Part shown: positions 1 to 64,000 of the stretch, in pieces
Layout of the letters: the number at the start of each line of letters is the position of its first letter
Numbering within the stretch: the stretch's first letter is position 1
Translations under genes and position numbers: made by a program
Source of the DNA: Escherichia phage alia
Length of the DNA stretch: 64,000 bases
Sequence record: NC_052655.1
Direction: 5' to 3' (one strand)
Notes under the pieces: model-generated
Told to the model about the DNA's origin: nothing
Seen by the model: the letters and a program-made list of their open reading frames with translations, nothing else
Database searches by the model: none

Positions 1-1
1 T

Positions 2-2566
2 AATTTAGGTGCTGTCTTAACTGATCAATCTGGTGGTTATGCTTCAGAATTAAGTGTGTACACTGAAAGTCTATCGGCTATGGATGTAGGCACTACTCAA
101 CAGTTGGTTGCTACAATCAGTCCAGAAGGTGCTAAAGACCTTCCAGATATGGTAATTACATACACCACAACAGATCCAGAAGTAGCTACTGTAAGCCCTA
201 CAGGGTTAATAACTGCTCTTAAAGATGGCGGTTGCCGTATAGGTTGTACTGCAACGTATCAAGGAACAGTTGTGGCCTCTGATAGTTCTTATTTAGGTGT
301 TAATGCTATTCCTGTTATTTCTAATGTAACAGCCGTGGCAAACAGCTATGGAGACGTTCGTGTTGCTTGGGATGTAGCTGATCCGCTAGACGGTGATACT
401 TATACTGTAGAAGTATTAGATTTAAGTGATAATAGTGTCCAGTGGACTACAACAACCACGAATACTTACGCCTATTTTGATATCTCTGACTCTATTCCTC
501 TTTATGGGTTTGCTCCAACATACCTTAAAATTAATGTTAAGAGCACCAAAGCAGCAGCCGTTATCTTTAATAACTCAATAGCTACAGATGATTCATTCAT
601 TAAAGAAGTTATTGTCTTTGCTGGACAAGATAACGTAAATGCACACTTTACAGAACTATCTGGTGCAAATAAAGCAGCAATGGGTAGCACAACAGCCCGT
701 AATGCATATGCTACGCAACGTGGTTTAGCAAATGCTGAAGTTCTTCCGTTAAATACAGCTTCTGGATCATCAGCAGCAGATAAATATGCTGACGATAAAG
801 CTGGAACAGGTACACCAGATAACTACTGGTATGATCTGGATAACACAGCAGATGGGCCATGCTTAACTAACTTTATCACTAAAGTCACACCTTATGCAAG
901 TAAGGTTAAAGCGATTATTTGGGGACAAGGTGAAAATGATGCTGTATCAGCATCTTCTACTGTTGCAGGTAGGTACAGTAACACTACACGTTACCATGAT
1001 GCTACGATAGCCATCTTTGATAAGATGCGTACAATAGTTCCTGCTTCTCAAGCAAAAATTGTTTGGCAGATCCTAGGACGTTCTTATTTATATGGTGTAG
1101 AAGTTAATGGTGTGGATTGGCAGAAGTACAGAAATGTACAAAGAACCATCTCTACAGCACGTGATGATGTTATCATTGGTTCTTGGGTAGATGGTGCTGA
1201 ACGTTACAGTGGTTATGTTTATGAAGAAGGTATTGATGGTCGTATCCATTATGTTTCTTCTGTATACCAAACAGCAGCTACAAAACTTGCTAAATCAGCA
1301 GCAGACGGTACAGACTTAACATCAACGTCACCTGTTTGGGTTGATATGGCTGTTCCAACTGGAGCAACAGCTACTTCCCAACCTAATCAAGATACAATTT
1401 TAGCATGGGATGCTCAAGGCTATAGTAAACACTACTTCCGTAATATTAACGTCTTAACTGCATCTGTATTAACTGAACAAACGCTTAATACGAACAGTTA
1501 TACGTTTACCTATGCAGATCAAGTAGAACAATATGGTTTTGCAGCAGGAACTACTATATTTGATGTTGCATATTATGACGAAGCAAATGATGTGTTATCT
1601 CCTTTAGTACGTTTTAATGTTAACGTTACAGCAGGAACCGTAGAAGATAAACCTGTCGTGATGGACTATGATTTGACGCAAGAAACTCTTCCATCAGATG
1701 TTAAGGTTAATGGTGGGAACTCTTTTGCTCGTGCTTCTGGAGATAAACTTGTAGCCACTAACACCTTGGTTGCTCCGTTGGAGTATGTTGGTACTACCCC
1801 TGTAGGTAGACGTGTAACAGCTAACACAGCTACACAAATTTTTGTCAACAACGCCTTAACAAGCGCAAGCCCGTGGATAAAGACCAAATTAACTGTTGCA
1901 GCTTCATCTGATAACTCTCCGGCTGGAACTACTGCTAATGTATTCAAATTAACTCCGACTACAACCTCTGGTAGTCATATCTTAACTGCAACATATACTA
2001 ACGCGTACAACATATCTGCCGGACGTAACTGGTCTGCCTCTGTTTTCTTGAAAGCGAACGGGATTACTAAGGCCAAACTAAGATTAAAAGCAGGAACTGA
2101 AGTTAATGAGGGTACTTTTGATTTAGCAGCAGGTACATTCACAGGAAGTGAAGCTAATATTATATCTATGGGCAACGGTTGGTATCGTGCTATTCTGCAT
2201 AAAACAGGGATAGCCAAACAGTCCTCCATAAGTTTTGAAATAATTGCCTTGGATGCAACTGGTGCGGAGATTTTCGCTGGAGATGGTACTAGTAACCTTG
2301 CAGTTTGGTTGCCACAGCTTGAAGGTGCTTCTACAGGAGAAACATCAAAAGCTGGATCGCCTTATGTCTGCATATATCCTGGAAATTTAGGAGGAGTATC
2401 CTTCACTATACCAAGGAACGGACATACTGGTGTGGATGTTTACTATTCCAACGGAGACGTTGTTCGTGACGTATTCTCTGGTACGGCATCTACTTGGACA
2501 ATAAACTACTCCAGCTTGTACGATTGGGGATCAGTCTTTATTACAGGTTTGAAATATTACGACTAA
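2..2566 (+). CDS. tail fiber / receptor-binding protein, 5' end outside window; N-terminal Ig-like (Big_2-type) segment, possible carbohydrate esterase-like segment
   Basis: Frame is open from the window edge; track start 56 is an internal GTG. 'TTTDPEVATVSPTGLITALKDGGCRIGCTATYQG' resembles a bacterial Ig-like domain; 'VIVFAGQDN' and 'IIWGQGENDA' resemble SASA/SGNH esterase motifs; Thr/Ser/Asn-rich C-terminus typical of fibers. Confidence 0.55.
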   Translation, partial: NLGAVLTDQSGGYASELSVYTESLSAMDVGTTQQLVATISPEGAKDLPDMVITYTTTDPEVATVSPTGLITALKDGGCRIGCTATYQGTVVASDSSYLGVNAIPVISNVTAVANSYGDVRVAWDVADPLDGDTYTVEVLDLSDNSVQWTTTTTNTYAYFDISDSIPLYGFAPTYLKINVKSTKAAAVIFNNSIATDDSFIKEVIVFAGQDNVNAHFTELSGANKAAMGSTTARNAYATQRGLANAEVLPLNTASGSSAADKYADDKAGTGTPDNYWYDLDNTADGPCLTNFITKVTPYASKVKAIIWGQGENDAVSASSTVAGRYSNTTRYHDATIAIFDKMRTIVPASQAKIVWQILGRSYLYGVEVNGVDWQKYRNVQRTISTARDDVIIGSWVDGAERYSGYVYEEGIDGRIHYVSSVYQTAATKLAKSAADGTDLTSTSPVWVDMAVPTGATATSQPNQDTILAWDAQGYSKHYFRNINVLTASVLTEQTLNTNSYTFTYADQVEQYGFAAGTTIFDVAYYDEANDVLSPLVRFNVNVTAGTVEDKPVVMDYDLTQETLPSDVKVNGGNSFARASGDKLVATNTLVAPLEYVGTTPVGRRVTANTATQIFVNNALTSASPWIKTKLTVAASSDNSPAGTTANVFKLTPTTTSGSHILTATYTNAYNISAGRNWSASVFLKANGITKAKLRLKAGTEVNEGTFDLAAGTFTGSEANIISMGNGWYRAILHKTGIAKQSSISFEIIALDATGAEIFAGDGTSNLAVWLPQLEGASTGETSKAGSPYVCIYPGNLGGVSFTIPRNGHTGVDVYYSNGDVVRDVFSGTASTWTINYSSLYDWGSVFITGLKYYD

Positions 2567-2573
2567 TAAAAAA

Positions 2574-2598
2574 GGAGCCATTAGGCTCCTTTTCTTTT
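2574..2598. terminator. bidirectional intrinsic terminator hairpin (GGAGCC-atta-GGCTCC) between convergent genes
   Basis: Perfect 6-bp GC stem flanked by an A-run upstream and T-run downstream, 8 nt after the fiber stop codon. Confidence 0.6.
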
Positions 2599-2601
2599 AT
2601 C

Positions 2602-3033
2602 TTAGTCAGTGAAAATTACGCTTACATCTTCTTTAGAAAAGAGTTTATGATCTTCACCTTTTGTCTCAAGAGTTTCATACAGGTTAAGAAGTTCTGAAAC
2701 ATCTTTCTCTACCAGTTTCTTCAATGTTGCAATTTTCTGTTTGCGACTCTTAATACGTTCAGCTACAACCTTACGCTGGTATCCGGCAGTACGATAACCT
2801 GAGAAAGTTACACCAGTGAGACTTGCAGTTACAGGATCGTAGTGACGTTCAATCTGAAATTTATTAAAAGGTACAGCGTCATCACGAATAATCTTACCGC
2901 CATTACTTACTTGACGAAGACCAGTAACTTGTTCCAGTCGTGCCATAGAAATCTTTGGAGACAGACCAGAGTCCAGGTTCATACCGTTGTTAATCAGTGC
3001 TTTCAGGGTGATTTTGCTGTTCAGTGTACTCAT
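2602..3033 (-). CDS. hypothetical protein
   Basis: 143-aa ORF with a GGAGG Shine-Dalgarno site upstream of the ATG; no motif recognised. Confidence 0.5.
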   Translation of the reverse strand: MSTLNSKITLKALINNGMNLDSGLSPKISMARLEQVTGLRQVSNGGKIIRDDAVPFNKFQIERHYDPVTASLTGVTFSGYRTAGYQRKVVAERIKSRKQKIATLKKLVEKDVSELLNLYETLETKGEDHKLFSKEDVSVIFTD

Positions 3034-3721
3034 TTAGTCGTTCCTCCGCTTGCTTAAAAATATTTACATCGGCTTCACAGCCTAAGTATTCTCTACCTGT
3101 TAAAAGTGCCGCAACTTGTGTTGTTGCACTTCCAGAGAAGAAGTCTAAGACTACATCTCCTTCGTTGGTGTGTATATTAATAAGGTCACAAAACAAAGTC
3201 AAGTGTTTTTGTGTTGGATGAAAACGATCTGCTCCTTGATAGATAGGATACTCAAACACACCCTTATGGTAGGAAGCATTGAAGGTTGGCTTCGAACCTT
3301 TAACACAAACAATAGCCATCTCTTTAGCGTTACTAAGATAGTTAACACCACTGTTGATGGGTACAGGGTTTGTTTTAATCCATTCGATAGTACGGAACAT
3401 ACGAAAACCAAGTGGTTCAAGGATTTCACGTAGTTCTTGGATCTTCCAGATATCATACCAAACGATGCAAGTACCACCTTTTCTAAGCACCCTGTAGGCT
3501 TCTTTGAATACTTCTTTAAAGTAAGGAATATCTACAACATCCCAATCACCAAAGTTGTAAGATACACGGAATCTATCCGTATCTTTTCCAGTCGGCTCTC
3601 CAGATTGAAAATTTGTGTCACGAGAAATAGCATATGGTGGGTCAGTAAGAATCAAATCTACACTATTGCTTTCGAGGGTTTGCAGGTAGTTTAATGCGGT
3701 GTTGTTTACAAATTCGCTCAT
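2990..3721 (-). CDS. DNA methyltransferase, beta-class (N6-adenine or N4-cytosine)
   Basis: 'TDPPYA' (motif IV) near the N-terminus and 'DFFSGSATT' (FxGxG-like motif I) near the C-terminus give the IV-TRD-I order of beta-class amino-MTases; strong RBS. Confidence 0.8.
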   Translation of the reverse strand: MSEFVNNTALNYLQTLESNSVDLILTDPPYAISRDTNFQSGEPTGKDTDRFRVSYNFGDWDVVDIPYFKEVFKEAYRVLRKGGTCIVWYDIWKIQELREILEPLGFRMFRTIEWIKTNPVPINSGVNYLSNAKEMAIVCVKGSKPTFNASYHKGVFEYPIYQGADRFHPTQKHLTLFCDLINIHTNEGDVVLDFFSGSATTQVAALLTGREYLGCEADVNIFKQAEERLNEYTEQQNHPESTD

Positions 3722-3741
3722 TATATCTCCTTCAAAGAAAA

Positions 3742-3766
3742 GGAGCCGTTAGGCTCCTTATATTCA
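3742..3766 (-). terminator. intrinsic terminator hairpin (GGAGCC-gtta-GGCTCC) downstream of the SSB-like gene
   Basis: Same stem sequence as the hairpin at 2574; T-run follows on the minus strand. Confidence 0.5.
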
Positions 3767-3781
3767 CACAATATTTAACTA

Positions 3782-4729
3782 TTAGAAACAGTGCAGGAAG
3801 TTTCGACCATACTGCAAACCAATAGGAGCAAATGGGATATCATCATCGAAATCTTGAACAACAGGTTCTGGTTCTTTCGGTGCTGGCTCTTTCTTCTCTA
3901 CTTTTTTAGTTTCTTTCTTAACTTCTTGTACCGGGGTAGACATTCCACGGATAGCAGCAGCTACTTTATCAGACAAAGCAAGAACTTCACGAGCAGCTTC
4001 AATAATCTCTTCTGCCGTTACAGTTTTACCTGTATGATCACGACAAGCGTTAAGAATTGCGTGTCCAACTGAAGCACCAAGATCATAGTCAGTCACATCA
4101 ACGCCACGATCTTTAGCAATTTCTGCTTTCAGAGTAACAGTTGCAGATTGTACCACACCAGCCAAGTCGAAAGCATCACCTTTCACACCAGCACGTAGAA
4201 GCTCCAGAGCGCCGTTTACAGCGTGTCCTGTTTCAATCCCTACGGTATCACGTTTTTTGTAGTTAGGCTTGCTACCTTCGTTATTAGATGGCTTATTTCC
4301 ACCTTTTGAAGAAGATTGTGCTTGCTGAACACCTTCTGTTGAAAGAATAGTGATTTTACCTTTAGAGGAATTGTAGTATGTTTTGCCATTCCATTCAGAA
4401 GGTTTAACATCCATAGTTAGTTCTACACCTTTTTCGATAGTAACCCACTTATCACCATCTTTAACTTGCAGGTTTTCATGTTCTGGGTGCAGTTTAACTT
4501 CACCTAGGCTAACCCAAACACCTTTATCATCAGCACCAGCACCTTTCTCTTTAATAAGCAGGGATGCTTTGTGAGTTGATTCAATTTTCTTATCTGGCTG
4601 ACCTGCAACCTTAATATAAGAGACTTTCATTTCATCAAACTTATCCAGTTTGACATATTCAACGATACCTTCAGCCCAGAATGCTTCTTTTTTAGTACGA
4701 CGGTCGATTTCAGAATTAATTACTGGCAT
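3782..4729 (-). CDS. SSB-like protein with acidic 'DFDDDIPF' motif
   Basis: 'QDFDDDIPF' matches the E. coli SSB C-terminal tail, but here it is followed by 15 more residues; the N-terminal region is not obviously an OB fold. Confidence 0.45.
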   Translation of the reverse strand: MPVINSEIDRRTKKEAFWAEGIVEYVKLDKFDEMKVSYIKVAGQPDKKIESTHKASLLIKEKGAGADDKGVWVSLGEVKLHPEHENLQVKDGDKWVTIEKGVELTMDVKPSEWNGKTYYNSSKGKITILSTEGVQQAQSSSKGGNKPSNNEGSKPNYKKRDTVGIETGHAVNGALELLRAGVKGDAFDLAGVVQSATVTLKAEIAKDRGVDVTDYDLGASVGHAILNACRDHTGKTVTAEEIIEAAREVLALSDKVAAAIRGMSTPVQEVKKETKKVEKKEPAPKEPEPVVQDFDDDIPFAPIGLQYGRNFLHCF

Positions 4730-4745
4730 AAATTCTCCTCTATAA

Positions 4746-5144
4746 TTACATTACTTTAACACAAAACTCTCGTAAAAGAGTAGCGTCAGTTTCTTCCAAC
4801 AGGTATTTACCAAGACCAATACCAAATCCTATTTCACCACTTTCGAAATGGAGGATTTGTATCTTTTCTCCACCAAGGTTAATTACTTTTGCTTTTCCAG
4901 GATTATCCAAAACATCTCGTATTGTATCCTGTAGTAGCATTAGTTCACGCTTTGTGATAGTGGTTTCAGATATCTCTTTGTTTTCTACCCTCACTGTTAA
5001 ACGATTGTATCCACCAAAGAGACATAGTATTTGAATAAAAAAGGTATTATCTTGAGGTTCAACATCTTTTTTAGTTAGCTCAAGACGATTAGTTTCTCTA
5101 CTGTAGAACGTCTCGACTAAGATTTTAGAACGATTATCTGTCAT
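4746..5144 (-). CDS. hypothetical protein
   Basis: 132-aa ORF, same strand, tight spacing. Confidence 0.5.
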   Translation of the reverse strand: MTDNRSKILVETFYSRETNRLELTKKDVEPQDNTFFIQILCLFGGYNRLTVRVENKEISETTITKRELMLLQDTIRDVLDNPGKAKVINLGGEKIQILHFESGEIGFGIGLGKYLLEETDATLLREFCVKVM

Positions 5145-5187
5145 TCAAGTCCTCATAATAACACATAATTATAATGTTTGTCAACAC

Positions 5188-5802
5188 TTAAATCTTAAAT
5201 TCTTCGTTGTTAAATGAATCCAGTGTACGTACTTCTGGTTCTTTGGGAATGAAAACGTCTTTTACAAAGCGGAACATAGGGAAACGTTCTGCCATTTTAC
5301 GGACGTGTGCTTCTTTACCTGTGTATCGGTGATTAATAGTGCAAATATTAGTTTTCAATGCAAAGTCAAAATCTGGATGATATACATAATTTTGACCATC
5401 CCAGTAACACAAGCAAATAGCTACATCAAAGTTCCATACGATTTCACTGCGTACACCTTCTTCCATGATCATAAAGTTAAACTTAAGATCTTTATAGTAT
5501 GCTTCAAATACCCATTTCAAATGTGGTAGTTCGGCATAAGTGTGTTCTGTTTGCTTAGTAAGTTGTTTAACATTACGTGCACCAACACCCAACATCAAAA
5601 ATTTCTCTACTAGTACGAGTGTATTGTGGTTAGGCATACGCAAGTAAATGTCAATATCTTGCGCAGGTTTCTCTAATCGCCAGTCACGTACAGCGCCGCC
5701 AGCTACAATTGCAAACGGATCTACCAGTTGGCACATACGTAATACTTCTAAAGCTCGTACTTTTTGATCTTCAATATTCATATTTTCTCCTATCGTGTCC
5801 AC
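5188..5802 (-). CDS. putative Pol-beta-type nucleotidyltransferase (CCA-adding/poly(A) polymerase head-like)
   Basis: 'VAGGAVRDWRL...DIDIY' resembles the GGxVRD...DxD head motif of the tRNA nucleotidyltransferase family; only 204 aa. Confidence 0.4.
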   Translation of the reverse strand: MDTIGENMNIEDQKVRALEVLRMCQLVDPFAIVAGGAVRDWRLEKPAQDIDIYLRMPNHNTLVLVEKFLMLGVGARNVKQLTKQTEHTYAELPHLKWVFEAYYKDLKFNFMIMEEGVRSEIVWNFDVAICLCYWDGQNYVYHPDFDFALKTNICTINHRYTGKEAHVRKMAERFPMFRFVKDVFIPKEPEVRTLDSFNNEEFKI

Positions 5803-6386
5803 TCTTTATGTTGTTCTACATGCTCAAGCATTTCATTATACAGTGCTTTAAGATGTGGAACAACTCTTTCATCTTCAGTTTCAAAGAATTTTGTAAGCTG
5901 TTCTGCCTTAGCTTTCAACCAGCAAAGATGCGCTTCAATTTCAGTATTAAAACGTCCCAGTGTTATAACACGTCCATCACGTTGAATATGGGCTTTATAC
6001 TTTTTACGATCTTTTTCGTAACTACATCCTACCATAGTCCCATGAGATCTTTTACTTACTCTATAAGCTAAGAACTTGTTAAGATCTCCTGTTACTAAAA
6101 GACAGGTATCGGGAGAGTAAACTCTCCCTCCTATAATATCTTTATCAAGTTCTAAGTTTTCCCAGTTATCCCAAGTTTGCAACCAGGAGTAGAAATTGGA
6201 GAACAGTTTCCATTCTTCACAAACCGTCACCCCATTATAACAAGGATCACGTTCTTGTTGACAAGGGGAGTAACACCTCCCCAACATAGCCATCCATTTC
6301 ATATAATGCGGCGTTAGTTTCTTACTACCAGGTAGCGTACTCTCGCCTTCCAAATCATTAATACCTTCACCATATACGGTAAGCAT
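5790..6386 (-). CDS. AP2-domain protein, homing-endonuclease-like
   Basis: 'YKAHIQRDGRVITLGRFNTEIEAHLCW' resembles the AP2 DNA-binding domain common in phage HNH homing endonucleases; sits directly upstream of the DNA polymerase gene. Confidence 0.5.
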   Translation of the reverse strand: MLTVYGEGINDLEGESTLPGSKKLTPHYMKWMAMLGRCYSPCQQERDPCYNGVTVCEEWKLFSNFYSWLQTWDNWENLELDKDIIGGRVYSPDTCLLVTGDLNKFLAYRVSKRSHGTMVGCSYEKDRKKYKAHIQRDGRVITLGRFNTEIEAHLCWLKAKAEQLTKFFETEDERVVPHLKALYNEMLEHVEQHKEWTR

Positions 6387-6413
6387 AAAAACTCCTTTAA
6401 AATCAAAGAGATG

Positions 6414-8993
6414 TCAGTGACAAGACGCCCATGAGTTACCAACATCGTAACCAGCAGTGAGAGGTACATTAAGATTGTAATACTCACCAGCTTTATTAAC
6501 AGCGATAGATGCTAATTCTCCAGCACGACTGTAGGCTGTAAACCAACCACCTTTCGGAGATTCATGTACGTTAGCCCAAATCTTGCCAGTACGTTTCTCT
6601 TCCTCTTCTTTCCAGGCATTAACTTTATCCAAACATTCTTTATCAATTTTCTTTTGTTCTTCTGGATCATCAACTTGAGTCCAACCTAAAGATTCTTTAG
6701 AGAACCATTTAAAATGCACTAGATCACGAGTAACTTCAAGCTGTGCTTCATCGTGATATGCAATCATTTGTTGAACGAATGACTTATTTTTCCAGTCATC
6801 AACAAAAAAGTCAACAGCTAATCCTTCTTCTTCGATAAGATCGTCGTAGATAACCATTGCTCTTTTTGCACAAATAACACCACCACTCTGGAACAGAGAG
6901 TTAAGTATTGCGTGTGCAGATCGTGTAGGTACTTTCCTACCATCAATACCAAGAATGTATTTCTTACCTGTTTTAACCCAAAAGTCATGCAGACGTTCTT
7001 TAAGAAGCGCAAGAGGTTTTGCAGCTTCCCAGAAAGCATCGTATACAAGCTGTCCTGTATACATATCACTACCTATAGTTTTTGCTACTTTTGCAGCTTG
7101 AGCACCATAAGTAATACCATACTTAACAGATTTAGCAGGGCTTCGTTCAAACTTACGACCAATAGTGTCAGAAATACGTCGAGCCATCATTGTATGAACA
7201 TCATTAGGTTTTTCCAATAATAGAGCATTACAATATTCGTGTGGTTCCTGCTCGTACCGCCAACAGTAGTGCGATTCTATTTTTGCCTCAAGAGAATCAA
7301 AGTCATAACCAATTTGGAAGTATTTTGGAACTTCTACACCAAATAAGTTACGCATTTCATATCCGTACAGAGATGTTACACGTGGGATATTTGCTACTAA
7401 CCTATGTTTCATACGAGACGTAGCTGCATCACACGTTGCAGCAGGAGTTGGTATACGACCATCAGCCCTTACTGCTGCCAGATAACCTTTATCGTAATCT
7501 TCTTCATCTTCTTCCCAATCAGCACCACCCCCTAGAATAGAGTTCCTACGGTGTTTATACGTAAGATACTGCACAATCTGCGTAGCATAAGGAAACTTTT
7601 CACCTAGTGCTTCCAAGTTAGGACAAATATCTTTCTCTTGCCCTTTTGTAAAGGAAGGGTTAGTAAGCACTTTAACACCACGACCTTTAGCTTTAGCAAT
7701 ACGATCTCTTAGTTTCCATTCCAAAGTTTCTGGTGTGCACTCCAGATGATCACATCTGTCCTGGCAAAAGTTAGATGCTAACGTTTGATCAACATAATCA
7801 CGAATAGCTTTCTCCATTTGTGCTTCATCTTTCTTAATCTTAGTGCCAGATTTAAGAGTGATATCTTTATCTTTATATTCAGATGGACTCCAACCTAAAC
7901 CAACTAACCAGTTTTTAATATGTGTAGTGTCGTCTAAAGTAGCAGGTACTGTAGGATCACAAATAGGTTCTTCTGCTGGAATAGGTAGTTTAAACTCTTT
8001 ACCTAGTGCAAATAACCACCAACCATCTTCTTTTTGTACAAGTTCACCAGAATGTTTCTCTGCAAACTTTATCATGTTACTTGAAGGTTCACCATTCTTT
8101 TTAAACTGTAGTTTAGGTGGAATGAATGATTTCAAATAACCTTTAGTAGCAGGTTTAGGAGGTAGCACAGGTTCTGCCTCTAAACGACATGCTTCCATTC
8201 GAGCATCCAGATCACGAATATTATCTTCTGCTTGTTTCATGTTGAAAGCAAAGCCACGGTGCTCTTGACGTGTAATAATATCAGCTACACGTTGTTCTAA
8301 GTTAAATGGTTCAGACCACTTATTATAATCACCCCACTCTTCCATCAAATAACGGAACACTGCGGTGTTAGCTTTGTTATCGTAAATACAGTAATACAGC
8401 ATATCTGCTGCAAATGTTTTAAATCTTTCAGTTTCAGGAATGTTTTTTCTAAAATCAATTTTAACATCCCCTCCAGCTTTCTTAGATAACTCTGCCAGAC
8501 TATGACCACCGAAGCGATCAGGGTTTAGTGTCTTACTTAAGATCATAGTATCACAAATTTCAATGTTACTATTACCCCAAGTATTGTACTTAATACTGTA
8601 GTTGAGTTTAAAAAATAATTTAATTGCCAGTAAGTCAAAGTTAATGATGTTATGTCCAACTACTTTGGTAATTTTATAGTTTGAATTACCTTTAAATTTA
8701 CCTGTTCCATTTACAAAATCAGGAAAATCTTTAAGAGGGAAATGGGTATATTCTAAATGCTCATATTCCTCCAGTCGGTATTCATACTTTCCGTCAGTCT
8801 CAACATACGGACGACCATCGAAAAGATATTTATCACCATCATGGAAAGCAATAATCTCTCCAGTATCATGACTTTCGCACACAATACAGTGCATTGCAAA
8901 ACTATCTTTTAAACGATATGGACTTGCCAAGTAATCTACACTTTCGTCATTAAGCAAGTTGTTACTTTCAATGTCGAAAGTAAAAGCTCCCAT
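6414..8993 (-). CDS. DNA polymerase, family A, with N-terminal 3'-5' exonuclease
   Basis: 'FDIES' (exo I), 'DFDSLEAKI' (motif A-like), 'KSVKYGITYGAQ' (motif B) and 'YHDEAQ' (motif C); 859 aa; AAGGAGGG RBS. Confidence 0.9.
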   Translation of the reverse strand: MGAFTFDIESNNLLNDESVDYLASPYRLKDSFAMHCIVCESHDTGEIIAFHDGDKYLFDGRPYVETDGKYEYRLEEYEHLEYTHFPLKDFPDFVNGTGKFKGNSNYKITKVVGHNIINFDLLAIKLFFKLNYSIKYNTWGNSNIEICDTMILSKTLNPDRFGGHSLAELSKKAGGDVKIDFRKNIPETERFKTFAADMLYYCIYDNKANTAVFRYLMEEWGDYNKWSEPFNLEQRVADIITRQEHRGFAFNMKQAEDNIRDLDARMEACRLEAEPVLPPKPATKGYLKSFIPPKLQFKKNGEPSSNMIKFAEKHSGELVQKEDGWWLFALGKEFKLPIPAEEPICDPTVPATLDDTTHIKNWLVGLGWSPSEYKDKDITLKSGTKIKKDEAQMEKAIRDYVDQTLASNFCQDRCDHLECTPETLEWKLRDRIAKAKGRGVKVLTNPSFTKGQEKDICPNLEALGEKFPYATQIVQYLTYKHRRNSILGGGADWEEDEEDYDKGYLAAVRADGRIPTPAATCDAATSRMKHRLVANIPRVTSLYGYEMRNLFGVEVPKYFQIGYDFDSLEAKIESHYCWRYEQEPHEYCNALLLEKPNDVHTMMARRISDTIGRKFERSPAKSVKYGITYGAQAAKVAKTIGSDMYTGQLVYDAFWEAAKPLALLKERLHDFWVKTGKKYILGIDGRKVPTRSAHAILNSLFQSGGVICAKRAMVIYDDLIEEEGLAVDFFVDDWKNKSFVQQMIAYHDEAQLEVTRDLVHFKWFSKESLGWTQVDDPEEQKKIDKECLDKVNAWKEEEEKRTGKIWANVHESPKGGWFTAYSRAGELASIAVNKAGEYYNLNVPLTAGYDVGNSWASCH

Positions 8994-9083
8994 TCTCCCT
9001 CCTTAAAATATTTCTAAAGTCTTAATTTGTTAATACTGTACCACAAATTAATTGTTTTGTAAAGGGGCTTTCGCCCCTTCTTG

Positions 9084-9479
9084 TTATTTATTGTCAGCAC
9101 TTAGTTGTACTTTAATAAGGCAATTAGGGACACCATTGGTATTTCTCAAGCCTACACGTTCAATTTTAACAGTGCCTGTCAAACCATTAAAAGTGGAAAC
9201 AATGTTATTAATGTTTTCATCCTTACTAGTGATATCAAGAATAACTTTATCACTGACATTTTTCAACATACGATCTACAAGCTCTCCCACAAAACCACTG
9301 GTAGTTTGAATGAGAAGGTATAGACAACCATCCTCAAACCACAAATGTTCACCATAAGCATAACCGTATGGTTCTAATTCCGATCCATCTTGAAATTTAA
9401 ACTTAGCAATAGTTTTCGTATAATCATACGCTAAAGCAGAAGGGCATACCCCATAGAGGATATTTTCGTTGTCTTTCAT
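9084..9479 (-). CDS. hypothetical protein
   Basis: Track ORF 9084-9608 overlaps the primase-helicase; start moved to internal Met 'MKDNEN' at 9479. Confidence 0.4.
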   Translation of the reverse strand: MKDNENILYGVCPSALAYDYTKTIAKFKFQDGSELEPYGYAYGEHLWFEDGCLYLLIQTTSGFVGELVDRMLKNVSDKVILDITSKDENINNIVSTFNGLTGTVKIERVGLRNTNGVPNCLIKVQLSADNK

Positions 9480-9489
9480 ATTTTTCTCC

Positions 9490-11262
9490 TTAATAAGAAC
9501 CAGCAGAAATATTTTCTGGGTTACTCGTGTATTGATCGTAATCGTGAAGTGTAGCTGTTTTAATCTCATAGAAGAAACTACCTGCTGCACCAGTCTCTGA
9601 GAACTCACGGTTCTTTAGAATGTAGCAATATGTGCGGTTACGTTCCATAGGATCTTCAGCTTGTTTATCACGCTCCAGCGCAATTGTGATACCAGCACCT
9701 TTAGCAAGGAAGCTACTACCCATTGCATCATCTTCTACAATATGTTCATTACTATTGTTAGAAGACTTTTTAACGTGTGAAATTACAACAATGGTTATTG
9801 CATACTCTTTCATAATGCGTTTGAGCCACGTCGCAAGTTCCTCTTGTTGTGACACGTCCATACCAGAAAGCAAGTCAGAATAAGGGTCGATAACAAGAAT
9901 GGTTACTCCGAAATAAATAATCATTTCCAGAACCTTCTCTTTAATCACATCTACGTTAGCTCCACGATCATCACAAACATAGAAACGTGGTGTTCCATCT
10001 TCTCGTTCGTAAAAATCACGAATCTTTTCTTCATTATCTTTTAAAATCTTTTCCTTCTCTTCTTTTGTTTTACGGTGAAGAGGGATGTGCAAGAATGAAG
10101 ACAGTAAGTTACGAGAATACTTCTTATACGTTGCCTCCAAAGATAAAATACCAAGAGTATGTTCTGGGTGTGCAAGAATAATGTGCTTCGTAATCTCGTT
10201 AACCAACAGTGTCTTACCAATACTTGTTTTTGCAAGTATAACAGTAATTTCTTCTTCTACCAAGCCTCCACCTAACATATTAGAAGCAACACGCATGAAT
10301 GGAGGAAGGGTGATCATTTTAGCTTCCAGGCATTCCAAGGCTGCTTCATACAGTACGTTAGAAGCGTAAACACCAGCAGGTGTGTACAGTTTAGCTTTGA
10401 AAAAGCGATCAATAAAATGATCAATTTTTCCTTCTACTAGTGCCTGGTTAGGATCTTTAACATCCGTTAGTTCCATCACGTAAACTTTATTACGTGGTAA
10501 GATTTTAACACATTTCTCAACTGCTGCACGTCCAGCTTCATCATTATCCATACATAGAACAATCTTTTTAAATTGATCTAAGAATTTATAACGATGTTGA
10601 AGCTGCTTATGCAGAGATGTTTCGCCACAAGTACCAGATACTACAGCAGGAACAGGATATTTACCACCCTTGTTATAATCTTTTAGCATCTGTGTTGCAG
10701 CCAGCATATCGTGTTCACCACCAACGATTAGAATAGTACCGCTGTGGTTACGATATTTAAACTCCCCAAAAAGATCACAATCCTTTCCTGTTTCACCGAT
10801 AGGATGTGAGAAATCTTTTGGATCGATACGTTGTTTATACCCAGCAATATTGTAATCTTTAGTTGTAGGGTATAGTGTTGAAATTACTTCGCCAGTAGCT
10901 TCATCGTACATATAACGTACACCGAAAGGCTTAGAGATATCTTCACGAATACCGCGATAACCTTTTGGATTAGTTCCAGTGCTGGCTTTTAGTTTATCAT
11001 GTACTTCTGGATTAAACTCACTACCCAAGATATCCTCCTCTTCAATTTCTTCGCCGTGTGCATTTAACCATTTTTGATCAGGGATAGTAAAGCCACAAGA
11101 AAAACAATGTGCGCCTCGATGGTCTTCATCGGCATCTAAGCCATATACCATCAAATTGTTTTGTGATCGATCACGCCCTCCTTTCATACAACGAGGACAC
11201 CCAGTATGTCCTTCTTGACTTAGATCAATGTTATACCCATATTTATTTACAACATAAGACAC
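9490..11262 (-). CDS. primase-helicase (T7 gp4-like: zinc ribbon, TOPRIM, DnaB-like helicase)
   Basis: Cys4 element 'CPRCMKGG...CFSCG', TOPRIM-like 'IVLCMDNDEAGRAA', Walker A 'LAKTSIGKT'; 590 aa. Confidence 0.85.
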   Translation of the reverse strand: MSYVVNKYGYNIDLSQEGHTGCPRCMKGGRDRSQNNLMVYGLDADEDHRGAHCFSCGFTIPDQKWLNAHGEEIEEEDILGSEFNPEVHDKLKASTGTNPKGYRGIREDISKPFGVRYMYDEATGEVISTLYPTTKDYNIAGYKQRIDPKDFSHPIGETGKDCDLFGEFKYRNHSGTILIVGGEHDMLAATQMLKDYNKGGKYPVPAVVSGTCGETSLHKQLQHRYKFLDQFKKIVLCMDNDEAGRAAVEKCVKILPRNKVYVMELTDVKDPNQALVEGKIDHFIDRFFKAKLYTPAGVYASNVLYEAALECLEAKMITLPPFMRVASNMLGGGLVEEEITVILAKTSIGKTLLVNEITKHIILAHPEHTLGILSLEATYKKYSRNLLSSFLHIPLHRKTKEEKEKILKDNEEKIRDFYEREDGTPRFYVCDDRGANVDVIKEKVLEMIIYFGVTILVIDPYSDLLSGMDVSQQEELATWLKRIMKEYAITIVVISHVKKSSNNSNEHIVEDDAMGSSFLAKGAGITIALERDKQAEDPMERNRTYCYILKNREFSETGAAGSFFYEIKTATLHDYDQYTSNPENISAGSY

Positions 11263-11274
11263 ATGATTCTCCTA

Positions 11275-11544
11275 CTAAAATGATTCGTTTGTCTCCATAA
11301 TATATTGCATTTCCAAATCTTCCATATGTTTCTTAAATTGGTAAACAATTTCCGATGGGGAAATATCTATATCAAAAAGTTCTTTTGTACCAGAATAAAA
11401 CCTAATACCATCAACAATAAGACCACCATAATAATCCCAATCACTTTCTCGTGAGAAAGGATTAGGTTCTTCATAATAGTAATCTACTTCAACAATAATA
11501 GGTTCTTTATTATCTTGTTTATACTCAAAATCAAAAGTGTTCAT
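11275..11544 (-). CDS. hypothetical protein
   Basis: 89-aa acidic ORF. Confidence 0.4.
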   Translation of the reverse strand: MNTFDFEYKQDNKEPIIVEVDYYYEEPNPFSRESDWDYYGGLIVDGIRFYSGTKELFDIDISPSEIVYQFKKHMEDLEMQYIMETNESF

Positions 11545-12488
11545 TATAAATCCTCGATAAGCAGTCTGCGGGTTTCATTTAAATCATCAATATTGTAGTT
11601 ATCTCTTACATACTTAGCAAGAGCCAATCCTTTCTCAATACAAACATCAGGAGATTCGATTAAGTATTCTACAATATCTTTCCACTCTTTAACTGAATCA
11701 GCAAAGAAGATTAGATCTTTAAATTCTTCAGTATAATAGTTCTCTCGTGGCGAACAAACGAGTGGCAAACCTTTAGCACCAGCTTCAAGAATTTTTAAAT
11801 TACTTTTGGCATTATTAAAATGATTATTTACTAATGGAGCTATGGAGATTTGATGACCATCGTATGCTTCCATATAACACTCATAAGGACGAATACCTTC
11901 ATAAACACAATCTGGTTGAATATTTTCTTTAATTTGCAACCATTGAGCACTACTTAACTCTTCATGATCTCTACGAAATCCACATAAAGTTAAATCTTTA
12001 CCAAAATCAGGAAGAATTGCTAAATCATGTTTATGTGTTTCACTTCCCGCCCAAACCAGTGGACTTTTAGAATAACGGTCTTTCGTAAGAACAAACTGTC
12101 CTTCATCAAAAGGTAATCCGTTAGGCACAATATGTACATTATCATTGTATTGGCTTAATTCAACCTTTAATGCTGGAGTTGTTGTAGTTACAAGATCGCT
12201 TCTTTCAAGGAACCATTTTAGATCATCTCGGATTTGATTTTCAAATAATCCTTCAAGCATATGCCCTTCAGGAATAATTAAAGAATCATCCAGATCCATT
12301 ACCAATTTAAACCCAAGTTGTTTAAGAGCCAGGAAACCTGGCTTTCCACGTGTTGGTACTCCATTGAACACAAAAATATTATGCTTAGGATTAATGGTCA
12401 GTTTGCGTTTATATGGCAAAATGATCCTATGAAAATCACATACACTATACTTTTCATTTCCGCGTGTGTCAAGAATAATATTAGGCAT
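11544..12488 (-). CDS. putative glycosyltransferase, GT-B-like (paralog 1)
   Basis: 'KSNLKILEAGAKGLPLVCSP' resembles the GT1/GT4 C-terminal motif; clear paralog of the next gene. Confidence 0.5.
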   Translation of the reverse strand: MPNIILDTRGNEKYSVCDFHRIILPYKRKLTINPKHNIFVFNGVPTRGKPGFLALKQLGFKLVMDLDDSLIIPEGHMLEGLFENQIRDDLKWFLERSDLVTTTTPALKVELSQYNDNVHIVPNGLPFDEGQFVLTKDRYSKSPLVWAGSETHKHDLAILPDFGKDLTLCGFRRDHEELSSAQWLQIKENIQPDCVYEGIRPYECYMEAYDGHQISIAPLVNNHFNNAKSNLKILEAGAKGLPLVCSPRENYYTEEFKDLIFFADSVKEWKDIVEYLIESPDVCIEKGLALAKYVRDNYNIDDLNETRRLLIEDL

Positions 12489-12499
12489 ATAACTCCTTG

Positions 12500-13474
12500 T
12501 TAAAGACTTTCAATAACTTGACGACGCAGTTCATTGGCATCTGCAAGATTATAATTAAGACGAACGTGTTCTGCAAGCATCATACCACGATCTTCTGTGT
12601 ATCTAGGGTTCCTCATTAGCTTGACAACTTCATAATGCCAAGATGCTTTAGAGTCTGCATAGATAACAGCCTTTGCATCTACCGGATTGAAGTACGGCAG
12701 CACAGGAGAACAGATAATAGGAAGACCCTTTGCACCTGCTTCCAAAATCTTCAAATTGCTTTTACAGTTGTTGAAGTCATTATCTACCAGGGGAGCAATT
12801 GCAATACTGTGACCGTCATACACAGACATATACTCACCTAAATTTTTAATAGCTGGTTTATACTGTGCATTTGGAATTTTACGTTTTATTTTAACCCACT
12901 CCGCAGTAGTTAGATACTGACTATTATTTCCAACAGGTGCAGAAGGATACACTTCATACCCTGCAATTGTCAATAGTGTATCATCAAATGTATTAGCTAC
13001 AAGAGATAAATCAGGCTCATGGCTTGCTCCTCCAGCCCAGATAATAGGTGTGTCAGAACTACGGTCTTTTGTCAAAGTAAATTGACCTTCGTCGTAAGGT
13101 AGTGCGTTTCTAATTACGACAACATTACGATTTAAATGACGAATTTTGTAAGCTAGGTATTCTGTTGTTACAGTAACAACATCTGCTAACTTAACCATCT
13201 CTACAATAGTCTTTGAATGATTAGTAAATACGCCAGCCATATAATGTTCAGGATTAAGTGAATAAAAATCATCTAAATCAACAATAATCTTAACACCTTG
13301 TGCCTTCAGGCGTTTAACCTCGTCTGCTCCACGAGAATACACTCTATTAAAAACTAAAACGTCTTTCTTAGGTTTAAACGTATTTCCAGCAAATGGCATT
13401 ACAATACGATGGTAATCACAACCACTGCCTAACTTATTATCACACTTAAGTACAGGAGTATTAGGATTTACCAT
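12500..13474 (-). CDS. putative glycosyltransferase, GT-B-like (paralog 2)
   Basis: 'KSNLKILEAGAKGLPIICSP'; start set at 'MVNPNTPV', which aligns with the paralog start and has a GAGGAGG RBS. Confidence 0.5.
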   Translation of the reverse strand: MVNPNTPVLKCDNKLGSGCDYHRIVMPFAGNTFKPKKDVLVFNRVYSRGADEVKRLKAQGVKIIVDLDDFYSLNPEHYMAGVFTNHSKTIVEMVKLADVVTVTTEYLAYKIRHLNRNVVVIRNALPYDEGQFTLTKDRSSDTPIIWAGGASHEPDLSLVANTFDDTLLTIAGYEVYPSAPVGNNSQYLTTAEWVKIKRKIPNAQYKPAIKNLGEYMSVYDGHSIAIAPLVDNDFNNCKSNLKILEAGAKGLPIICSPVLPYFNPVDAKAVIYADSKASWHYEVVKLMRNPRYTEDRGMMLAEHVRLNYNLADANELRRQVIESL

Positions 13475-14147
13475 ATTTTTGAGCCTCCTCATAAGAGATA
13501 AAAGTTTTACCATTGCGAAGATCCTCCAGGGATTGTTTATATTGTTCCCAGTTTACACCAATCCCCTGTTCTTTCTCTTCTTTTGACAGATTCGCAAAAG
13601 GTAAAGGATTGTCTCCAAATACATCATCAGGATGGATAAACGCCATAATTCGAATAGGACATGGCACGCCTTGAATACCTCGGTTCAAACCTGCCAGTGG
13701 AACGCGATGAATCCACTCTGCATCTTCATATCCATAACCGTGGGTGTATGAGCGGAAATAGCCAGCTTTCTCAATAACTGCACGGGAATACATACCAAAC
13801 TGGCACATACCTAGTTCCCAAATAACCACTTCCCCTTCAATACCTTTTACTTTATCTTTAAAGTATTCAGGCATACCAAAGAAATCCCAACCATTTTCCT
13901 TCGCCTGTTTTACAAAATATGTTTCCCAACCTTGAACAACAGGATAGCAATCATCATCAAAAATAAACCAGTAATCATACCCTTCATCATAAAACTTTTT
14001 CATCAGTTCATTACGAGCATATGCAACACCTTTTCGCTCCCGATCATACTGCACAACAAAAGTAGCATTAGGATCAGTCACAAGATAATCTTTAAGAGGA
14101 CGCTTACCTACAGTAATAACACCAACACCAATTTTTGTATTTTCCAA
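13461..14147 (-). CDS. putative glycosyltransferase, GT-A-like
   Basis: Possible DxD motif in 'WFIFDDDCYP'; 228 aa. Confidence 0.4.
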   Translation of the reverse strand: MENTKIGVGVITVGKRPLKDYLVTDPNATFVVQYDRERKGVAYARNELMKKFYDEGYDYWFIFDDDCYPVVQGWETYFVKQAKENGWDFFGMPEYFKDKVKGIEGEVVIWELGMCQFGMYSRAVIEKAGYFRSYTHGYGYEDAEWIHRVPLAGLNRGIQGVPCPIRIMAFIHPDDVFGDNPLPFANLSKEEKEQGIGVNWEQYKQSLEDLRNGKTFISYEEAQKYGKS

Positions 14148-14156
14148 AATAACTCC

Positions 14157-14720
14157 TTAAATAATTTTATTCATGTCTTGACAATGTAAAAGGTGTGAAA
14201 TAGCTTTTCTAGGATCATCATTACCTAAACGGTATGTGTGAAATAAATATAACCCACGTAGTAAACCTAGCCTTTTATTGTTAGCGTGCAATGCTTTAGA
14301 GAAAATTATATCAAACTGTATTGATCTTTCCTCAAAAGGGATTTCATTCCACAGACTCTTACGAAAGAGAAGAAAGAATCCTGCTAAGATAGCATCTGTA
14401 GGTACTTCCTCTATTGAGTTTCCCCATTCTAGATGTGCTCTTTTTGCAATCTCAATGTGGTGTAATATATTTGGATCTTCACTTCTTTCATTATTAAATA
14501 ATTGATATGTTGATCCCAATCTATTACAAGATGCACCAAGAACATCAAAATCAGGATTTGAACGGACTATTGATTCCAGCCAAGCAGGTTGTTCTGGAAG
14601 AAGAAACATTGTATCAATGTCTCTTAGGCAAATCCAACTATCTTCTGGTAAAACACTTATTGTGTCATTGATACCTTTTCCAATATCTCCAGAAAGATAG
14701 GGAGTTATGTGAAATATCAT
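14157..14720 (-). CDS. hypothetical protein, possible small glycosyltransferase
   Basis: 'RDIDTMF' could be a DxD-like motif; weak. Confidence 0.35.
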   Translation of the reverse strand: MIFHITPYLSGDIGKGINDTISVLPEDSWICLRDIDTMFLLPEQPAWLESIVRSNPDFDVLGASCNRLGSTYQLFNNERSEDPNILHHIEIAKRAHLEWGNSIEEVPTDAILAGFFLLFRKSLWNEIPFEERSIQFDIIFSKALHANNKRLGLLRGLYLFHTYRLGNDDPRKAISHLLHCQDMNKII

Positions 14721-14777
14721 ACTCCCTCCGTATTATTACTTTAGCATTTTTAGACTAAAAAGTCCAAATGGTTTTAC

Positions 14778-14972
14778 CTATTGATTACGTTTTGCGAGTT
14801 CCATTTGGATAGCTAAACTGTGATCTCGTGCTTCCATATACTCTTTATATGTTTCATTAAGATGATCACGACAAACATCACGCAGTTTAATCAGTTTATC
14901 TGTAGGGATACCACTAAGATCATCCCAAGATTTTACAACTTCACCAGTATCATTGATCCCAATGGTTTTCAT
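14778..14972 (-). CDS. hypothetical protein
   Basis: 64-aa ORF. Confidence 0.35.
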   Translation of the reverse strand: MKTIGINDTGEVVKSWDDLSGIPTDKLIKLRDVCRDHLNETYKEYMEARDHSLAIQMELAKRNQ

Positions 14973-15228
14973 CTACAACCTCCTTAATTGCTACAGCACA
15001 GTTTTTGCAGATACACTGCCCTTTACCTTTAGAAATCTGGATGTAAGGTTCATTTTCATTTTCGCCCTTACGTGAGTCATATATTACAGAATTGAAGCAC
15101 ACAACGCAAATATTTTTTAAGATTGTATACTTATCAACTTTCTTTTTTGTTTTAAAGTTAACTTCAATAACATCAGCCATCAGTGTAACACTCCCAGTAT
15201 GTTGCTTTGTGACATAACCATAGAACAT
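14950..15228 (-). CDS. hypothetical Cys-rich protein
   Basis: 'CVVCFN...CICKNC' suggests a zinc-binding motif. Confidence 0.35.
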   Translation of the reverse strand: MFYGYVTKQHTGSVTLMADVIEVNFKTKKKVDKYTILKNICVVCFNSVIYDSRKGENENEPYIQISKGKGQCICKNCAVAIKEVVDENHWDQ

Positions 15229-15458
15229 TCAACATTATCGTGACTACGTGAAAAACGTTCCCAAACATCTTCATCGACTCGTAAAGCTATACAAGGATAG
15301 ACGTTATCATTGATCATTTCAATTGAATAAACATCCACATTGTCTTCGTCTTCGATGAACATCATTGCAAACTGTTCTAAATGTTTCCTAATGTAATGTA
15401 CATCCTCTTCTGTAAGACCAATAACAAGATAACTTGCAACGATAACGCCATCTTTCAT
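15180..15458 (-). CDS. hypothetical protein
   Basis: 92-aa ORF. Confidence 0.35.
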   Translation of the reverse strand: MKDGVIVASYLVIGLTEEDVHYIRKHLEQFAMMFIEDEDNVDVYSIEMINDNVYPCIALRVDEDVWERFSRSHDNVECSMVMSQSNILGVLH

Positions 15459-15468
15459 CTATATCTCC

Positions 15469-15978
15469 TTAGCGATAGAATTGATGTTCTTTGTAGCGGT
15501 ACACTAGAACCATATCTTTTTCCCAGTGTGCTCTTATTGTAGATTTTTTAAAGTATAATGCTCCTTTTGTAATATCTAATGCAATTCGTAATTCTGGAAA
15601 ATGCGTATCGAGATAAAGTAGACGTTCTGCTATAGCCTTAGCTTCCTTCCACTTATCACGTTCCATAACGTTGAATGTCTTTGTGTAAGAGAATTGTCCT
15701 TTTTGAAACAAAACTTCTTTTATAGTATCAGGGAAATATGAATCTCTAGCCCTATTCAATACTACATTACCAACAGCAGACATACCGCGCTTTCCTTGAT
15801 TACGACTTTCTGCATAGATTGCACAAGCTAATAGATTTTCTTTACTATCACGCTTTGTACACTTGTGAACTACTTTAGCAGTTTTTACGTTTGCAGCTTC
15901 GGCTTGCGCCACGACAGGTGTAAATGTAAAAGCAGTTAAGGATAGTAACGCAATTGCGACAAAGGTTTTTATTGACAA
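15469..15978 (-). CDS. secreted SleB-type cell wall hydrolase
   Basis: N-terminal signal peptide 'IKTFVAIALLSLTAFTFTPVVAQA'; 'CAIYAESRNQGKRGMSAVGNVVLNRARDSYFPDTIKEVLFQKGQFS' matches the SleB/Hydrolase_2 core; TTG start with AGGAGG RBS. Confidence 0.65.
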   Translation of the reverse strand: MSIKTFVAIALLSLTAFTFTPVVAQAEAANVKTAKVVHKCTKRDSKENLLACAIYAESRNQGKRGMSAVGNVVLNRARDSYFPDTIKEVLFQKGQFSYTKTFNVMERDKWKEAKAIAERLLYLDTHFPELRIALDITKGALYFKKSTIRAHWEKDMVLVYRYKEHQFYR

Positions 15979-16071
15979 ACTTGCCTCCTATTTTGTTAAA
16001 CGAACTTTTATTGTAACACAGAAGAGGCTGTTTTGCAAGTGGAGGGGGGATAATCCCCCTCTTACACCCTG

Positions 16072-16674
16072 TTAGATGTTGTAAACCTTCGTATGAGTTA
16101 CTACACCATCTTCTACAAAATCAATACGTTCTTGATCCGTAACTAGTGCAGACAACACTTTAAATTTAATTGTTACACGTTCAAAAGCTGGTTGACCATC
16201 TTTAAGATAATTATGTTCAGTTGTTACTGTCTTGTTTACAAAATCAACTTTCGCTTTACCGTTTTCGCGCAAGTGGAATGTTTTTCCTGCTTTATACACA
16301 ATTTCAACATTACCTTCGAGAGTAATTCCTTCAAAAAGTTCGCCCTCTTCTTCATTTTCTTCACTTTTGAACAGACGACGAAACTCTTCCATATCAAGAT
16401 AAACAACATCTTCAGAATAACTATCAGTAAGGTATGTCTTACCATCCATTAACCCGAAATATTGCCAGATCGCAGAATAAACATCACTAGTTGATCCAAG
16501 GGTATCTCTGAGTTTAGTTCCACGGATTACTTCATAAACTTCAAAATTGAAACCAGACTGCAAAGCATTAAACAGTACATCACTAACTTCTAAAGCATAA
16601 TCTTCATTGTTGTCAATATCCACAAGAAAATTGCCGCTACGAATAAGTTTTTGACCTTCTAAAGTAATACTCAT
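16072..16674 (-). CDS. hypothetical protein
   Basis: 200-aa ORF immediately upstream of the TerD-like gene. Confidence 0.5.
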   Translation of the reverse strand: MSITLEGQKLIRSGNFLVDIDNNEDYALEVSDVLFNALQSGFNFEVYEVIRGTKLRDTLGSTSDVYSAIWQYFGLMDGKTYLTDSYSEDVVYLDMEEFRRLFKSEENEEEGELFEGITLEGNVEIVYKAGKTFHLRENGKAKVDFVNKTVTTEHNYLKDGQPAFERVTIKFKVLSALVTDQERIDFVEDGVVTHTKVYNI

Positions 16675-16701
16675 TGTTTTCTCCTCTTCTATTTAAAATA
16701 T

Positions 16702-16726
16702 GCGCCCCGAAGGGCGCTATGATTTA
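16702..16726 (-). terminator. intrinsic terminator hairpin (GCGCCC-cgaa-GGGCGC)
   Basis: GC hairpin just downstream of the TerD-like stop codon. Confidence 0.4.
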
Positions 16727-17323
16727 TTACTCGAACCAATCGTCGCCAGCGCCAAACGCTTTAACTACATCATAAATGTCAAGTCCAGCTTTACCTACAC
16801 CATATGCTTTCAGTTTCCATTCGTTATCTTCCCGCACCAGGGAGGCAACGTGGCAAATGGTATTACCTGCAAGTTCTGGAGCCAAGAAGTCAAAGTCCAG
16901 CAGTTCAACGTTACGTTCATCATCGAAGATTTTAAGGAAACCTTCGGTAGCGTGACCAAGGCGTTTCTTACCCGTTTCGTCATCAATAGTAATTACGAAT
17001 GCAATTTCCTGTGCTTCAGCAGAGATATTATCCAGTGTAACATCAATCTGCTCCATTTGCCCTACACCGTCACGAACATCTTCACCTGCAAAAGTAGAAC
17101 GTTCAGGATCAAATTTCTGTGCGTAGCATACCAGGTGGCGAGGAGACAACAGTTCCGGCAGACCAGATGCATTGTGTCGGCAAATCAGAGCACTAACATC
17201 CAGATCCAGTTTTTCGTTAGATTTCCAAGAGAATTCCAGACGAATGCGTTTCAGTGCTGGTGCAATCTTTTTCAGAGAAACTTTTTCGCTAGAACCTTTT
17301 TTCAGGGAAATTTTCTGAGTCAT
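16727..17323 (-). CDS. TerD-family protein
   Basis: 'ISLKKGSSEKVSLKKIAPAL', 'DLDVSALI', 'FVITI' and 'NEWKLKAYGVG' align with E. coli TerD; AGGAGG RBS. Confidence 0.85.
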   Translation of the reverse strand: MTQKISLKKGSSEKVSLKKIAPALKRIRLEFSWKSNEKLDLDVSALICRHNASGLPELLSPRHLVCYAQKFDPERSTFAGEDVRDGVGQMEQIDVTLDNISAEAQEIAFVITIDDETGKKRLGHATEGFLKIFDDERNVELLDFDFLAPELAGNTICHVASLVREDNEWKLKAYGVGKAGLDIYDVVKAFGAGDDWFE

Positions 17324-17395
17324 AATTTATTACCTCCTTTGTTGTTAATTTACGTTGTCTATTTTACTAATCTTTTCTACAAAGTCAAGCGTTTT

Positions 17396-18190
17396 TTACG
17401 CTTTTGCTCCAAATTTTTTAACCCACTCGCCAAACTCTTCAGATAGCAGTTTATCGTAAAGTTCTTCGTCAGACAAGGACAAATCTGCAATACCGATAAA
17501 ATCAACATTATCGTATTCTTTTGCCAAGTCTTTCAGGAATTTAAAGTTTGCATTACCTACACCGACCATAAACCAGTAAACAGGAGTGTTGCGGTGTTTG
17601 TTCAGCAAACTACGTACTGCTGAAGTATCCATGTTCTCCCCGTCAGTTTGGAAGAAAATCATTGCAGGAGTACGATCAACTTGTGCATCAGTATCTACAA
17701 CCTGTTCTATAACAGTACGTGTAACTTCTACAAGTTCTTTTTTACCAGTTAGTTTAGCAAGGAAACCCTTAGCCGGAACTTCTTCATACTCAACGACTTG
17801 GCGTGTAATATTTTTCATAGGTACACTACCGAAGTATGTATCATAGATCTCTTGCATTACTGGAGCATAAGCAGTACCACCATTGATGCAAACATTAGAC
17901 ATACAAGAGCCGACATAATCATCATATACATCAGCCGTTGCAGGAGGCAGTTCAAAAGAAGAACTATTGAAAGCCCACATGTCAATCTGTGCATTATCAT
18001 CAAACTTCATACCAAACGGCAGCAGCTTACCTACAAAATCACTAACAGTGCCATCACGATACAGCTCACACATACTACCCGAAATATCTAAGGCGCTTCC
18101 GACACGAAGAACAACATCGTTAATCTTTTTCTTACGCAGAGATACGGTAAGAGTTTCTTGACGTTTTTTAAGACTGATTTTATTGGACAT
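17396..18190 (-). CDS. von Willebrand factor A domain protein (TerY-like)
   Basis: MIDAS motif 'DISGSM'; N-terminus 'ISLKKRQETLTVSLRKK' echoes the TerD N-terminus. Confidence 0.65.
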   Translation of the reverse strand: MSNKISLKKRQETLTVSLRKKKINDVVLRVGSALDISGSMCELYRDGTVSDFVGKLLPFGMKFDDNAQIDMWAFNSSSFELPPATADVYDDYVGSCMSNVCINGGTAYAPVMQEIYDTYFGSVPMKNITRQVVEYEEVPAKGFLAKLTGKKELVEVTRTVIEQVVDTDAQVDRTPAMIFFQTDGENMDTSAVRSLLNKHRNTPVYWFMVGVGNANFKFLKDLAKEYDNVDFIGIADLSLSDEELYDKLLSEEFGEWVKKFGAKA

Positions 18191-18191
18191 A

Positions 18192-18461
18192 TTATTTCTC
18201 CTTTCTGAGTGTAATGTTAGTAACTTCTAAATCCACTTCTACCATTTCTGTATCATATGAAATACAGCTAAGTTGACCTCTTTGTGAACCGTTCAGACAC
18301 ATTGCTTGGTTTGTATTAACTTTAATAAACACTAAGTTTCTGAACGTATCTAAACCAGAATCTTGATACGCAACATAATATACAAATGTATCACCTGCAT
18401 CAAGTTCTCCAAAACATTTAGGTTCATCTGATTCGTCGTCTTTGATATTAAATTTAAGCAC
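18192..18461 (-). CDS. hypothetical protein
   Basis: 89-aa ORF. Confidence 0.4.
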   Translation of the reverse strand: MLKFNIKDDESDEPKCFGELDAGDTFVYYVAYQDSGLDTFRNLVFIKVNTNQAMCLNGSQRGQLSCISYDTEMVEVDLEVTNITLRKEK

Positions 18462-19017
18462 TATCTTCTCCTTTACCTGCTCTCAAGCCTAAATAGAAAG
18501 CCTCTCTGGTGATCTTTTGCAACTCGTTTAAAGAGATAGTTACAACTAAATCATCTTCAATTTCTAGCTTTGAGTCTTCTTCTGTCTCAATGCAAGTATT
18601 ATGCACTTTGTGGTAAGGATTGTCAACACGTTTAAATTTATTATTTTCAGTGCTGAAGAAGCAATCTGGATCTTCTTCCCCATCACCCCAACCCTGGTTA
18701 GGATCTTCTTCAGATCTTTCTGTTGGGATCTCGCCTGTAAAGTGCTCTTCTAATACCAGAGCAATCCCATCTCCAAGATCGGAAGAGAACATCAAATTAC
18801 AAACTTCTTCCCAAGGCATAGACCACTTAAATCTTTTACGATTGCCATGTTTATCTTCTTCGTTAGAGAAAACACTACCATAGCTATCATAATTCCCATA
18901 CATCTCTTCGATAACCTTACCACCTTTCAAAAGAAATAGGTAGCAAGGAGAGCCATCGAAAGAGGTAGAAAGAGCAGCATTACCAGACTCTTTGCACAAG
19001 AAACTAAAACATCCCAT
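18454..19017 (-). CDS. hypothetical protein
   Basis: 187-aa acidic ORF. Confidence 0.45.
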   Translation of the reverse strand: MGCFSFLCKESGNAALSTSFDGSPCYLFLLKGGKVIEEMYGNYDSYGSVFSNEEDKHGNRKRFKWSMPWEEVCNLMFSSDLGDGIALVLEEHFTGEIPTERSEEDPNQGWGDGEEDPDCFFSTENNKFKRVDNPYHKVHNTCIETEEDSKLEIEDDLVVTISLNELQKITREAFYLGLRAGKGEDSA

Positions 19018-19217
19018 TATACACCAGCCTTAAGATCAATTATAGCCAAAGTTGTTTCAGAGTGTGTTTGCTCGTCTACAGGTGCAGTCATATGATAATA
19101 CAAAAAGTCTTCGGCATCATACCAATCTGACTCTTGACCTTGTTTCCAACCATCAATGAAAGCATCTTCCATAATGGTTTGTAACTCTTCACGAGTTAAG
19201 TGAATATCTTTACTCAT
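19017..19217 (-). CDS. hypothetical protein
   Basis: 66-aa ORF; start overlaps the upstream stop. Confidence 0.4.
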   Translation of the reverse strand: MSKDIHLTREELQTIMEDAFIDGWKQGQESDWYDAEDFLYYHMTAPVDEQTHSETTLAIIDLKAGV

Positions 19218-19450
19218 TACACATTCTCCTCTTTTACCAATTCCATCGTTGAACTATCAAAACCATCTTTAGAAGAATAGGTATAGACAGAACGTAGTTC
19301 TCGCAGGACAGTGAATACATTAGGATCATCTAACCAAGCATCCTGGAGGAGAACATAACGATCTTCATTGTCGTACTGGACGGCAATCATAGAACCAGAC
19401 AGTTTGTAAATTTTAATATTCATAATATATTTCTCCTTAAAGTAGACCAC
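19217..19450 (-). CDS. hypothetical protein
   Basis: 77-aa ORF. Confidence 0.4.
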   Translation of the reverse strand: MVYFKEKYIMNIKIYKLSGSMIAVQYDNEDRYVLLQDAWLDDPNVFTVLRELRSVYTYSSKDGFDSSTMELVKEENV

Positions 19451-20540
19451 GTTTAACAGTTTGAATCATACCATCTTCAAGAGATTGTACTTCTTGGATG
19501 TAATCAATACGAGCAGCACGGGCTTCAGTATTGATTCGGTTAGTTTCTTCTAACATTTTAACTAAGTTTTCTTGATCGCGACGTAATGTTTCAATATCCA
19601 ATACTTGACGATTAGCAAGTTGTGTAGCTTCAATTTGGTTTTGTGCAGCCAGATCACTACCCATTGCAATAGCAGCATTAAATTCGTTCAGTACATTGTT
19701 CTGTGTATCTGCTGCTTTCTTCTGGCGTAGACTTTCAATATACATAGAAAAGTTTGCAGAGTAAGCAGGGATAACATTATTCACAATATTACGGGCTGAT
19801 CGCATCAAACTTGCAGATACTTTCTGCATACTTTGTACACGTGGCCCCATCTGAACACACAGTAAACGCAAGGCTTTCAGGTCTGCAATACGAATTTCAA
19901 GCAGATCCATAGTATCACGAGTACGTTGACGCTCTTCTACTTCATTTTCAGGTAGTGTATTAAGGCGAACTTCTTCTTTTTCATAAGTAGCTGTTAGAAG
20001 CTCTATATCCCTGTTTAAGCTAAGAGCATATTTTGCAATAGCCTCTTCTAAACGTTGCAGATATCGTAAAGAATCTTCTTCTTTTTTCAAGTCTGTTTGG
20101 AGTGTCTTTACCAAACCTTCAATACGATTATTGATGGTGTCAAATTCTCCAAACAAATCTTCTTTCATACCTAAAACTTTCTTAAATAGTTTACCTAAAC
20201 CTTTAGATTGTTTAATAGAATTAGGATCAAGTTGCTTTGCTTGCTTAATAAGTGCGGTTAAACGTTCACTCATTTCATCTCCCTGGGATGAACGCTGGTG
20301 TTTAAGCACTTCGGCATTAAGGTTACGAAGAGTAAGTCCTGCATCAGCACCAACTTGTTCAATCTCTTCACGAGACATTGGAGGCAGCATTTGTACAGGT
20401 CGTGCAACAGCAGGGGCATATACAGGGCTTGCATCCATAGCACTTGGAGCAAACAAAGACTTACTTTTTTCTGTTGTTGCCGTGAATACACTCATTTCAG
20501 ACGGTTTGCTTTTTACGGCACTGATAAAAGGACTGGACAT
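19437..20540 (-). CDS. TelA-like protein (toxic anion resistance family), tentative
   Basis: 367-aa helical protein of TelA size sitting between the TerD/vWA and TerC genes; GGAGG RBS. Family call is by context and composition only. Confidence 0.45.
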   Translation of the reverse strand: MSSPFISAVKSKPSEMSVFTATTEKSKSLFAPSAMDASPVYAPAVARPVQMLPPMSREEIEQVGADAGLTLRNLNAEVLKHQRSSQGDEMSERLTALIKQAKQLDPNSIKQSKGLGKLFKKVLGMKEDLFGEFDTINNRIEGLVKTLQTDLKKEEDSLRYLQRLEEAIAKYALSLNRDIELLTATYEKEEVRLNTLPENEVEERQRTRDTMDLLEIRIADLKALRLLCVQMGPRVQSMQKVSASLMRSARNIVNNVIPAYSANFSMYIESLRQKKAADTQNNVLNEFNAAIAMGSDLAAQNQIEATQLANRQVLDIETLRRDQENLVKMLEETNRINTEARAARIDYIQEVQSLEDGMIQTVKRGLL

Positions 20541-20608
20541 TCAATTTCCTCCATATTCTTTAGTAGATGGTGATACCTCTGTACCACCATCATAACACAA
20601 ATTAAGTA

Positions 20609-21460
20609 TTAAACAAACATATCTAAATAATTTGTAGTAATAAATGCTCCATCTGCTTCCAGATTAACATAACCAGTAGCATTAGTGGTTAAGAAATCCA
20701 GATCGAAGGACTCTTTAACACCCCGTACCTCAACACGAGAGATATCGAATACAGGTAGTGTAACAGCCTCTTCGTGCAATACCGTACCTTTGTAGGTTGC
20801 CTTAATGATAAACTTGATATTACCCGTTCCAGCATCATACAAAACACTTTCAAACCCTTTGAGAGTATACTTATCACCAGAAGTGAAGTGCAAAGTTGCT
20901 TTGTTTACAGTACGTTTCTTACGAGGAGTTCCTTTCACACGTTTATGATCACTACGTTTTTTGTACTTAGGAATGAATACAAACGATACACTATCAAGAA
21001 AGGTATCAACATCAAGGATTTTAATATCCTCTGTTGCAGCAAATTTTGAAGTCGTTGCATCAAAATGCTTTTCCCTGCGATCATACATAAAGATATCAAA
21101 ACGATCTTCTAAATCAAACAAATTATGTATCTTAATTTCAGAATGCTTGCACATTGCAGCAACCTTAAACTCTTCAAAACGTGGGTGTTCTACCAGTTCT
21201 TCAAGTTTTACACCAAAGACAGTATATGGCTTCGAAGTTTTTTCTGGCGTTGGCATTACAGAAGCATAATCACCGATTGCGCTTTTAAAGCAAAATTGTT
21301 CTTGACCTGTATTTTTACCAACGAATTTACAATATTCGTCATCGTGCATACTTTCTTTGGTAGTACCAACAAACTCAAAACCATCTTTATTCTTCTCAAG
21401 AATTTCTTGATTAAAGATCCAACCTTCCAGGCGATACACTTTACCAACTTCTAGTTTCAT
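20609..21460 (-). CDS. hypothetical protein
   Basis: 283-aa ORF. Confidence 0.5.
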   Translation of the reverse strand: MKLEVGKVYRLEGWIFNQEILEKNKDGFEFVGTTKESMHDDEYCKFVGKNTGQEQFCFKSAIGDYASVMPTPEKTSKPYTVFGVKLEELVEHPRFEEFKVAAMCKHSEIKIHNLFDLEDRFDIFMYDRREKHFDATTSKFAATEDIKILDVDTFLDSVSFVFIPKYKKRSDHKRVKGTPRKKRTVNKATLHFTSGDKYTLKGFESVLYDAGTGNIKFIIKATYKGTVLHEEAVTLPVFDISRVEVRGVKESFDLDFLTTNATGYVNLEADGAFITTNYLDMFV

Positions 21461-21495
21461 CTGTTTCTCCTTCTTATTTAATCTGTATTAAATTA

Positions 21496-22086
21496 TTAAC
21501 GACGACGTGAGCTACTAAAACTACGTTTCGACGAAGAATAACTTTTCGAAGACTTACTATAAGAGCTAATAGGACTTGAGTAAGACTTACGAGCAGAGTA
21601 ATCACTATTCACTTTTGTTGTTGATGGGCGTGAATACGTTTGTACACTTTGCTGCTTAATTGTGTTTTGTTTAGTGGTTGTATATGTATTTACAGGTTTA
21701 TCATAAAAACTACGCTTTTGTGTTGTATATGATTTACTGTTAGTTGTAGGAGCAGCATTGTTATTAATAATGGTTGTGTTGCTACCACCATCTCTATAAC
21801 CACCACCGCCACTATTACCACTCAACATATGACCAAGAAGCATACCTGTAGCAAAGTCACCTACACCAGAAGAACCACTACCACCTCCTTGCACAACAAC
21901 TGTGGAAGGTTGTGCAGGTGCTGCTTGAACAACTTGAGGTGCAGGTTGATTTACATATTGTTCATCTACCATCTGATTTGGTGTTTGTTGGTAACGTTGA
22001 TTTTGTACATTTTCAGAATCATCACAACCTACCAGCAATGCACTACCTAAAACAACTGCAACAATAAAAGATTTAATGTTTTTCAT
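21496..22086 (-). CDS. putative lipoprotein, low-complexity Gly/Ser/Thr/Tyr-rich
   Basis: 'MKNIKSFIVAVVLGSALLVGC' is a signal peptide with lipobox LVGC; start moved to the internal Met with a GAGAGG RBS. Confidence 0.55.
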   Translation of the reverse strand: MKNIKSFIVAVVLGSALLVGCDDSENVQNQRYQQTPNQMVDEQYVNQPAPQVVQAAPAQPSTVVVQGGGSGSSGVGDFATGMLLGHMLSGNSGGGGYRDGGSNTTIINNNAAPTTNSKSYTTQKRSFYDKPVNTYTTTKQNTIKQQSVQTYSRPSTTKVNSDYSARKSYSSPISSYSKSSKSYSSSKRSFSSSRRR

Positions 22087-22279
22087 TTGTAACCCTCTCA
22101 TTTAAAGTCTCAACACAATTTTTAAAATCCCTAGAGAAACAATACATCTGTTCTCCGTTCCTGTTGATAGTAATTGTATGGTTATCAATATATGTTGTCA
22201 AGATAAAAATCAAACAAAATAACCCTAAAGCAAAACAAATATTTTCAAACAGAATCCAAAGAACACGTAAAACCACCAT
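22073..22279 (-). CDS. hypothetical small membrane protein
   Basis: 68-aa hydrophobic ORF. Confidence 0.35.
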   Translation of the reverse strand: MVVLRVLWILFENICFALGLFCLIFILTTYIDNHTITINRNGEQMYCFSRDFKNCVETLNERVTNEKH

Positions 22280-22289
22280 CAGATCACCT

Positions 22290-22310
22290 CAACAAAGCCC
22301 CCGAAGGGGC
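22290..22310 (-). terminator. intrinsic terminator hairpin (GCCCC-cgaa-GGGGC)
   Basis: GC hairpin 8 nt downstream of the TerC-like stop. Confidence 0.45.
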
Positions 22311-22318
22311 TTAATGAA

Positions 22319-23296
22319 TTAAGCAACAGTCTGGTCTTCTTTTTCAGGGAAGATTAAACTTGCAACAACACCCAACCCAAGAGTACCTAACACAATATAC
22401 ATACTGATCGTCGGATCAATGTGTGCTGGCAGGAAACTCATTTTTGCGTGCAGAGTTTCTGCAAACGGGTGATACATCAGTTTTACACCCACAAATACCA
22501 GGACTACGATAACTGCTTTCTCCAGATGAACCAAATACTTCAGTGCAACACTAAGAACAAAGAACAGAGCACGTAAACCTAAGATTGCACAGAGCATCGA
22601 AGAGAACACCAGCAGAGGTTCTTGTGTCACTGCAATTACTGCTGGAACAGAGTCTACTGCAAAGATTACGTCAACCATTTCCATTACAAACACACAAACC
22701 AGAGCCGGAGTTGCTACACGAACACCATTCTTGATTGTGAAGAACTTCTCACCATCCATCTGATCAGATACAGGGAACAGCTTACGAACAATGCGAGTAG
22801 CCCAGTGTTTAGAGTAATCAACTTCTGCATCATTATCTCCAGCGAATACCATTTTAGCCGCACAGAAAAGGATGACAGCACCGAAGAAGATATTAACATA
22901 CCAGCCCAAACTCAACAAGTAAGTGCCTACTGCTACAAACACACCTCGGAAGACAATCGCACCTGCAATACCCCAAAGTAGAATTTTGTGCTGCAAGTGT
23001 GTGCTTTTAATACCAAAACTTGCGAAGACTGCCACAAATACTACTAAGTTATCTACAGAAAGAGATTTCTCCAACACATACCCACTCAAGAACAAGCTCG
23101 CAAAATCAGCACCGTGTTGGAAGTATACAAAACCATAGTAGGCTAATGATACCCCAATCCAGAAAATTGACCAACCAACTGCCGATTTAAATGAAATCTC
23201 TTTGTTTTCTCTGTGTCCAAAGAAATCAATACAAATCGACAAGACTAAAATACCCACTAAAACAACCACATCAATAATTGGGAAACCCAGTTGCAT
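22319..23296 (-). CDS. TerC-family integral membrane protein
   Basis: Multi-pass hydrophobic protein with 'LSVDNLVVFVAVF' and 'DVIFAVDSVPAVIAVT', the two signature motifs of TerC; AGGAGA RBS. Confidence 0.8.
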   Translation of the reverse strand: MQLGFPIIDVVVLVGILVLSICIDFFGHRENKEISFKSAVGWSIFWIGVSLAYYGFVYFQHGADFASLFLSGYVLEKSLSVDNLVVFVAVFASFGIKSTHLQHKILLWGIAGAIVFRGVFVAVGTYLLSLGWYVNIFFGAVILFCAAKMVFAGDNDAEVDYSKHWATRIVRKLFPVSDQMDGEKFFTIKNGVRVATPALVCVFVMEMVDVIFAVDSVPAVIAVTQEPLLVFSSMLCAILGLRALFFVLSVALKYLVHLEKAVIVVLVFVGVKLMYHPFAETLHAKMSFLPAHIDPTISMYIVLGTLGLGVVASLIFPEKEDQTVA

Positions 23297-23373
23297 TCTT
23301 TTCTCCTCTTTAATGCGGAGGACAATCCTCCGCTCTATGTCGTATACTATAAACTGTTTTTAAAGAAAGTCAA

Positions 23374-23622
23374 CTAGTTCAGTTCTGTAATTTTAAGTTT
23401 ATCTTCTTTGTTAATGATAGGGAAAGCTACAGCATCACCTACATCATCAATAAAGCAAATAGCAAGACCACCTTCCACTTTGCTAACCTGACCATTAAAG
23501 GCGTGATACGGGGCAGGAACAATATCTCCATCTTCAAGGAGAATAGCCTCATAAACCTTACCAATAGTACAATCACGAGTGTTTTTAAATTTTTCAAGCA
23601 CTTCAACATTTACTTTACGCAT
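23374..23622 (-). CDS. hypothetical protein
   Basis: 82-aa ORF. Confidence 0.4.
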   Translation of the reverse strand: MRKVNVEVLEKFKNTRDCTIGKVYEAILLEDGDIVPAPYHAFNGQVSKVEGGLAICFIDDVGDAVAFPIINKEDKLKITELN

Positions 23623-23636
23623 ATAAAGATCCTCTC

Positions 23637-23843
23637 TTATTTGTTAGATTGAAAGATACCACGAAGTACCGCAAGAATGAACGTCACACAGACTACACTC
23701 CAAAACGTTACAGGAACATGATGCCAGTCTAAACCGATAATGTCAATCATATAGTTGTATGCTAAAAGCAGTAGCCAACTAGGGATTAACACAATCAAGA
23801 ACACAACAATAAAACAACCTAATACTGCTAAAACACCTGCCAT
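23637..23843 (-). CDS. hypothetical small membrane protein
   Basis: 68 aa, two hydrophobic helices. Confidence 0.4.
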   Translation of the reverse strand: MAGVLAVLGCFIVVFLIVLIPSWLLLLAYNYMIDIIGLDWHHVPVTFWSVVCVTFILAVLRGIFQSNK

Positions 23844-23852
23844 ACTTTCTCC

Positions 23853-24569
23853 TTATTTCAGTTTGTAAACAATTACATTTAAACCTTTGTTCACTAGAGT
23901 TTCTTCGATCATAAGTTTTACAATATTCCAAGAACCTCCAGCCAAACCACAACCAAGCATTGGTAAACCTACAATTTTACCGCCTGAAGATACAACATCG
24001 TCTCCCATACTATCTAACGCATTGTAGATAGCTTCATAATTCAGGTCACGCTTACCTTCCTCACGACGACTATAACCATATTGTCCATATAAATTATAAA
24101 TTGTCAAATTGTTTTCTGTATATTTGGTAAACGTACCTAATTTTTTATAATCACCACGTTTAGTGGCACAATCTGCTTTAAACGCACCAGGCCACTTGCT
24201 TTTAATTTTTGGTGCAATACCACTACCCATAGTGCAAAAACAGTTACAGCAGTGTGCTATAGCGTCTATATCGCCTCTCTCGGCTGCTGCTAAAAGATCA
24301 CCGTATACCTCAATGATACCTGCCGGATAACTTGTTACAATTTCATCTTCCCAATACATTTTCTCTACACCACCGATCAGTGCAAAGTTTTGTGTAATGC
24401 GATCATCAATATAGTTAAGACCTGAAACATACACAGCGTATTCATCCTGTGCTGTAATACCTTGCACACGAATTCTTAAGACACCATCTTTATCTGTTGC
24501 TACACGCCCAAAATCTTTTTCTGTAATATTGGTGATAGGATCTCCGAAAGTCATTACTTTATTAGACAT
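23853..24569 (-). CDS. macro-domain protein (putative ADP-ribose binding/processing)
   Basis: 'DAIAHCCNCFCTMGSGIAPKI' and 'GKIVGLPMLGCGLAGGSW' resemble macro-domain motifs; start set at 'MSNKVMTF', just past the upstream stop. Confidence 0.55.
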   Translation of the reverse strand: MSNKVMTFGDPITNITEKDFGRVATDKDGVLRIRVQGITAQDEYAVYVSGLNYIDDRITQNFALIGGVEKMYWEDEIVTSYPAGIIEVYGDLLAAAERGDIDAIAHCCNCFCTMGSGIAPKIKSKWPGAFKADCATKRGDYKKLGTFTKYTENNLTIYNLYGQYGYSRREEGKRDLNYEAIYNALDSMGDDVVSSGGKIVGLPMLGCGLAGGSWNIVKLMIEETLVNKGLNVIVYKLK

Positions 24570-25419
24570 AATAATCCCCTTTAACATTAGGTTTGTTGAT
24601 AATGTTGCTTTCAAAAAATTGACGTAGGAAATCAAAGTTCTCTTTGTATTTTTCAATGTTATTGTAACCTTCTGCAAGGCAACCAAAGAACAGTTGTTCT
24701 ACATAATACAAAGGAAGTTGTGAAAGTGCAATTTTAAAATCAACTTCGCTTTGACTCATTAGATACTTAATAGGACGAACCAAACATTTAGCATCAGCTT
24801 CTTGCTTAATCATTTTAATAAAAGCTGCCAGATTATTGATATAGTTGAAGTTAAGTGCAGCTTCGGTGTTGGCTTCTGTACCTTCATACTTTGCAAAGTA
24901 CAGGAAAAACGTATCGTTTTCAACACCTTCTTTGTCTAAAATTTCAATAAGTTTTTCTTCGTGTGTTCCTGTAATATTAACATCATCAATGAAAATCAGA
25001 GTTTTATTACCCCAGAAATCACGATTGATAGAGAAAGTGTCACCATCGATCAAAGCCTTACGATCTTCTTTGCTAAGAAATCCATAATCATTGATATAGC
25101 TCACTTTACGATGAACGATATCCCACTCCACTGCTTTACCCCCTTTGATAGAGATTAGGTAGTTGAGGTGATCTACAAAATGTTCAGATAACACTGTAGC
25201 TGCATTTTTCACATAGTTATATGGAGATGGAATAACAACAAAACTTTCATTTACCAGTCGTTCTTCATACTTAGAAAAGAAACTTTCAGCCAGAATGCGT
25301 CCCATTCTTTTTGCTGCCTGGTTACTACCAAACTTCAGTTTGGAATAATCTGCAATGTTAAATTTTGCTTCCTTCAGGTTAGTAAAAGTATTAGCAAAAT
25401 GTTGAATTTGATTACGCAT
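24562..25419 (-). CDS. type I phosphoribosyltransferase-like protein
   Basis: PRPP-binding-like motif 'TLIFIDDVNITGTH'. Confidence 0.6.
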   Translation of the reverse strand: MRNQIQHFANTFTNLKEAKFNIADYSKLKFGSNQAAKRMGRILAESFFSKYEERLVNESFVVIPSPYNYVKNAATVLSEHFVDHLNYLISIKGGKAVEWDIVHRKVSYINDYGFLSKEDRKALIDGDTFSINRDFWGNKTLIFIDDVNITGTHEEKLIEILDKEGVENDTFFLYFAKYEGTEANTEAALNFNYINNLAAFIKMIKQEADAKCLVRPIKYLMSQSEVDFKIALSQLPLYYVEQLFFGCLAEGYNNIEKYKENFDFLRQFFESNIINKPNVKGDYYV

Positions 25420-26068
25420 TAATAAGTTCCTCTTTTTTAAGTTTAGCCAACAAGTCTTCTGGATTAATAATATGACAGAACTTCATCCCTATGTCAACAG
25501 CTTTCCCATCATAGATCAAACTATCTCCAACGTGTAAAATCTCCTCTGGTGCGAGATCAAACGTTACCATTTCATCAAAAGAGAGTTTAAAAAACCTGGG
25601 ATCTGGTTTACACAAGCAAAACTCATCAGAAAAATGCATAAAATCGAATGGTAATTTTGTCAAGCCAGAATATACAGCTAAGAAACTACCAGGTACAAAA
25701 TTGGTATTGCTTTTAATACTCAAAGAATAGGTTGAACTTAGCTCTTCCAACTTCTTGCAAAGTTCAGGGTTTAATATTGGAGGATGTTTTATAAACATTG
25801 CTAAACAGTCTCTTTTTAACCCATCTACTTTATCAAGATCAATGTTCAAATGAGCAGAAAGTGTTTCCCAAGCATTTCTAGATGTTCCACAAATGCCTTT
25901 TTCTGCTTTTAAATCCAGGAGAGTTTTTACCTCTTTATATACGGTAGCTGCTTCTGCCTCAGAACAAGAGGCATACTCGGCAATAACCTTGTTGCGCTCT
26001 TCTGCATACAAAGGATTAGCAGTAATAAGAGTATTCCATACATCAAAAGAAATATGCTTAACAGTCAT
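25412..26068 (-). CDS. HAD-superfamily hydrolase
   Basis: 'FDVWNTLI' (motif I-like) and 'VGDSLIYDG' (motif IV-like); start moved to 'MTVKHISFD' with a GGAGG RBS. Confidence 0.5.
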   Translation of the reverse strand: MTVKHISFDVWNTLITANPLYAEERNKVIAEYASCSEAEAATVYKEVKTLLDLKAEKGICGTSRNAWETLSAHLNIDLDKVDGLKRDCLAMFIKHPPILNPELCKKLEELSSTYSLSIKSNTNFVPGSFLAVYSGLTKLPFDFMHFSDEFCLCKPDPRFFKLSFDEMVTFDLAPEEILHVGDSLIYDGKAVDIGMKFCHIINPEDLLAKLKKEELINA

Positions 26069-26237
26069 TTTTAATCCTCCGTCCAAAAGAATATCATCTG
26101 CTTAATTTTATTGATTTCTTGATGTAGTAACTTTCCAGCATGTGATTGATCTTTAATATTGACAGCAAGAATTTCAAGTTCCGTTAGTTTTTCTTGGATA
26201 GCTTTATATTCATCATCTGTAAGCATTTTCTTCCCCT

Positions 26238-26441
26238 TTAGAATGGTAATCTTTGTATGTCACTTATCCCCACACCCAGAAGTCTAGCAATATCCTTATC
26301 TAAAAGCAACTCTTTTTGTTCTAAAATGTTAATCAAATCTCCTAATACTTCTTTAATGTCACGATCATTTTTAGCAACGTGACCACCTGCGGTATCAACT
26401 TTATCTTTAAAAACAAAATAATGATCCATAATACCCTCCAT
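26238..26441 (-). CDS. hypothetical protein
   Basis: 67-aa ORF; no clear RBS. Confidence 0.3.
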   Translation of the reverse strand: MEGIMDHYFVFKDKVDTAGGHVAKNDRDIKEVLGDLINILEQKELLLDKDIARLLGVGISDIQRLPF

Positions 26442-26450
26442 ATAAATAAA

Positions 26451-26475
26451 GGAGGCTTTCGCCTCCTTTTATCAC
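26451..26475 (-). terminator. intrinsic terminator hairpin (GGAGGC-tttc-GCCTCC)
   Basis: Perfect 6-bp stem with flanking T-run, directly downstream of the ATPase stop. Confidence 0.5.
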
Positions 26476-27636
26476 TTAGTAAGAACGACCACCAAACACA
26501 TACTCTGTGTAGTTTTTACGTTCTTTGTTTTTAATAACAACTTCAATGTTGTTACCTTTATCATCGGTGAACATAAAGTGATAACCGTCACCACCCATTG
26601 TACGGATGTGTTTTTCATCATACGTCAGCAAGATACGGTCTACACCCCAGTAGTAGTCACCTTCTTCATCTTTATCTTCTACGGTAACAATCCCTTCCAT
26701 TTCAGGAAGATGCTCTTCACCTAGTTTATGGTCTACAGCTACAACATAACGATTACCGCTAAACAAACCTTGTGCTGTCATACCGTCAATATCGGTATCT
26801 GCCGAAACATCTCCTGTACGATCTACACCGTTAACTTTCAGAAGTTTAACCTCTTTTGCAGCATAGCGGTGTTCAGTAATACTGATACCCATTAATGCAA
26901 GTGCATCAGAGAATTTGTCATTAGGATAACGGTTAAGTTCTTCTACTAATGACTGAACAATATCAAAGTTCAAGTCCACGGACAGATTATAAAGCGTTTC
27001 AAAATCTGGTAAAAAGGCTTTGTTCTCCAGATTTTTAGCCAGATAATCATCCATAGTAGCTTTAGGTAGTTTCTTATAGCTAAAGCTGTAGAAAATACGG
27101 CTAGGGCGATTACGCAAAAATTCTGATACATAACCATCATTTTTAGTCAATACAAACAGCTTGTCATAGCCACCAACACCATCCAGCAGGGTAAGCAAAC
27201 CATCCTGTGCATCTTTTTCAGCATACAGTTTATCAAATTCATCGATCATAATCATCACAGGTTGTGTGATTTTAGACATAAAATTGATAAAGCCTTCACC
27301 ATTAAAAGCACTACCGATAGAAATAGTAGGAATACCCATTTCACGAAGAGCAGAAGACAGCATTTTAGCTTGCAAAGTTTTACCGCTACCCTTCGTACCC
27401 TCAAGGAGAACACCTGTGTTTTTACCTTTGCGGCTAAGGAACGTCTTGATAATACGTTCTGATTTATCATCAGTATCACCGTATGTTACTGAAGGGACTT
27501 CCATATCGTTTTTAGGATACAGGAAGAACTCACCACTTTGAGTAACACCTACACCAAAAGTTCCTGCTGGAATTTCTTCGATATCTGTACCAGACTTCTG
27601 ACGCAGGAAGATTTGATTGCCGAATACTGTAAACAT
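26476..27636 (-). CDS. P-loop NTPase (AAA-like), paralog A
   Basis: Walker A 'GTKGSGKT', Walker B 'MIMIDEFD'; about 50% identical by eye to the plus-strand ORF at 41617-42744. Confidence 0.7.
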   Translation of the reverse strand: MFTVFGNQIFLRQKSGTDIEEIPAGTFGVGVTQSGEFFLYPKNDMEVPSVTYGDTDDKSERIIKTFLSRKGKNTGVLLEGTKGSGKTLQAKMLSSALREMGIPTISIGSAFNGEGFINFMSKITQPVMIMIDEFDKLYAEKDAQDGLLTLLDGVGGYDKLFVLTKNDGYVSEFLRNRPSRIFYSFSYKKLPKATMDDYLAKNLENKAFLPDFETLYNLSVDLNFDIVQSLVEELNRYPNDKFSDALALMGISITEHRYAAKEVKLLKVNGVDRTGDVSADTDIDGMTAQGLFSGNRYVVAVDHKLGEEHLPEMEGIVTVEDKDEEGDYYWGVDRILLTYDEKHIRTMGGDGYHFMFTDDKGNNIEVVIKNKERKNYTEYVFGGRSY

Positions 27637-27656
27637 AGTTTTCTCCTCTATTTAAT

Positions 27657-28127
27657 TTAGTCAGATTCCCAAATGTTGTCTTTCTTAATCCACATTCGTT
27701 GATTATCTGAACCTCTATAACGTTTCGTTGTTGGTTGATTCATATCATACTTACCATCTATCACTATGTCAACCAGTTTTTTAATTTTTTCTGGAATTTC
27801 TTCAAAAAGATATCCTGTATATAAGACAATATCTTTTTTGTTTCCAAAACAATCTCTTACCTTCTCAAGAACATACTCTACAGTGTCAATGTTCTCTTTG
27901 TCAAGAGGTTCACCACCTAAAACTGTTAATCCTTTAATGAAAGGTCGAGATAAATCTTTCAAGATAAGATCTAATGTTTCAGTAGTGAACTCTTGTCCGT
28001 AGTTATACGACCAGGCTTTCTGGTTGAAGCAGCCACGGCAACCGTGGCTACAACCGCTCACCCACAAAGAGCATCTTACACCGTCACCGTTGAGCATGTC
28101 AACAGGTTCATATCCGGCATAATTCAA
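27657..28127 (-). CDS. nrdG: anaerobic ribonucleotide reductase activating protein (radical SAM)
   Basis: 'CSHGCRGC' radical-SAM CxxxCxxC cluster; 156 aa; immediately downstream of NrdD. Confidence 0.8.
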   Translation of the reverse strand: MNYAGYEPVDMLNGDGVRCSLWVSGCSHGCRGCFNQKAWSYNYGQEFTTETLDLILKDLSRPFIKGLTVLGGEPLDKENIDTVEYVLEKVRDCFGNKKDIVLYTGYLFEEIPEKIKKLVDIVIDGKYDMNQPTTKRYRGSDNQRMWIKKDNIWESD

Positions 28128-29923
28128 AAATGTTTCTCCCTTTCCAGTACCTCTTGCATTTTACCTTTATTATAAGGGCGAGAGTTAGGGGCAGACAGGT
28201 ATCCTGACACTCTTCTGATTACAGATATAGATTCTTCCTCATGATTGCCACAACTTGGACACTCGAAGCCTTTAGCTGTTGCCTTAAATTCACCATGAAA
28301 ACCACATTTGAAACACTGATCTACAGGTTGGTTCACGCCAAAATAAGGAATTTTGTTGTAGGCATAATCTACAAGAGTTTCCAGTGCTTGCAAGTTATTT
28401 TTAAGGTTTGGTGTTTCTACATAACCTATGTTCCCACCATTACTGATTTGTGCAAAACCTTCCTCATAATCCCACTTTTGGAACGGGGTAGTGTGCATCC
28501 ACACAGGTTGATGGAAAGAGTTTGTCAAGTAGTCACGATCAATAGAACCAGGATAGCGATCATTTAATGCTTTGGCAAATTTATAGCACAAGGATTCTGC
28601 TGGTGTTCCATACAAACTAAAAGCTAAACCAGAACGTTCTTTAAATGTGCCACAGATATCCTTCATATATTGAAGGATGTTTTTACCCATTGCTTTTGGA
28701 TTGGTGTTACCTGGGTATAAAATCTCCATAGCTTCTGCTAAACCTACATAACCGATACTAATAGAGGCATAACCACCTTCGAATAGTTTACCAATCTCTT
28801 CATTAGCTTCTAGTCGAGCTAAAGCCCCTTCCATAAACAATGTAGGGTTTTGGGATGCTTTGGTATGTCTAATACGGTTAACACGTAGTATATGTGCCTT
28901 ATACGCCATCTCCATATGTTGTTCCAACAGTTCAGTAAATAAGATGCCCTTTTCACGGGACTCTGCTGCAATGATAGGTAAGTTTAAAGAAACTACACCT
29001 AAGTTGAAACGACCATCATATTTTTCACCTTGCTCTGTTGCATAGTATGACAAGAAGCTACGGCAACCCATGCTTGTGACGCGACCATCTGAAGATCCTG
29101 TAACTTCTTTGTTTAAAGGTACAGAGATAAAATCAGGATAAATGCGTTCAGCACAACACTCCATTGCCAGTTGCTTCAAATCATAGTTTGGATCGCCAGC
29201 TTTCATGTTAACACCATCTTCCAAGAAGAAGATAACTTTAGGAAACACAGGAGTTACCCTATCTTTTCCTAATCCTTGTTTGTGCACCATTAGGTAGTTT
29301 TTAGTGATCATTCTACCAAAAGCAGAGGTATCCAAACCTAAACTAATTGTTATAAAAGGTGACTGACCATTTACACTCATTAGGGTGTTCACCTGGTAGA
29401 TTAAAGTTTGCATTGCATCATAGACCTGTTTATCTACCATACGCATAGCAATATCATAATCGCCAACATCGGCATATATTTTGTTAAAACTTGCTTTAAC
29501 GTATTGACTAAGCCCAGTATCAATATGTGCACAAGTTTGTCCACCATATTGGCTAGAAGCTACTGCTTGAATAATTTGAGTTAGGACAGTAGTTGCTACA
29601 CCTATAGACTTTGGTTTTTCAATATGTGCATTACCAATACGGAAACCGTTCTCAAGCATATCTTGGTAATTTACCAGGCAACAATTAGTTAGAGGTGAGA
29701 GTAAATAATCTAAATCGTGAATGTGACCATACCCACTTTTGTGCCATTCTGCCAGATCATCCGGTAAAATATGGGTCATTGCCATGTGCTTGCTTAGGAT
29801 ACCTGCTAGTAAGTCTCGGTGAGTATTAACAATCATTGCAGGTTTGTTTGCATTTTCACGAGTAAATTCTTCGGATGTTTGTTCGAGGAATCCGATTACA
29901 TCCTCATATAGTTTTTGGGTCAT
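28124..29923 (-). CDS. nrdD: anaerobic ribonucleoside-triphosphate reductase
   Basis: C-terminal glycyl-radical motif 'RVSGY' preceded by the Cys cluster 'CFKCG...CPSCG'; start moved to the Met with a GGAGGA RBS (track start 29953). Confidence 0.9.
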   Translation of the reverse strand: MTQKLYEDVIGFLEQTSEEFTRENANKPAMIVNTHRDLLAGILSKHMAMTHILPDDLAEWHKSGYGHIHDLDYLLSPLTNCCLVNYQDMLENGFRIGNAHIEKPKSIGVATTVLTQIIQAVASSQYGGQTCAHIDTGLSQYVKASFNKIYADVGDYDIAMRMVDKQVYDAMQTLIYQVNTLMSVNGQSPFITISLGLDTSAFGRMITKNYLMVHKQGLGKDRVTPVFPKVIFFLEDGVNMKAGDPNYDLKQLAMECCAERIYPDFISVPLNKEVTGSSDGRVTSMGCRSFLSYYATEQGEKYDGRFNLGVVSLNLPIIAAESREKGILFTELLEQHMEMAYKAHILRVNRIRHTKASQNPTLFMEGALARLEANEEIGKLFEGGYASISIGYVGLAEAMEILYPGNTNPKAMGKNILQYMKDICGTFKERSGLAFSLYGTPAESLCYKFAKALNDRYPGSIDRDYLTNSFHQPVWMHTTPFQKWDYEEGFAQISNGGNIGYVETPNLKNNLQALETLVDYAYNKIPYFGVNQPVDQCFKCGFHGEFKATAKGFECPSCGNHEEESISVIRRVSGYLSAPNSRPYNKGKMQEVLEREKHF

Positions 29924-29934
29924 TAATCCTCCGT

Positions 29935-29964
29935 GGAAAATAAAAGCCAGCATTAAGCTGGCTT
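29935..29964 (-). terminator. intrinsic terminator hairpin (AAGCCAGC-attaa-GCTGGCTT)
   Basis: 8-bp stem followed by a T-run on the minus strand, downstream of gene 30013-30963. Confidence 0.5.
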
Positions 29965-30012
29965 TAGGGTGGATCTTTATTTTAAATCTTTTTCGTAAGA
30001 TTGTCCTTGATC

Positions 30013-30963
30013 TTAGTCAAGGTTTTTGGTAATACGTGTACAACCGTCAGAAGTCAAACCGTCAACTTGAGTTTCCCAAGTGCCATGAATATTTCGGAAC
30101 AATGTTGTTACACCTTTTGGTTCATTAATAATGATTGCCATAACAAGTTTAGGATCGATAACAGACATAATCTTTTCCTCAATACCCTCTGTAATAACAT
30201 TATTACGCACAATATTAATTACATCTTCTTGTACAGTAAGGGTACTTACGTTCTTAAGAGTATATACCTGCTGCGTAGTGTAAATGATACGAACATAGCT
30301 TACAGAACGAGTAGGCACAGGTTTACGCGGTCGGCGAAAACGTGGTTTTGGTGAAGATTCAGTCTTACTTTCATTTTTTGAATAATACTCCTCAAACAGT
30401 TTAGTAAATGTTTTTACATCAACTACAAACCGATCTTTCCTATATGGAGAATTCTTATGTGCACCATTAATACCACTGTTTTCATCGAAGAAAGTAATGT
30501 TTTCTTCAGTTGAATACATTAGATAATGATCTGCATTTTTCCAATGTGGTTGTGGACAATGAGGATTACAAACGGAAAGCAAATAACTAATATTTTCTTC
30601 CGTGGCCTCAGTATCCAGGAAACACGTATTATGCACAGTCAGTTGTACTTTTTCAGCCATATCTTTTTCTTTATCCTCTTTAGTAAGATATTCAGTACGA
30701 ATAATCTCCAGAAAACCTTCAGGTGTTACTTCCATAAATTTATATTCAGGATGAAGCTCCATATATTCAAACCCACAACCATCTAACTGCTGTAGGAAGT
30801 TAGGGTAGAAGAACAAATCATTAACACTGTGAATCAGATCATTGATTTCTGCTTCAGTTGTGTAACCAAAACTCTTGTGAATTGCTTCGTTAAGAATATG
30901 CAGGATACCCATCTCTTCTGCTGCTTTTTTAACTTCCAGTTTATTAGCGTAAAATGCAATCAT
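30013..30963 (-). CDS. hypothetical protein
   Basis: 316-aa ORF. Confidence 0.5.
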   Translation of the reverse strand: MIAFYANKLEVKKAAEEMGILHILNEAIHKSFGYTTEAEINDLIHSVNDLFFYPNFLQQLDGCGFEYMELHPEYKFMEVTPEGFLEIIRTEYLTKEDKEKDMAEKVQLTVHNTCFLDTEATEENISYLLSVCNPHCPQPHWKNADHYLMYSTEENITFFDENSGINGAHKNSPYRKDRFVVDVKTFTKLFEEYYSKNESKTESSPKPRFRRPRKPVPTRSVSYVRIIYTTQQVYTLKNVSTLTVQEDVINIVRNNVITEGIEEKIMSVIDPKLVMAIIINEPKGVTTLFRNIHGTWETQVDGLTSDGCTRITKNLD

Positions 30964-30980
30964 TATGTTCTCCTTCTAAA

Positions 30981-31415
30981 TTAGTTTAAAATTTCTTTTG
31001 CAATGGTAGAAGCAAGTTTTCCATCATATTGATTCGGATACTCTGCTTTAAGGTGTTTCATCATATCTGGCATTTTCTTGCCTGTCAAGGCAAATTCTTC
31101 AGCAATAGCTCGAAGATCATCTTCAGATAGCATTTCTGGCAAATATTTTTCCAGAGTGGTGATATCACGCATAGCTCGCTCACACTTGCTAATGGAGGCA
31201 TTAACTTTCTTAAGCGAGTCTAGTTCCTCTTTAGCGTGTGCAATACCAATCTTAACAATGTTAATCATAATATCGTCTTCTGATTTATTTAGATTTGCCT
31301 TTTGAGTACGAGCAAGGTCAAACTCACCAATAATATTAGTTAACAAAGCAAAAGCACCCTTATCGGTTGTACGTGCTAAAATACGATCTGCTTTCATTTG
31401 TGTCACAATAGACAT
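30981..31415 (-). CDS. GatB/YqeY-domain protein
   Basis: 'LEKYLPEMLSEDDLRAIAEE' matches the YqeY consensus ('LE.YLPEQLSEEEL'). Confidence 0.6.
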   Translation of the reverse strand: MSIVTQMKADRILARTTDKGAFALLTNIIGEFDLARTQKANLNKSEDDIMINIVKIGIAHAKEELDSLKKVNASISKCERAMRDITTLEKYLPEMLSEDDLRAIAEEFALTGKKMPDMMKHLKAEYPNQYDGKLASTIAKEILN

Positions 31416-31427
31416 TCTATTCTCCTC

Positions 31428-32000
31428 TTATTTGCTAATGCTTTGAGTCTTGTTTACAACACGGTTTATTGCCAGTGAAGCCCTAGGCTCTGCAATACCT
31501 GTTGCATAGATATAAGGATGACCTTTTGGAGACTCCCTCATACCGAATGAACCTAATTCTAAACCATATTCATCCTCTACGTCAACCCCAATATTAGTGG
31601 GTACTAAATATGTTTTAACTCCGTAATAAGTAGAGAAGAAACAGCGCATAGCGTTAGCATACTCTTCAATTGTAGCATCAGGGTAGAACTCAATCAACTC
31701 CAATTTCAAGAAAATATTAAAATGGGTATCATCTAAATTTTCTTCTGTGCGGTAACATGGTGTTAGTGCCATATACGGATTACCTACTGCAAATTCAAAA
31801 CCATCCTTCTCCATTTGCAGGAAAGATTGTTCTGCACTAGCTACATAGTATTTACCGTTAGGATGCCCTAATGGGCGATCCTCTTTATTTTCTGGTAGTG
31901 TATACGCCAGTATATCAGCATCCACGAGATATGGAACTTCTAACATTTGTGCAAATCGACCATAGTAATCAATAGCTTGAGCTATTACTGCAACATTCAT
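31428..32000 (-). CDS. hypothetical protein
   Basis: 190 aa; 'PCYRTEE' is reminiscent of class II aaRS motif 2 but the match is weak. Confidence 0.45.
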   Translation of the reverse strand: MNVAVIAQAIDYYGRFAQMLEVPYLVDADILAYTLPENKEDRPLGHPNGKYYVASAEQSFLQMEKDGFEFAVGNPYMALTPCYRTEENLDDTHFNIFLKLELIEFYPDATIEEYANAMRCFFSTYYGVKTYLVPTNIGVDVEDEYGLELGSFGMRESPKGHPYIYATGIAEPRASLAINRVVNKTQSISK

Positions 32001-32248
32001 GATCGACCTCCATTGCGGAATGCACGTTTAGTAATGTTTGACATAGTGATCAAATCTTGAAGCGTCATACCAGGAAAATGCTGTTCAAGAACACCTTCAA
32101 CAGCACCTACAATATCTGATAACTCAATAAGTTGCATCAGCTTGCAATCTTGATCAATAGCATCTTGAAGTTCATAAAGCTCTTCTTGAATCTTAGCAAC
32201 AGAACCATATTTCTCTTTGCTAATCTCCTTCAGATGATACCCTGCCAC
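31997..32248 (-). CDS. hypothetical protein
   Basis: 83-aa ORF. Confidence 0.4.
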   Translation of the reverse strand: MAGYHLKEISKEKYGSVAKIQEELYELQDAIDQDCKLMQLIELSDIVGAVEGVLEQHFPGMTLQDLITMSNITKRAFRNGGRS

Positions 32249-32258
32249 TTTAACCCCC

Positions 32259-33995
32259 TTAGTTTACCAGTTTATTTATGTCTGGTAAAAGATTTATTTC
32301 ACCTAAGAAATCACCTTCACCTTCCTCTAGCCAACTCTCATATGCTTGTGCATGATTATAGTTACCATCAAAAGAATCTGCAACAAATTTTTCTACAGTT
32401 TTTCGAGATGTGCCAGCGCCAAATACACCAAGTTTAATACCATTGATCGGTAAAGTGGTACTTGTGGGTACTTTCTCTGTTGCAACACGGTTGATATCTA
32501 TAATCTCCTGTACGGTTGTGTTCCATTGTAAGCATTTAACACAACGGGTATGCGCTACATACAGTAGGTTTCGCTCTGCCTCTTCTAGTCCTACCCATTC
32601 ACCAGTCTTTTTATCATAGTTGGAAGGAAAATCATTAGCAACAATAACCTGATCCCACTCCAAACCTTTAGACTTATGTGCTGTAGTCAGTGTGACTTTT
32701 GCTGTAGGAGAATTTCTATGCGTTCTAAGTGTATGTGCTATAGTGTTTGCCTTACCAGAAACTACGATGTTTAACAAGCGTTTAGCATCTGGATCAGCCT
32801 CTGCACACTCAACAAATTCATTCCAGTCTGCGTAAGGTAATACAGTTTCATGTTTTACTTTCTCAATATCTCCTCTCCGAAGAGCATTAACACTATCTAC
32901 CATAGAGATAAAATCCCTGGTATCTACGTTAATAATAATTTCTTCCCCATCTGCAATACGATCCATTGCCTCCATAAGCAAGGTTAAATTCTTGCGAAAG
33001 ATGATAGTGTAAGGTTTTGTATAGTCTACAACATCTGATTTGTAGCTACCTACTACAGTATCAAAGCCTTTACCAACCAAAGGGTGACGCAAAGGTTCTT
33101 TATCGCTTAAAATCATATTGGCAATGTTTGCCACTTTGGGGCCAAAACGGAAGCAAGCAGTTAATGGAAGCTCTGCCCCATATGTAGATGTTTCCTTCAT
33201 CATATTTTGGCTTCCACGGAACTGGTAGATGCTCTGATATTCGTCACCCACCACTACTACTTGTTTTGCAGATTTAGCATTTCGCAGAATAGACAAAAAT
33301 GCAGGGTTAACATCCTGGAATTCATCACCAAAAATAATATCATAACCAAGATCAGCACCAGACAATTCAAATAATTTTACATAGGTGTCATGCGTCATCA
33401 AAGTATCTGTGTTAGGATCGATGCGCTCTCGCCACAATTGTTTTGCATACTTAACTACTTCTGTAATTAGTTTGTGTTCGTTAATACCTTTTCTTTTAAT
33501 ATCTGCAAGATGTACACTAGGAAAATGTTTACGGCTGATAAAAGGATCATCCGAAAATTCAAACTTACCTACGGTTTGTTTGATCATTAAACCAATCATA
33601 GCACGAGTTAAAAGTGTTTTCCCTCGTTTATCAATAAGATTATTAATCTTAAATTTCTTTGCTATCTCACTACCTGTACCTGCAACGTTAACATACTGTC
33701 CTTCTGGTCGTGATAGTTTTGCACGTAAACGATGATCCAGGAATTGATAGCAAATAGAATGCAATGTACGGCATTCTACATTTAGTGGCATCTTACGTCG
33801 TGCTTCTTCTGCCATGCTTTTATTGAAAGCTAAGTAAAGAATGCGATCTTCTGTACTGTTAGCCAGCAAATAAAGTGTTGACGTTTTGCCTGATCCAGAT
33901 TTAGCTTGGATAGTTAAAAAGCGATGGTCTGGAAAAGCCTCCTTAATAGCTGTTTGCTCTTCTGTTGGAGTGAAGCTCAACTCTTTCTTAGCCAT
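32259..33995 (-). CDS. UvrD/PcrA-like superfamily 1 helicase
   Basis: Walker A 'AKSGSGKTSTL', 'VVVVGDEYQSIYQFRGS' (motifs II/III); start moved to 'MAKKELSF'. Confidence 0.8.
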   Translation of the reverse strand: MAKKELSFTPTEEQTAIKEAFPDHRFLTIQAKSGSGKTSTLYLLANSTEDRILYLAFNKSMAEEARRKMPLNVECRTLHSICYQFLDHRLRAKLSRPEGQYVNVAGTGSEIAKKFKINNLIDKRGKTLLTRAMIGLMIKQTVGKFEFSDDPFISRKHFPSVHLADIKRKGINEHKLITEVVKYAKQLWRERIDPNTDTLMTHDTYVKLFELSGADLGYDIIFGDEFQDVNPAFLSILRNAKSAKQVVVVGDEYQSIYQFRGSQNMMKETSTYGAELPLTACFRFGPKVANIANMILSDKEPLRHPLVGKGFDTVVGSYKSDVVDYTKPYTIIFRKNLTLLMEAMDRIADGEEIIINVDTRDFISMVDSVNALRRGDIEKVKHETVLPYADWNEFVECAEADPDAKRLLNIVVSGKANTIAHTLRTHRNSPTAKVTLTTAHKSKGLEWDQVIVANDFPSNYDKKTGEWVGLEEAERNLLYVAHTRCVKCLQWNTTVQEIIDINRVATEKVPTSTTLPINGIKLGVFGAGTSRKTVEKFVADSFDGNYNHAQAYESWLEEGEGDFLGEINLLPDINKLVN

Positions 33996-33996
33996 T

Positions 33997-34473
33997 TCAA
34001 CCTCTCTTAATTTGTTTAACAAGCATAGGAACAAAATCTCGTTTTAAAATTTGTTCAATAATATGATCAGGTAGCTGTTGGAAATTATAATTAAAAGCTA
34101 CTGTCTCACCTTTAGGTGTTTCTACCCGCACATATAACATGTTACGAAGTTTATCCACTTGTGCTGTGTATTCTAAACCATGTAATTGATGCATTGCAAA
34201 CATCAAATCATCAGTTTCAGTTTGGAATCTATCCCTTCCCTGCATCAAGGACAAGGAAAAAGGTAGATTTTCTCTAAGAGCCACCTTCTTAGGCACTAGT
34301 GAAGGGAAATATTCCCCAATAACTGCCTGTGTAAGCTGAATACACTCTTTTTCAAGCTGGTTTTGTTCCTTGAGTTCACAAACACTCTTTTGTAAAGTGT
34401 TAACCTCTTTTTGCAAAGCTGCTAGTTGAGCACTTAACTTTCTTTTTTGATTACGACCAAAACGTTTAGACAT
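33997..34473 (-). CDS. hypothetical protein
   Basis: 158-aa ORF with a coiled-coil-like N-terminus. Confidence 0.45.
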   Translation of the reverse strand: MSKRFGRNQKRKLSAQLAALQKEVNTLQKSVCELKEQNQLEKECIQLTQAVIGEYFPSLVPKKVALRENLPFSLSLMQGRDRFQTETDDLMFAMHQLHGLEYTAQVDKLRNMLYVRVETPKGETVAFNYNFQQLPDHIIEQILKRDFVPMLVKQIKRG

Positions 34474-34482
34474 ATTTTCCCC

Positions 34483-34998
34483 CTAGTAAAACCCTTTAAC
34501 AATCTGTATTAACTCGGCACAACGGTTGACCAACTTTTCCTCATACAATACACGTTGTGGCATATGTTGTATAATATACTCCATTTGCTCATGCCATGTC
34601 CACTTTTCTTTTTTGTCTGGGATAACATCACTAGCACGAGAATTATCTTTTAATGTTTGTATAATCCAATTGCTTGGAAAGTGCTCTCCACCTTTCTTAA
34701 ATGGTTTATAGTGGCCTAGAGTGAATTGAGAATCCCCTGTTAGAGCACCCAATTTATTTAGATGGATAATCAAACTACGAAACACATAATATTCATAAAT
34801 GTTATCCACCGTATAGCAAGCATAATATTTCAAGATGCCCTTATCTCGCGGATACTTACCAACATCCAGATTGCACCAGTTGACATTTTCTGGATCATAG
34901 TGGTGTTCCTTAAGCCATATTTCTCTTTCATCAAAGTCTGGATATATTACCGCTCTGCTTACAGAGTCAACAAGTGGGGATTGAGCATCAAAAAACAT
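34483..34998 (-). CDS. hypothetical protein
   Basis: 171-aa ORF. Confidence 0.45.
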   Translation of the reverse strand: MFFDAQSPLVDSVSRAVIYPDFDEREIWLKEHHYDPENVNWCNLDVGKYPRDKGILKYYACYTVDNIYEYYVFRSLIIHLNKLGALTGDSQFTLGHYKPFKKGGEHFPSNWIIQTLKDNSRASDVIPDKKEKWTWHEQMEYIIQHMPQRVLYEEKLVNRCAELIQIVKGFY

Positions 34999-35019
34999 TA
35001 TATTTTCCTTATTGGTTTG

Positions 35020-35385
35020 TTAAACGTTTTCTAAATCTTTTAAGGCATTACCCAACGTTAGAACAATAACATCGTTTGCTGCCTCTTCCCCGTTGATATT
35101 GGTGAAATTTGGTGTGACAAAAGTAACCATATAAAACTCGTCCACCTGGAAGACAGCAATAACACCATCCATCTTAACATCTTGACGAAAGGAAAAACCA
35201 ATCATCTTCTCTTGCAAAGGCATATCCCCTTCCTTCATTACCGCTAGGGAGTTTTCAGGAATGTTATATTTATCTGCTCCGATGTAGATGTACGTAATGT
35301 TATCTTTATCGTGATGATACAGGGTTGCTTTTTCCATATCTAAACCTGACAGATCAAATACGTTAATTTCTTGTGTAGTCTTCAT
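35020..35385 (-). CDS. hypothetical protein
   Basis: Start moved to internal 'MKTTQEINVF' with a GGGAGGA RBS. Confidence 0.4.
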   Translation of the reverse strand: MKTTQEINVFDLSGLDMEKATLYHHDKDNITYIYIGADKYNIPENSLAVMKEGDMPLQEKMIGFSFRQDVKMDGVIAVFQVDEFYMVTFVTPNFTNINGEEAANDVIVLTLGNALKDLENV

Positions 35386-35773
35386 AAATATCCTCCCAAA
35401 TCCAATAATCATCTGTGTAAGTAGGATGCCTTTTATCCCACTCTGCTCTAGCCCAAGCAACCGCTGCTACCAACACATCACCATGACAAGGTTGAGGTGC
35501 GCAGAAGCAAACTAAGTCTTTCCCTTCTAATTCTAACAAATCATCAAGAGTGATTTTACCACAACGAATTTGTTTCCACAACCACTCTTTATATCTTTGT
35601 ATAGTTGACCCTCGTGGTTCATCATCCTTTAACTTAAAAGGATTTGCAAACTTTGAGGCTTTTAACCCCATAAGAGGCATAGCTCTGCCAATGTAAACTG
35701 CACCTTCAGGTATTACTTTACCTAAGTGGTAAAAATTTAATACTTTCATATTAACCCAAACACATCTGTGCAA
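35363..35773 (-). CDS. DUF4326-like protein
   Basis: 'GRAMPLMGLKASKFANPF...DLVCFCAPQPCHGDVL' resembles the DUF4326 family. Confidence 0.4.
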   Translation of the reverse strand: MHRCVWVNMKVLNFYHLGKVIPEGAVYIGRAMPLMGLKASKFANPFKLKDDEPRGSTIQRYKEWLWKQIRCGKITLDDLLELEGKDLVCFCAPQPCHGDVLVAAVAWARAEWDKRHPTYTDDYWIWEDIYEDYTRN

Positions 35774-36101
35774 TCAAGCCCTGTATAAATTTATTAGCTT
35801 CTTTACTGTCGTAGTCAGTCTCTTCTGGATATCCATCTTCATCGTACACAACTGTACCTTCAATATACCCTGCCTCAATTAAGGCGCGGATCATATCAAA
35901 TTGCCAGCATGAGTTACCAAATGGACGTTTACCATTAAAACACTCTTCTTCTCTCCATAACGTAGAGAGTAGTTGTCGGAAATATTCCCGTACAGTGACA
36001 GTACCAAGATCTGAATCCTCAAACATAACATCCAGGGCATCAGGATTGCTTTTCTCTACATAAGGAATGTATTTAACACCATTAATAGTTACATCAAGCA
36101 T
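35751..36101 (-). CDS. hypothetical protein
   Basis: 116-aa ORF. Confidence 0.4.
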   Translation of the reverse strand: MLDVTINGVKYIPYVEKSNPDALDVMFEDSDLGTVTVREYFRQLLSTLWREEECFNGKRPFGNSCWQFDMIRALIEAGYIEGTVVYDEDGYPEETDYDSKEANKFIQGLIAQMCLG

Positions 36102-36464
36102 TTATTTCTCCTTATCATCATATTCTAGGAACATGTCTGCACGATATGCTTTACGCTCTTCAAACTTAGCAGGATTTACAACAATAAGCAATACAAGGTT
36201 AACATCTAAATACTTCTTAACAAATAGAAATAAATCTTTTCCACAGTTAAAACCTACACCAGTATAGGCATCCCCATATTGATCTACTGATTTAATCTTC
36301 TTACTAACCGTACATTCTATGCTATTCTTTTCTTCTTGGTATAAGGCTTTCCCACCCCAATATGTAAAGAATTTAGTACCGTCAGCACCAAGTTTAAAAC
36401 CTTCTGTTGCATGTCCAGCAAATGAAAGTAAACATAACCAAGTGATCATCAGGTACTTTAGCAT
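36102..36464 (-). CDS. hypothetical secreted protein
   Basis: Signal peptide 'MLKYLMITWLCLLSFAGHA' at the internal Met. Confidence 0.45.
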   Translation of the reverse strand: MLKYLMITWLCLLSFAGHATEGFKLGADGTKFFTYWGGKALYQEEKNSIECTVSKKIKSVDQYGDAYTGVGFNCGKDLFLFVKKYLDVNLVLLIVVNPAKFEERKAYRADMFLEYDDKEK

Positions 36465-36465
36465 T

Positions 36466-36948
36466 TTAACCACCCAATTGCAAATGTTTAGAAAGAACAA
36501 TATCCCATTGATCACCACAACCGTTATCTATGCGGAACATAATGTACGTATCATCTTCTTCTACAATATACCGTACCTCATAGGAATTACAACAGCCTTC
36601 CCAATTTTTAACGGCTTCTGGTGTATGATGTGTAAGAATTTCATTACCATCATATGACCAAAACAAAGGAGTAAGGTTTTCGAAGGTCAGTGAAGTAGGG
36701 TTTACTTCATCTTTAACTGCTTCCTCATATTCTTTATGCGTTTGTACTGCTTTAGTTAGTGTACTCATGTCTATCTCCTTTTCTCCTTCTTGACTATGGA
36801 GGATAGCAAACTCTCTAAACTCCACTTCACGCCATGTTTTCAGGTAGTGCTTTATAATTTTATCAACATCTGCCTGTTCAACATTACTTTTCAAGCAATA
36901 GTAATCATGGTCTTCGCCCATTCTACCCCATATGCTATACATTGTCAT
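36466..36948 (-). CDS. hypothetical protein
   Basis: 160-aa ORF. Confidence 0.45.
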   Translation of the reverse strand: MTMYSIWGRMGEDHDYYCLKSNVEQADVDKIIKHYLKTWREVEFREFAILHSQEGEKEIDMSTLTKAVQTHKEYEEAVKDEVNPTSLTFENLTPLFWSYDGNEILTHHTPEAVKNWEGCCNSYEVRYIVEEDDTYIMFRIDNGCGDQWDIVLSKHLQLGG

Positions 36949-37216
36949 CTGATTGATCCTTTACATTGTCCTTGGCATACACAGGAATAACATCATCATG
37001 ATCTTTATTACTTTCATCTGTTAAAGCCCAAAACAACTTACCTGCTGGATGTTTAAAGATGTAAGCAATAGGTTCCTCTTCCTGTGCTTCTTTGCTACGG
37101 ATGCCATCCCGCCAGGCAAGCCAAGTGTAGATCATCATCTCTTGACGTTCTTCTTCATTAGGCCACAGATGTGGTAGAAAGTTTTTATCAAACCATTGCT
37201 TAAACTCTTCAGTCAT
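36935..37216 (-). CDS. hypothetical protein
   Basis: 93-aa ORF. Confidence 0.4.
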   Translation of the reverse strand: MTEEFKQWFDKNFLPHLWPNEEERQEMMIYTWLAWRDGIRSKEAQEEEPIAYIFKHPAGKLFWALTDESNKDHDDVIPVYAKDNVKDQSDDNV

Positions 37217-37451
37217 AATCTACTCCTTAGCGTACAAAGTTAACTTCTGCTTCTTTCAGCTTTGACACTTCTACATAACCACCATGATCATCTTTAATCC
37301 ATTCTTTTCCTTTACGGATGATAACAGGGTAGGTAGAGTGAGTAAGTTTAGGTACAGATCTTTTTGTTTTAGTAATAGAAATGTTTTGCATAGTAGTCTC
37401 CTTAGTAAATTTTACATAGAGTCTAGCTTATTTAGTAGATAGAGTCAATAA

Positions 37452-37718
37452 CTAATTACTGTTAGATCTGTACTCTGTCTTCCATTCACAATGGTAAACT
37501 TCAACAGGTTCTAACTTCCAATGTTCAGGAACTAATTCAGGACAATATCTACAAAAGAGAAATAGATAGATAACTAAGACAGGTATTAAATAGTAAAATG
37601 GTATACGATCATAACCATACTTACGAGATAACATGTAGACATATAGATAGGGTATAACAATTAATCCTATAACTATAAGTAAGAAGAGAAGTATAAACCT
37701 TAGTGTAGTAACATCCAT
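37452..37718 (-). CDS. hypothetical membrane protein
   Basis: Two hydrophobic helices. Confidence 0.4.
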   Translation of the reverse strand: MDVTTLRFILLFLLIVIGLIVIPYLYVYMLSRKYGYDRIPFYYLIPVLVIYLFLFCRYCPELVPEHWKLEPVEVYHCEWKTEYRSNSN

Positions 37719-37882
37719 AGTATTCTCCTATACAGTAATATACTCTGTTCCTGCCCCTCCATGAGTGACAGGAACAATATCTATAGAGAATACTAACTCG
37801 CTTCGCTCGTCACCTTTCAGGTTTAGGGTAGCATGTTTTTCTGAAAAAGTCAATACTCTCCACAAAACTTTACAAAATACTT

Positions 37883-38155
37883 TTACATAGGTACAACAGA
37901 GTCTGTTTTGAAGTCGTACATATGATTTACACCTGTGATTTTTGACATAGAGATTGCACGTTTAACACCTGCAATTACCTGGTCTGTCTTCTTAATCTCT
38001 TCACGGAACTTACGTACAGTTAGAGAGAAGAAACGATGATCCATCCATTGACGATTCACACGATCACGCTTGAAGTGACGGAAATCTTCAATCTGCTTAT
38101 TGCGCAATCGGCGCAGTACATGCAATAGTTGATAGTAAGGGTGTTTATTTTTCAT
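37883..38155 (-). CDS. hypothetical protein
   Basis: 90-aa basic ORF. Confidence 0.4.
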   Translation of the reverse strand: MKNKHPYYQLLHVLRRLRNKQIEDFRHFKRDRVNRQWMDHRFFSLTVRKFREEIKKTDQVIAGVKRAISMSKITGVNHMYDFKTDSVVPM

Positions 38156-38158
38156 AAA

Positions 38159-38587
38159 TTATTCTCCAAATCGAAAGTCGTCAATATCATCAAACCATAC
38201 ACAATGGCGAGTCCTTTCTTTTTCTGTTGCAGACATTGTTTCAACAGCTTTAGGACTAAGCACAACAGGAATGTAACGAACAGGTCGTTCATAATAGTAG
38301 CCATACTTTTCTGTATTAGCTGCCTCAAAGACTTTACGGCGTTCTTCAAGATCTTCTATGGTGAATCCTACCATATAACCATCATGTTTGCTACCCCATC
38401 CTTCCTCACTTTCAACAATCGGGATATAAAAGCCGTTACGCGTCCCTGACGCTGGTTCTTCTTGAGCCTGAAGGCAAGCCTCCCATCCTGCTTTAAAGAT
38501 GTTATAGAGCGATTTACGCACGTTATGAGTGCCGCTTTCGCTTGCTGGATAGAGTTCATTAAATTTGTCTTGGATTTGTTGCGTCAT
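38159..38587 (-). CDS. hypothetical protein
   Basis: 142-aa ORF. Confidence 0.45.
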   Translation of the reverse strand: MTQQIQDKFNELYPASESGTHNVRKSLYNIFKAGWEACLQAQEEPASGTRNGFYIPIVESEEGWGSKHDGYMVGFTIEDLEERRKVFEAANTEKYGYYYERPVRYIPVVLSPKAVETMSATEKERTRHCVWFDDIDDFRFGE

Positions 38588-38730
38588 ACTCGCCCCTTAG
38601 TGATTATTTGACCAGCTAAACAAATAGCTTGCAGTACAGTAAAGAAATAGCCTAATTTTACACCACCCAATACCCAGAATGCAATGTTTGCAAACAAACA
38701 AAAAGCAATATTAAGTCTAAAGAATAACAT

Positions 38731-38997
38731 TTAATCCCCTTCATATTTAGGTAAAGGCATATATGCCACAATGGGAGGGTAATCAAAGTGAAAATGATGG
38801 TTCACCACAATAATCTTACCAGACATACTTTTATGCACTTCACAATACCCTTTTTCACCATCTTCCATTACCACCACATACTCACCTAGTGGAATATCGT
38901 ATGGATCTTCTACTTTTACCCATTCTGTCATTTTGTAAACTCCTCGTAGTAAGGTAAAGCCTTGATTAGTTGTTCTGAAGTGCCATTTTGCACCCAC
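38731..38997 (-). CDS. hypothetical protein
   Basis: 88-aa ORF. Confidence 0.4.
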   Translation of the reverse strand: MGAKWHFRTTNQGFTLLRGVYKMTEWVKVEDPYDIPLGEYVVVMEDGEKGYCEVHKSMSGKIIVVNHHFHFDYPPIVAYMPLPKYEGD

Positions 38998-39095
38998 GTA
39001 ACACCATTGTCAACAGAAACATACCCTTTTTTGTCAATAAATTTACGCAGACAGCCAGTGAACTTATTTTTGTAGATAGCCATGTTTACTCCTTG

Positions 39096-39452
39096 TTACA
39101 TCCACAGATTATGAAAATACTTAGCAAACAAAATGCGACCTTCTAAACGATCTTGCCGCTGTTTTTCATTAACCTCTTCTGGTGGAGTTGAGTCCTTAAA
39201 AGAAGACTCCATTTTTTCAAGAATTTCTAACCAGTGTTCTGTTGCTCGTTCTTCCATGTAAGGTAGATAGTCACCTTTAGCGTGTGGGTACATCCGACGA
39301 AGTAACCCACTAGGAATTTTAACATTGTTTGTGGCTATCACTTTTGCACGATATGTAGAAAGTGCATTGTAGATCAGTTTACTTAGTGTCACATCTAAGT
39401 CAAGAAGATCACTCTCTTCAAATTGAATTTCATCGTGTACAATTTTCATCAT
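39096..39452 (-). CDS. hypothetical protein
   Basis: 118-aa ORF. Confidence 0.4.
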   Translation of the reverse strand: MMKIVHDEIQFEESDLLDLDVTLSKLIYNALSTYRAKVIATNNVKIPSGLLRRMYPHAKGDYLPYMEERATEHWLEILEKMESSFKDSTPPEEVNEKQRQDRLEGRILFAKYFHNLWM

Positions 39453-39733
39453 GCTTTCTCCCGATCTGCCTCTAATTTCAATAAGAAAGCTGTATACTCT
39501 TCCGAGCCTTGATGTAAAAACATGCGATAAGAGCTTACTAGTTTCTTCGTTGTCGTATAACGTTCCATTTCCCCAACAACACCTCCACCCAAGGTGTAGA
39601 GCACAACACCCTCAAAACCAACATGAGTTACTACTTCAATCAAATCTGTGTTATCCCAATGGTAGTTAGGTGACACAATAAGATCGCCAACTGCCAATTT
39701 AATGTTTGCTGCTTCGTTTTGTGAATAATACAC
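39449..39733 (-). CDS. hypothetical protein
   Basis: 94 aa; start/stop overlap with neighbour. Confidence 0.4.
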   Translation of the reverse strand: MYYSQNEAANIKLAVGDLIVSPNYHWDNTDLIEVVTHVGFEGVVLYTLGGGVVGEMERYTTTKKLVSSYRMFLHQGSEEYTAFLLKLEADREKA

Positions 39734-39745
39734 TTGGTTCTCCTC

Positions 39746-40036
39746 TCACATTAAAACACGTTTTGCATTGCTTGGTGCATTGTCGAACATGTTTATCACT
39801 TTGTCAAGTTTGTGTATTAACTCGTTCGTAATGTTCCACTCTTTGTATGATCTCCATTGTTTCTTATTCTCACCTACCTGGTGTAAAACTTTGATGGGTG
39901 CATTCAAACGTACATTGCGTTCTTTGTCCTCTTCAAAAGAGGCTAACCATTTTTCGTTATGCCCATGAACAGCAATAATAATGCCAAAACCATCAAAAGT
40001 TTCTGTAATATTCTTAGTTGCTAGTGTGATGTTCAT
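39746..40036 (-). CDS. hypothetical protein (first gene of the minus-strand block)
   Basis: 96-aa ORF at the strand-switch point. Confidence 0.4.
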   Translation of the reverse strand: MNITLATKNITETFDGFGIIIAVHGHNEKWLASFEEDKERNVRLNAPIKVLHQVGENKKQWRSYKEWNITNELIHKLDKVINMFDNAPSNAKRVLM

Positions 40037-40155
40037 ATCTAACCTCTTTTGTTACGATGCACACAGAGTACCAGAAATTAATTTCAGATCAAGTATTGAC
40101 ATACTGTTTTATTGTGCTAATCTTAATGTATACACAAATGAGAGGAGATAAACGA
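40037..40155. promoter_or_regulatory. divergent intergenic region (strand switch)
   Basis: About 120 bp separating the divergent gene blocks; contains TTGACA near 40095 and a GAGGAG RBS before the plus-strand ATG. Confidence 0.4.
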
Positions 40156-40707
40156 ATGCAAAACATCGATCTTACTTGGATAGAAGCCAAAGAAGCAATG
40201 TTAAAAGGCAAACGCGTTAAACATAAATACTTTTGCGAAGGAGAATGGTTTGAAATGCGTAACCGATCCATTGTAGATGAAAAAGGGAATGACATGCAAC
40301 AATGGTTCAAAAATGAAATTTGGCAGGGAACAGGTTGGTCTGTAGTTGAAGAGCAGCCTAGCTCAAGCGCACTGTTTAGCCCTATTATGTATCGCGTTAT
40401 CGGTGCTTTAGTTGTTGATCACGGGATTGCAGTGGAAAAAGAATGCTGGGAAGAGGTATCTTTTTTCAACCTGGCTTCTTATGCAAAAAGCCATATGCAC
40501 TTGTTTGAAGAAGGGGATGAATTTGTTCTTCGTATGCGATATGGCAAAGAATTCAGATTACCACTTGATAATGATGTAGACACTGTTGTAAAATGGTTAG
40601 CAGAGCATTACGCTTACGATGCAATTTGTGGTCGCAGCTTCGGCAACGAACGCTGGGACATGATTTGTGAAAAATATGATTTTGAGCCGGAGTACGGAGT
40701 TTTATAA
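40156..40707 (+). CDS. hypothetical protein
   Basis: Start set at 'MQNIDL' with a GAGGAG RBS (track start 40057 is in the same frame). Confidence 0.45.
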   Translation: MQNIDLTWIEAKEAMLKGKRVKHKYFCEGEWFEMRNRSIVDEKGNDMQQWFKNEIWQGTGWSVVEEQPSSSALFSPIMYRVIGALVVDHGIAVEKECWEEVSFFNLASYAKSHMHLFEEGDEFVLRMRYGKEFRLPLDNDVDTVVKWLAEHYAYDAICGRSFGNERWDMICEKYDFEPEYGVL

Positions 40708-40958
40708 TGTTAAGTATCAAACCTAAAATGATAACAGAAGACGAAGCAGACTTTATTTTCAAATGTGGACGTGTATGGAGAGAATTCACAAAAGGGAATG
40801 AAGTGGTTGTTGTTGTCGAACACAAGATATCTATCCAGGATCTGTTTGGACAATATGTTGATGTTATTAAATTAGGTATTGACAAGGGTTTAGTTGAGGT
40901 GTTAACATTAGATCAAGTTGAAGCAGAGCACCTCGATAAAGTGGTGGTTGAATTTTAA
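40707..40958 (+). CDS. hypothetical protein
   Basis: 83 aa; ATG overlaps the upstream stop. Confidence 0.45.
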   Translation: MLSIKPKMITEDEADFIFKCGRVWREFTKGNEVVVVVEHKISIQDLFGQYVDVIKLGIDKGLVEVLTLDQVEAEHLDKVVVEF

Positions 40959-40978
40959 AATACAGACGGGAGAAAGGT

Positions 40979-41152
40979 ATGAGTTTCTTTGTTACAGTAT
41001 TTATGGCTATCTGGATTGTAGTCTCACTCGTTCTTTTCCTGGTGGGTTGTCTGGAAGAGATTAAGAAAGCGGTTATTTGCGGTTTCTTTGGCTTTATTAT
41101 CTCTCCTGCCTGGATGTGGTTCTTCATTATGATTGGTTTCCTTAAAAGGTAA
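40979..41152 (+). CDS. hypothetical small membrane protein
   Basis: 57-aa hydrophobic ORF (below track cutoff) with RBS GGGAGAAAGG. Confidence 0.35.
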   Translation: MSFFVTVFMAIWIVVSLVLFLVGCLEEIKKAVICGFFGFIISPAWMWFFIMIGFLKR

Positions 41153-41166
41153 GTGAGGAATAAAGA

Positions 41167-41604
41167 ATGAGTAAAACAAACGCAATTACAGATAAAGCAA
41201 CTGATGTACTTCTGAACATGGTTAACGTCACTATTCAAACAATGAGTGATGTTGTAGAGTTTGGAAAACAACAAATTCCAGAAGTAATTCATCAATTATT
41301 AATGTGGAAAGCAGTATCCGCAGGTTTATGGCAATTTTTTGGTATTTGCTTTATGTTTATTGCTTTTATTGCTGTGCGGAACCTCATAAAAGCAATTAAA
41401 GATAAAGAATGCCTGTGGTCACGAGATCGCTATGGTGGAGTATCTGCTTTGCCTATTGTTGGTCTTGTTGTCTCTGCTTTCTTTTTCCTTTTAGGATTTA
41501 TTATTTTCTTTTCGAATTTCGATTGGCTAAAAATTATTATTGCACCAAAAGTGTATCTGATTGAATTTGCTGCTGATTTAATTCGTTCATCTCAACAAAG
41601 ATAA
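41167..41604 (+). CDS. hypothetical membrane protein
   Basis: 145 aa with hydrophobic helices. Confidence 0.45.
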   Translation: MSKTNAITDKATDVLLNMVNVTIQTMSDVVEFGKQQIPEVIHQLLMWKAVSAGLWQFFGICFMFIAFIAVRNLIKAIKDKECLWSRDRYGGVSALPIVGLVVSAFFFLLGFIIFFSNFDWLKIIIAPKVYLIEFAADLIRSSQQR

Positions 41605-41616
41605 AAAGGGGTTAAA

Positions 41617-42744
41617 ATGAAATACACTATTTATGGTGATATTGTAAGTGTAAATAAAGATATGGGCGTGGAATCTAACTATCTTCCACCTGGATTCTAT
41701 ACTGTTAGTCGTGATCCCCTTGGCAATTACTTTTTAAGCCGTGGTAATCTAACAGGTGTACCGGATGTTCTGTATGGTGAAACAGAAAAACGAGCAAATC
41801 ACGTTATTCGTACATTCCATCGCCGGAGTGCACAAGGTAAAAATACAGGTTTGCTCCTGACAGGAACTAAGGGCAGTGGTAAAACTATGTTAGCCAAACT
41901 CATTAGTCGTGACCTTGTAGAAGAAGGTATTCCAACTATTATGGTTACTCAAGCCTACAGTGATGCTAATTTCATTGAACTTATTAGCAAGATCACCGAC
42001 AAAGCAGTGATTATTTTTGACGAATTTGATAAAGTATATGAGAAGAAACAAGATCAAGAAGCACTTCTCACTTTGTTAGATGGTACTGGCAGTGGTAATA
42101 AACTGTTTATTCTAACTAAAAACAGTGGCTTTATCTCTGAATTCTTTCTAAATCGTCCTAGTCGTGTGTTTTATAATTTTAATTATGATAAAATCTCACT
42201 AGAAACTATGATTGACTATTTAGATAAAAACCTGGATAACAAAGCACACTTTGATAATTTCCAAAGACTTTGGGATGTAAGTTTAGAGTTGTCCTTTGAT
42301 GTGATCCAAGGTATAGTAGAAGAACTTAATTTCTACCCTGATTTATCCTTTAAAGAATGCATCTCTATGATGGGCGTTTCTTTAGGTGGTGGTAATAAAT
42401 GGGATATTAGCAGTGTTGTTATTAATGGAAAACTTCAGAAAGTTAGCTGGGTATCTAGTTGGCATAACTTCACACCTGCAATCTTTTTAGGTGGTTCGTG
42501 CACACTGGACGTGTACTTGTCATCTCCAAGTGATGCAGACTCTAAAGAAGCCCTTGCTAATAGCTCTTACGTGGTTTTTGATGATGAAGGCGATGCTCGA
42601 ATTCCATTGAATGCGACAAAAATGAAAGCAGATCTTATTACAGGCGGTAAAATCGTTGTGTTTAGTGATGATCCAGAAGATTCTTTCCGTATTGTTCTGG
42701 AACCAACTATCACCAATGGTGCAACTTTGGCAAGTGTGTTTTAA
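41617..42744 (+). CDS. P-loop NTPase (AAA-like), paralog B
   Basis: Walker A 'GTKGSGKT', Walker B 'VIIFDEFD'; collinear similarity to 26476-27636 ('LLTLLDG', 'NRPSR.FY', 'DVIQ.IVEELN'). Confidence 0.7.
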   Translation: MKYTIYGDIVSVNKDMGVESNYLPPGFYTVSRDPLGNYFLSRGNLTGVPDVLYGETEKRANHVIRTFHRRSAQGKNTGLLLTGTKGSGKTMLAKLISRDLVEEGIPTIMVTQAYSDANFIELISKITDKAVIIFDEFDKVYEKKQDQEALLTLLDGTGSGNKLFILTKNSGFISEFFLNRPSRVFYNFNYDKISLETMIDYLDKNLDNKAHFDNFQRLWDVSLELSFDVIQGIVEELNFYPDLSFKECISMMGVSLGGGNKWDISSVVINGKLQKVSWVSSWHNFTPAIFLGGSCTLDVYLSSPSDADSKEALANSSYVVFDDEGDARIPLNATKMKADLITGGKIVVFSDDPEDSFRIVLEPTITNGATLASVF

Positions 42745-42763
42745 GTAAGCCAGCAAATAAAAA

Positions 42764-42783
42764 CCCGCTCCGGCGGGTTTTCT
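42764..42783 (+). terminator. intrinsic terminator hairpin (CCCGC-tccg-GCGGG-TTTTC)
   Basis: GC stem plus T-run 20 nt after the ATPase stop. Confidence 0.55.
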
Positions 42784-42818
42784 TGTATTGATGCCAGATT
42801 TAATAAGAGGAGTAATAG

Positions 42819-44216
42819 ATGACAGCACCAAAATCATGGGAACAATATAAAGAAGAATTAACACCCCTTGCTAAAAATCACAATATTCAAATCCTGGGTT
42901 ATGTTGGGGAATGGAAAGGGAGCAAGACTAAACTTAAACTATCTTGCCCTGATCATGGAGAGTGGGAAAGTACCGTAATCACTAACTTTAAAACTAGAGG
43001 CGGTAAATGTTGCCCCGATTGCAATGGTCATAGAAAAGTAACAGAAGAAAAGGAATGTATTTCCCTTGTTGATGTTGCTAAAGAAAGAGGGTTTACTTTT
43101 ATAGGTCTTGCCGAGGAGTGGCGAGGTGTACGAACAAAAATTCGCATAATTTGCCCTAAACATGGAGAGTGGAACACCACAAATATTATTAGTTTTAGGA
43201 ATGGACATGGTTGTCCGACATGTGCAAGTAATAAGCCGTTAACATGGGAAACAGAATTACCGATCTTGGAAGAGATAGCACAGAAGAAGGGGTATCAAGT
43301 GTTAGGGTACGTTGGAGAATGGAAAAGAAATAAAACAAAACTTGATTTGTTGTGTCATTGTGGTTATAAATGGGATACTACAAGTATTAACAGTTTTAAA
43401 CGTGGTAGTGGTTGTCCTTTATGTGGGTATAAGAATACAGGTAAGTCACAAACAATATCCGACGATCAACATATTGCAGATTTCTTTTCTACTGGTGTCT
43501 TCCCTGAAGGCACTATCTTCACTAACACAGGAGCACGGGGGAAAGGATGTGGGCATATTATCTGGATGGTTGAATGTCCTGTTTGCTCTCATGATGAATA
43601 TGTTCAAGCAGGTGTTTGCGATGGTAAATTTTACTCTAAAGGATATAACCTTAAACGAGGACACATGCCGTGTCGTTGTGGAAACTATCATTATACAGAA
43701 GACCAGATCACCTACAAAGTGAGAAAGGAAGTAGAGAGTAAAGGGTATATTTGGGTAGGATGGATCAGTAAACCTAGTGCAAAAGGCAAGTTTAAATATT
43801 GGTGCAATAAACACGGGGAGCAAATTGGAAATGCTGATAGTTTGATACATAGGGGAGCTGGGTGTCCACAGTGTGCTGGTCATAGTCAACAGCAATTATA
43901 TATTAATATTGTTAAAGATAATGATATTATAGTTGCTCTTAAGTTTGGTATAGCTAAAGATAGCGATAGACGATTAAACCGTCAAAATAACCATAATATG
44001 TTTTTTATGGAGCGTATTTGTTTATATGATTTTAGTACAACGAAACAGTGTAAGGCTGCTGAAAGAGCTATAAAGAAAAAATTAAAAACTGGTATCTTAA
44101 CAGCAAGAGAGTTGAAAGACGGTTATACAGAAACAGTAAGTGTTTCTGATTTGGAAAATCTTCAAAAAATTATTACACAATATGGTGGCAAATTAGTATA
44201 TAGTAAGGAGGTGTAA
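42819..44216 (+). CDS. Zn-ribbon repeat protein, possible GIY-YIG/T5orf172-like C-terminal domain
   Basis: Four to five tandem ~45-aa repeats of the form 'GYVGEWKG.KTKL.L.CP.HGEW......F..G.GCP.C'; C-terminus 'ALKFGIAKDSDRRLNRQ'; GAGGAG RBS. Confidence 0.45.
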   Translation: MTAPKSWEQYKEELTPLAKNHNIQILGYVGEWKGSKTKLKLSCPDHGEWESTVITNFKTRGGKCCPDCNGHRKVTEEKECISLVDVAKERGFTFIGLAEEWRGVRTKIRIICPKHGEWNTTNIISFRNGHGCPTCASNKPLTWETELPILEEIAQKKGYQVLGYVGEWKRNKTKLDLLCHCGYKWDTTSINSFKRGSGCPLCGYKNTGKSQTISDDQHIADFFSTGVFPEGTIFTNTGARGKGCGHIIWMVECPVCSHDEYVQAGVCDGKFYSKGYNLKRGHMPCRCGNYHYTEDQITYKVRKEVESKGYIWVGWISKPSAKGKFKYWCNKHGEQIGNADSLIHRGAGCPQCAGHSQQQLYINIVKDNDIIVALKFGIAKDSDRRLNRQNNHNMFFMERICLYDFSTTKQCKAAERAIKKKLKTGILTARELKDGYTETVSVSDLENLQKIITQYGGKLVYSKEV

Positions 44217-44768
44217 ATGCGGATTACTGACAAGTATGTATTCTTCTTCTCAGCAAAAGATGAATTTAGCAACTGGTATCTATCATCTTTTATTGAACCT
44301 TTAGCACCCAAGTATAATAATTCTATTACAAATTCTGTTGAATTTACTTGTGTGGAACAATATATGATGTGGAGAAAAGCATGTTTATTTTATGATTACA
44401 ACATTGCATCCTCTATTTTAACCGGAGATCTAAGATATACAGGAGAAAAAGAACAAGCATATTATAAACGACTAGGCAGATTAGTTAAAGATTATGATGA
44501 AGATACCTGGACTTCTTTACGGGAGAAGATTGTCAAGCGTGGTTTGTATCTTAAATACACACAAAATGAAGATCTCAAAAATAAACTTATCGCTTACGCA
44601 GATAAGGAGTTTGTAGAAGCAAGCCCTTATGATTCTATTTATGGTATCAAAATGGGGATGTGGGATCGGGACGTGGAAAATAAGGATTGTTGGAAAGGAC
44701 AAAATCTTTTAGGAAAATGGCATACAGACCTTGCTGTTTATCTAAAAGCACAATCTGATATTTCCTGA
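44217..44768 (+). CDS. NADAR/YbiA-family protein
   Basis: 'FFFSAKDEFSNWYLS', 'EQYMMWRKACLF', 'LGRLVKDYDEDTW', 'KYTQNEDLKNKLI', 'FVEASPYDSIYGIKMG' follow the YbiA/DUF1768 pattern. Confidence 0.65.
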   Translation: MRITDKYVFFFSAKDEFSNWYLSSFIEPLAPKYNNSITNSVEFTCVEQYMMWRKACLFYDYNIASSILTGDLRYTGEKEQAYYKRLGRLVKDYDEDTWTSLREKIVKRGLYLKYTQNEDLKNKLIAYADKEFVEASPYDSIYGIKMGMWDRDVENKDCWKGQNLLGKWHTDLAVYLKAQSDIS

Positions 44769-44983
44769 TATTTTGAAAATTTTTATTTCTATAAAAAGGG
44801 GTGTGGGTTTCATGTACGGAAATTCACCCTCTGCACAGTATATCCAGAGTAAGTAGTATTCTGTACTCTGTTAATAAAGTATTTAATTTGTTTGTTGGAT
44901 TATGGTAGCTGATCTTTAAAAGGCATACTATCTCTTAACTACTACTTATAACAGAACAGTAAAATCGTTTTTATAAAAAGGAC

Positions 44984-45191
44984 AAAATTATTTAAAGTTT
45001 TTACAGATTTTTGGATACAAATTTTGAAAATGAAAAGTTCAAGTTTGGTCAAAATTATTTAAAGTTTTTGTACGTATTTCTATCCAGATTTTGAAAATGA
45101 AAACTTCAATTTTTTAAAAATTCCCCAGTTTATTTAAAGTTTTTTTGCCTTTTTCCGTAGAAAAATCAAAAATGAAAAGTTCAATTTCGTG
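44984..45191. repeat. three tandem ~67-bp direct repeats
   Basis: Units starting near 44984, 45051 and 45129, each '(A)AAATTATTTAAAGTTTTT-(N20-30)-GAAAATGAAAA(G/C)TTCAA'; AT-rich, non-coding. Confidence 0.7.
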
Positions 45192-45208
45192 TTTTTATAG
45201 GTATGCGT

Positions 45209-45319
45209 ATGATAATCATTCTCATTTGTAAATGAGAATCATTATCATTTAATTATGTAAGTGATAATCATTCTCAGTAAGAGAATGAGAATCATTAGCA
45301 AATGAGAATTTTCTCATTT
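45209..45319. promoter_or_regulatory. cluster of three Fur-box-like palindromes
   Basis: 'TGATAATCATTCTCATTTG-TA-AATGAGAATCATTATCA', 'GATAATCATTCTCA...GAGAATGAGAATCATTA' and 'AATGAGAA-TT-TTCTCATT'; core GATAATCATT matches the Fur-box half-site. Confidence 0.45.
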
Positions 45320-45580
45320 AGAGAATAACGCGCAGGGGCGGTGTTTGTCTCGCGCTCCCGTGTCCCCTCGCCATACAATAAGAATAGCATAACCAACAAC
45401 AAAAGCAAGCGATTATTTTTATCTTTACATTTCTTTACAAATTTATTTTAGACGAGCTACCGGCGATCAACCTTCCAACCAGTGCCCCCTGGTATGTTAG
45501 CCCCGCCTTTACGCCGTGGGGGTGGCGCTTCCTCTTCTGTATGTAAAACAGTATAAGCCCGATCCCTGGGCTTGTCAAGA

Positions 45581-45847
45581 TTATTTTTTGTTTTCTTGCC
45601 AGGATAGGACACCTAACCAAAAATACATGTCGCCCCGCGCCCCTGGCGGGATCTTGCTTTCCCCGCCGCCACTGCAAGCCCATAGATAACCATTAGCGAA
45701 CGGATCAAAATGATCTATTTCTTCCACCTTATAATCGCCCAGGTTGAGAACGGTTTCAACCTTTAAGCCCGTTGCGCTTGCTACCTGGTGCACCGTGCCG
45801 CCTTGCCAGCCCAATGAGTGCATGAGATGTAAAGGAGTATTTGTCAT
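45581..45847 (-). CDS. candidate small ORF inside a GC-rich island
   Basis: 88-aa ORF ('MTNTPLHLMHSLGWQGGTVHQV...') in a clearly more GC-rich stretch (about 45330-46100); several overlapping minus-strand ORFs make the coding call uncertain. Confidence 0.3.
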   Translation of the reverse strand: MTNTPLHLMHSLGWQGGTVHQVASATGLKVETVLNLGDYKVEEIDHFDPFANGYLWACSGGGESKIPPGARGDMYFWLGVLSWQENKK

Positions 45848-46217
45848 GGTATCGCCCTTTCTTTGATGTGCGCCCTGGTTGGCGCGGTAGAAAGATAATA
45901 GCCGTTTCCTTTATAGATAGCAAGCAAAAAAGAAATGAAAAAAGATTAAAAAAATGGTTGACGTTCCTCACCTGGTAGCGTAGTATTCATCTTGTCGAGG
46001 GGGGCGAGGCACAACGACAATAAACAAAAGGAGGGCGCAATGTAGGACGGGCAAAGGTGAGGATCTCCACAATCCACCGTCACAATAACATTACTTATAA
46101 AAGGTTGATAACGATGATCAAGAAAGAAAACAGCTTGACGGTTGGAACGATTAACGCTATCATTCTTGCCGTTCCATTTTGGGTTGTAGTAGCGGTTATT
46201 ATTTTTAAAAAATATTC

Positions 46218-46275
46218 TTGACAACGTTTTTTAATCTGATAAGATGTATCACATAGGGCGGCAATAGTGCCGCTC
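46218..46275 (+). promoter_or_regulatory. promoter + 5' stem-loop module
   Basis: TTGACA-N16-TAAGAT followed by 'CACATAGGGCGGCAATAGTGCCGCTC' (stem GCGGCA/TGCCGC), 22 nt upstream of the ATG. Confidence 0.6.
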
Positions 46276-46297
46276 ATAACAGAAGAGAGAAATAATC

Positions 46298-46570
46298 ATG
46301 GCATCATATAGCGCATCAATGATTGTAATGGGTATCACTGGTAAACCTATGCGCGGTGGCGGATCTTTCGCTAATATTAATATTGATGGACGTTTATCCC
46401 TGGACGCAGCGATCACAGTGGCACGGGAAACGTTTAAAAAAGAATGTAATTTCAATAAACAAGATTATCTCGGCTTCGTTATTGAAAAAACCGCGCGCTT
46501 TGTTGATTATAAAAGCCCGAAAATGATCGACACTACACTAAAGGCGCAAGATGTAGCTTTTTTGCTTTAA
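46298..46570 (+). CDS. hypothetical small protein (cassette gene)
   Basis: 90 aa; RBS GAGAGA. Confidence 0.5.
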   Translation: MASYSASMIVMGITGKPMRGGGSFANINIDGRLSLDAAITVARETFKKECNFNKQDYLGFVIEKTARFVDYKSPKMIDTTLKAQDVAFLL

Positions 46571-46573
46571 GGC

Positions 46574-46633
46574 TTGACACTGAAAAATAATTTGGTAATA
46601 TATACCACATAAGGCGGGAAATGGTTTCCCGCC
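46574..46633 (+). promoter_or_regulatory. promoter + 5' stem-loop module
   Basis: TTGACA-N17-AATATA followed by 'GGCGGGAAATGGTTTCCCGCC' (9-bp stem). Confidence 0.6.
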
Positions 46634-46658
46634 AGGCCATCAAAGAAAGGGTAACACA

Positions 46659-47021
46659 ATGAGCAAGCAAATCAATACTATCATGTTAAACCTGGTATCT
46701 TTCCGCGACGACGTGAAAAATCTTCCACGTGATGCAGTGGATGCACGGATCGAAAGCTATCGCTCACAGATCGCAACGCTACCGCTAAAACGTGATCAAC
46801 ATGCCGCTAATATGATGCTTAATGCTATGCTTAAAAAGATGATTCAATGTGATCTTACTCTGGCTTATGAATATGCTGGCGATCTTTTTGTAACATATAA
46901 CAAGCCCGTTCCAGGTATGAGCACCACGGAAGAATTGCATGCCTTAAATCTGCGACAAGATGCATGGGATAACATGCGCCGTGTTATGGTATGGGTAGAA
47001 AGCGGTAAAATTTACGAATAA
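46659..47021 (+). CDS. hypothetical small protein (cassette gene)
   Basis: 120 aa; RBS AAAGGG. Confidence 0.5.
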   Translation: MSKQINTIMLNLVSFRDDVKNLPRDAVDARIESYRSQIATLPLKRDQHAANMMLNAMLKKMIQCDLTLAYEYAGDLFVTYNKPVPGMSTTEELHALNLRQDAWDNMRRVMVWVESGKIYE

Positions 47022-47027
47022 AAACGG

Positions 47028-47080
47028 TTGACATTGCACTAAAACCTGATAAGCTATCTTAAAGCGGGAATAGTTCCCGC
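47028..47080 (+). promoter_or_regulatory. promoter + 5' stem-loop module
   Basis: TTGACA-N16-TAAGCT followed by 'GCGGGAATAGTTCCCGC'. Confidence 0.55.
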
Positions 47081-47099
47081 TTACATAGGATAAAACTTT

Positions 47100-47246
47100 A
47101 TGAAACAATATGTAATGAGTATTCACACCAAAAACGGCGCTACTGTTACGACTCCGGCACGGTTTGCACTTGTAAACCGTTGCAAGAGACTAAAACGAGA
47201 GCTAAAAAACAACCGTGCAACGGGCTTTAAACGCTGGGGAGGATAA
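47100..47246 (+). CDS. hypothetical small basic protein
   Basis: 48-aa ORF (below track cutoff) directly after the module. Confidence 0.35.
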   Translation: MKQYVMSIHTKNGATVTTPARFALVNRCKRLKRELKNNRATGFKRWGG

Positions 47247-47248
47247 TC

Positions 47249-47521
47249 TTGTTTTTTCTAAAAGTTTTTGATAATGTGATCGCTTTTGAACATGCTGCAA
47301 CGTTCAACCTGGCGAGATACGCTATCAGGTTTAAAGATAATGTTTATCCCCGTGCTGGTGGCGGTTACACTATCTTTAATCATCGTAACGCTCAATTAAC
47401 GGATATAACGAATCCAGATCCTGGAGTGTATCGCATAGGTTGGCTACCGTCAAAAGACGCGGCAAGCATGTTTAAGGTGTGTAAACTACTAACAGAAGAG
47501 GCGAACGAACATGGGGCGTGA
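47249..47521 (+). CDS. hypothetical small protein
   Basis: 90 aa, TTG start, GGAGGA RBS 8 nt upstream. Confidence 0.45.
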   Translation: MFFLKVFDNVIAFEHAATFNLARYAIRFKDNVYPRAGGGYTIFNHRNAQLTDITNPDPGVYRIGWLPSKDAASMFKVCKLLTEEANEHGA

Positions 47522-48065
47522 ATATGTGATCCAGTCCTGGGTAAAGCATGATGCTGATGATCCGCGCATAATACCAGATGACATGATCGATCACATGGTA
47601 GGGTATAGCGGGGAGCAGATAGGAAATCGAGCGGCAAAGAGCAACGGCAACACAAAGGCGCGATCCGTTCGCCCTGGTTGGCTGGCAAATGGTAACGCTG
47701 ACATTGCAAGCGCCGCAGATCCAAGCGATGACGCTAAAACTAATCCCTTATACAGCATTGATCCGGCTTTTAAGGTGTTAGAAGAGTATCCCGCTAAATT
47801 AGCCGCACTAGATAAGGCATACGAAGAAAAGCGCATGGCATGGACTGTATACAACACCGCTAAAATGGTGCTAGATGCAAAATTGATTAAAGCCCAGGAG
47901 AAGATCAATAAACTTGTTACCATAGTGCAAGAGGAAGACCAGGACGACCAGGAGGAAGAGGAAGAAATCATGCCTAACCTGGAAGAGGAAGAGATCCAGC
48001 CATACATGCCGACGGAAGAGGAAAAAAGACAAGCCCTAAAAAATTATGAAAATTGTCTTGTGTAA
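47511..48065 (+). CDS. hypothetical protein with acidic low-complexity tail
   Basis: 184 aa; 'QEEDQDDQEEEEEIMPNLEEEEIQ'. Confidence 0.5.
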   Translation: MGREYVIQSWVKHDADDPRIIPDDMIDHMVGYSGEQIGNRAAKSNGNTKARSVRPGWLANGNADIASAADPSDDAKTNPLYSIDPAFKVLEEYPAKLAALDKAYEEKRMAWTVYNTAKMVLDAKLIKAQEKINKLVTIVQEEDQDDQEEEEEIMPNLEEEEIQPYMPTEEEKRQALKNYENCLV

Positions 48066-48068
48066 GGC

Positions 48069-48125
48069 TTGACATATGCAAACAAGCCCCGTAATATGTA
48101 CCACATAAAGCGGGGCAACGCCCCA
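48069..48125 (+). promoter_or_regulatory. promoter + 5' stem-loop module
   Basis: TTGACA-N17-TAATAT followed by hairpin 'GCGGGGCAACGCCCC'. Confidence 0.55.
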
Positions 48126-48147
48126 TAAGGTGAAATAAAAAAATCAC

Positions 48148-48175
48148 TTGACACCTGAAATCAGTAAGCTATAAT
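48148..48175 (+). promoter_or_regulatory. consensus sigma70 promoter (tandem, second)
   Basis: Perfect TTGACA-N16-TATAAT; no stem-loop. Confidence 0.6.
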
Positions 48176-48212
48176 GCTTATATAGATTGAAACATTACTA
48201 AGGAATAAAAGC

Positions 48213-48392
48213 ATGGCTATTATTGCAAAGACTGAGATCGTAGGTTTAGATTCTATCATCCTGGCATATGAGGAAGCTATAGAAATGTATGTGGTTTCCT
48301 ATGGTGATTATATCCGTGAATATAAATCTATTGATCTAGCTTTTGAATGTTATATTCGCCAGGTCAATAAAGCCTATGATGATTATCGTTAA
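48213..48392 (+). CDS. hypothetical small protein
   Basis: 59-aa ORF (just below track cutoff) downstream of the tandem promoters. Confidence 0.35.
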   Translation: MAIIAKTEIVGLDSIILAYEEAIEMYVVSYGDYIREYKSIDLAFECYIRQVNKAYDDYR

Positions 48393-48411
48393 AAGTTTTA
48401 GTCTTGTGCTA

Positions 48412-48440
48412 TTGACAACGAACGATAGTACAAGCATAAT
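48412..48440 (+). promoter_or_regulatory. sigma70-like promoter
   Basis: TTGACA-N17-CATAAT; no stem-loop. Confidence 0.5.
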
Positions 48441-48487
48441 AACTTTTATCGGGAATACTCCTAACTAATCAAAAGAGATTAAAGACT

Positions 48488-48853
48488 ATGGCTAAAAATA
48501 TCAATGTTTCTGCTTATGCTACCCTGGCTAACACTGCTAAAATTGAACTATCCAGCATTGAAGCGGTACATATTAGCGCCCGTCGCTGGTTTCAAAAGTC
48601 TTATGGTAATACTTATTTCTCTTTGATGGTTGACGTTGAGATCGGCGGTAAACTGATTGAAGTCGTTAACGTTCCGTTTCAATATGGTTATGGTGATCAT
48701 TTTGATACCGTTGCCCTAGAAGAGTTTAGCAAGGTTATCAACCTGGAAGGTAAAGACTTTTCAAATTATGCTTACCTTTCCCGTTTTTGCCGTGACAATG
48801 GGATCGCTGTATACAGTCATGCAAGCGATGTTAAACGTAAAAAAGATTTATAA
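48488..48853 (+). CDS. hypothetical small protein (cassette gene)
   Basis: 121 aa. Confidence 0.5.
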   Translation: MAKNINVSAYATLANTAKIELSSIEAVHISARRWFQKSYGNTYFSLMVDVEIGGKLIEVVNVPFQYGYGDHFDTVALEEFSKVINLEGKDFSNYAYLSRFCRDNGIAVYSHASDVKRKKDL

Positions 48854-48859
48854 AAAGCA

Positions 48860-48917
48860 TTGACAGCACGAATAAAAAGCATATAATACTTATATCGAGA
48901 GCGGGAATAGTTCCCGC
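48860..48917 (+). promoter_or_regulatory. promoter + 5' stem-loop module
   Basis: TTGACA-N16-TATAAT followed by 'GCGGGAATAGTTCCCGC'. Confidence 0.65.
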
Positions 48918-48941
48918 CTCACTGAAAAAGAGATTAACATC

Positions 48942-49181
48942 ATGGCTAAATCTAAAATGTACAACGGTCACAAAAATAAAACTCATTGGAATGTAAGCCT
49001 TTGGATCAACAACGATGAAGGTTTTTATAATCTTGCGCGTGAATTTATCGCAGCTAACACCAATAAGAATGACGCAGCGCGTGATATGATGTTATTTCTT
49101 GAAAGTATGGATCAAGATAAAACGCCAGACGGATTCAAGTTCAGTAAAACTGCAATCCGTGCCGCTATGGTTGGAATGTAA
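48942..49181 (+). CDS. hypothetical small protein (cassette gene)
   Basis: 79 aa. Confidence 0.5.
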   Translation: MAKSKMYNGHKNKTHWNVSLWINNDEGFYNLAREFIAANTNKNDAARDMMLFLESMDQDKTPDGFKFSKTAIRAAMVGM

Positions 49182-49194
49182 AGGAGACATAAAA

Positions 49195-49275
49195 ATGAAA
49201 CATCGTTCGACCTATCTGACAAAACGTTTTAGCTTAGATCATAAATTAGGCTATTACGGAAGAAATAGAAAATAA
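49195..49275 (+). CDS. hypothetical micro-ORF
   Basis: 26-aa ORF with a GGAGA RBS; may be non-coding. Confidence 0.2.
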   Translation: MKHRSTYLTKRFSLDHKLGYYGRNRK

Positions 49276-49276
49276 T

Positions 49277-49336
49277 TTGACAACGTTTAAAATTAGTGTA
49301 AGATGTATCACATAGGGCGGGAAATGGTTTCCCGCC
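49277..49336 (+). promoter_or_regulatory. promoter + 5' stem-loop module
   Basis: TTGACA-N16-TAAGAT followed by 'CACATAGGGCGGGAAATGGTTTCCCGCC'. Confidence 0.6.
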
Positions 49337-49358
49337 AAATCAAAGAAAGGTTATCATT

Positions 49359-49586
49359 ATGGCTATCGTTATTGTTCGCGTATCCGGTACGGTTGGGATC
49401 TCCCAGGTAGTAGCAGTTATCACCGAGAAGAAAGGAGATGATCTTCACTCCTCCTTGAATAGCTGGGCGGTCGCTAACTTTGGGCAATGGTCGAGCGTTG
49501 AGTACATCGAATCCTACCAGGTGCCAACGATTAGCCTAACCGATCTAAATGTTGATCGCTTGTTGTGCCTGGATCAATTAAACTAA
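49359..49586 (+). CDS. hypothetical small protein (cassette gene)
   Basis: 75 aa. Confidence 0.5.
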   Translation: MAIVIVRVSGTVGISQVVAVITEKKGDDLHSSLNSWAVANFGQWSSVEYIESYQVPTISLTDLNVDRLLCLDQLN

Positions 49587-49594
49587 AAATAATA

Positions 49595-49652
49595 TTGACA
49601 AGATAACTAAAATCAGTAAAATGTAATGCATAGGGCGGCAATAGTGCCGCTC
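49595..49652 (+). promoter_or_regulatory. promoter + 5' stem-loop module
   Basis: TTGACA-N16-TAAAAT followed by 'GCATAGGGCGGCAATAGTGCCGCTC'. Confidence 0.6.
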
Positions 49653-49673
49653 CTAGTGAGAGAGATTATCAAG

Positions 49674-49889
49674 ATGGCTAATATCCGCACACTGTTAAAA
49701 AATGCAAGTCAAGTTTTATTTTCAGATGACGAGTATTTCAACAAAGACATTACAGGCGTGAAAAATTTAAAAGACGTGAAGGATGTTATCGGTATCCGTG
49801 GATCTTTACGTAAAGGTGACATATACGGTAACAAGGTGCAATATAAACTGTCAAAAGATTATGATTTTACTTTGACATTTATTTCATAA
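49674..49889 (+). CDS. hypothetical small protein (cassette gene)
   Basis: Start at 'MANIRT' (track start 49626 lies inside the stem-loop). Confidence 0.5.
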   Translation: MANIRTLLKNASQVLFSDDEYFNKDITGVKNLKDVKDVIGIRGSLRKGDIYGNKVQYKLSKDYDFTLTFIS

Positions 49890-49895
49890 AACCGC

Positions 49896-49956
49896 TTGCA
49901 ATACTGCAAAAATAAAGTAAACTGTATTCATCAAGGCGGTGGAATAGCCCACCGCC
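49896..49956 (+). promoter_or_regulatory. promoter + 5' stem-loop module
   Basis: TTGCAA-N16-TAAACT followed by 'GGCGGTGGAATAGCCCACCGCC' (8-bp stem). Confidence 0.5.
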
Positions 49957-49979
49957 TAACAAAGAGAAGAGGAAACATC

Positions 49980-50150
49980 ATGATCACTTTCGCTACCCGT
50001 GAAGCCGCTCGCAACGTTGCACGTAAAGTTAACGCCGCCAACCTGGGCGCTACGCTTAAAGCCCCGGTAAAAGATGAATCAGGTAAATGGATCTTCCCTG
50101 GTCTGCGTCACGCTGATAAGCTGGGAACGTTAACGCTAAAAAATAAATAA
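49980..50150 (+). CDS. hypothetical small protein (cassette gene)
   Basis: 56 aa, start at 'MITFATRE' with a GAGGAAA RBS. Confidence 0.45.
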   Translation: MITFATREAARNVARKVNAANLGATLKAPVKDESGKWIFPGLRHADKLGTLTLKNK

Positions 50151-50157
50151 AATCCGC

Positions 50158-50216
50158 TTGACAGTAGCATCATTTATAAGTAAAGTAACAACAACGGCGG
50201 GAAATGGTTTCCCGCC
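50158..50216 (+). promoter_or_regulatory. promoter + 5' stem-loop module
   Basis: TTGACA-N17-TAAAGT followed by 'GGCGGGAAATGGTTTCCCGCC'. Confidence 0.6.
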
Positions 50217-50236
50217 ATCAATAAAGAGATAAGATC

Positions 50237-50596
50237 ATGAAATCAGTAAAAGCAATTAAAACTTACATTGTGTCGGCTATTTCTTTTGATGGTACTACAA
50301 CCGAAAAAGAAAAGATCACCGAACTGATGCGCCGTTTTAACTCTGAATACTGGTATCCCGATAATCAAAAACGTTACAATTATAACGTGATCAAGGCGAT
50401 AGCCTCATGGTTACAAGGTTTACCGTCAGAAATCAATATTGCTTTTGATTATAACGAGATCGATCACTTGTTAATTGAATGGAAGTACATAAAAGAAACA
50501 AGCAAAGAAACAACCGTTACCCGTGAGCGGGAAAATTATTGGTTATATATTGCAAGCATGATCGTAATCCTGGCAAAACAGCATAACGTGGCGTAA
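50237..50596 (+). CDS. hypothetical small protein (cassette gene)
   Basis: 119 aa. Confidence 0.5.
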   Translation: MKSVKAIKTYIVSAISFDGTTTEKEKITELMRRFNSEYWYPDNQKRYNYNVIKAIASWLQGLPSEINIAFDYNEIDHLLIEWKYIKETSKETTVTRERENYWLYIASMIVILAKQHNVA

Positions 50597-50611
50597 TTAA
50601 GAGGAAGAAAC

Positions 50612-50749
50612 ATGAACGCATCACAGCAGATCGAAAAATTCAACCGCAGCAAGGCGCGTAAAGATTGGAACGAAGAGATCACCAAAAAAGGCGACAAGCG
50701 GAACAAAACAAAGAGAGATCGCAGCACAAAAAGATACTGGAACGAATAA
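50612..50749 (+). CDS. hypothetical small Lys/Arg-rich protein
   Basis: 45-aa ORF with a GAGGAAGAAA RBS. Confidence 0.35.
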   Translation: MNASQQIEKFNRSKARKDWNEEITKKGDKRNKTKRDRSTKRYWNE

Positions 50750-50756
50750 CAAAAAA

Positions 50757-50777
50757 GGGCGCAATAAGCGCCCTTTT
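50757..50777 (+). terminator. intrinsic terminator (GGGCGC-aataa-GCGCCC-TTTT)
   Basis: Perfect 6-bp GC stem plus T-run. Confidence 0.6.
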
Positions 50778-50867
50778 AGCTTATATAGAGGCTTGTTACC
50801 CATAGGCAATGGTAACGCCAGGATAAGCCTATAAACCACGTTAGACAGCTTTACAGGAGCTTTAAAA

Positions 50868-51050
50868 ATGAAATTAGAAGAAATAAGCAAGGCACTAGCC
50901 CAGGGGCAAAGGTTAAACGCCCGTTATCGTGATCAATATGGCTTCATAACCAGCGGCGTGATCCTGGGGATTGAAGGCAATAAGATTTTTATTGACACGT
51001 TGAAAAACGTTGTATATAGTGACAATATAATCTCAATAAAACATATATGA
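50868..51050 (+). CDS. hypothetical small protein
   Basis: 60 aa; upstream hairpin 'GTTACC-cataggcaat-GGTAAC' near 50797. Confidence 0.45.
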   Translation: MKLEEISKALAQGQRLNARYRDQYGFITSGVILGIEGNKIFIDTLKNVVYSDNIISIKHI

Positions 51051-51058
51051 GGCAAGAA

Positions 51059-51460
51059 ATGAAAAAATTATTGATCGCTGGTTTAATCTCTTTTGGCATG
51101 GTTGGAACATCTAGCGCGGCGATATCCTCCACAGTAGCAGAATTAAGCGCCGTTGATGCAATGGAAAACGTCATGCTTATTAATAATGCGATCCCCGATG
51201 AAATCATGGAGGATTCACACATGATCGCTTATGGTGCTGTTACACAACTAACGGCAAAAATAGATAAATCTATTGCTAATGGCTTAAATGAAGATGTACC
51301 ATGTGAAATTATTACCAGTGTGCTAACGACTCAAAATTTTACGCCGTGGTTAAAAAGTATTCAAAAGGTACACAGCACCGCCGCAGATCGTAGCAATGAA
51401 AAACTGGTGTCAGCACTTGCAACGTATACCCTAGCAAAATGCACCGAAATAAAAGATTGA
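51059..51460 (+). CDS. hypothetical secreted protein
   Basis: Signal peptide 'MKKLLIAGLISFGMVGTSSAA'; start moved from 51047. Confidence 0.5.
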   Translation: MKKLLIAGLISFGMVGTSSAAISSTVAELSAVDAMENVMLINNAIPDEIMEDSHMIAYGAVTQLTAKIDKSIANGLNEDVPCEIITSVLTTQNFTPWLKSIQKVHSTAADRSNEKLVSALATYTLAKCTEIKD

Positions 51461-51484
51461 CAACATAGAAAGCACGTTATAAGA
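51458..51484 (+). promoter_or_regulatory. sigma70-like promoter
   Basis: TTGACA (overlapping the upstream stop)-N15-TATAAG; GGAGAA RBS follows. Confidence 0.35.
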
Positions 51485-51507
51485 TACACACAACAAAGGA
51501 GAACTAC

Positions 51508-51810
51508 ATGAACGGCATAGCTAAAACGTTTTTTCTTTTTTCTGGTGTAAATAATCCATCAATAAAAGTCGATAGTGTAAAAGAAAACAATACTATCACC
51601 GCTAAATTGTTTCAAGATGAAACAAATAACGTGCTAATCATTAATCTTAAAGAAATAACGAAAGGTTATTATACTATTGCTTACCATGCGATCTATCATG
51701 CGGGTACTAGTGAGGAAGTGCAAACAAGCAACAACGAAAGCGCGGCGCTACCTGGTGATCTGGTGCTGGGTGTTATCAGTTTAATTGTCAATGATTTTTT
51801 TAAGGAGTAA
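51508..51810 (+). CDS. hypothetical protein
   Basis: 100 aa. Confidence 0.45.
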   Translation: MNGIAKTFFLFSGVNNPSIKVDSVKENNTITAKLFQDETNNVLIINLKEITKGYYTIAYHAIYHAGTSEEVQTSNNESAALPGDLVLGVISLIVNDFFKE

Positions 51811-52068
51811 AACCATGCCCTATTTACATTTATTTTTCGGGATCTTATTGTCAGGATCTTTTTTCTTCTGTATACTTGTTTCTATTGTAAACCACGTTTT
51901 AAGACATTAAGGAAACAGCATGAAAATTATTCCCGTACAATATAGCGTAATAAATCCAGCATACGAGGAAGGAAGGAAAACAAGCATGGCTTTATGTTGT
52001 ATTGCTACTATAGCCATGTTGTTATGCATTGTGTTTTAATAGGTTTTATAGTTGTACGCTTTAAAGGC

Positions 52069-52097
52069 TTGACAATTTTTTGTTATGCTTTAAACTA
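52069..52097 (+). promoter_or_regulatory. sigma70-like promoter
   Basis: TTGACA-N17-AAACTA; weak -10. Confidence 0.35.
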
Positions 52098-52139
52098 TAT
52101 CTTGAAAACGGCAAAGGCCGCAAACAAAAGGGTAAAATT

Positions 52140-52463
52140 ATGAAATCTGTGATCGGTGTTTATTTGGATAACTCTGATTTTTTCTATCATCGTGCTCGTT
52201 TCCTTGATGCGATTGAAATGATAGAATCAGGCTTTAAAGAGTATCGCCTTGCACATGATGACCTGGAAGCATTACAGGGCAATAGTGTTTTTACATTGCA
52301 AGCTAAAGCACTATGCAAAAGCCGGATCGACATTGCGAGCAAAAAGATAGAACGCGGCATGTCCTGGTTACGCACCGCAGAAATCAACATGGGGCAATGG
52401 TACGGCGAAAACTTAGAAAATAAACATGCTTTTGTCAATGTAGAAAATATTGAAGATTATTGA
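52140..52463 (+). CDS. hypothetical small protein (cassette gene)
   Basis: Start at 'MKSVIGVY' (track start 52080). Confidence 0.45.
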   Translation: MKSVIGVYLDNSDFFYHRARFLDAIEMIESGFKEYRLAHDDLEALQGNSVFTLQAKALCKSRIDIASKKIERGMSWLRTAEINMGQWYGENLENKHAFVNVENIEDY

Positions 52464-52525
52464 TTGACAGCACACCTGATAAGGAGTATATTGTATCTCA
52501 TAGAGCGGGGAAATGGTTTCCCCGC
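52464..52525 (+). promoter_or_regulatory. promoter + 5' stem-loop module
   Basis: TTGACA-N17-TATATT followed by 'GCGGGGAAATGGTTTCCCCGC'. Confidence 0.6.
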
Positions 52526-52545
52526 CTTAACAGAAGAGATAAGAT

Positions 52546-52830
52546 ATGAAGATCACAAAAGCACTTTCCAACTATGCAGCACGTCGCGGATTATGCTTAT
52601 CCGTTGAAAACTTAGGGAAAGAAGATTTTTTGTGCTTTTGGGAGCTTGAGAATGATAATGAGTGGATCTTCTCTTATTCTATCTGCGAAGATCAAAACGG
52701 TTGTTTATTAACCTGGCGCGGTAATATCTATCTACCGGAAGAAATCAAAGAAGAATTGCCAGGCACGATCATGACTGAGAAACAGCTTAAGGAAGTGATT
52801 AATTTTGTAGGGCAAAACATTAAAAAATAA
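52546..52830 (+). CDS. hypothetical small protein (cassette gene)
   Basis: 94 aa. Confidence 0.5.
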   Translation: MKITKALSNYAARRGLCLSVENLGKEDFLCFWELENDNEWIFSYSICEDQNGCLLTWRGNIYLPEEIKEELPGTIMTEKQLKEVINFVGQNIKK

Positions 52831-52831
52831 T

Positions 52832-52891
52832 TTGACACTAGGCAAACAACGTAGTAAAGTTTATCACATAGGGCGGGAAATGGTTTCCCGC
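52832..52891 (+). promoter_or_regulatory. promoter + 5' stem-loop module
   Basis: TTGACA-N17-TAAAGT followed by 'CACATAGGGCGGGAAATGGTTTCCCGC'. Confidence 0.6.
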
Positions 52892-52914
52892 TCACAACAG
52901 AAGAGAAACACATC

Positions 52915-53085
52915 ATGATCCCGACTATGTTTTACGTATCGCGCAAAGGTCACAATATTTTTTGGTCTGAAGATTTAAATGAAGCCATGACGTTTGCCCG
53001 TGATCGTGTTGCTATCGGTGGCGTTAACATTACCGTAACCGATGAAAACGGCATTGAATACTATAACGGCGACGATGAAGAGTAA
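52915..53085 (+). CDS. hypothetical small protein
   Basis: 56-aa ORF (below track cutoff). Confidence 0.4.
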   Translation: MIPTMFYVSRKGHNIFWSEDLNEAMTFARDRVAIGGVNITVTDENGIEYYNGDDEE

Positions 53086-53092
53086 TTAATAA

Positions 53093-53113
53093 GGCGGGGG
53101 AGTATTCCCCGCC
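53093..53113 (+). promoter_or_regulatory. 5' stem-loop without an obvious -35/-10
   Basis: 'GGCGGGGGAGTATTCCCCGCC' 20 nt upstream of the next ATG. Confidence 0.4.
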
Positions 53114-53132
53114 GTCAATAAAGAGGTAAATC

Positions 53133-53402
53133 ATGAAAATATCTTTGGACGTTGCAATCAAGGCCATCGAATCCGGTTACACCCTGGTAAAAGATGATAA
53201 GGCTAAAACCGTGCACCACGTTAACAAGGAAACAGGCGAAAGCATGATCACATATAAAGCCGCCTACTTTCTCCAATCAGTAGCAGATCCGCGCGTACAA
53301 CGCCAGGTTACAGCGGCTATTGCTAAAAAATTATGTGCTTTACAGGGCACAAGTTTTAACGAGATCGCCCCGTGTTTTGACTGGTCGAGCTTGAAAAAAT
53401 AG
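53133..53402 (+). CDS. hypothetical small protein (cassette gene)
   Basis: 89 aa. Confidence 0.5.
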   Translation: MKISLDVAIKAIESGYTLVKDDKAKTVHHVNKETGESMITYKAAYFLQSVADPRVQRQVTAAIAKKLCALQGTSFNEIAPCFDWSSLKK

Positions 53403-53403
53403 T

Positions 53404-53461
53404 TTGACAACAATTATAAATCGGGTAGAATGTATTTCGTAGGGCGGCAATAGTGCCGCTC
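53404..53461 (+). promoter_or_regulatory. promoter + 5' stem-loop module
   Basis: TTGACA-N16-TAGAAT followed by 'GGGCGGCAATAGTGCCGCTC'. Confidence 0.6.
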
Positions 53462-53482
53462 ACAACTAAAAGAGAAATCAGC

Positions 53483-53677
53483 ATGGCGCTTAAAAAACTA
53501 ACAAGCAATACTCGTTGGGATGAAATCGACGGAGAAGTTTACATTTTCGCCCGTAAACCAGGTGATCAAAAATGGTCAAAGGCTTTTACTTGCCACCCTG
53601 CAACAATAGATCTAATAAAAAGTAAAGGTTTACGTGAAGCAGTAGCGAGAAGTTTACTGATCCCTTATAAAAAATAG
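53483..53677 (+). CDS. hypothetical small protein (cassette gene)
   Basis: Start at 'MALKKLTS' (track start 53453). Confidence 0.45.
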   Translation: MALKKLTSNTRWDEIDGEVYIFARKPGDQKWSKAFTCHPATIDLIKSKGLREAVARSLLIPYKK

Positions 53678-53678
53678 T

Positions 53679-53740
53679 TTGACAATATGCTGTTATCTGG
53701 TAAAGTGTACGACATAGGGCGGGGCAATAAGGCAACGCCC
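53679..53740 (+). promoter_or_regulatory. promoter + 5' stem-loop module (variant loop)
   Basis: TTGACA-N16-TAAAGT followed by 'GGGCG-gggcaataaggcaa-CGCCC'. Confidence 0.5.
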
Positions 53741-53758
53741 ATTAATGAGGGTAGAATC

Positions 53759-53863
53759 ATGTTAGAGAAAATTTTCACGGTTGTAATAGTGGGCCTGGCG
53801 TTATCGGTTGGATTGGTTGCAACTATGGCTAACATGATCCTATCTTCCCACGGTATTGGATAA
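53759..53863 (+). CDS. hypothetical hydrophobic micro-protein
   Basis: 34-aa ORF 'MLEKIFTVVIVGLALSVGLVATMANMILSSHGIG'. Confidence 0.3.
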   Translation: MLEKIFTVVIVGLALSVGLVATMANMILSSHGIG

Positions 53864-53873
53864 GGTGAATCAA

Positions 53874-54089
53874 ATGATCACGAATAAGACAGGTAAAACA
53901 GAATTTTTACGCGGCTTGCAAATAGGTAAACCTGAGATCTGGCATTGCACTAAATCCGCGCATAATGAAATGAAAGATTTTACCGCTACTTTACAACGTG
54001 TTAAAATATCTATCACACAGAAAAAAGCCTTGTTAGTAGTAGAAAACGAGATCCCGCAAACCATTATTATTGTCGAGCGTACAGCATGA
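53874..54089 (+). CDS. hypothetical small protein
   Basis: Start at 'MITNKTG' (track start 53856). Confidence 0.45.
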   Translation: MITNKTGKTEFLRGLQIGKPEIWHCTKSAHNEMKDFTATLQRVKISITQKKALLVVENEIPQTIIIVERTA

Positions 54090-54472
54090 AAACTGAAATC
54101 ATTAACGAAATGATCAACGGCTATAAAGAAGCCTTTATTTTTGCCGAACCAGCGACGGATCACAATGGGGAATATATTGAGAATCTAGACGATTATGATT
54201 TTTCTCCTAGCGCCCTGAAACGTATTACCAGCGATGTGACCGCCTTTTGTAGTGCCAATGTTGCCGCTATCTCTGAGGCAATGAGCGACGGCGCAACAGC
54301 AAACCAGATCGGGAATGACTTACATTTCACCCGTAACGGTCACGGCGTAGGCTTTTGGGATCGCCCTGAAATATACACTACTAACACCGCCAACCGCCTA
54401 ACAAATGCAGCTAAATTAATGCCATCGGTGCATGCTTACATTGGTGAAGATAATTTGATTTATATTGAATAA
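54086..54472 (+). CDS. hypothetical protein
   Basis: 128 aa; ATGA start/stop overlap. Confidence 0.5.
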   Translation: MKTEIINEMINGYKEAFIFAEPATDHNGEYIENLDDYDFSPSALKRITSDVTAFCSANVAAISEAMSDGATANQIGNDLHFTRNGHGVGFWDRPEIYTTNTANRLTNAAKLMPSVHAYIGEDNLIYIE

Positions 54473-54478
54473 AAAGTA

Positions 54479-54537
54479 TTGACACCGATCCCCAATATGG
54501 TATTATTTACCACGTAGGCGGGAAATGGTTTCCCGCC
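54479..54537 (+). promoter_or_regulatory. promoter + 5' stem-loop module
   Basis: TTGACA-N16-TATTAT followed by 'GGCGGGAAATGGTTTCCCGCC'. Confidence 0.6.
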
Positions 54538-54560
54538 AGGTAATCAAAAAGGTAAATACT

Positions 54561-54950
54561 ATGCGCAACCTGGTTTCTGTTTCTAACGTTGAAAAATTCC
54601 AATCTTTACAGGGTATCGTTAACAACGTAGCGCCTTTTTTAGTAAACGGCTTGATTGCAAAGATGAAAAATAAACATCATGCGGCATGGTCTGCTTATTG
54701 CTTTGATAATGATGAAAAAGCGGCTGAAATGATGTTAGATATGCTGTTAGATAGTGTAGAAACATCTTTACCGGAAAACATCGCAGAAGAGATCACCTAT
54801 CGTTATAATATGGCGATCACTTACCAGGAGGTTGCGCAATTCAACATGATGGATGATGACGAACAACAGGATCAAGAAATGTTTTGGGAGTATGCAGATC
54901 GTCAATCGGCTTTTGATGAAAAGTTAGCGATGTATTATAACGAATATTAA
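54561..54950 (+). CDS. hypothetical small acidic protein (cassette gene)
   Basis: Start at 'MRNLVSVS' (track start 54525). Confidence 0.5.
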   Translation: MRNLVSVSNVEKFQSLQGIVNNVAPFLVNGLIAKMKNKHHAAWSAYCFDNDEKAAEMMLDMLLDSVETSLPENIAEEITYRYNMAITYQEVAQFNMMDDDEQQDQEMFWEYADRQSAFDEKLAMYYNEY

Positions 54951-54967
54951 TACACGGTAAAAGAAAG

Positions 54968-54990
54968 GGGCGCACTAAGCGCCCTTTTTT
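54968..54990 (+). terminator. intrinsic terminator (GGGCGC-actaa-GCGCCC-TTTTTT)
   Basis: Same stem as the terminators at 50757 and 56137. Confidence 0.65.
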
Positions 54991-55335
54991 GTATTCTTTT
55001 TTCACGATGGAAACAACACGTAAAGAATAGGCGTAAAGGTGGCGTAAAACAGTCTAAAACCGATTATAACCGCTTAAACAAGGTAACAATGACTAATCAC
55101 CTTGCCAGGATGAAAAAGCTGTTAGAAAGCTGTTTAGAGCGTTTAAAGCACATAGGAAATAACTTGCTTTTTATCTTGCCTTTTATCCTGCTTTTGATTA
55201 TTATTATGGAACGGGCGGCACCTGGGGACAGGGGAAGATAATCACCGGAAGATCTTATCATATATTGATAGCTTCCCCCTATCAAACAACAAAACATTAA
55301 AGAGATAAACTATCAAATCTTTACAATCCTACCTA

Positions 55336-55364
55336 TTGACCGATAAATCACAACAGTTTAATAT
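55336..55364 (+). promoter_or_regulatory. sigma70-like promoter
   Basis: TTGACC-N17-TAATAT, about 48 nt upstream of the ATG at 55413. Confidence 0.4.
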
Positions 55365-55412
55365 TGTTTTTAGAGGTTAGAATATTCCCCAAACGAAAAC
55401 AGGAAAAAGAAA

Positions 55413-55649
55413 ATGAAAGAAGTCATGATCCTCAAAAAATCACCTATTTTACGTGGCGGTTTTATCGCTTACTCTGATGATCTGTTAATTGCAACAGTTG
55501 CAAAAATACTAAAATCAGAAGAGGATAGTAAAAACGGCGTTTATCGTATCTGTTTCACCCGTGGAAAATTACAAGGCAAGATCGCCTATGCCTTTGATTT
55601 ACAAGATGTAAATGATAAAATCTGCGCTGTTATTGATTATGCAAAATAA
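55413..55649 (+). CDS. hypothetical small protein
   Basis: 78 aa. Confidence 0.45.
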   Translation: MKEVMILKKSPILRGGFIAYSDDLLIATVAKILKSEEDSKNGVYRICFTRGKLQGKIAYAFDLQDVNDKICAVIDYAK

Positions 55650-55661
55650 TTAACTTTCTTA

Positions 55662-55690
55662 TTGACACCGGATCACGCTTACATTATTAT
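55662..55690 (+). promoter_or_regulatory. sigma70-like promoter
   Basis: TTGACA-N17-TATTAT; downstream 'CACGTAGGGCAAATC' looks like a degenerate copy of the stem-loop. Confidence 0.5.
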
Positions 55691-55736
55691 TTATCACGTA
55701 GGGCAAATCATTTTAAACGGTAAACGAGGAAACACC

Positions 55737-56120
55737 ATGAGCAATATCATCAACCTGGCGGCTACTGTAAACGGTAAAGATTTTAACGGCGCTGTAGATC
55801 GTGATCCTATGTGGTGCTTATCAGTGTTTAAAGGCGATCTGGTTGAAGTTAGAACAACCGAAGGGTATAGCGATGATTATAAATGCGAGATCCATTTACA
55901 TAACTGGTACACGGGTAAAACTTATGCGCTGAATCATGCGTTTATCGGGAAAATTGAATATCGCGAGATGATCGACGAAGAAACGGGGCAAGATTTTAGC
56001 GAGCATGTTTATATTCGTTCAGAAACATTAGCCGAACGTTTGATCGAGAAAATGAAAGCAAAAAATAAAATTAATTTATCTCATTGGATTGATATAACAA
56101 ACGATCCGGCTTATCAGTAA
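55737..56120 (+). CDS. hypothetical small protein (cassette gene)
   Basis: Start at 'MSNIINLA' (track start 55662) with a GAGGAAA RBS. Confidence 0.5.
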   Translation: MSNIINLAATVNGKDFNGAVDRDPMWCLSVFKGDLVEVRTTEGYSDDYKCEIHLHNWYTGKTYALNHAFIGKIEYREMIDEETGQDFSEHVYIRSETLAERLIEKMKAKNKINLSHWIDITNDPAYQ

Positions 56121-56136
56121 ATAACATTTCATACAA

Positions 56137-56162
56137 GGGCGCTTATTGCGCCCTTTCTTTTT
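56137..56162 (+). terminator. intrinsic terminator (GGGCGC-ttatt-GCGCCC-TTTCTTTTT)
   Basis: Third copy of the GGGCGC/GCGCCC stem; closes the cassette region. Confidence 0.65.
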
Positions 56163-56364
56163 ACCTAAATAAAGATGATAGCTTTTACCTATCAAAAACG
56201 TTCACCGAAAAAAGTGAATAGATCGCGGTATCGAGCTAATCAAGGAGCAGATGAACAACCATACCATGAAGATCATAAGGCGCTTACAGCGTGTTTTAGA
56301 CCGCTTATTTTTAATTTCTTCATGTAACTATCTGGCAAAAACAGCCTTTTTCTTGTCTTTCCTC

Positions 56365-56445
56365 TTAAATGATAATCATTCTTATTTATAGCTGATTATT
56401 TATGCAATAAACTGCATAATGCAATAATGATAATCATTCTTAACT
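56365..56445. promoter_or_regulatory. Fur-box-like repeats
   Basis: Two copies of 'AATGATAATCATTCTTA' separated by about 40 nt. Confidence 0.4.
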
Positions 56446-56819
56446 TAAGACCATCTAACTTATAAAATAATAAGTTATCTAACTAAATTAAAGCTAATTA
56501 TCTTACTTTTATTTATAACATACTGTTACTATCTTATTGATAACCTTATATTAAACAACAATAATCAATGTAAATCATTACTAAGCTAACTATAATCTAT
56601 CTAACCCTTAAAACTACAATTATAATCTATCAAATTGTTGCACAAAGTAACTATTAAATTGTTAGTAACATTGCTAAATAATTAATATCCTATCTATTTA
56701 TGATCTAATCTTTACCTCCCTATCTATTACCTAAATAACCATTTCATGTGGTAATCATTTCATACAATAACTATAACAAGAAATATAATTCGCAAGCGTA
56801 TCATTAGCAGCCTATGCCG

Positions 56820-56985
56820 GACACATAGGCGGCTAATAATAACGCAACTACACACCCCACATAATAACCATCACCGATAGTTATTATTTGTGCTTATGTA
56901 GCTTGCAACAATTGCAAGCGCAACAATATACATGGTATATTGTATCCCTTACATTGTTGCGGTGCGTTATTATTAGCTAATGTTT
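56820..56985. repeat. inverted repeats around a TTGCAA-caa-TTGCAA palindrome
   Basis: 'GCTAATAATAACGCA' with its reverse complement 'GCGTTATTATTAGC' about 130 nt away; central 'GCTTGCAA-caa-TTGCAAGC'; hairpin 'GCCTATG-ccggaca-CATAGGC'. Confidence 0.5.
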
Positions 56986-57282
56986 AGAACATTGGCTATA
57001 ATATAAGCTAAGTAATAAGCTAGTCAATAATAAACATAATGAATAATGACATTAATGATCATAATGCGCCACCCTCCAGGGGGCGCTATGTGAACACAAA
57101 GAAATCATTCTTGTCAAGAAAAATATCACCCTATTGCGCAAAATTATTTATATCTGAATAGATGATTTTTCATACTATTGCCCCCTATAACATACCTCAT
57201 TTGTTGAGCCTACTTTCTTAAAAGCGCAATAAAGTAGAATTATCTTGATTTTTAGTCGGTTTTATAGTACAGAAAGTATGCA

Positions 57283-57298
57283 AATGATAATCATTATC
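57283..57298. promoter_or_regulatory. near-consensus Fur box
   Basis: 'AATGATAATCATTATC' matches 16 of 19 positions of GATAATGATAATCATTATC. Confidence 0.45.
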
Positions 57299-57462
57299 AG
57301 CTATCCTCCAGGGTGGCACTATTTCACGCCAGATCATTTCATTTGGCAAGGTGTATATAGATGTTTAGAAATGCCAAGCCATTGATTTACTTAGAATTTA
57401 TCTGTTTTGTTGTGAGTAGTACCTTTCTTGCTTAGAAAATAATCAAAAGTCTTATAAGTCAT

Positions 57463-57498
57463 TGAATGATAATGCAAATGATAATTATTCTCATTGAT
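57463..57498. promoter_or_regulatory. Fur-box-like hexamer array
   Basis: 'TGAATGATAATGCAAATGATAATTATTCTCATTGAT'. Confidence 0.4.
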
Positions 57499-57940
57499 AT
57501 TTGAGGGGGACGGTCGGCAGAAATCGGGGGGCGCTGAAAATCGCGTTAAGCACCTCTCGCAAGCGAGCAGTATTTTGCGGCAAGTTATTGATATTATTGA
57601 CTTTACGCTTATGAAAAGGGGTGTGTCGAAATAAATCGGGTATACCGGAAAATTTTTTGTGGCATAGATATTTATTTGTCTATATTATGTACAAAGGGGT
57701 GTGTTAAAAATAATAGGTATATATAGAATAATTGATAGGGAAATCCTATACTAAATCCTTCATTAATGATGTTCCTATGTTGCTGTTCTTGTAACAGATG
57801 AAAAGACGCTGTATGATGTGTAGCATGAGACGTAAATTTATAAGATGCAAATAATGCTTGCATTGAATAGAAATGTCTGTACACTGTGTTCCATAAGATA
57901 TGCAATATCGCGCATAACAAACTACTAATGAGAGGTGTAA

Positions 57941-58258
57941 ATGAGAACCTTAGCTTTGTATATTGATCCTCACTCCATTCGAGAAATGCGAGATGTACAA
58001 CAGGATTATGAATTCTACCCAGAAATTTGTGAACGCTATGAAACTATTCTTAGTTCTGTAGAAGATCCAGATACTAGTGAAACAGGTGCTTCCCACTTAC
58101 TGTGGATGTTGAATGAAATTCAGGATGGGTGTAATGATATGTCTGAAACCAAACGCCATCGTTGGCTAGGCTATATTCAGGGTGTTATGGTTATGAAAAA
58201 CCTTATTACAGTGAACGATGAACGTAACGCTACACGCCCCGTCTTTAATGGAGCATAA
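57941..58258 (+). CDS. hypothetical protein (first gene of a coupled operon)
   Basis: 105 aa; GAGAGG RBS. Confidence 0.5.
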   Translation: MRTLALYIDPHSIREMRDVQQDYEFYPEICERYETILSSVEDPDTSETGASHLLWMLNEIQDGCNDMSETKRHRWLGYIQGVMVMKNLITVNDERNATRPVFNGA

Positions 58259-58259
58259 C

Positions 58260-58475
58260 ATGAAAAGCATTCAGGTGTGTATTGAAAATAATTGTGGTTA
58301 TCTGGGATTGACACACGTTGCTTTCCCTCTTATGTTAAATGCCGATATCGCTTACAGCGGAGTTGCTTATGTGTCATTCAAGACAATGAGCCAAGTACCT
58401 GGCTGGAAGTGGGAAGTAGTTGATGTTGTTGAAGGAGAAGACTATGTTTTCCTTCCACACGAATATACTGTTTAA
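58260..58475 (+). CDS. hypothetical protein
   Basis: Start 'MKSIQVC' two nt after the upstream stop (track start 58218). Confidence 0.45.
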   Translation: MKSIQVCIENNCGYLGLTHVAFPLMLNADIAYSGVAYVSFKTMSQVPGWKWEVVDVVEGEDYVFLPHEYTV

Positions 58476-58490
58476 AGAGAGGAAAAGCAG

Positions 58491-58673
58491 ATGGATAAAC
58501 AAACTACTGTGTACTTAGTAACAAAGAATACCCTAGACTGGAACCAATGCAGCACTGTCCCTTACAAGATCTGTGCAACATTAGAACTAGCACAACGCGC
58601 AGAAGCAGAAGTGGATGCCATGCAAATGCAACACAGCTATGGTGAGATCATTCCTCTTACTCTTGAACAATAA
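58491..58673 (+). CDS. hypothetical protein
   Basis: 60 aa. Confidence 0.45.
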   Translation: MDKQTTVYLVTKNTLDWNQCSTVPYKICATLELAQRAEAEVDAMQMQHSYGEIIPLTLEQ

Positions 58674-58684
58674 GGATTTGTGTA

Positions 58685-59137
58685 ATGTTTGAAATTGGTA
58701 AAGTGTATCGTTTTAAGAACCCATCTTATATCCGTAAGTTTGCTAACATGTCTGAGTGCAATAGCAGGATTGCTTCTTTTTTAGGTGATTCCTATTTTCG
58801 TGTATTAGATGTGGATGATTGGTATGGTGTCACTGCTTTGCAATCCTTAGCAGGAGAACAAGAAATTATCGCTCAAAATGAAGGAGACTTTCTTCAGTGT
58901 TACACGTTGCTTGCAAAAAGTGAGTTTGAGTATTTTGTAGAAGTCTTAGAGGAAGCACCAAAAAGTAAACACGAAGAGAAATACCTGCTTGTAGTGGATG
59001 GAGTTCCGATCATGGAAACCATCTCCCGTGAGGAAGTTGAAAAAGAGGCGAAACGTTACAAGCTGGATCGTACACAGAGTGTAGTTGAAATCTATTCTCT
59101 TATTGGTGTTGCAGATATTAGTGTGAACATCGTATAA
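58685..59137 (+). CDS. hypothetical protein
   Basis: 150 aa. Confidence 0.5.
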   Translation: MFEIGKVYRFKNPSYIRKFANMSECNSRIASFLGDSYFRVLDVDDWYGVTALQSLAGEQEIIAQNEGDFLQCYTLLAKSEFEYFVEVLEEAPKSKHEEKYLLVVDGVPIMETISREEVEKEAKRYKLDRTQSVVEIYSLIGVADISVNIV

Positions 59138-59140
59138 TAT

Positions 59141-59353
59141 ATGTGTAATGACAGATACATTCTTCGTGTATCTGATAAGTCTCCTATGTTTGACTGGCGG
59201 GGCTGGTGGCTACTAGCTCCGATGCAAGGTCTGACAGACGTGGAAAAGGAGGCTTATGTGTATACAAAAGAAGAGATAGAAGATAGTCTTTATTTGACAG
59301 ATAACATTAAGAATGGTATCTTTGAGTGTAAATTGAAAGGAGAGGAAGAATGA
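59141..59353 (+). CDS. hypothetical protein
   Basis: 70 aa. Confidence 0.45.
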   Translation: MCNDRYILRVSDKSPMFDWRGWWLLAPMQGLTDVEKEAYVYTKEEIEDSLYLTDNIKNGIFECKLKGEEE

Positions 59354-59649
59354 CTGTTACAGAAAAACTGCGTTGTATTGCAAAGCAAAGTGGAGAAGGC
59401 TTATGGTTTCCTATTGATGAAGTTATTCAGGACTGTTATGATCAGGCTAAGACTGGCAAATATTCCAAAGCATTTAAACCATCTGTTTTCGGTTTGGATG
59501 ACTATCCGACAAATGAACAAGCAAAGAAACGCCAAGTTGATTTGATTGATCTTGCTATGGAAGCACTACGAGAGCGTGGACTTAGTAAGGTGTATGCTTT
59601 AAACACCAAAGAGGGTTTTGTAGATTCAGTGATCGTAGACTGGTATTAA
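59350..59649 (+). CDS. hypothetical protein
   Basis: 99 aa; ATGA overlap. Confidence 0.5.
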   Translation: MTVTEKLRCIAKQSGEGLWFPIDEVIQDCYDQAKTGKYSKAFKPSVFGLDDYPTNEQAKKRQVDLIDLAMEALRERGLSKVYALNTKEGFVDSVIVDWY

Positions 59650-59658
59650 GGAGAAGTC

Positions 59659-60027
59659 ATGCAAGAAAATAATAAAGTGTGTAACATGAAAAGCAGCCCC
59701 TATTTGCTACAATTTTATGAGTGGTGGTTAGAACAAGAAGATACAAACTTTAGCAAAAAGCATTATGGTCTTTGCACGTGTCTTGTAGACTTCTTATACA
59801 ATATTGCTTGGATAAAAGATGTTGAGAGTGTATCAAAGCTCCAATCCTCTGTACGAGAGGAAATGAAGGAACAATTTAAGAAAGCGGGTTTGAACCATTT
59901 ACATCCGTTTAATACGGATTTCTCGCACTACTTTACGGAAACAGAGCTAGGCATTGCACACCTTAATAAAGAACGTGTACAATGGGTGATTGATCGTATT
60001 CGTGATATGGAGGAATACAATGGTTAA
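59659..60027 (+). CDS. hypothetical protein, paralog of 60937-61521
   Basis: Shares 'LLQFYEWWL', 'HPFN' and 'HLNKERVQWV' with the later ORF. Confidence 0.5.
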   Translation: MQENNKVCNMKSSPYLLQFYEWWLEQEDTNFSKKHYGLCTCLVDFLYNIAWIKDVESVSKLQSSVREEMKEQFKKAGLNHLHPFNTDFSHYFTETELGIAHLNKERVQWVIDRIRDMEEYNG

Positions 60028-60229
60028 GTTTAAAACTTTCTGTGCAATCACTGTTTGTCTTATTCTTGCATACGTGTTATTCTCTGGTATCGTTCGTTTA
60101 GGTGAGTATATGGCAAGAGAAGCTCGTGAAAGTGCAGCTAAAAAAGAACAGTGTATTGTGTTCAAGCATCAAAGAGATGCTGAAAAATTTCTTGAACAGG
60201 ATTGTGGGCGCTATGTGAATTATAATTAG
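60020..60229 (+). CDS. hypothetical membrane-anchored protein
   Basis: Start 'MVKFKTFCAITVCLILAYVLF' (track start 59990). Confidence 0.45.
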   Translation: MVKFKTFCAITVCLILAYVLFSGIVRLGEYMAREARESAAKKEQCIVFKHQRDAEKFLEQDCGRYVNYN

Positions 60230-60238
60230 GAGGGAGAT

Positions 60239-60487
60239 ATGTTAGATATTTTTACCTTTGATCGTGTTGGTACACCGATTACCGAAGAAGAACGTACCAA
60301 AATTGAACAAGAATTGGATGCTTTACGTGCGTCTCTTACAGACACAGCCTCACTACAACGTGAAGCTGCACATCTCACAGAGATCACTGGTATTCAGTGG
60401 AGCACGGAGTGGGTTGTAATTACAATTGAAGCGGATATTTGGGGACATGAAGAGACGCTACGTACCGGAGTAGTAACGATTTGGTGA
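60239..60487 (+). CDS. hypothetical protein
   Basis: 82 aa; GGAGGGAG RBS. Confidence 0.5.
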   Translation: MLDIFTFDRVGTPITEEERTKIEQELDALRASLTDTASLQREAAHLTEITGIQWSTEWVVITIEADIWGHEETLRTGVVTIW

Positions 60488-60533
60488 TAGATGTTATTCT
60501 TTTGTGTTTCTTGATATATAAATAGGAGGACTT

Positions 60534-60758
60534 ATGGTAAAACGTTTGGAATGGGATGCGTGTACTGCTCACGCTTGTCACTGCGATATTGTTGAAGATC
60601 CTAATGGAGAGATGGTGTATTATGAGGATTACGAAGCATTGCACAATGCTGTGATTGCTTTACTGGATGACATTAGCTCACGCTATCCAGGACAACAGTT
60701 TACGTGTCCACATATCCAACTATTAGCCAAACTTACGGAGTATCCAAGTGTTCCATAA
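60534..60758 (+). CDS. hypothetical protein
   Basis: 74 aa; GGAGGA RBS. Confidence 0.5.
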   Translation: MVKRLEWDACTAHACHCDIVEDPNGEMVYYEDYEALHNAVIALLDDISSRYPGQQFTCPHIQLLAKLTEYPSVP

Positions 60759-60759
60759 T

Positions 60760-60927
60760 ATGGGTGTCCCTGAACAACTGCTCTTTATTGTAGGATTAGT
60801 AGGCTTATTGGCGGCTGGCGCTAAAGCCGCTTCTCACACGCATCACATAATGTTAAGATTTCTATTCCTGCTCCCTTCTATCCTCGTACTACTAGTCATA
60901 CTGATCGATAACATTTTTCACAATTAA
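60760..60927 (+). CDS. hypothetical small membrane protein
   Basis: 55-aa hydrophobic ORF between track ORFs. Confidence 0.35.
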   Translation: MGVPEQLLFIVGLVGLLAAGAKAASHTHHIMLRFLFLLPSILVLLVILIDNIFHN

Positions 60928-60936
60928 GGAGAGGCT

Positions 60937-61521
60937 ATGAGTAAAATTATACCAAGCAGTTATGAATTATTGCAGTTTTATGTATATTACTTAGACTGGG
61001 TTAATAGATCGAATGTTAAAGACAATGCGATGTTTAGTAAAAACATCTGTTTAACAGAAAGTATCTTCCGTTATTGGCACACAGGCAGAAAGTGTACACA
61101 CAGTGAAGCTATGCGTATTGTAGGTGAATACCTGGAGCAATTGCAAAAAGCAGAACTTCCTGTCCTTCACCCATTCAATGAATCTAAAGAAGAATTAGAA
61201 CAAGAGTGTAGAGAAGGTAAGTGCCATTTGAATGAAAAACGTATCGAATGGGTGAGGCAACGTTTAGCCGATGCAGGAAAGACTCCTAGTGACTCTGACT
61301 ATACGTGGTATGATGTAGAGGGTTTAGTTCAAGGTTTTGAGGCTTGTGCTATAGATAATACAAACTTTGCCAAAGTTTTATGCGAGGCGTATGACCTGGC
61401 AGATAAAATCCGAAATCACGGATGGAAACAAGAGCATAAAGAATCATATGAACGCCTTGACAAGATTTTCAAACAGATCTATTCTAACCACAAGAAGATG
61501 TTCCAAATGGAGGATGTGTAA
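60937..61521 (+). CDS. hypothetical protein, paralog of 59659-60027
   Basis: 'LLQFYVYYL', 'HPFN', 'HLNEKRIEWV'; 194 aa. Confidence 0.5.
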   Translation: MSKIIPSSYELLQFYVYYLDWVNRSNVKDNAMFSKNICLTESIFRYWHTGRKCTHSEAMRIVGEYLEQLQKAELPVLHPFNESKEELEQECREGKCHLNEKRIEWVRQRLADAGKTPSDSDYTWYDVEGLVQGFEACAIDNTNFAKVLCEAYDLADKIRNHGWKQEHKESYERLDKIFKQIYSNHKKMFQMEDV

Positions 61522-61587
61522 TGAAAGAGATTATGTTTGAAGGGCATCGCATTGAATTGCTAAAACACGTTAAATAAGGAGAGTAAT

Positions 61588-61992
61588 ATGTGGTCTGTTA
61601 AAATCAAATATAATGCGCAGTATTATGGTGGAAAGCCTTACGAAGTTGTTATTTGTGACTGTATCTCTAAAGAAGTTGCACAGCTTTGTGGTGCTGGTGT
61701 TAGTGAAGCTATGAACAAAATGCATAACTCGACTGTGCGTTACCTGGATCAAGATATTCCAGAAGATGTAAATGACTATGCTTACGAAGTTATTTACAGT
61801 GAAGGTAAGAAGCTCTCTATTGAAGATGCACTTAAAGCACTACCTGTTATGTGCAGCCCAACACCAGAAGCAGTTAAAGAGATTTTACCAGAATCCAACC
61901 CCGATGAATATGCTTCTATGGTTGCTTCAGATATGTGGAATCTCTGTCGAGAAACTATGATTAAAAATCTTGTGGAAATGGCGCATGAGTAA
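61588..61992 (+). CDS. hypothetical protein
   Basis: 134 aa; GGAGAG RBS. Confidence 0.5.
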   Translation: MWSVKIKYNAQYYGGKPYEVVICDCISKEVAQLCGAGVSEAMNKMHNSTVRYLDQDIPEDVNDYAYEVIYSEGKKLSIEDALKALPVMCSPTPEAVKEILPESNPDEYASMVASDMWNLCRETMIKNLVEMAHE

Positions 61993-62203
61993 AACACACT
62001 TTATACATCCGTTTGATCCAAAGAACAAGGCGGTTATACACCGCCGTTGGACTGAAACGCGCATTACAAAATGTCCTGTGCCAGCAGCACAGGAATATAA
62101 CAAAACATATAAAGCAGAATTTGTGGAGTACACCTTTGTAAATAACAAAGGGAAGGAGGTTTATGTTCCAGAATACTGCCTTTGGATAAAATGGGAGGAA
62201 TAA
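61985..62203 (+). CDS. hypothetical protein
   Basis: Start 'MSKTHFIHPF' overlapping the upstream stop. Confidence 0.45.
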   Translation: MSKTHFIHPFDPKNKAVIHRRWTETRITKCPVPAAQEYNKTYKAEFVEYTFVNNKGKEVYVPEYCLWIKWEE

Positions 62204-62370
62204 TGCAAACATTTTTTATCGACAAGTTCAATAAAAGTATGAACACGTGGATGGCAACATTCACTATGCAATTTGCGTCATTTAAAGAAGCTCAAGAATG
62301 GTGCGATCAACACAAGGATTTTGATTTTTACTATCAAGTTAATGCAAACCTTTCTCCAGAGGAGAAATAA
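62203..62370 (+). CDS. hypothetical protein
   Basis: Start 'MQTFFIDK' with a GGGAGGAA RBS. Confidence 0.45.
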   Translation: MQTFFIDKFNKSMNTWMATFTMQFASFKEAQEWCDQHKDFDFYYQVNANLSPEEK

Positions 62371-62371
62371 T

Positions 62372-62716
62372 ATGTTAGCTGATATTGAAATCCTTATGTA
62401 CCGACAAGGTATGATCAAAATGTGGCTAGATTCTTTTAGCAACATATACTGCACAGTACGATCAGCAGACGAGCGTAAAACGCTTATTTTATCTGCTATT
62501 GTTGATAAACAACGTTTCTTCAAAGAAATTTTGCAAACAGGCTTCTCCGATGCAGGAGTAGAGATTGCAACGCTTAGTCTTGGAGTGCTGTCTTACTTGG
62601 AATCCGTTGTTTTATATGTCTTCTCTTTAGAAGAACACTTGCAATTTGAAGCATTAAAACTTATCTTAGATGCTGCAATTGACATAGAACAAAATCGAAT
62701 TGATTCTTTTGAATAA
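62372..62716 (+). CDS. hypothetical protein
   Basis: Start 'MLADIEIL' with a GGAGAGGAGAAA RBS. Confidence 0.45.
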   Translation: MLADIEILMYRQGMIKMWLDSFSNIYCTVRSADERKTLILSAIVDKQRFFKEILQTGFSDAGVEIATLSLGVLSYLESVVLYVFSLEEHLQFEALKLILDAAIDIEQNRIDSFE

Positions 62717-62732
62717 AAATAAGGAGGAAACT

Positions 62733-63191
62733 ATGCAAGAGGTTAAACATTATCCACATGGTCGTAGTTTTGTAGCTGTATGGCATGTTCCTGCTCGTAA
62801 TGAACTATTTTGTGCATCTTTTCATTACAAAGATGGACAATATTTCACCTATGACGAAACGATGGATGATTTTATCCCAGAGTGCGATCATGGGTATACA
62901 CCAATGTTCTTTAAACGTATGAAAGCTCGTTTCTTCGTTACAGATGTTGATGGTGAACCTACTTGGCACATCGAAGAAGATTGGCAAGATTCTGTGGATA
63001 TTAAAGAAGCCCCAGAATGGGCTACATTACTGGTACACGTCAAAACCCCTACTCTTGACGTTATGGCGTGGGTTAATCATGATGATACCCATTACCAATA
63101 CATAAATGGTAGCACAGAGATTTCTGGTGAGATTATTGGTCGTTGGAAGCCTACGAATCAGGTTGCTATTGTCGGGTATAAGACAGTATAA
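62733..63191 (+). CDS. hypothetical protein
   Basis: Start 'MQEVKHYP' with an AAGGAGGAAA RBS. Confidence 0.5.
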   Translation: MQEVKHYPHGRSFVAVWHVPARNELFCASFHYKDGQYFTYDETMDDFIPECDHGYTPMFFKRMKARFFVTDVDGEPTWHIEEDWQDSVDIKEAPEWATLLVHVKTPTLDVMAWVNHDDTHYQYINGSTEISGEIIGRWKPTNQVAIVGYKTV

Positions 63192-63192
63192 T

Positions 63193-63387
63193 ATGAAAAA
63201 TAATGTAGATTGGGATGATTTATCCGATTTTGAAAAATGGTTCTTAGGTAGTGGTTGTTATGCAGACGGGGATCTCGAAAGAGATCCTTCTGGAAACTAC
63301 ACTATGCCATTAACCCAAGGTTTTTATGAGTGCTGGTGCGCAGCACAAAACAACGTACTGAATAAGGAGACAACACAATGCAATTAA
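63193..63387 (+). CDS. hypothetical protein
   Basis: Start 'MKNNVDWDD' (track start 63106). Confidence 0.45.
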   Translation: MKNNVDWDDLSDFEKWFLGSGCYADGDLERDPSGNYTMPLTQGFYECWCAAQNNVLNKETTQCN

Positions 63388-63617
63388 ACATCGGACAACC
63401 AATTTTTGATGCAGATACTGGTCAATATGCAGTGATTGTTGCTCGTATGAGCGGTGATGACCTTATTGTTTCAGAACTACTCGGATCAGATCCGCAACTG
63501 CGCGTAGTATGTGACCTATATCTTCGAGACGAAAGTGATCGCATTGCACTGAAAGAAGATGGTATGCTCTACTACACCTGGACTAGAGATCCTGGAGTAA
63601 CGGAGGTAGAGGTATAA
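63378..63617 (+). CDS. hypothetical protein
   Basis: 79 aa; AAGGAGA RBS. Confidence 0.5.
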   Translation: MQLNIGQPIFDADTGQYAVIVARMSGDDLIVSELLGSDPQLRVVCDLYLRDESDRIALKEDGMLYYTWTRDPGVTEVEV

Positions 63618-63916
63618 TGGTAAGGAATAGGGGTTTACATAAAAGAAGACACCTTACTTACTGGCATCGTAAAGTACATGAACCTGTATCAAAGAAAGAA
63701 TGGCAATATCTGCCTTATGGGAAGGAGCGAAGAAAGTATTTGTTAGCTCATTTAAGGGTACATGGTTCTCTTCCTGTTAACAGTAAGTGGCAATTGCAAA
63801 CAGCTTATGACGAAGATATGAAATATCTGTTAAAGAGAGGCATTATTTGCCTTGTTAAGATCGGACGATGGAAATCTCGTCAATCTTATATCGTACTTAA
63901 ACAGGAGAAACGATGA
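63617..63916 (+). CDS. hypothetical basic protein
   Basis: 99 aa; start overlaps the upstream stop. Confidence 0.5.
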   Translation: MVRNRGLHKRRHLTYWHRKVHEPVSKKEWQYLPYGKERRKYLLAHLRVHGSLPVNSKWQLQTAYDEDMKYLLKRGIICLVKIGRWKSRQSYIVLKQEKR

Positions 63917-64000
63917 ATATCAAAGATGTTGTAGCATACGTAGAAGATGAAGTTAAAAACCATACAAGTTTACTGAAAGTAATGGTTGTGGTTAAAGATG
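63913..64000 (+). CDS. hypothetical protein, 3' end outside window
   Basis: ATG overlaps the preceding stop; frame stays open to the window edge. Confidence 0.35.
   Translation, partial: MNIKDVVAYVEDEVKNHTSLLKVMVVVKD

What the first reader, a model, noticed from the sequence alone, without database searches (positions are those of the whole stretch)
3782..4729. SSB-like protein whose 'DFDDDIPF' tail is internal, not terminal
The canonical bacterial SSB tail ends with a free C-terminal Phe that partner proteins bind. Here the identical motif is followed by 15 extra residues, which would block that binding mode. This could be a sequencing frameshift or premature-stop read-through artefact, or a genuinely different variant.
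Basis: seen in the sequence. Interest (0 to 1): 0.4.

Follow-up and report, generated by a model that had tools for sequence, protein, structure and literature searches.

The report
Mobile cap on phage SSB tail
The 15 extra residues after the bacterial-type DDDIPF tail of this phage's DNA-replication protein are real, and they belong to a conserved, horizontally mobile "cap" that in related phages sits fused to a selfish endonuclease gene at the end of SSB genes; what the cap does to the protein is still unknown.

Summary
In detail: ORF 3782-4729 (-) encodes 315 aa ending ...DFDDDIPF-APIGLQYGRNFLHCF. The window is a phi92-like E. coli myovirus and the gene is Phi92_gp156, an SSB-like protein that closes a T7-style replication operon. 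A sequencing or read-through artefact is excluded: 54 phage genomes carry the same allele, and distant relatives carry the same motif. The extension is a conserved 14-15-residue module (AP[IV]GL[QP][YFH]...hydrophobic end) that always follows D-I-P-F, nearly always at the extreme C-terminus. It occurs on at least five unrelated SSB scaffolds, in about 158 phage records and about 30 gammaproteobacterial genomes. No searchable paper contains the sequence. Within the phi92/rV5 family it is patchy (at least 9 changes on the tree). In six lineages it is fused, in a fixed reading register, to an endonuclease gene (phrog_2340/1035) that lies directly 3' of SSB genes in many unrelated phages. Bas50/Bas54 (cap plus endonuclease) and Bas52 (neither) are near-isogenic. 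phi92 has the cap without the endonuclease; its last 69 nt are 88-94% identical to endonuclease-bearing alleles, against 68-69% for the whole gene. Origin and mobility are well supported. The protein-level role, most likely a switch in partner specificity, is inferred only.

The parts
3782..4729 (-). Phi92_gp156-type SSB-like gene, 315 aa (phrog_4477)
4340..4729 (-). N-terminal all-beta, OB-like domain (residues 1-130)
   Evidence: AF2 model, pLDDT above 90; top PDB Foldseek matches are OB-fold ssDNA binders but weak, best E = 5e-3
3950..4243 (-). Four-helix domain (residues 163-260), shared with Bas52_0087; holds D161 (aligns with escape site D252) and A257 (aligns with Y351)
   Evidence: bioRxiv 10.64898/2026.04.29.721553
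3854..3949 (-). Disordered K/E/P-rich linker (residues 261-292)
   Evidence: pLDDT about 50; variable columns in alignment A1
3830..3853 (-). Host-type SSB tip DFDDDIPF (residues 293-300), internal in this protein
   Evidence: same tip as E. coli SSB chains in the PDB
3785..3829 (-). 15-residue cap APIGLQYGRNFLHCF (residues 301-315), the conserved mobile extension
   Evidence: mosaic 69-nt patch
3775..3810 (-). Short +1-frame ORF ATG GTC GAA ACT TCC TGC... (MVETSCTVSNS*), matching the first codons of the cassette endonuclease of L046/PsgM04F/536P1 (MVETSCIASKVCFKCG...). It is not independent evidence, because it overlaps the conserved cap codons
3740..3759 (-). Intrinsic-terminator-like hairpin 22 nt after the stop codon. 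Homology with endonuclease-bearing alleles ends exactly at the stop
6414..8993 (-). Context: family-A DNA polymerase in the same operon
9490..11262 (-). Context: T7 gp4-like primase/helicase in the same operon
2602..3721 (-). Context: variable slot downstream of the SSB gene (DNA methyltransferase 2990-3721 and 143-aa ORF 2602-3033). The slot is empty in L001 and holds the endonuclease in relatives

Best explanation
The 15 residues are a genuine, conserved C-terminal cap on the SSB tip. The cap is a short portable module that moves between SSB genes by recombination, probably anchored on the near-invariant tip codons. In the phi92/rV5 phage group it is often part of a free-standing endonuclease cassette that lives at the 3' end of SSB genes. 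SHOWN: the cap exists on at least five unrelated SSB scaffolds, and it is gained or lost repeatedly among close relatives. In six lineages its last 8-29 nt overlap the start of a phrog_2340/1035 endonuclease gene in one fixed register. phi92 carries a cap-only allele whose tip-plus-cap patch is nearly identical to endonuclease-bearing alleles. A deletion intermediate exists in phage 536P1. INFERRED: the endonuclease is a homing endonuclease that recognises the tip/stop junction. Alleles that carry it would then be immune because the junction is altered, either by the cap or by an extra codon in the tip. phi92 either lost the endonuclease or received only the cap. INFERRED for the protein: the cap turns the terminal Phe into an internal residue, so canonical docking of the free carboxylate into host SSB-partner pockets should be lost or altered. 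The conserved AP[IV]GLx[YF] segment plus the hydrophobic end most likely acts as a specificity switch or insulator for the phage SSB. The partner is unknown.
For: The allele is real: 54 genomes. The motif recurs in 20 of 21 extended homologs found through the protein body. A no-extension relative has a clean TTC-TGA-terminator. Scaffolds: phrog_4477; PF00436 SSBs of HK75, Proteus and Vibrio; phrog_743; phrog_7364; the Vibrio 115E34-1 type. An exhaustive HMM search gave 56 cluster representatives, nearly all with the cap at the extreme C-terminus and directly after D[IVL]PF. About 158 phage records carry it. Invariant A, P, G and L use all their synonymous codons, with dS about 1.4. Length is 14-15 in 28 of 28 loci, and residue class is conserved at positions that were not ascertained. 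The tree of 67 family members needs at least 9 state changes. Bas50/Bas54 (423 aa plus endonuclease) against Bas52 (408 aa, neither) is a single indel. Homologous endonucleases overlap the cap in L045, L046, L047, L059, Mangalyan, PsgM04F and ACG-M12 in the register T-AA[AG]-NNN-TGY. Six of six other phages carrying this endonuclease have it directly 3' of an SSB gene. Odd tips DDSDIPF and DDQDIPF predicted an endonuclease downstream in 2 of 3 cases. phi92's last 69 nt are 88-94% identical to L046/PsgM04F, against about 60% for the linker. 536P1 keeps the cap plus the first 15 endonuclease codons. T4 segG next to gene 32 is a precedent (PMC2988022). The free-carboxylate requirement is from PMC5872125.
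Against: No cleavage or homing has been tested. Pfam does not recognise the nuclease, only PHROGs does. Most cap carriers, including HK75, the Proteus and Vibrio phages, KB57, L048, L060, L061 and about 30 bacterial loci, have no endonuclease nearby, so the cassette cannot be the whole story. Skarpretter has the endonuclease with a canonical tip and no cap. On unascertained cap codons dN/dS is 0.7-1.0, noisy and saturated, so strong purifying selection is shown only for the ascertained N-terminal half. AF2 gives no structure or docking for the cap. DRT10 restricts Stephanstirmvirinae too, which does not favour simple immune evasion by the cap. No partner was identified.
Confidence: 0.55

Rival explanations
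1. Sequencing error, frameshift or stop-codon read-through artefact: the true protein ends at DDDIPF.
For: Most family members (78 of 100) do end at the tip P-F.
Against: The identical allele is present in 54 independently sequenced phages. The same motif occurs in distant homologs and on other scaffolds. Extension-less alleles have no in-frame remnant after the stop. No stop lies immediately after Phe in either alternative frame.
Confidence: 0.01
2. Removable propeptide: the cap is clipped by a host or phage protease after Phe300, regenerating a normal SSB tip. The conserved F|AP.GL junction would be the processing site.
For: DDDIPF stays as conserved in capped as in uncapped proteins (dN/dS 0.03). 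Conservation is centred on the junction. The C-terminal end is hydrophobic and degron-like. phi92 encodes an HslV-like peptidase.
Against: No known protease site matches. There is no evidence of processing. Proline at P2' is unfavourable for many proteases (own knowledge). Carriers span virulent phages, prophages and marine hosts that share no phage-encoded protease.
Confidence: 0.12
3. Tolerated scar: the cap matters only at the DNA level, giving target-site immunity and providing the RBS, start codon and translational coupling for the endonuclease. As a peptide it is neutral.
For: Fixed-register overlap with the endonuclease start. Cap and endonuclease form one indel. dN/dS is about 1 on the last six codons. 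The alternative immunity solution by codon insertion in the tip.
Against: AP[IV]GL and the 14-15 aa length persist at saturated synonymous divergence, and in about 30 bacterial loci and several phages with no endonuclease. A neutral tail should drift in length and sequence. An arbitrary addition after the tip Phe would be expected to be harmful, not neutral (PMC5872125).
Confidence: 0.2
4. The cap is the docking peptide for the neighbouring endonuclease protein, recruiting it to SSB-coated ssDNA.
For: Physical linkage of the two genes in six lineages.
Against: A complete phi92-like genome has no homolog of six cassette endonucleases. Many cap carriers lack the endonuclease, and many endonuclease carriers lack the cap.
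Confidence: 0.03
5. The endonuclease is not selfish but an ordinary member of an annealase-SSB-nuclease recombination module. Its link to the cap is incidental, and the cap spreads by ordinary mosaic recombination.
For: Erf - SSB - endonuclease gene order in ACG-M12, Vibrio K1, Skarpretter and mEp021.
Against: Presence/absence polymorphism between phages that are 97-98% identical at the locus. Truncated and deleted copies. It also occurs in virulent phages with no Erf next to the SSB gene. The BASEL authors annotate it as a putative homing endonuclease.
Confidence: 0.1

Closest known systems
E. coli SSB C-terminal tip (SSB-Ct, ...PPMDFDDDIPF) and its partner pockets (ExoI, RecQ, PriA, chi, DnaG, RecO)
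   Same: Identical DFDDDIPF sequence preceded by a disordered linker. Many family members even share EPPMDFDDDIPF.
   Different: Here the Phe is internal. The salt bridge to the terminal carboxylate described for these pockets (PMC5872125) cannot form. The DNA-binding body is not PF00436.
Bas52_0087 (phage RudolfGeigy), the SSB-like trigger of the DRT10 reverse-transcriptase defence (bioRxiv 10.64898/2026.04.29.721553)
   Same: Homologous four-helix domain and first beta domain (E = 2e-15 and 3e-14). Escape site D252 aligns with the near-invariant D161. Same tip.
   Different: Bas52_0087 is 408 aa, has an extra inserted domain and ends at a free IPF. phi92 gp156 is capped. The paper does not mention capped alleles, although Bas50 and Bas54 of the same collection have them.
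T4 segG, a free-standing homing endonuclease inserted next to gene 32 (the SSB gene) and targeting gene 32 (PMC2988022, Table 1)
   Same: A promoter-less endonuclease ORF parked directly beside the phage SSB gene, polymorphic among relatives, with co-conversion of flanking SSB sequence.
   Different: SegG is GIY-YIG and cuts hundreds of bp from its insertion site. The family here is phrog_2340/1035 (HNH / endonuclease VII-like), sits 3' of the SSB gene, overlaps its end, occurs on many unrelated SSB scaffolds, and is associated with a conserved peptide extension of the SSB.
T7 gp2.5 with the gp4/gp5 replisome
   Same: Same operon logic (primase-helicase, family-A polymerase, acidic-tailed ssDNA-binding protein). 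In T7 the C-terminal Phe is needed for polymerase interaction (cited in bioRxiv 10.64898/2026.02.22.705581).
   Different: No sequence or fold match to gp2.5 was obtained. The tail is host-SSB-like and capped.

Membership tests
Bacterial SSB family (Pfam PF00436) | PF00436 OB-fold domain detectable by profile | tested here: not met
   No Pfam hit at E <= 1. By contrast, HK75, Proteus and Vibrio cap carriers hit PF00436 at 1e-19 to 1e-41.
Bacterial SSB family (Pfam PF00436) | Acidic C-terminal tip D-D-D-I-P-F after a disordered linker | tested here: met
   Residues 293-300 are DFDDDIPF and the linker has pLDDT about 50.
Bacterial SSB family (Pfam PF00436) | The tip Phe is the last residue, with a free alpha-carboxylate | tested here: not met
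   15 residues follow.
Bacterial SSB family (Pfam PF00436) | ssDNA binding and homotetramer formation | not testable with these tools
   Needs biochemistry.
phrog_4477 / Bas52_0087-type phage SSB-like proteins | Profile match and shared beta domain plus four-helix domain | tested here: met
   phrog_4477 at E = 2e-101. BLASTP to Bas52_0087 at 2e-15 and 3e-14. Alignment A1.
phrog_4477 / Bas52_0087-type phage SSB-like proteins | OB fold | tested here: inconclusive
   The model is confident, but the best PDB match has E = 5e-3. All top hits are OB-fold ssDNA binders, with probability up to 0.96 for RPA32.
Free-standing homing-endonuclease cassette (T4 seg/mob type) | Endonuclease ORF in an inter-genic slot, present or absent among near-identical genomes | tested here: met
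   Met in relatives: Bas50/Bas54 against Bas52/55/56. In the window itself the endonuclease is absent.
Free-standing homing-endonuclease cassette (T4 seg/mob type) | Recognisable nuclease domain | tested here: inconclusive
   PHROGs: phrog_2340 'endonuclease' at 1e-39 to 1e-49 and phrog_1035 'endonuclease VII' at 7e-41. Pfam: no hit. The HHxDYDKPLxVxWLCxxHHxxWH motif was seen by eye.
Free-standing homing-endonuclease cassette (T4 seg/mob type) | Co-conversion tract of flanking host-gene sequence | tested here: met
   phi92's last 69 nt are 88-94% identical to endonuclease-bearing alleles, against about 60% for the adjacent linker and 68-69% for the gene.
Free-standing homing-endonuclease cassette (T4 seg/mob type) | Site-specific cleavage of the endonuclease-less allele and biased inheritance | not testable with these tools
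   Needs enzyme assays and co-infection crosses.
T7 gp2.5-type SSB | Sequence or fold homology to gp2.5 | tested here: not met
   No gp2.5 among Pfam, PHROG or Foldseek hits. Only the operon context is similar.

The most novel reading that the evidence does not exclude
The cap is a dedicated specificity switch. By internalising the tip Phe and adding AP[IV]GLx[YF] plus a hydrophobic end, it would uncouple mobile-element SSBs from the host SSB interactome (ExoI/SbcB, RecQ, PriA and others), or redirect them to one conserved host factor. This would change how SSB-sensing or ExoI-linked defences such as DRT10 see the phage. In addition, an endonuclease family would have specialised on the universally conserved SSB-tip codons as a homing site, which lets it jump between unrelated SSB folds and carry the cap with it.
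Probability: 0.2. Interest if true: 0.8.

Novelty: new variant of a known kind. Interest (0 to 1): 0.62.

Why it matters
The free C-terminal Phe of the SSB tip is treated as the universal handle by which more than a dozen genome-maintenance proteins dock on SSB. It is also now implicated in how defence systems sense phage SSBs. A conserved, widely distributed natural cap on that handle appears not to have been described, and it shows that mobile elements routinely make SSBs that cannot use the handle in the textbook way. The link to an endonuclease that sits at SSB 3' ends across unrelated scaffolds suggests that the tip codons serve as a shared landing pad for a selfish element. That would explain mosaicism at SSB genes. 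The BASEL collection already holds near-isogenic capped and uncapped phages (Bas50/54 against Bas52/55/56), so the effect of the cap on DRT10 triggering and on ExoI binding can be tested directly.

Tried and rejected
(1) Artefact or read-through: rejected. (2) A consistently adjacent partner gene: none found; the neighbours differ (Abc2, RecT/Erf, metallophosphatase, methyltransferases). (3) Pfam on gp156, P0100 and the endonucleases: no useful hits. (4) PDB sequence search with the tail: only canonical SSB tips, no capped chain. (5) Literature search for the junction sequence in six variants: zero papers. The HK620 Sak4/SSB paper was irrelevant, since its SSB ends in a terminal NDYPPF. (7) Cap as a docking site for the cassette endonuclease: rejected for phi92. 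(8) The window's own HNH gene (5790-6386) as the cassette endonuclease: rejected, it is an unrelated family. (9) Published per-phage phenotypes separating capped from uncapped BASEL phages: none in the text. (10) Resemblances recalled from memory (beta-clamp motif QL[SD]LF, PIP box, SulA sul20 Lon degron, MuA/ssrA ClpX tags, FtsZ C-terminal peptide) do not fit the conserved positions across variants and were not pursued. (11) dN/dS on the unascertained cap codons was uninformative because the segments are tiny and saturated.

Full report
OBSERVATION. ORF 3782-4729 on the minus strand encodes 315 aa ending ...VVQDFDDDIPF-APIGLQYGRNFLHCF, followed by TAA TAG. The tip DFDDDIPF is residues 293-300 (nt 3830-3853), and the 15-residue extension is nt 3785-3829. 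It is the only such motif inside a long ORF in the window and in a whole phi92-like genome. The finding is confirmed as described.

WHAT THE GENE IS. The window is a phi92-like E. coli myovirus (Justusliebigvirus, Stephanstirmvirinae) and the gene is Phi92_gp156. The 1.3-kb region is at least 95% identical in 54 phage records. Pfam finds nothing. PHROGs places the protein in phrog_4477, 'unknown function'. An AlphaFold2 model built on a 53-sequence alignment (mean pLDDT 83) has an all-beta domain (residues 1-130), a four-helix domain (163-260) and a disordered tail. The extension does not dock on either domain. The best PDB matches are all OB-fold ssDNA binders (STN1, RPA32, MCM N-terminal domain, Cdc13, lactococcal phage p2 SSB), but none is significant: the best E-value is 5e-3, with probability up to 0.96. 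BFVD returns only uncharacterised phage proteins. The gene closes a minus-strand operon of gp4-like primase/helicase (9490-11262), family-A polymerase (6414-8993), an HNH gene, a nucleotidyltransferase and a 132-aa ORF. A terminator follows at 3759-3740. A 2026 preprint identifies the Vequintavirus homolog Bas52_0087 as an SSB-like protein with an FDDDIPF 'C-tip' that is required to trigger the DRT10 defence, with host ExoI/SbcB as antagonist. Bas52_0087 aligns with gp156 over both shared domains, and its escape site D252 corresponds to the near-invariant D161. 'SSB-like' is therefore well supported by context and homology, although it is not a PF00436 SSB.

NOT AN ARTEFACT. There were 100 homologs found through the protein body. 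Of these, 78 end exactly at the tip P-F, one has a single extra residue, and 21 continue. Twenty of those 21 share A/S-P-[IVL]-G-L-x-Y followed by a hydrophobic end. A close relative without the extension (L001, 80% identical) reads CCG TTC TGA and then runs straight into a terminator, with no in-frame remnant.

A WIDESPREAD MODULE.
- A profile built from the tails found the same tip-plus-extension on Q/G-rich bacterial-type SSB fragments from E. coli, Salmonella, Proteus, Providencia, Klebsiella and Tatumella.
- A degenerate DNA scan of one genome per species found about 30 true loci in Enterobacterales, Alteromonadales, Vibrio and Oceanisphaera. All of them have 14-15 residues after IPF.
- The carriers are PF00436 SSBs, phrog_743 SSBs, phrog_7364 SSBs, the phi92 type and a Vibrio-phage OB protein, which makes at least five scaffolds.
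- tblastn finds about 158 phage records with the tail and extension, including lambdoid HK75.
- An exhaustive HMM search of 1.84 billion representatives gave 56 hits on proteins of 25-480 aa with many unrelated N-termini. Apart from a few plain tips that end at IPF and one off-motif, non-terminal match, the module ends at or within one residue of the C-terminus, and it always directly follows D[IVL]PF.
- No paper in the searchable library contains the junction sequence, and no PDB chain has it.

SELECTION. The invariant Ala, Pro, Gly and Leu use all of their synonymous codons. Synonymous sites are saturated (dS about 1.4). dN/dS is 0.03 for the tip and 0.16 for the first eight cap codons. There is a caveat: five of those eight positions were fixed by the scan pattern. 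On unascertained codons dN/dS is 0.7-1.0, but these segments are tiny and saturated. There, residue class and length are conserved: Pro at +8 in 22 of 28, aromatic or His at +7 in 23 of 28, Ile/Leu at -4 in 25 of 28, hydrophobic at -1 in 25 of 28, and length 14-15 in 28 of 28. The unbiased set also supports conservation of the N-terminal half.

MOBILITY AND THE ENDONUCLEASE LINK.
- On a tree built from the folded core of 67 family members, the ten extension-bearing tips are scattered singly. This needs at least 9 changes, with the root inferred to lack the extension.
- In the BASEL collection, Bas52, Bas55 and Bas56 alleles end at IPF (408 aa). The near-identical Bas50 and Bas54 alleles are 423 aa (+APVGLQYGKSRIHAL) and are followed by a 207-aa 'putative homing endonuclease' whose ATG lies inside the extension. 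The two features form a single indel.
- Homologous endonucleases overlap the extension by 8-29 nt in L045, L046 (identical to Mt1B1_P17), L047, L059 (truncated), Mangalyan, PsgM04F and siphovirus ACG-M12. These are phrog_2340 and phrog_1035 members that share a Cys-rich N-terminal domain and, in the phrog_2340 type, an HNH-like C-terminus. The SSB stop codon is always embedded in T-AA[AG]-NNN-TGY, two codons before the first Cys.
- The family has 360 phage records. In six of six further diverse phages it lies directly 3' of an SSB gene, there without the extension.
- Those extension-less carriers mostly have unusual tips (DDSDIPF, DWDEDIPF, DCDQDIPF), and in Vibrio D80 the tip is interrupted by a 9-nt insertion carrying a stop codon. 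Skarpretter is canonical.
- I tested this pattern as a prediction. Phi92-family members with DDSDIPF and DDQDIPF tips do have the endonuclease starting at the stop codon (TGATG). One with DDCDIPF does not.
- This pattern is what is expected if the enzyme recognises the tip/stop junction and its own allele must differ there. That step is an inference.
- T4 segG, a free-standing endonuclease at the 32/59 junction that targets gene 32, is a documented precedent (PMC2988022).

THE phi92 ALLELE. Homology with the endonuclease-bearing alleles runs through the tip and extension and stops exactly at the stop codon. The last 69 nt are 61/69 identical to L046 and 65/69 to PsgM04F. The linker is only about 60% identical and the whole gene 68-69%. 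Phapecoctavirus 536P1 has the same extension followed by the first 15 endonuclease codons and then a deletion joined to a terminator, which makes it an intermediate. No cassette endonuclease exists in the window or in a complete phi92-like genome. phi92 therefore has a cap-only allele that shares recent ancestry with the cassette. Cap-only alleles are also the rule in KB57, L048, L060, L061, HK75, the Proteus and Vibrio phages and the bacterial loci. The cap therefore persists without the endonuclease.

HOW IT MOST LIKELY WORKS. The following is shown: the cap is a real, conserved, portable module with repeated horizontal acquisition, and it is physically fused to an SSB-3'-end endonuclease in several lineages. 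The following is inferred: homing at the tip codons, with the cap (or an extra tip codon) giving target-site immunity. For the protein, the reasoning is as follows. [quoted passage not shown] The capped tip should therefore lose or change that docking. The conserved junction-centred motif and the hydrophobic end suggest a new or modified docking peptide, which I read as a specificity switch or insulator. The rivals are a removable propeptide, a tolerated scar, and an ordinary recombination-module nuclease. No partner was found, and no consistently adjacent gene exists. DRT10 also restricts Stephanstirmvirinae. No published per-phage data separate capped from uncapped BASEL phages.

VERDICT. 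The feature is a previously undescribed conserved cap on SSB tips, tied to a free-standing endonuclease cassette: a new variant of known kinds (SSB-Ct tails, and segG-like elements beside SSB genes). Its origin and mobility are well supported, and its biochemical role is open and directly testable.

Noticed in passing
L056 (Vibrio phage D80, OZ196245.1) about 800-830; same layout in many D-series records: The SSB tip-coding sequence is interrupted: ...DFDDD-RS*-DIPF*. This is a 9-nt insertion (CGGTCTTAG) carrying a stop codon inside the tip, with the endonuclease 84 nt downstream. It may be a target-site immunity mutation that sacrifices the tip.
   Followed up: partly
L007 (Rheinheimera MAG) 5191-5775 and 6156-6323: Two copies of tip plus extension lie 550 nt apart, each followed by a similar 129-aa ORF. 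This looks like a tandem duplication of the tail and its neighbour.
   Followed up: no
phage records MG0656xx: Records named 'Campylobacter phage' are 97-99% identical to E. coli phi92-like and rV5-like phages at this locus, so the host labels look doubtful.
   Followed up: no
window 2602-3721 (-): The slot between the SSB gene and the convergent tail gene (56-2566, +) is variable. phi92 has a DNA methyltransferase and a 143-aa ORF. L001 has nothing there. L047 has the endonuclease plus a 139-aa homolog (38% identity) of the 143-aa ORF.
   Followed up: partly
window 5790-6386 (-): An HNH endonuclease gene (phrog_953) sits between the DNA polymerase and the nucleotidyltransferase and overlaps the latter's start by 13 nt. 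It is unrelated to the SSB-end endonuclease and is also present in L046.
   Followed up: partly
L065 (phi92 NC_023693.1) 21628-22281 and 29975-30631: phi92 encodes an HslV-like peptidase (gp058) and an HNH endonuclease between nrdA and nrdB (gp074), the same position as T4 mobE. The peptidase is a conceivable processing enzyme for the cap, but this was not tested.
   Followed up: no
P0066 (Salmonella phage SalP219); H49 (Klebsiella phage vB_Kpn_K45PH128C2): Members of this SSB-like family are annotated as 'Tail fiber protein' and 'ribonucleoside diphosphate reductase small subunit', which are probably misannotations.
   Followed up: no
L048 about 3734-3755; L045 about 3455-3475; L001 3898-3920: The DNA just after the stop of cap-only alleles (TAAGATGTGATTTAAA) resembles two other sequences: the first 16 nt after the stop in an endonuclease-bearing allele (TAAGATTTGTTTTAAA), and the post-stop DNA of a cap-less allele (TGATGTGATTGATTTATAAA). 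This could mark the insertion or recognition site, but it was not tested statistically.
   Followed up: no
L040 (Bas56 AlexBoehm) 2700-2727; L041 (Bas50): The tip variant DFCDDIPF (Cys in place of Asp) is shared by the endonuclease-bearing Bas50, Bas54 and Mangalyan and by the endonuclease-less, cap-less Bas56. It may be a leftover of co-conversion or a resistant allele.
   Followed up: no

Follow-up and report, generated by a model that had tools for sequence, protein, structure and literature searches.

An IPA-HNH-type gene and a Gad2-family core nucleotidyltransferase gene downstream of the DNA polymerase gene of Escherichia phage alia

Two adjacent genes in the replication module of Escherichia phage alia were found to belong to phage families that are already described. 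In the reading that we favor with moderate confidence, one (here, the AP2 gene) is an IPA-HNH gene, free-standing and homing-endonuclease-like, and the other is a functionally unrelated core nucleotidyltransferase gene of the Gad2 family. Judged by its sequence, the AP2 gene is a member of IPA-HNH. The nucleotidyltransferase is assigned by profile homology to the Gad2 family, its closest characterized relative being the anti-Gabija protein Gad2, and the homology is remote. The 64,000-nt stretch of DNA that was analyzed (the window) comes from a phi92-like coliphage, a Justusliebigvirus.

An earlier sequence-only reading of this DNA had listed two open reading frames upstream of the DNA polymerase gene. 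Both were found at their coordinates on the minus strand; the placement upstream was wrong. Transcription of all three genes runs along the minus strand, first the polymerase gene (8993 to 6414), then the AP2 gene (6386 to 5790), and last the nucleotidyltransferase gene (5781 to 5188), so the pair lies downstream of the polymerase gene. The polymerase is the equivalent of phi92 gp159, and the 3' end of its gene adjoins the AP2 gene; the nucleotidyltransferase is the equivalent of phi92 gp158. Both are real genes, each with an AGGAG ribosome-binding site, PHROG matches, and hundreds of homologues (Table 1). The ribosome-binding site of the nucleotidyltransferase gene (5791-5787) and the TAG stop of the AP2 gene (5792-5790) share positions. 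A length of 204 aa had been given for the nucleotidyltransferase, counted from a GTG at 5802. This start is not conserved, since phi92 has an in-frame TAA at that place; the conserved ATG at 5781 yields a protein of 197 aa, and the 13-nt gene overlap is therefore an artifact of taking the longest open reading frame. A second copy of either gene was not found in the window.

Table 1. Features of the AP2 gene and nucleotidyltransferase locus and their basis (positions are those of the window)
Feature	Position	Strand	Basis
Family A DNA polymerase, 859 aa, intein-free in alia	6414..8993	-	Pfam DNA_pol_A 3e-13; PHROG 17 1.2e-111
AGGAG ribosome-binding site of the AP2/HNH-like gene, 5 nt upstream of ATG	6392..6396	-	Sequence
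IPA-HNH-type free-standing homing-endonuclease-like gene, 198 aa	5790..6386	-	PHROG 953 8.5e-74; homologues
Hypervariable N-terminal segment, codons 1-27, first of two allele-variable patches	6306..6386	-	Mismatch bins, protein alignment, pLDDT
Degenerate HNH-like domain, predicted beta-beta-alpha core, codons 78-106 (LELDKD...YSPDTC...LNKFL)	6069..6155	-	Invariant columns, model
AP2-type DNA-binding domain, codons 118-165	5892..6035	-	Family profile, Foldseek, model
AGGAG ribosome-binding site of the nucleotidyltransferase gene	5787..5791	-	Sequence; RBS annotation in phi92
Gad2-family (Pfam PF26128) short nucleotidyltransferase, 197 aa	5188..5781	-	PF26128; hhalign; PHROG 1614 1.5e-34
Nucleotidyltransferase motif A, codons 27-46 (AGGAVRDW...D42-I-D44-IY)	5644..5703	-	Column conservation, PDB profile, hhalign
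Codons 118-120 (F-D-V), candidate third carboxylate	5422..5430	-	Aligned to Gad2 F105-D106-F107
Promoter-like site (TTGACA, 18 nt, TATTAT, TG before)	5155..5184	-	11/12 consensus matches only
phi92 gp157-like protein, 132 aa	4746..5144	-	PHROG 16560 7e-76; synteny
phi92 gp156-like protein	3782..4729	-	PHROG 4477 2e-101; weak SSB-tail match

The AP2-type domain that had been noticed in the second open reading frame proved genuine, on the family profile against the PDB and on the predicted fold. Searches with the single AP2-gene protein sequence gave no match to Pfam AP2, HNH, or HNH_3 at E<=1, and PDB searches with single sequences returned nothing significant for this protein or the nucleotidyltransferase. 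A 42-member family profile matched solved AP2/ERF domains (WRI1, E 3.5e-6; ERF096, E 0.0037). The AlphaFold2 model of the AP2-gene protein had a pLDDT of 92.6, lower at residues 11-20, and displayed the three strands and helix of an AP2 fold at residues 121-164; its best PDB matches in Foldseek were AP2 domains, with weak scores (E 0.09, prob 0.96). The N-terminal domain of the model had no PDB fold match in Foldseek.

The label 'AP2/HNH' was too strong, because the catalytic His of HNH is missing. The protein has no canonical HNH motif, and neither Pfam HNH nor HNH_3 matches. Down to 30% identity, the family shows no variation at residues D81, K82, D83, and N103. K82, in a register set manually by spacing against D73-H74 of KP34 gp19, takes the position of the catalytic His and is Lys in 42/42 aligned homologues. 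The core spacing of 12/21 residues equals that of D73-H74..N86..N95 in KP34 gp19, an HNH_3+AP2 protein, and the core is predicted to fold as two strands and a helix (E78-81, E96-99, H100-106). The hhalign comparison of the family with an HNH_3 protein aligned only from N103 onward, and no match was obtained with a second HNH_3-AP2 protein (Curvibacter). Pfam HNH_3 did not match the ICP1 homologue either, while KP34 gp19 scored 6.9e-16.

The search for relatives of the AP2 gene yielded 103 homologues of about 200 aa. The protein was 33% identical over 178 residues to ADX88704 of ICP1_2006_B (BLASTP, E 1e-23), and tblastn with it matched two places in ICP1 genomes. In total, 2515 copies of the family were counted in 1466 phage records, with at most seven per genome. 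IPA-HNH proteins have an N-terminus that is HNH-like but divergent, followed by an AP2 domain at the C-terminal end, and are putative homing endonucleases (PMC10448857). The earlier remark that such endonucleases often sit beside polymerase genes was borne out for this family, 29% of whose genes adjoin DNA polymerase genes (Barth, Dunham & Seed 2023, PMC10448857). The Justusliebigvirus genome ECGD1 is listed in the supplementary tables of PMC10448857 under another gene, and the phi92-like subfamily is outside the discussion in that paper.

Patchy distribution had been named as a sign of mobility for both genes, and the comparison of relatives separated the two. Among 54 Justusliebigvirus records, the AP2 gene was intact in 26, reduced to a common remnant in 27, and removed by an independent deletion in one, whereas the nucleotidyltransferase gene was present in all 54 (97.5-99.5% amino-acid identity) and is not mobile. 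The common remnant, seen for example in phi92, still has the ribosome-binding site and the ATG as well as 83 nt from the 3' end; the lone independent deletion is a clean one of 448 nt. VEcB and Bas60 PaulScherrer are among the phages that carry the AP2 gene, and phi92, muut, and outra among those that lack it. Where the flanking genes are 97-100% identical, the AP2 gene is only 87-89% identical. Two Phapecoctavirus genomes with flanks of 97-100% identity have a tract of 70-78% identity over the polymerase 3' end, the AP2 gene, and about 150 nt beyond. Between genera, the AP2 gene is 77-84% identical as against 36% for the nucleotidyltransferase. The first variable patch of the AP2 gene (Table 1) runs on into the intergenic spacer and the final polymerase codons, and mismatch bins and the protein alignment place the second in AP2 strands 2-3 (codons ~123-143).

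Allele differences and recombination tracts centered on the AP2 gene, together with its patchiness, thus fit a free-standing homing-endonuclease-like element, dispensable and selfish-looking, as far as sequence comparison goes. The gene is syntenic in two genera and a Klebsiella phage, a pattern that a long-resident gene, lost from time to time, would show as well. An insertion beside the polymerase gene, as suggested at first, did not hold in the form of a recent event: at this site the AP2 gene appears to be ancestral, having been lost repeatedly and having exchanged alleles.

A reading of the pair as one mobile unit is refuted by the distribution data. That the AP2 and nucleotidyltransferase genes came in next to the polymerase gene as a single mobile cassette could be argued from their adjacency and from the AP2-gene stop lying inside the nucleotidyltransferase ribosome-binding site, but it is extremely improbable, as the nucleotidyltransferase is equally conserved in genomes with and without the AP2 gene, three small open reading frames lie between the two genes in Phapecoctavirus, and the divergent Phapecoctavirus tract ends before the nucleotidyltransferase gene.

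The nucleotidyltransferase gene is a single-copy core gene in Stephanstirmvirinae and is syntenic in Phapecoctavirus and Klebsiella relatives. Members of its family recur in replication modules near SSB, primase, and polymerase genes. In the alia nucleotidyltransferase subfamily, the gene is always followed by the gp157-like gene; the gp156-like protein encoded next is annotated as a single-stranded DNA-binding protein in some relatives. A promoter-like site sits in the 43-nt gap past the nucleotidyltransferase stop and would drive these two genes; the total of promoter-like sites in the region was not above the shuffled expectation.

Profile searches confirmed the nucleotidyltransferase assignment and the weak link to the PolyA_pol head, and the GGAVRD...DID motif was present as AGGAVRDW (residues 27-34) and D42-I-D44, with numbering from the ATG. 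This motif A contains a Gly-Gly turn and two putative metal-binding Asp residues, and it is the only stretch of the protein that matches CCA-adding and poly(A) enzymes (E 0.02 for the PDB profile matches to CCA-adding enzymes). The idea of a 'minimal nucleotidyltransferase' in the NTP_transf_2/MNT sense was not supported, with no NTP_transf_2 match at E<=1; the MNT of HEPN-MNT toxin-antitoxin systems was rejected on the same result, and PADLOC gave no match. A CCA-adding or poly(A) enzyme was likewise rejected: the PolyA_pol head scored 19.8-19.9 bits against a Pfam cut-off of 23, and the NCBIfam score was 14.9 where 290 is required. The hhalign alignment to E. coli Cca covered just 24 columns of motif A, and since motif A alone matches, the protein is not a CCA-adding enzyme.

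The assignment to Gad2 came from several comparisons. P0001, which is 100% identical to the alia nucleotidyltransferase, carries a precomputed PF26128.2 match, named Gad2. The link was made by profile-profile comparison because tblastn from the long family members did not reach the SPbeta phages. With hhalign, the family profile matched the single SPbetaL7 Gad2 sequence with a probability of 89.6% (E 1.9e-6) and a 7-member Gad2 N-domain profile with a probability of 97.6% (E 4.7e-12, 114 columns, ~24% identity). Residues A27-G28-G29, D42, D44, and F118-D119 align with the Gad2 invariants A30-G31-G32, D45, D47, and F105-D106. Within the alia subfamily, D119 is kept in 15/62 members, and the position of E93 is acidic in 47/62. 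The exhaustive search yielded 990 clusters of homologues, the first word-indexed search two, a profile search at least 186 homologues, and IMG/VR two related loci only. No recognizable fused domains were found in the extra N- or C-terminal regions of longer family members. The structural model, built from a 2-sequence alignment, was poor (pLDDT 57), and Foldseek returned a generic Pol-beta fold for its N-terminal half.

For the AP2-gene protein, we infer nuclease activity and a target site. The AP2 domain, and probably also the variable N-terminal arm, would recognize a DNA site. In a mixed infection, the degenerate HNH-like center (D81/K82/D83...N103) may introduce a nick or a break into genomes without the gene, near the junction of the polymerase and nucleotidyltransferase genes, and recombinational repair would then copy the AP2 gene and adjacent markers into the cut genome. 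Once fixed, the gene would be dispensable and could decay by deletion.

A domesticated or inactivated relative of homing endonucleases, limited to sequence-specific DNA binding, for example to regulate genes of the phage or the host or to silence a defence locus, is a possible though rather unlikely alternative for the AP2 gene. It is modeled on the AP2-containing CasPR proteins that silence cas genes, AP2-domain phage CasPRs acting as pure DNA-binding anti-defence repressors. The Lys that replaces the catalytic His throughout the family, the lack of an HNH/HNH_3 profile match, the synteny across genera, and the annotation of several relatives as 'DNA-binding protein' agree with it, and the variability of the AP2 strands would equally fit retargeting of a repressor. 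However, the retention of D81, K82, D83, and N103 with HNH spacing points to a conserved active center; multi-copy spread, repeated deletions, and a gene-centered recombination tract are hallmarks of selfish nuclease genes, and the CasPR architecture differs (CapR zinc finger + AP2).

For the nucleotidyltransferase, we infer an enzymatic activity, a substrate, and any anti-Gabija role, and counter-defence is most likely its function. Active-site mutants reportedly abolish Gad2 function. The alia enzyme, a core, vertically inherited nucleotidyltransferase of Pol-beta fold, would most likely use D42/D44 (plus D119 or E93) and Mg2+, either moving a nucleotide onto a nucleic-acid end or making a nucleotide product. 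This product or modification may blunt host immunity that senses DNA ends or nucleotide levels, for example Gabija. A wider proposal, which we regard as improbable, is that the short Gad2-type nucleotidyltransferases (~1000 clusters, phage-restricted, in replication modules) are a general enzymatic counter-measure that would put a chemical cap or tag on DNA ends or nicks, or else produce a decoy nucleotide, and in this way keep immunity of the Gabija type, sensing DNA ends or nucleotide levels, from being triggered; separately, and just as improbable, the Asp-Lys-Asp of IPA-HNH would be an active Lys-for-His variant of the His-Me finger.

Two other functions were weighed against counter-defence. 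The protein could be an RNA 3'-end enzyme, a stripped-down adder of CCA, A, or poly(A) that serves in tRNA repair or maturation or tails host RNA for decay. Many database entries are annotated 'tRNA nucleotidyltransferase/poly(A) polymerase', motif A (GGAVRD...DxD) belongs to the class II CCA/PAP type, and weak PolyA_pol head matches were seen in 12/62 family members. Overexpression was toxic for fHe-Kpn01 Gp22, which has the same motif positions and is a putative family member, and for Emajogi gp22, described as a Gad2-family nucleotidyltransferase; such toxicity would be expected of promiscuous RNA tailing. No homologue of fHe-Kpn01 Gp22 was seen in the region of KP34 that was inspected. We nevertheless consider this function quite unlikely, as all scores are under the family cut-offs with similarity ending after motif A, the 197-aa protein has none of motifs B-E and is without the neck, body, and tail used for CCA templating and tRNA holding, no tRNA genes were found in the window, and the closest characterized homologue is an anti-defence protein and no tRNA enzyme. 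An accessory of replication or recombination that has no defence role, such as a terminal transferase on phage DNA ends, nicks, or primers, appears about equally doubtful. It would agree with the recurrence of the family, in phages unrelated to each other, among genes for polymerase, primase/helicase, nuclease, and SSB and with its strictly core, single-copy status in Stephanstirmvirinae, but early accessory and anti-defence genes cluster in such regions too, most phages whose replisomes are similar lack the family, and the sole experimental datum for it is anti-Gabija.

The practical gain is better annotation of the therapy-relevant, broad-host-range phi92-like phages; neither gene overturns current understanding. 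Both are 'hypothetical' in most GenBank records, and RefSeq names them 'HNH endonuclease' and 'nucleotidyltransferase'. The nucleotidyltransferase is now tied to the Gad2 anti-defence family, and its compact 197-aa core version in easily handled E. coli phages (e.g., BASEL Bas60-62) could help solve the chemistry of Gad2. The AP2 gene provides a natural series on the question of whether IPA-HNH proteins cut DNA and home, with intact alleles that vary in the strands reading the DNA, an old deletion, and a fresh one.

Gad2 of Bacillus phage SPbetaL7 is needed for the escape of this phage from Gabija (Yirmiya et al. 2023). Residues 22-152 of the alia protein align with Gad2 25-141 within Pfam PF26128, and both contain an AGG turn as well as the motifs DxD and FD(x)(S/T)(I/V)C. 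Both are phage-restricted, with relatives reported as toxic on overexpression. Gad2 has 400 aa, whereas the alia protein has 197 aa and is without the C-terminal ~250 residues; the Gad2 subfamily also includes short forms of 205 and 214 aa. The alia type is a distinct paralogous subfamily with the signature GGAPRDW, Y82, Y153, K162, and FP167-168, and it is a core gene in a replication module, while Gad2 is a gene of a variable anti-defence locus. Klebsiella phage 05F01 encodes both a long Gad2 homologue and the short type, so the two are paralogues and may differ in function. [quoted passage not shown]

The AP2-gene protein resembles the IPA-HNH proteins of ICP1 (gp59, gp115-116, gp209) in its size of ~200 aa, its putative divergent HNH-like N-terminal domain missed by Pfam HNH_3, and its C-terminal AP2 domain. 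It also resembles them in being encoded by a free-standing gene beside a DNA polymerase gene, patchy in close relatives, and at the boundary of a recombination tract. With the canonical HNH_3-AP2 homing endonucleases (Magnani et al. 2004 class; Klebsiella phage KP34 gp19), it shares the domain order and, with gp19, the Asp-X...(Asn)...Asn core spaced by 12 and 21 residues and followed by the AP2 domain. Compared with KP34 gp19, the alia protein has an invariant Lys for the catalytic His, Thr for the middle Asn, and an additional helical N-terminal region of ~75 residues (Y..W..M..RC...W..F).

Identity over the region was 99% with Escherichia phages ESCO8 and VEcB and about 98% with phi92, and the phage's kin belong to the genus Justusliebigvirus, subfamily Stephanstirmvirinae. 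The minus strand carries every gene of the stretch. The sequence-only reading had placed a nucleotidyltransferase gene and an AP2-type endonuclease-like gene upstream of the DNA polymerase gene and regarded both as possibly mobile. Both ORFs held up as real genes, each with an AGGAG ribosome-binding site and many homologues, but in minus-strand transcription order both lie downstream of the polymerase gene. The start of the nucleotidyltransferase was set at ATG 5781, because phi92 and RefSeq annotate it there and the upstream GTG of the window is an in-frame TAA in phi92; the supposed 13-nt overlap with the AP2 gene therefore disappears. The AP2 gene stop codon lies within the nucleotidyltransferase ribosome-binding site.

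Features of the polymerase region in the window, in transcription order, and of the related loci compared with it
Feature	Sequence	Coordinates	Strand	Remarks
Primase/helicase	window		minus	first in order here
phi92 gp160-like gene	window		minus	after primase/helicase
ORF, longest form	window	9084-9608	minus	174 aa, GTG start
Family A DNA polymerase	window	8993 to 6414	minus	859 aa
AP2 gene	window	6386 to 5790	minus	next after polymerase
Nucleotidyltransferase	window	5781 to 5188	minus	next after AP2 gene; 197 aa
Promoter-like site	window	5155-5184	minus	TTGACA, 18 nt, TATTAT, TG upstream
gp157-like gene	window	5144 to 4746	minus	next after nucleotidyltransferase
SSB-like gp156	window	4729 to 3782	minus	next after gp157-like gene
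Terminator-like hairpin	window	3759-3740		3' of SSB-like gene
DNA methyltransferase	window		minus	after SSB-like gp156
Polymerase intein comparison	L001	2720-6034		compared with window 6414-8993
Polymerase intein comparison	L016	3106-3840		compared with window 6414-8993
Polymerase, annotated in pieces	Klebsiella phage KP2025 (L004)	4562-7543		gap of ~480 nt, 5335-5813
Replication module	Curvibacter phage P26059A (L008)	4566-8167
Nucleotidyltransferase homologue, ORF223	ICP1 (L009)	4001-4369		matches query residues 3-126 only
Long Gad2 homologue	Klebsiella phage 05F01 (L025, LC483177.1)	26695-28077		~460 aa; 62689-63186 also given for this genome

The longest form of the ORF at 9084-9608 overlaps the end of the primase/helicase gene. 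Since its PHROG match spans residues 44-174 only and phi92 gp160 has 131 aa, the true start is probably internal and the overlap an artefact. The near-consensus sigma-70-type promoter-like site takes up the 43 nt that separate the nucleotidyltransferase stop from the gp157-like gene, and may start a new transcription unit comprising the gp157-like and SSB-like genes.

As a single sequence, the AP2 gene product had no match in Pfam, and it matched PHROG 953 ('HNH endonuclease') at 8.5e-74. Most of the 103 homologues gathered were about 200 aa without a Pfam domain, and a few carried added zinc-ribbon or DUF723 modules or a weak AP2 match. The AP2-type domain was borne out by a profile from 42 homologues, which matched solved plant AP2/ERF domains (WRI1, 3.5e-6), and by a confident AlphaFold2 model (pLDDT 92.6), in which residues 121-164 form three strands and a helix and the top PDB matches, although weak, were AP2 domains. 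The N-terminal 115 residues matched no PDB structure. Many phage proteins in a viral predicted-structure library share the whole fold, under the names DNA-binding, AP2 or HNH homing endonuclease. The family invariants R37, W59, D81, K82, D83, Y90, S91, C95 and N103 sit on a predicted beta-beta-alpha element (E78-81, E96-99, H100-106). In a by-eye comparison with KP34 gp19, a bona fide HNH_3+AP2 protein, the core D73-H74...N86...N95 corresponded to D81-K82...T94...N103, with the same spacings of 12 and 21 residues, and hhalign, independently, joined the two proteins from N103 onward through to the AP2 domain (E 8.6e-5). On these grounds the N-terminal domain most plausibly derives from HNH, with an invariant Lys in the place of the general-base His.

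Among 54 Justusliebigvirus records (some GenBank/RefSeq duplicates included), the AP2 gene was intact in 26, confirming the patchy distribution. Another 27 shared a 137-nt remnant that retains, at no more than about 75% identity, the ribosome-binding site, the ATG and 83 nt from the 3' end. Phage outra had lost 448 nt from inside an allele that is 99% identical elsewhere, in a separate and clean deletion. The flanks were equally near the window (about 99%) in phages with and without the gene. Phapecoctavirus and a Klebsiella relative each have a homologue at this position, and between genera the AP2 gene was 77-84% identical, out of step with its neighbours (nucleotidyltransferase 36%, gp157 56%, SSB 66%). 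In a pair of Phapecoctavirus genomes both flanks were 97-100% identical, against 70-78% in a tract made up of the final ~100 nt of the polymerase gene, the AP2 gene and about 150 nt beyond it. Within Justusliebigvirus, allele differences fell into two patches, codons 1-27 with the spacer and codons ~123-143, the latter being strands 2-3 of the DNA-reading AP2 sheet. A serious rival explanation is that the product acts by DNA binding only, for which AP2 phage repressors are a precedent. Taken together, the remnants and deletions, the out-of-step identity, the divergent tract and the two allele patches point to a dispensable gene that has decayed more than once, whose alleles have been replaced together with sequence of the neighbouring essential gene (co-conversion) and whose DNA-binding surface has been retargeted; these are the marks expected of a putative selfish nuclease gene, and they fit one, short of proof.

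The window polymerase gene is without an intein, and a 735-bp in-frame intein is present in the same gene of phi92, PaulScherrer, SD2, PD06 and others; the polymerase gene thus shows a second polymorphism for a mobile element. In Phapecoctavirus polymerases another, larger insertion lies at about that place (divergent block, sense positions 1650-2900). The gap in the KP2025 polymerase suggests an intron, intein or other insert. In P26059A, two canonical HNH_3 homing endonuclease genes come after a nucleotidyltransferase homologue, on either side of primase/helicase and ahead of a family B polymerase gene; this is another replication module dense with homing endonuclease genes. Four GenBank 'Campylobacter phage' records, A150, A145, C3 and A110a (MG065639, MG065645, MG065656 and MG065689), are labelled Campylobacter jejuni yet were 98-99% identical to phi92-like coliphages at the locus, and their host attribution looks doubtful.

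The nucleotidyltransferase did not share the mobility suggested for it. It was single-copy in 54/54 Justusliebigvirus records (97.5-99.5% identity), kept its syntenic place at 36% identity in Phapecoctavirus and at about 50% in Klebsiella phages, and also occurred in Vibrio, ICP1, Curvibacter, cyanophage and T7-like phages; it is a core gene and belongs to no mobile cassette. The ICP1 homologue, one short ORF or two depending on the isolate annotation, is possibly truncated or frameshifted. A CCA-adding enzyme or poly(A) polymerase was rejected because the only such Pfam match, to the PolyA_pol head, was sub-threshold (19.8 bits, cut-off 23), NCBIfam CCA-adding enzymes scored 14.9 bits (cut-off 290), a 62-member profile aligned with solved CCA-adding enzymes at motif A only (E 0.02), and hhalign with E. 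coli Cca covered just 24 columns. The sequence-only reading had named a minimal nucleotidyltransferase; one of the toxin-antitoxin (MNT) type was likewise discarded, since neither NTP_transf_2 in Pfam nor a defence-system search gave a match.

An exhaustive search returned 990 clusters, nearly all stand-alone proteins of 180-220 aa, with conserved Q6, A10, D21-P22, A27-G-G-A-P-R-D-W34, A40, D42, D44, Y46, G67, Y82, E93 (76% acidic), F118, C123, F138, Y153, K162 and F167-P168; in a weak model, the N-terminal half resembled Pol-beta-fold transferases. PF26128, precomputed on a protein identical to that of the window, is named Gad2 in gene tables of related contigs. Gad2 of Bacillus phage SPbetaL7 is a 400-aa Gabija anti-defence protein in which a nucleotidyltransferase domain is predicted; the phage becomes Gabija-sensitive when the gene is knocked out, and expression of Gad2 is toxic (Yirmiya et al., 2023). 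The mechanism was still given as unknown in the literature of February 2026. With hhalign, the family profile matched the Gad2 sequence (annotated gene in OQ921347.1) at 89.6% probability (E 1.9e-6) and a profile of seven Gad2 N-domain homologues at 97.6% (E 4.7e-12), residues 22-152 aligning with Gad2 25-141. The C-terminal half of Gad2 is absent from the window protein. The Gad2 invariants A30-G-G, D45, D47 and F105-D106 correspond to A27-G-G, D42, D44 and F118-D119. Short forms of about 205-214 aa also exist inside the Gad2 subfamily, one of them flanked by nuclease and SSB genes in a Streptococcus phage. Membership of the Gad2 family is well supported and very probable. Because Klebsiella phage 05F01 (Stephanstirmvirinae) carries both a long Gad2 homologue and a short window-type protein, the two are paralogous branches, and their functions may differ.

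In the favoured reading, the DxD pair and a third carboxylate (D119 or E93) would catalyze nucleotide transfer, which would shield the phage from a Gabija-type host system; we regard this anti-defence role, drawn from one distant characterised relative (Gad2), as tentative. Rival roles are the tailing or repair of RNA 3' ends and a part in replication alone; in unrelated phages the gene adjoins primase/helicase, polymerase, ligase, thymidylate synthase or SSB genes. Short phage nucleotidyltransferases are reported to be toxic when overexpressed, which would be consistent with an active enzyme; the protein of the Emajogi preprint is tied here by family label only, and fHe-Kpn01 Gp22, reported as toxic, is a candidate relative.

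The earlier interpretation was half right. Both families were already in the literature and Pfam, and RefSeq labels the genes 'HNH endonuclease' and 'nucleotidyltransferase'; the link to Gad2, the invariant His-to-Lys swap in the HNH-like centre, and the fine-scale allele variation and decay at the AP2 locus are added here. A tblastn search located the AP2-gene family at 2515 sites across 1466 phage records (up to 7 copies in one genome), and the window protein was 33% identical to an ICP1 protein (E 1e-23). ICP1 gp59, gp115-116 and gp209 have the same architecture (Barth, Dunham and Seed, PMC10448857), that of the IPA-HNH family, in which a divergent HNH domain missed by Pfam HNH_3 is followed by AP2; the 431 genes of this family in 240 phages, 29% of them adjoining DNA polymerase genes, are proposed homing endonuclease genes (PMC10448857).

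Follow-up and report, generated by a model that had tools for sequence, protein, structure and literature searches.

A glycosyltransferase cluster in a replication-gene block

The window, 64,000 nucleotides from Escherichia phage alia (sequence record NC_052655.1), belongs to a phi92-like myovirus of Justusliebigvirus and shares 99% identity with published genomes. Phi92 gp163-166 have their orthologues in four minus-strand ORFs at 11544-14720, here called A (gp163), B (gp164), C (gp165), and D (gp166). The phi92 RefSeq entry and other records already label these four genes as glycosyltransferases (GTs), an identity that is confirmed here. The same genes are found at 98-99% identity in Justusliebigvirus and at approximately 70% identity in Phapecoctavirus; existing labels for them read “glycosyltransferase” or “putative disaccharide synthase.” We found no demonstrated function for the gp163-166 orthologues in the available literature. 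A preliminary description of this DNA had proposed “three to four” putative GTs: two GT-B-like paralogues with a common motif, a GT-A-like ORF with a DDD motif, and a fourth small candidate. All of them hold up, and the number is four.

As that description also recognized, the cluster lies between a primase-helicase (9490-11262) and a SleB-type cell-wall hydrolase (15469-15978). It is bracketed more closely by homologues of gp162, the conserved downstream flank (11275-11544, minus strand; 89 aa, function unknown), and gp167 (14778-14972), which match the PHROG families phrog_4240 and phrog_5932, respectively. In a consensus scan, terminator-like hairpins appear in this region only at 16702-16717 and 9062-9079, and the genes between them are closely packed or overlapping. 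Together, these features define a probable single minus-strand transcription unit (9079-16702) with the order gp171, hydrolase, small ORFs, D-C-B-A, gp162, primase-helicase, and gp160. By this consensus scan, the GT cluster is probably co-transcribed with the primase-helicase.

In the Vequintavirinae phage PVP-SE1, the gp162 homologue lies upstream of the primase-helicase and is surrounded only by small ORFs, with no GT genes at the locus. Thus, the GT cluster is an insertion in the Stephanstirmvirinae lineage, and its placement among replication genes says little about its function. The locus differs in gene content between phages: Klebsiella phage phi1_175008 has D and B only, without A. Co-occurrence of RmlA with the cluster is likewise imperfect.

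Two GT-B and two GT-A enzymes

ORF A (11544-12488, minus strand; 314 aa) and ORF B (12500-13474, minus strand; 324 aa) are 41% identical over 324 columns (E 8e-82), which identifies them as true paralogues. A, the second GT-B copy, is present in both Justusliebigvirus and Phapecoctavirus. The mechanical ORF of B spans 12500-13513. Translation most likely begins at the ATG at position 13474, because GAGGAGG lies 8 nt upstream and because this start agrees with phi92 gp164 and with most homologues; B read from there shares about 14 nt with the end of C. The common motif KSNLKILEAGAKGLP, at 11763-11807 in A and 12719-12763 in B (minus strand), falls within the family's most conserved block. In an alignment of 37 B/A-family homologues, the columns K-S-N-L-K-x-L-E-x-G are invariant, and the block corresponds to the conserved nucleotide-sugar-binding segment of the GT-B C-terminal domain. 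A passes the gathering cut-off of Pfam PF13524 (Glyco_trans_1_2; 26.8 bits versus 25), B on its own falls below it, and 31 of the 37 family members match (best E 9e-10). PF13692 is matched by 24 of the 37, and weak N-terminal Glyco_transf_4 matches occur in just nine. A profile search of PDB sequences with the A/B family returned no match. The fit of the C-terminal nucleotide-sugar-binding domain to the family models identifies A and B as predicted GT-B enzymes of GT4-like type. Some B homologues are auto-annotated by JGI as “processive diacylglycerol glucosyltransferase,” a name that reflects the generic GT-B fold only.

The other two genes encode smaller proteins. ORF C (13461-14147, minus strand; 228 aa, TTG start) contains an invariant FDDD at 13950-13961, which includes the DDD noted earlier, together with a YG-x-ED motif. 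Its AlphaFold model (pLDDT 89.6) matches GT-A structures. C also shows distant homology to gp103 of mycobacteriophage Bipolar, in the N-terminal GT-A domain of that protein (E 1e-7 to 8e-15). ORF D (14157-14720, minus strand; 187 aa), the first gene of the cluster, has no Pfam or NCBIfam match. It carries an invariant D34-x-D36 (RDIDT at 14610-14624), and the Foldseek matches of its model (pLDDT 94.9) include the GT-A domains of LH3, LARGE1, RmlT, COLGALT1, and ppGalNAcT. For both models, Foldseek retrieves GT-A enzymes at probability 1.00. The predicted fold and the conserved DxD agree in each case, identifying C and D as small DxD-type GT-A enzymes, with D being a minimal version.

Profile and structure searches had been set beforehand as the check on the GT assignment. 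All four ORFs match PHROG glycosyltransferase families at E values of 1e-79 to 1e-149 (phrog_7162 for B, E 6e-149; phrog_2456 for C, E 2e-79; phrog_14179 for D, E 5e-113), in addition to the GT-A structural matches of C and D. None of A-D has a transmembrane segment; maximum 19-residue Kyte-Doolittle hydropathy is 0.8-1.2.

D-C-B cassettes and C-terminal tags in other phages

Prophages of Serratia, Enterobacter, and Pseudomonas keep the D-C-B order, with 34-50% identity. There, the three genes lie between the lysis genes and an HNH-TerS-TerL-capsid series or straight after the major capsid gene. C-B pairs occur just upstream of TerL, portal, and capsid genes, and one sugar cluster that lies between terminase and portal includes a D-like gene. 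In Cellulophaga phage phi18:2, a D-like domain forms a fusion with another GT; this gene neighbours Methyltransf_24 and lies between portal and capsid. In Streptomyces phage KimJongPhill, the genes upstream of TerS include a B-like GT, a UDP-glucose dehydrogenase, and a methyltransferase. By these comparisons, B, C, and D of the window are the phi92-lineage copy of a portable D-C-B cassette.

This company recalls the mycobacteriophages. Virion glycosylation operons, exemplified by Che8 gp108-110, Corndog, and Myrna, are reportedly described in a 2023 study by Freeman et al. (Cell Host Microbe 31:1216). Glycosylation of the Che8 capsid and tail tube is said to be demonstrated there. Virion glycosylation is reportedly shown so far only for mycobacteriophages, whose particles it shields from antibodies, and, according to papers that cite the study, it yielded little evidence for it in other phages. 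Che8 gp110 has been described as essential for capsid glycosylation (PMC12363180). Che8-type operons resemble the cassettes described here in that the phage encodes two to four small soluble GTs as a set, and they share with the homologous cassettes a location adjoining HNH, terminase, and head genes. Both are often accompanied by sugar O-methyltransferase (Methyltransf_24) genes.

The two systems also meet at one site. Among 24 sister prophage loci that have the Serratia prophage's capsid protein, 12 carry, where two of the prophages (L004 and L005) have D-C-B, a 485-aa GT with 42-47% identity to Bipolar gp103 (E to 1e-132) and a 197-aa GT with 31-39% identity to Che8 gp110 (E to 1e-27). This comparison of loci shows that, within one enterobacterial prophage family, the D-C-B cassette has been exchanged in position with Che8/Bipolar-type genes. 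The proteins themselves are far apart: BLASTP of A-D against Che8 gp108, gp109, and gp110 gave no match at E<1, and comparing the D and C profiles with the gp110 family in hhalign gave probabilities below 1%. The apparent link of A-D to Che8 is positional, together with the distant likeness of C to the N-terminal domain of the Cheoctovirus gp103-type GT.

A further likeness lies in the structural proteins. Che8 capsid and tail proteins end in -TGS and -DGS. In all 13 prophages with Che8-type GTs, both capsid and tail-tube protein end in -[G/T]S, and the tube proteins of these 13 have the same tag type yet are too divergent for BLAST to link. The D-C-B prophages instead have -TT on both proteins: -ANTTT and -ANPTT in L005, -SSSTT and -SEPTT in L007, and -ANPTT in L004. 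Four GT-negative relatives were without such tags. In an independent test on 79 viral contigs, 17 ORFs ended in TT versus 4.3 expected, and seven of the nine from D-positive loci were major capsid proteins (Phage_capsid, Phage_cap_E) or tail-tube proteins (Phage_tail_3, TTP_11/12, TTP_17). The contigs with a C-B pair only (L017, L021) had no obvious tag. As raw correlations that ignore phylogeny, these counts show that cassette type co-varies with the C-termini of the major capsid and tail-tube proteins, -[G/T]S accompanying the Che8 type and -TT accompanying D-C-B. We infer that the -TT tails are acceptor sites in the D-C-B siphophages.

The pattern in phi92-like phages is looser. In EmilieFrey, a phi92-like phage, TT occurs among the three C-terminal residues of just 2 of 243 ORFs, one of which encodes the major capsid protein. 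The phi92-like major capsid protein ends in -KLTTA and the head decoration protein in -FTS; decoration proteins end in -TS in the GT-positive Stephanstirmvirinae and not in the GT-negative Vequintavirinae, a reading of phi92 tags that is partly post hoc. The phi92-like capsid (-TTA) and tubes (-LTIQ and -LAKS) have no clean -TT-COOH tag, and the S/T-rich tail of the sheath does not follow GT presence.

Candidate acceptors

The preliminary description had named two possible targets, phage DNA bases and host surface polysaccharide. Neither is favoured here, and the evidence points to a third that it had not listed: the phage's own virion proteins. Virion-protein O-glycosylation, possibly with dTDP-rhamnose, is the best reading, one to which we give about an even chance. 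The notion is that A-D are soluble cytoplasmic GTs, with D and C acting as DxD-type GT-A enzymes and B and A as GT-B enzymes, that would jointly assemble a short O-linked glycan containing no more than about four sugars, whose identities and order of addition we infer, on virion proteins during infection. Such a system would be of the same kind as Che8 capsid and tail-tube glycosylation. In temperate siphophages, with D-C-B in or beside the head module, the acceptors would be the Thr-Thr-COOH tails of the major capsid and tail-tube proteins, matching the Ser/Thr C-terminal tails of the Che8-type systems. In the phi92-like myoviruses, the cassette and the duplicated GT-B were inserted into the replication block, with a small conserved gene on either side. 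If the siphophage scheme carries over to these phages, the most plausible acceptor would be the exposed capsid shell, that is, the major capsid and decoration proteins. The phage's own RmlABCD pathway for dTDP-L-rhamnose, encoded outside the window, is a plausible source of donor for at least one step. Differences from the Che8-type systems are that the D-C-B tag is -TT rather than -GS, that the host is Gram-negative, and that the window's cluster lies among the replication genes of a large lytic myovirus, not beside head genes, with a putative acceptor. Our literature search found no paper reporting glycosylated phi92-like virions.

DNA hypermodification, proposed by Olsen et al. 2020 (PMC7552041), would have the GTs place sugars, for example rhamnose, onto hydroxymethylated pyrimidines and thereby block restriction, as in the T-even phages and TET-associated GTs. 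The cluster does share with T-even DNA GTs (T4 alpha- and beta-GT; T2/T6) and TAGT a GT-B/GT-A make-up and proximity to replication genes, in its case in a probable unit with the primase-helicase, and the genome family combines a Dcm-like C5 methyltransferase with the Rml pathway amid nucleotide-metabolism genes. That proximity, however, stems from an insertion. C matches TAGT (PF20691) at 24.1 bits, which is below the gathering cut-off of 27.5 and limited to residues 16-79. Comparison with T4-type enzymes yielded a single match, of C to the T2/T6 beta-glucosyl-HMC alpha-glucosyltransferase family (phrog_842, E 4e-5), which covers 43 residues (28-70) around the generic DxD; A, B, and D have none. 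Partner enzymes are missing as well: the window lacks a ThyA-family dCMP/dUMP hydroxymethylase, as the preliminary description had observed of hydroxymethylases; the near-identical EmilieFrey genome encodes a thymidylate synthase of Thy1/ThyX type (PF02511), not ThyA; and neither the window proteins scanned nor the annotation of the near-identical genome includes TET/JBP. No base-modification genes were seen near the homologous cassettes in temperate siphophage head modules. Moreover, phi92-like phages are reported to be “exceptionally susceptible” to restriction-modification systems (PMC8594841). We consider DNA as the target very unlikely. The comparison removes a recurring assumption in the coliphage literature, namely that the Rml and GT genes of such phages signify DNA glycosylation.

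Remodelling of the host envelope is also unlikely, although surface glycans (ECA/NGR, LPS core) serve phi92-like phages as receptors (PMC8594841, PMC11990801) and dTDP-rhamnose is a classic O-antigen precursor. Here, the GTs would act on undecaprenyl-linked O-antigen, ECA, NGR glycan, or LPS-core intermediates, masking receptors and so providing superinfection exclusion, or keeping progeny from adhering to cell debris. The structural neighbours of C and D include the cell-wall glycopolymer GTs TarP, RmlT, and WrtF. S. aureus TarP and Listeria RmlT are GT-A enzymes borne by phages or prophages, and RmlT uses dTDP-rhamnose, but their likeness to C and D is at the level of fold only (TM 0.4-0.5, 11-17% identity). 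A-D also lack the oligomerisation and membrane modules of cell-wall GTs, and profile searches gave A-D no match to the Gtr family (GtrA/B/C), whose systems are membrane proteins. In two prophages, the cassette does lie between lysis and terminase genes, a region open to accessory genes; in the Pseudomonas prophage, by contrast, it is wedged, its reading frames overlapping, between capsid and connector genes, and the Cellulophaga D-like GT lies between portal and capsid. In temperate phages, the homologous cassettes lie inside late head/tail operons rather than at typical lysogenic-conversion positions. Remodelling of exported glycans would presumably be slow within one lytic cycle, and the co-variation of cassette type with capsid and tube tags would be left unexplained. 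That same co-variation, with the head-module linkage, favours structural proteins over any remaining acceptor, such as a phage or host protein outside the virion, or a glycoconjugate, either soluble or lipid-linked, serving anti-defence or metabolism. The JGI name of the B homologues, the variable locus content, and a genome rich in unusual metabolic genes (Ter cluster, macrodomain/PRTase/HAD, NAD salvage) would agree with such an acceptor; nothing specific speaks for it, the auto-annotation being to a generic fold, and we judge it quite improbable.

Returning to virion glycosylation, we offer a broader proposal, tentatively and at somewhat less than even confidence. Gram-negative tailed phages, including phi92-like and phAPEC8-like coliphages, may glycosylate their own capsids using exchangeable cassettes, each type reading a short “tag” at the C-terminus of exposed structural proteins: -TT with D-C-B, -[G/T]S with the Che8/Bipolar type, and possibly -GT in Cellulophaga phages. 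If so, virion glycosylation would be a widespread, modular, cross-phylum trait and not a peculiarity of actinobacteriophages. The rule connecting cassette type to the C-terminal dipeptide of capsid and tail tube, if it holds, could help in predicting and engineering phage glycosylation. Candidates for therapy and biocontrol include phi92-like and Phapecoctavirus phages, whose host ranges are very broad. A glycan coat, if present, would bear on the neutralisation, pharmacokinetics, and particle stability of such phages, and virion sugars could alter how the immune system views them.

Identity of the cluster and its surroundings

Phage alia carries four glycosyltransferase (GT) ORFs, called A to D, all on the minus strand. 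They are orthologous to phage phi92 gp163-166, which are already glycosyltransferases in RefSeq: the notes there name a TreT-like fold, a GT-B fold, a ppGalNAcT2-like fold, and a GT fold. Similarly, the BASEL record of the near-identical phage EmilieFrey labels two of the genes "putative disaccharide synthase" and two "putative glycosyltransferase". Thus, the cluster is real and previously annotated; our literature search gave no study testing the function of gp163-166. By megablast, 11200-15000 matches 55 phage records; 51 of them align over 80% or more of the query, with identities of 95-99.3%. Nearly all of these are Justusliebigvirus, i.e., phi92-like myoviruses of the Stephanstirmvirinae.

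The preliminary description had counted three to four GTs. The number is four, and all match PHROG GT families (E 1e-79 to 1e-149). A (11544-12488) and B (mechanical ORF, 12500-13513) are GT-B paralogs, as proposed, with 41% identity (E 8e-82). Their common motif (11763-11807 and 12719-12763) lies inside a K-S-N-L-K-x-L-E-x-G block that is invariant in 37 homologs. Pfam Glyco_trans_1_2 is matched by 31 of 37 members of the B/A family, A itself scoring above threshold. The likeliest start of B is the ATG at 13474, which is preceded by GAGGAGG, overlaps the end of C by ~14 nt, and agrees with phi92 gp164 and most homologs. C (13461-14147) and D (14157-14720) have invariant DxD motifs, and their AlphaFold models (pLDDT 89.6 and 94.9, respectively) resemble GT-A enzymes. 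Neither has an above-threshold Pfam, NCBIfam, or PDB-sequence match; NCBIfam scans of all four ORFs were without matches, and none of the four contains a membrane segment. Single-sequence and profile searches of PDB sequences with C, D, and the B family yielded no meaningful match. Foldseek comparison of C and D with the PDB returned only generic GT-A neighbors (TM 0.4-0.5), so no specific family or donor sugar can be assigned to either; BFVD matches are chiefly unnamed viral GT-A proteins. Profile alignment of D with C (hhalign) is marginal, at 3% probability.

Other genes of the window merit mention. A SleB-type cell-wall hydrolase (15469-15978, minus; Hydrolase_2, E 6.5e-20) whose N-terminal segment is hydrophobic is the endolysin in the phi92 annotation; this genome family also has a separate endolysin beside its rml genes. 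A Ter-type stress cluster, an unusual metabolic module for a lytic coliphage, occupies 16727-23296 on the minus strand and continues to 26086. It includes minus-strand genes for TerD (16727-17323), a vWA-TerF-like protein (17396-18190), TelA (19437-20540; Pfam E 5e-35), and TerC (22319-23296; Pfam E 1e-38), after which the EmilieFrey annotation places macrodomain, phosphoribosyltransferase, and HAD-like genes (~23853-26086). Downstream of the DNA polymerase (minus; the 5790-6386/5188-5802 pair), a 198-aa protein has a precomputed assignment to PF26128 (Gad2, anti-Gabija) in an identical metagenomic contig and gave no Pfam match in our scan. Its neighbor weakly matches a nucleotidyltransferase (PolyA_pol head), and the two could form an anti-defense pair. 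On the plus strand, 42819-44216 encodes a 465-aa protein that combines five CapR-homology repeats with a T5orf172 (GIY-YIG-like) domain; the annotated EmilieFrey ortholog is shorter, at 325 aa, so close relatives differ here. Finally, five GenBank records labeled as Campylobacter jejuni phages, "Campylobacter phage" A150, B15, C2, C3, and A141 (MG065639, MG065650, MG065655, MG065656, and MG065672), share 97-99% identity with genomes of E. coli Justusliebigvirus, Phapecoctavirus, or Vequintavirus across the compared genes, and their host labels look doubtful.

Homologous cassettes in other phages

All B-family proteins recorded as bacterial (Serratia, Enterobacter, Pseudomonas) are prophage-encoded. 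Specifically, prophages of these three genera carry homologs of D, C, and B in the same order, at 34-50% identity; we call this the D-C-B cassette. In two enterobacterial prophages, it lies between the lysis genes and HNH-TerS-TerL-capsid, with a nucleotide-sugar epimerase/dehydratase inserted in one of them, and in the Pseudomonas prophage it directly follows the major capsid gene, with overlapping reading frames. C-B pairs sit immediately upstream of TerL/portal/capsid in further contexts. A Streptomyces phage encodes a B-like GT, a UDP-glucose dehydrogenase, and a methyltransferase just ahead of TerS, and a metagenomic phage has a sugar cluster with a D-like gene between terminase and portal. 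Within the Stephanstirmvirinae, locus content is variable: Klebsiella phage phi1_175008 has D and B only. Cellulophaga phage phi18:2 encodes, between portal and capsid, a fusion of a D-like domain with a TOD1/MUCI70-type GT, next to a Methyltransf_24 gene. The "DNA methylase" label of phi18:2 gp38 rests on PF13578 (Methyltransf_24), a domain that in gp108 of mycobacteriophage Che8 is fused to the GT2 domain, alongside a TylF-type O-methyltransferase match. Gp38 is more likely a sugar O-methyltransferase than a DNA methylase.

Che8 provides the closest functional precedent. Papers citing the original work (PMC11256854, PMC12619734, PMC12363180) describe glycosylated virions for Che8, Corndog, and Myrna, with glycans at the C-termini of capsid and tail-tube subunits, and describe Che8 gp110 as essential for capsid glycosylation. 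The Che8 GT genes, gp108-110, occupy the right end of the genome and are directly followed by an HNH gene and then, across the genome ends, by terminase. A genome scan with the Serratia prophage capsid protein found 24 sister prophage loci. At the locus where L004 and L005, two of the prophages compared, carry D-C-B, 12 sisters instead encode a 485-aa GT that matches mycobacteriophage Bipolar gp103 along its full length at 42-47% identity, and a 197-aa GT with 31-39% identity to Che8 gp110. A further sister has only the gp110-like gene, and five have neither gene. Such conservation across phyla is strikingly close. Among loci L025-L046, the GT pair and a related HNH endonuclease are ~3-5 kb upstream of the capsid gene; the prophages with gp103-like and gp110-like genes are chromosomal in Citrobacter, Enterobacter, Kosakonia, Phytobacter, Kluyvera, Atlantibacter, Erwinia, and Pantoea.

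No match came from direct BLASTP comparison of A-D with Che8 gp108-110, and hhalign found the D and C profiles unrelated to the gp110 family; C-like proteins show distant homology to the N-terminal domain of gp103 (E 1e-7 to 8e-15). Thus, the D-C-B and Che8-type cassettes, which share a locus and only this distant likeness, are largely non-homologous and positionally interchangeable.

C-terminal tags on structural proteins

In Che8, the capsid protein ends in -KTGS and the tail-tube protein in -SDGS. In the 13 prophages with Che8-type GTs, both proteins end in -[G/T]S; most of these tail tubes are too divergent for tblastn detection with the L005 tube, and all are tagged. D-C-B prophages show a different tag. 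Specifically, the L005 capsid and tube end in -GANTTT and -TANPTT; those of L007, a Pseudomonas prophage with an unrelated capsid, in -TSSSTT and -TSEPTT; and the L004 capsid in -SANPTT, its tube lying off the contig. The phi18:2 capsid and tube end in -VSGT and -TVGT. In the GT-negative prophages L038, L044, L045, and L047, neither protein has such a tag. The Pantoea sp. prophage L034 is an anomaly: it has -PGS on both, like its GT-positive relatives, and we detected no GT in its upstream 10 kb, which instead holds an ABC-transporter-like ORF; the GT may be elsewhere or recently lost. Overall, capsid proteins are tagged in 15 of 15 GT-positive and one of five GT-negative prophages (Fisher p ~0.001, kinship ignored). 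In contigs with only the C-B pair (L017-19, L021), we found no obvious C-terminal tag.

An independent test came from a scan of viral contigs with the B-family alignment, which gave 79 loci and 1169 non-nested ORFs. Seventeen of these ORFs end in -TT, against 4.3 expected from the internal dipeptide frequency. Most of the 17 end in -PTT and come from loci that also have a D-like gene. Among the nine -TT ORFs from D-positive loci, seven are major capsid (Phage_capsid, Phage_cap_E) or tail-tube (Phage_tail_3, TTP_11/12, TTP_17) proteins; of the other two, one weakly matches "virion structural protein" and one has no known identity. The same tag thus occurs on several unrelated capsid and tube families where a D-containing cassette is present. 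This sharing among unrelated families is the strongest evidence that the cassette acceptors would be the C-termini of exposed structural proteins.

Proposed function in phi92-like phages

Transfer of the tag reading to phi92-like phages is weaker. Their tube proteins are untagged, and the tube is buried in a myovirus. The major capsid protein ends in -KLTTA, as does that of Phapecoctavirus, and it is one of only two among 243 EmilieFrey ORFs whose final three residues include TT; GT-negative Vequintavirinae capsids end in -TLKGA and -TGTFA. The head decoration protein ends in -FTS, and in -ATS in a GT-positive Klebsiella relative, versus -TVGE and -VTSI in GT-negative relatives. We rejected the S/T-rich sheath tail as evidence: it is absent in GT-positive Phapecoctavirus, and GT-negative Vequintavirinae have similar tails. 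The capsid shell is thus nominated as candidate acceptor, from post hoc readings of few, related genomes.

Two other targets have to be weighed. Olsen et al. noted that phi92-like and phAPEC8-like phages encode the whole dTDP-rhamnose pathway and speculated that rhamnose is placed on hydroxymethylated nucleotides (PMC7552041). The EmilieFrey rmlABCD genes lie ~70 kb from the GT cluster, beyond the window. As the preliminary description stated, the window contains no hydroxymethylase; moreover, the EmilieFrey "thymidylate synthase" is ThyX-type (PF02511), not of the ThyA fold. To our knowledge, all known pyrimidine hydroxymethylases derive from the ThyA fold. C matches TAGT only below threshold and the T2/T6 DNA-GT PHROG only in the DxD region. 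Co-transcription of the GT genes with the primase-helicase is probable and would favor a DNA target; our promoter scan was indistinguishable from shuffled sequence (37 sites versus 30 expected). However, the cluster is an insertion among the replication genes, so its position carries little functional weight: in PVP-SE1 (Vequintavirinae), the small genes homologous to those on either side of the cluster are grouped upstream of the primase-helicase, with no GT between them. Finally, in the work of Maffei et al. (PMC8594841), Vequintavirinae and phi92-like phages proved "exceptionally susceptible" to restriction-modification systems, "despite ... a putative dTDP glycosylation machinery". We regard DNA glycosylation as very improbable, and remodeling of host glycans as unlikely.

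Glycosylation of virion proteins has, in our judgment, about an even chance of being the function of the cluster. D, C, B, and A would be produced as soluble enzymes during infection. Initiation on a C-terminal Thr of a structural protein would fall to one of the four, perhaps D in view of its link with the tag, and the others would extend the glycan; A, a copy of B duplicated in this lineage, would contribute another sugar or linkage. Host nucleotide sugars would serve as donors, supplemented by dTDP-L-rhamnose made by the phage in genomes with RmlABCD. Rhamnose is a plausible donor. Co-occurrence of RmlA with the cluster is imperfect: Klebsiella Stephanstirmvirinae, which carry only D and B, have few or no RmlA matches, and in Escherichia phage Eryne the RmlA match (PQ529420, 115719-116111) is confined to the C-terminal half, the gene perhaps being truncated. 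Strict coupling of the GT cluster to the Rml pathway is therefore not seen.

If virion-protein glycosylation is indeed the function, phi92-like phages would be new members of a class of systems that is otherwise known from actinobacteriophages alone. The exchangeable cassettes and C-terminal tags in enterobacterial prophages would then constitute a new and directly testable observation.
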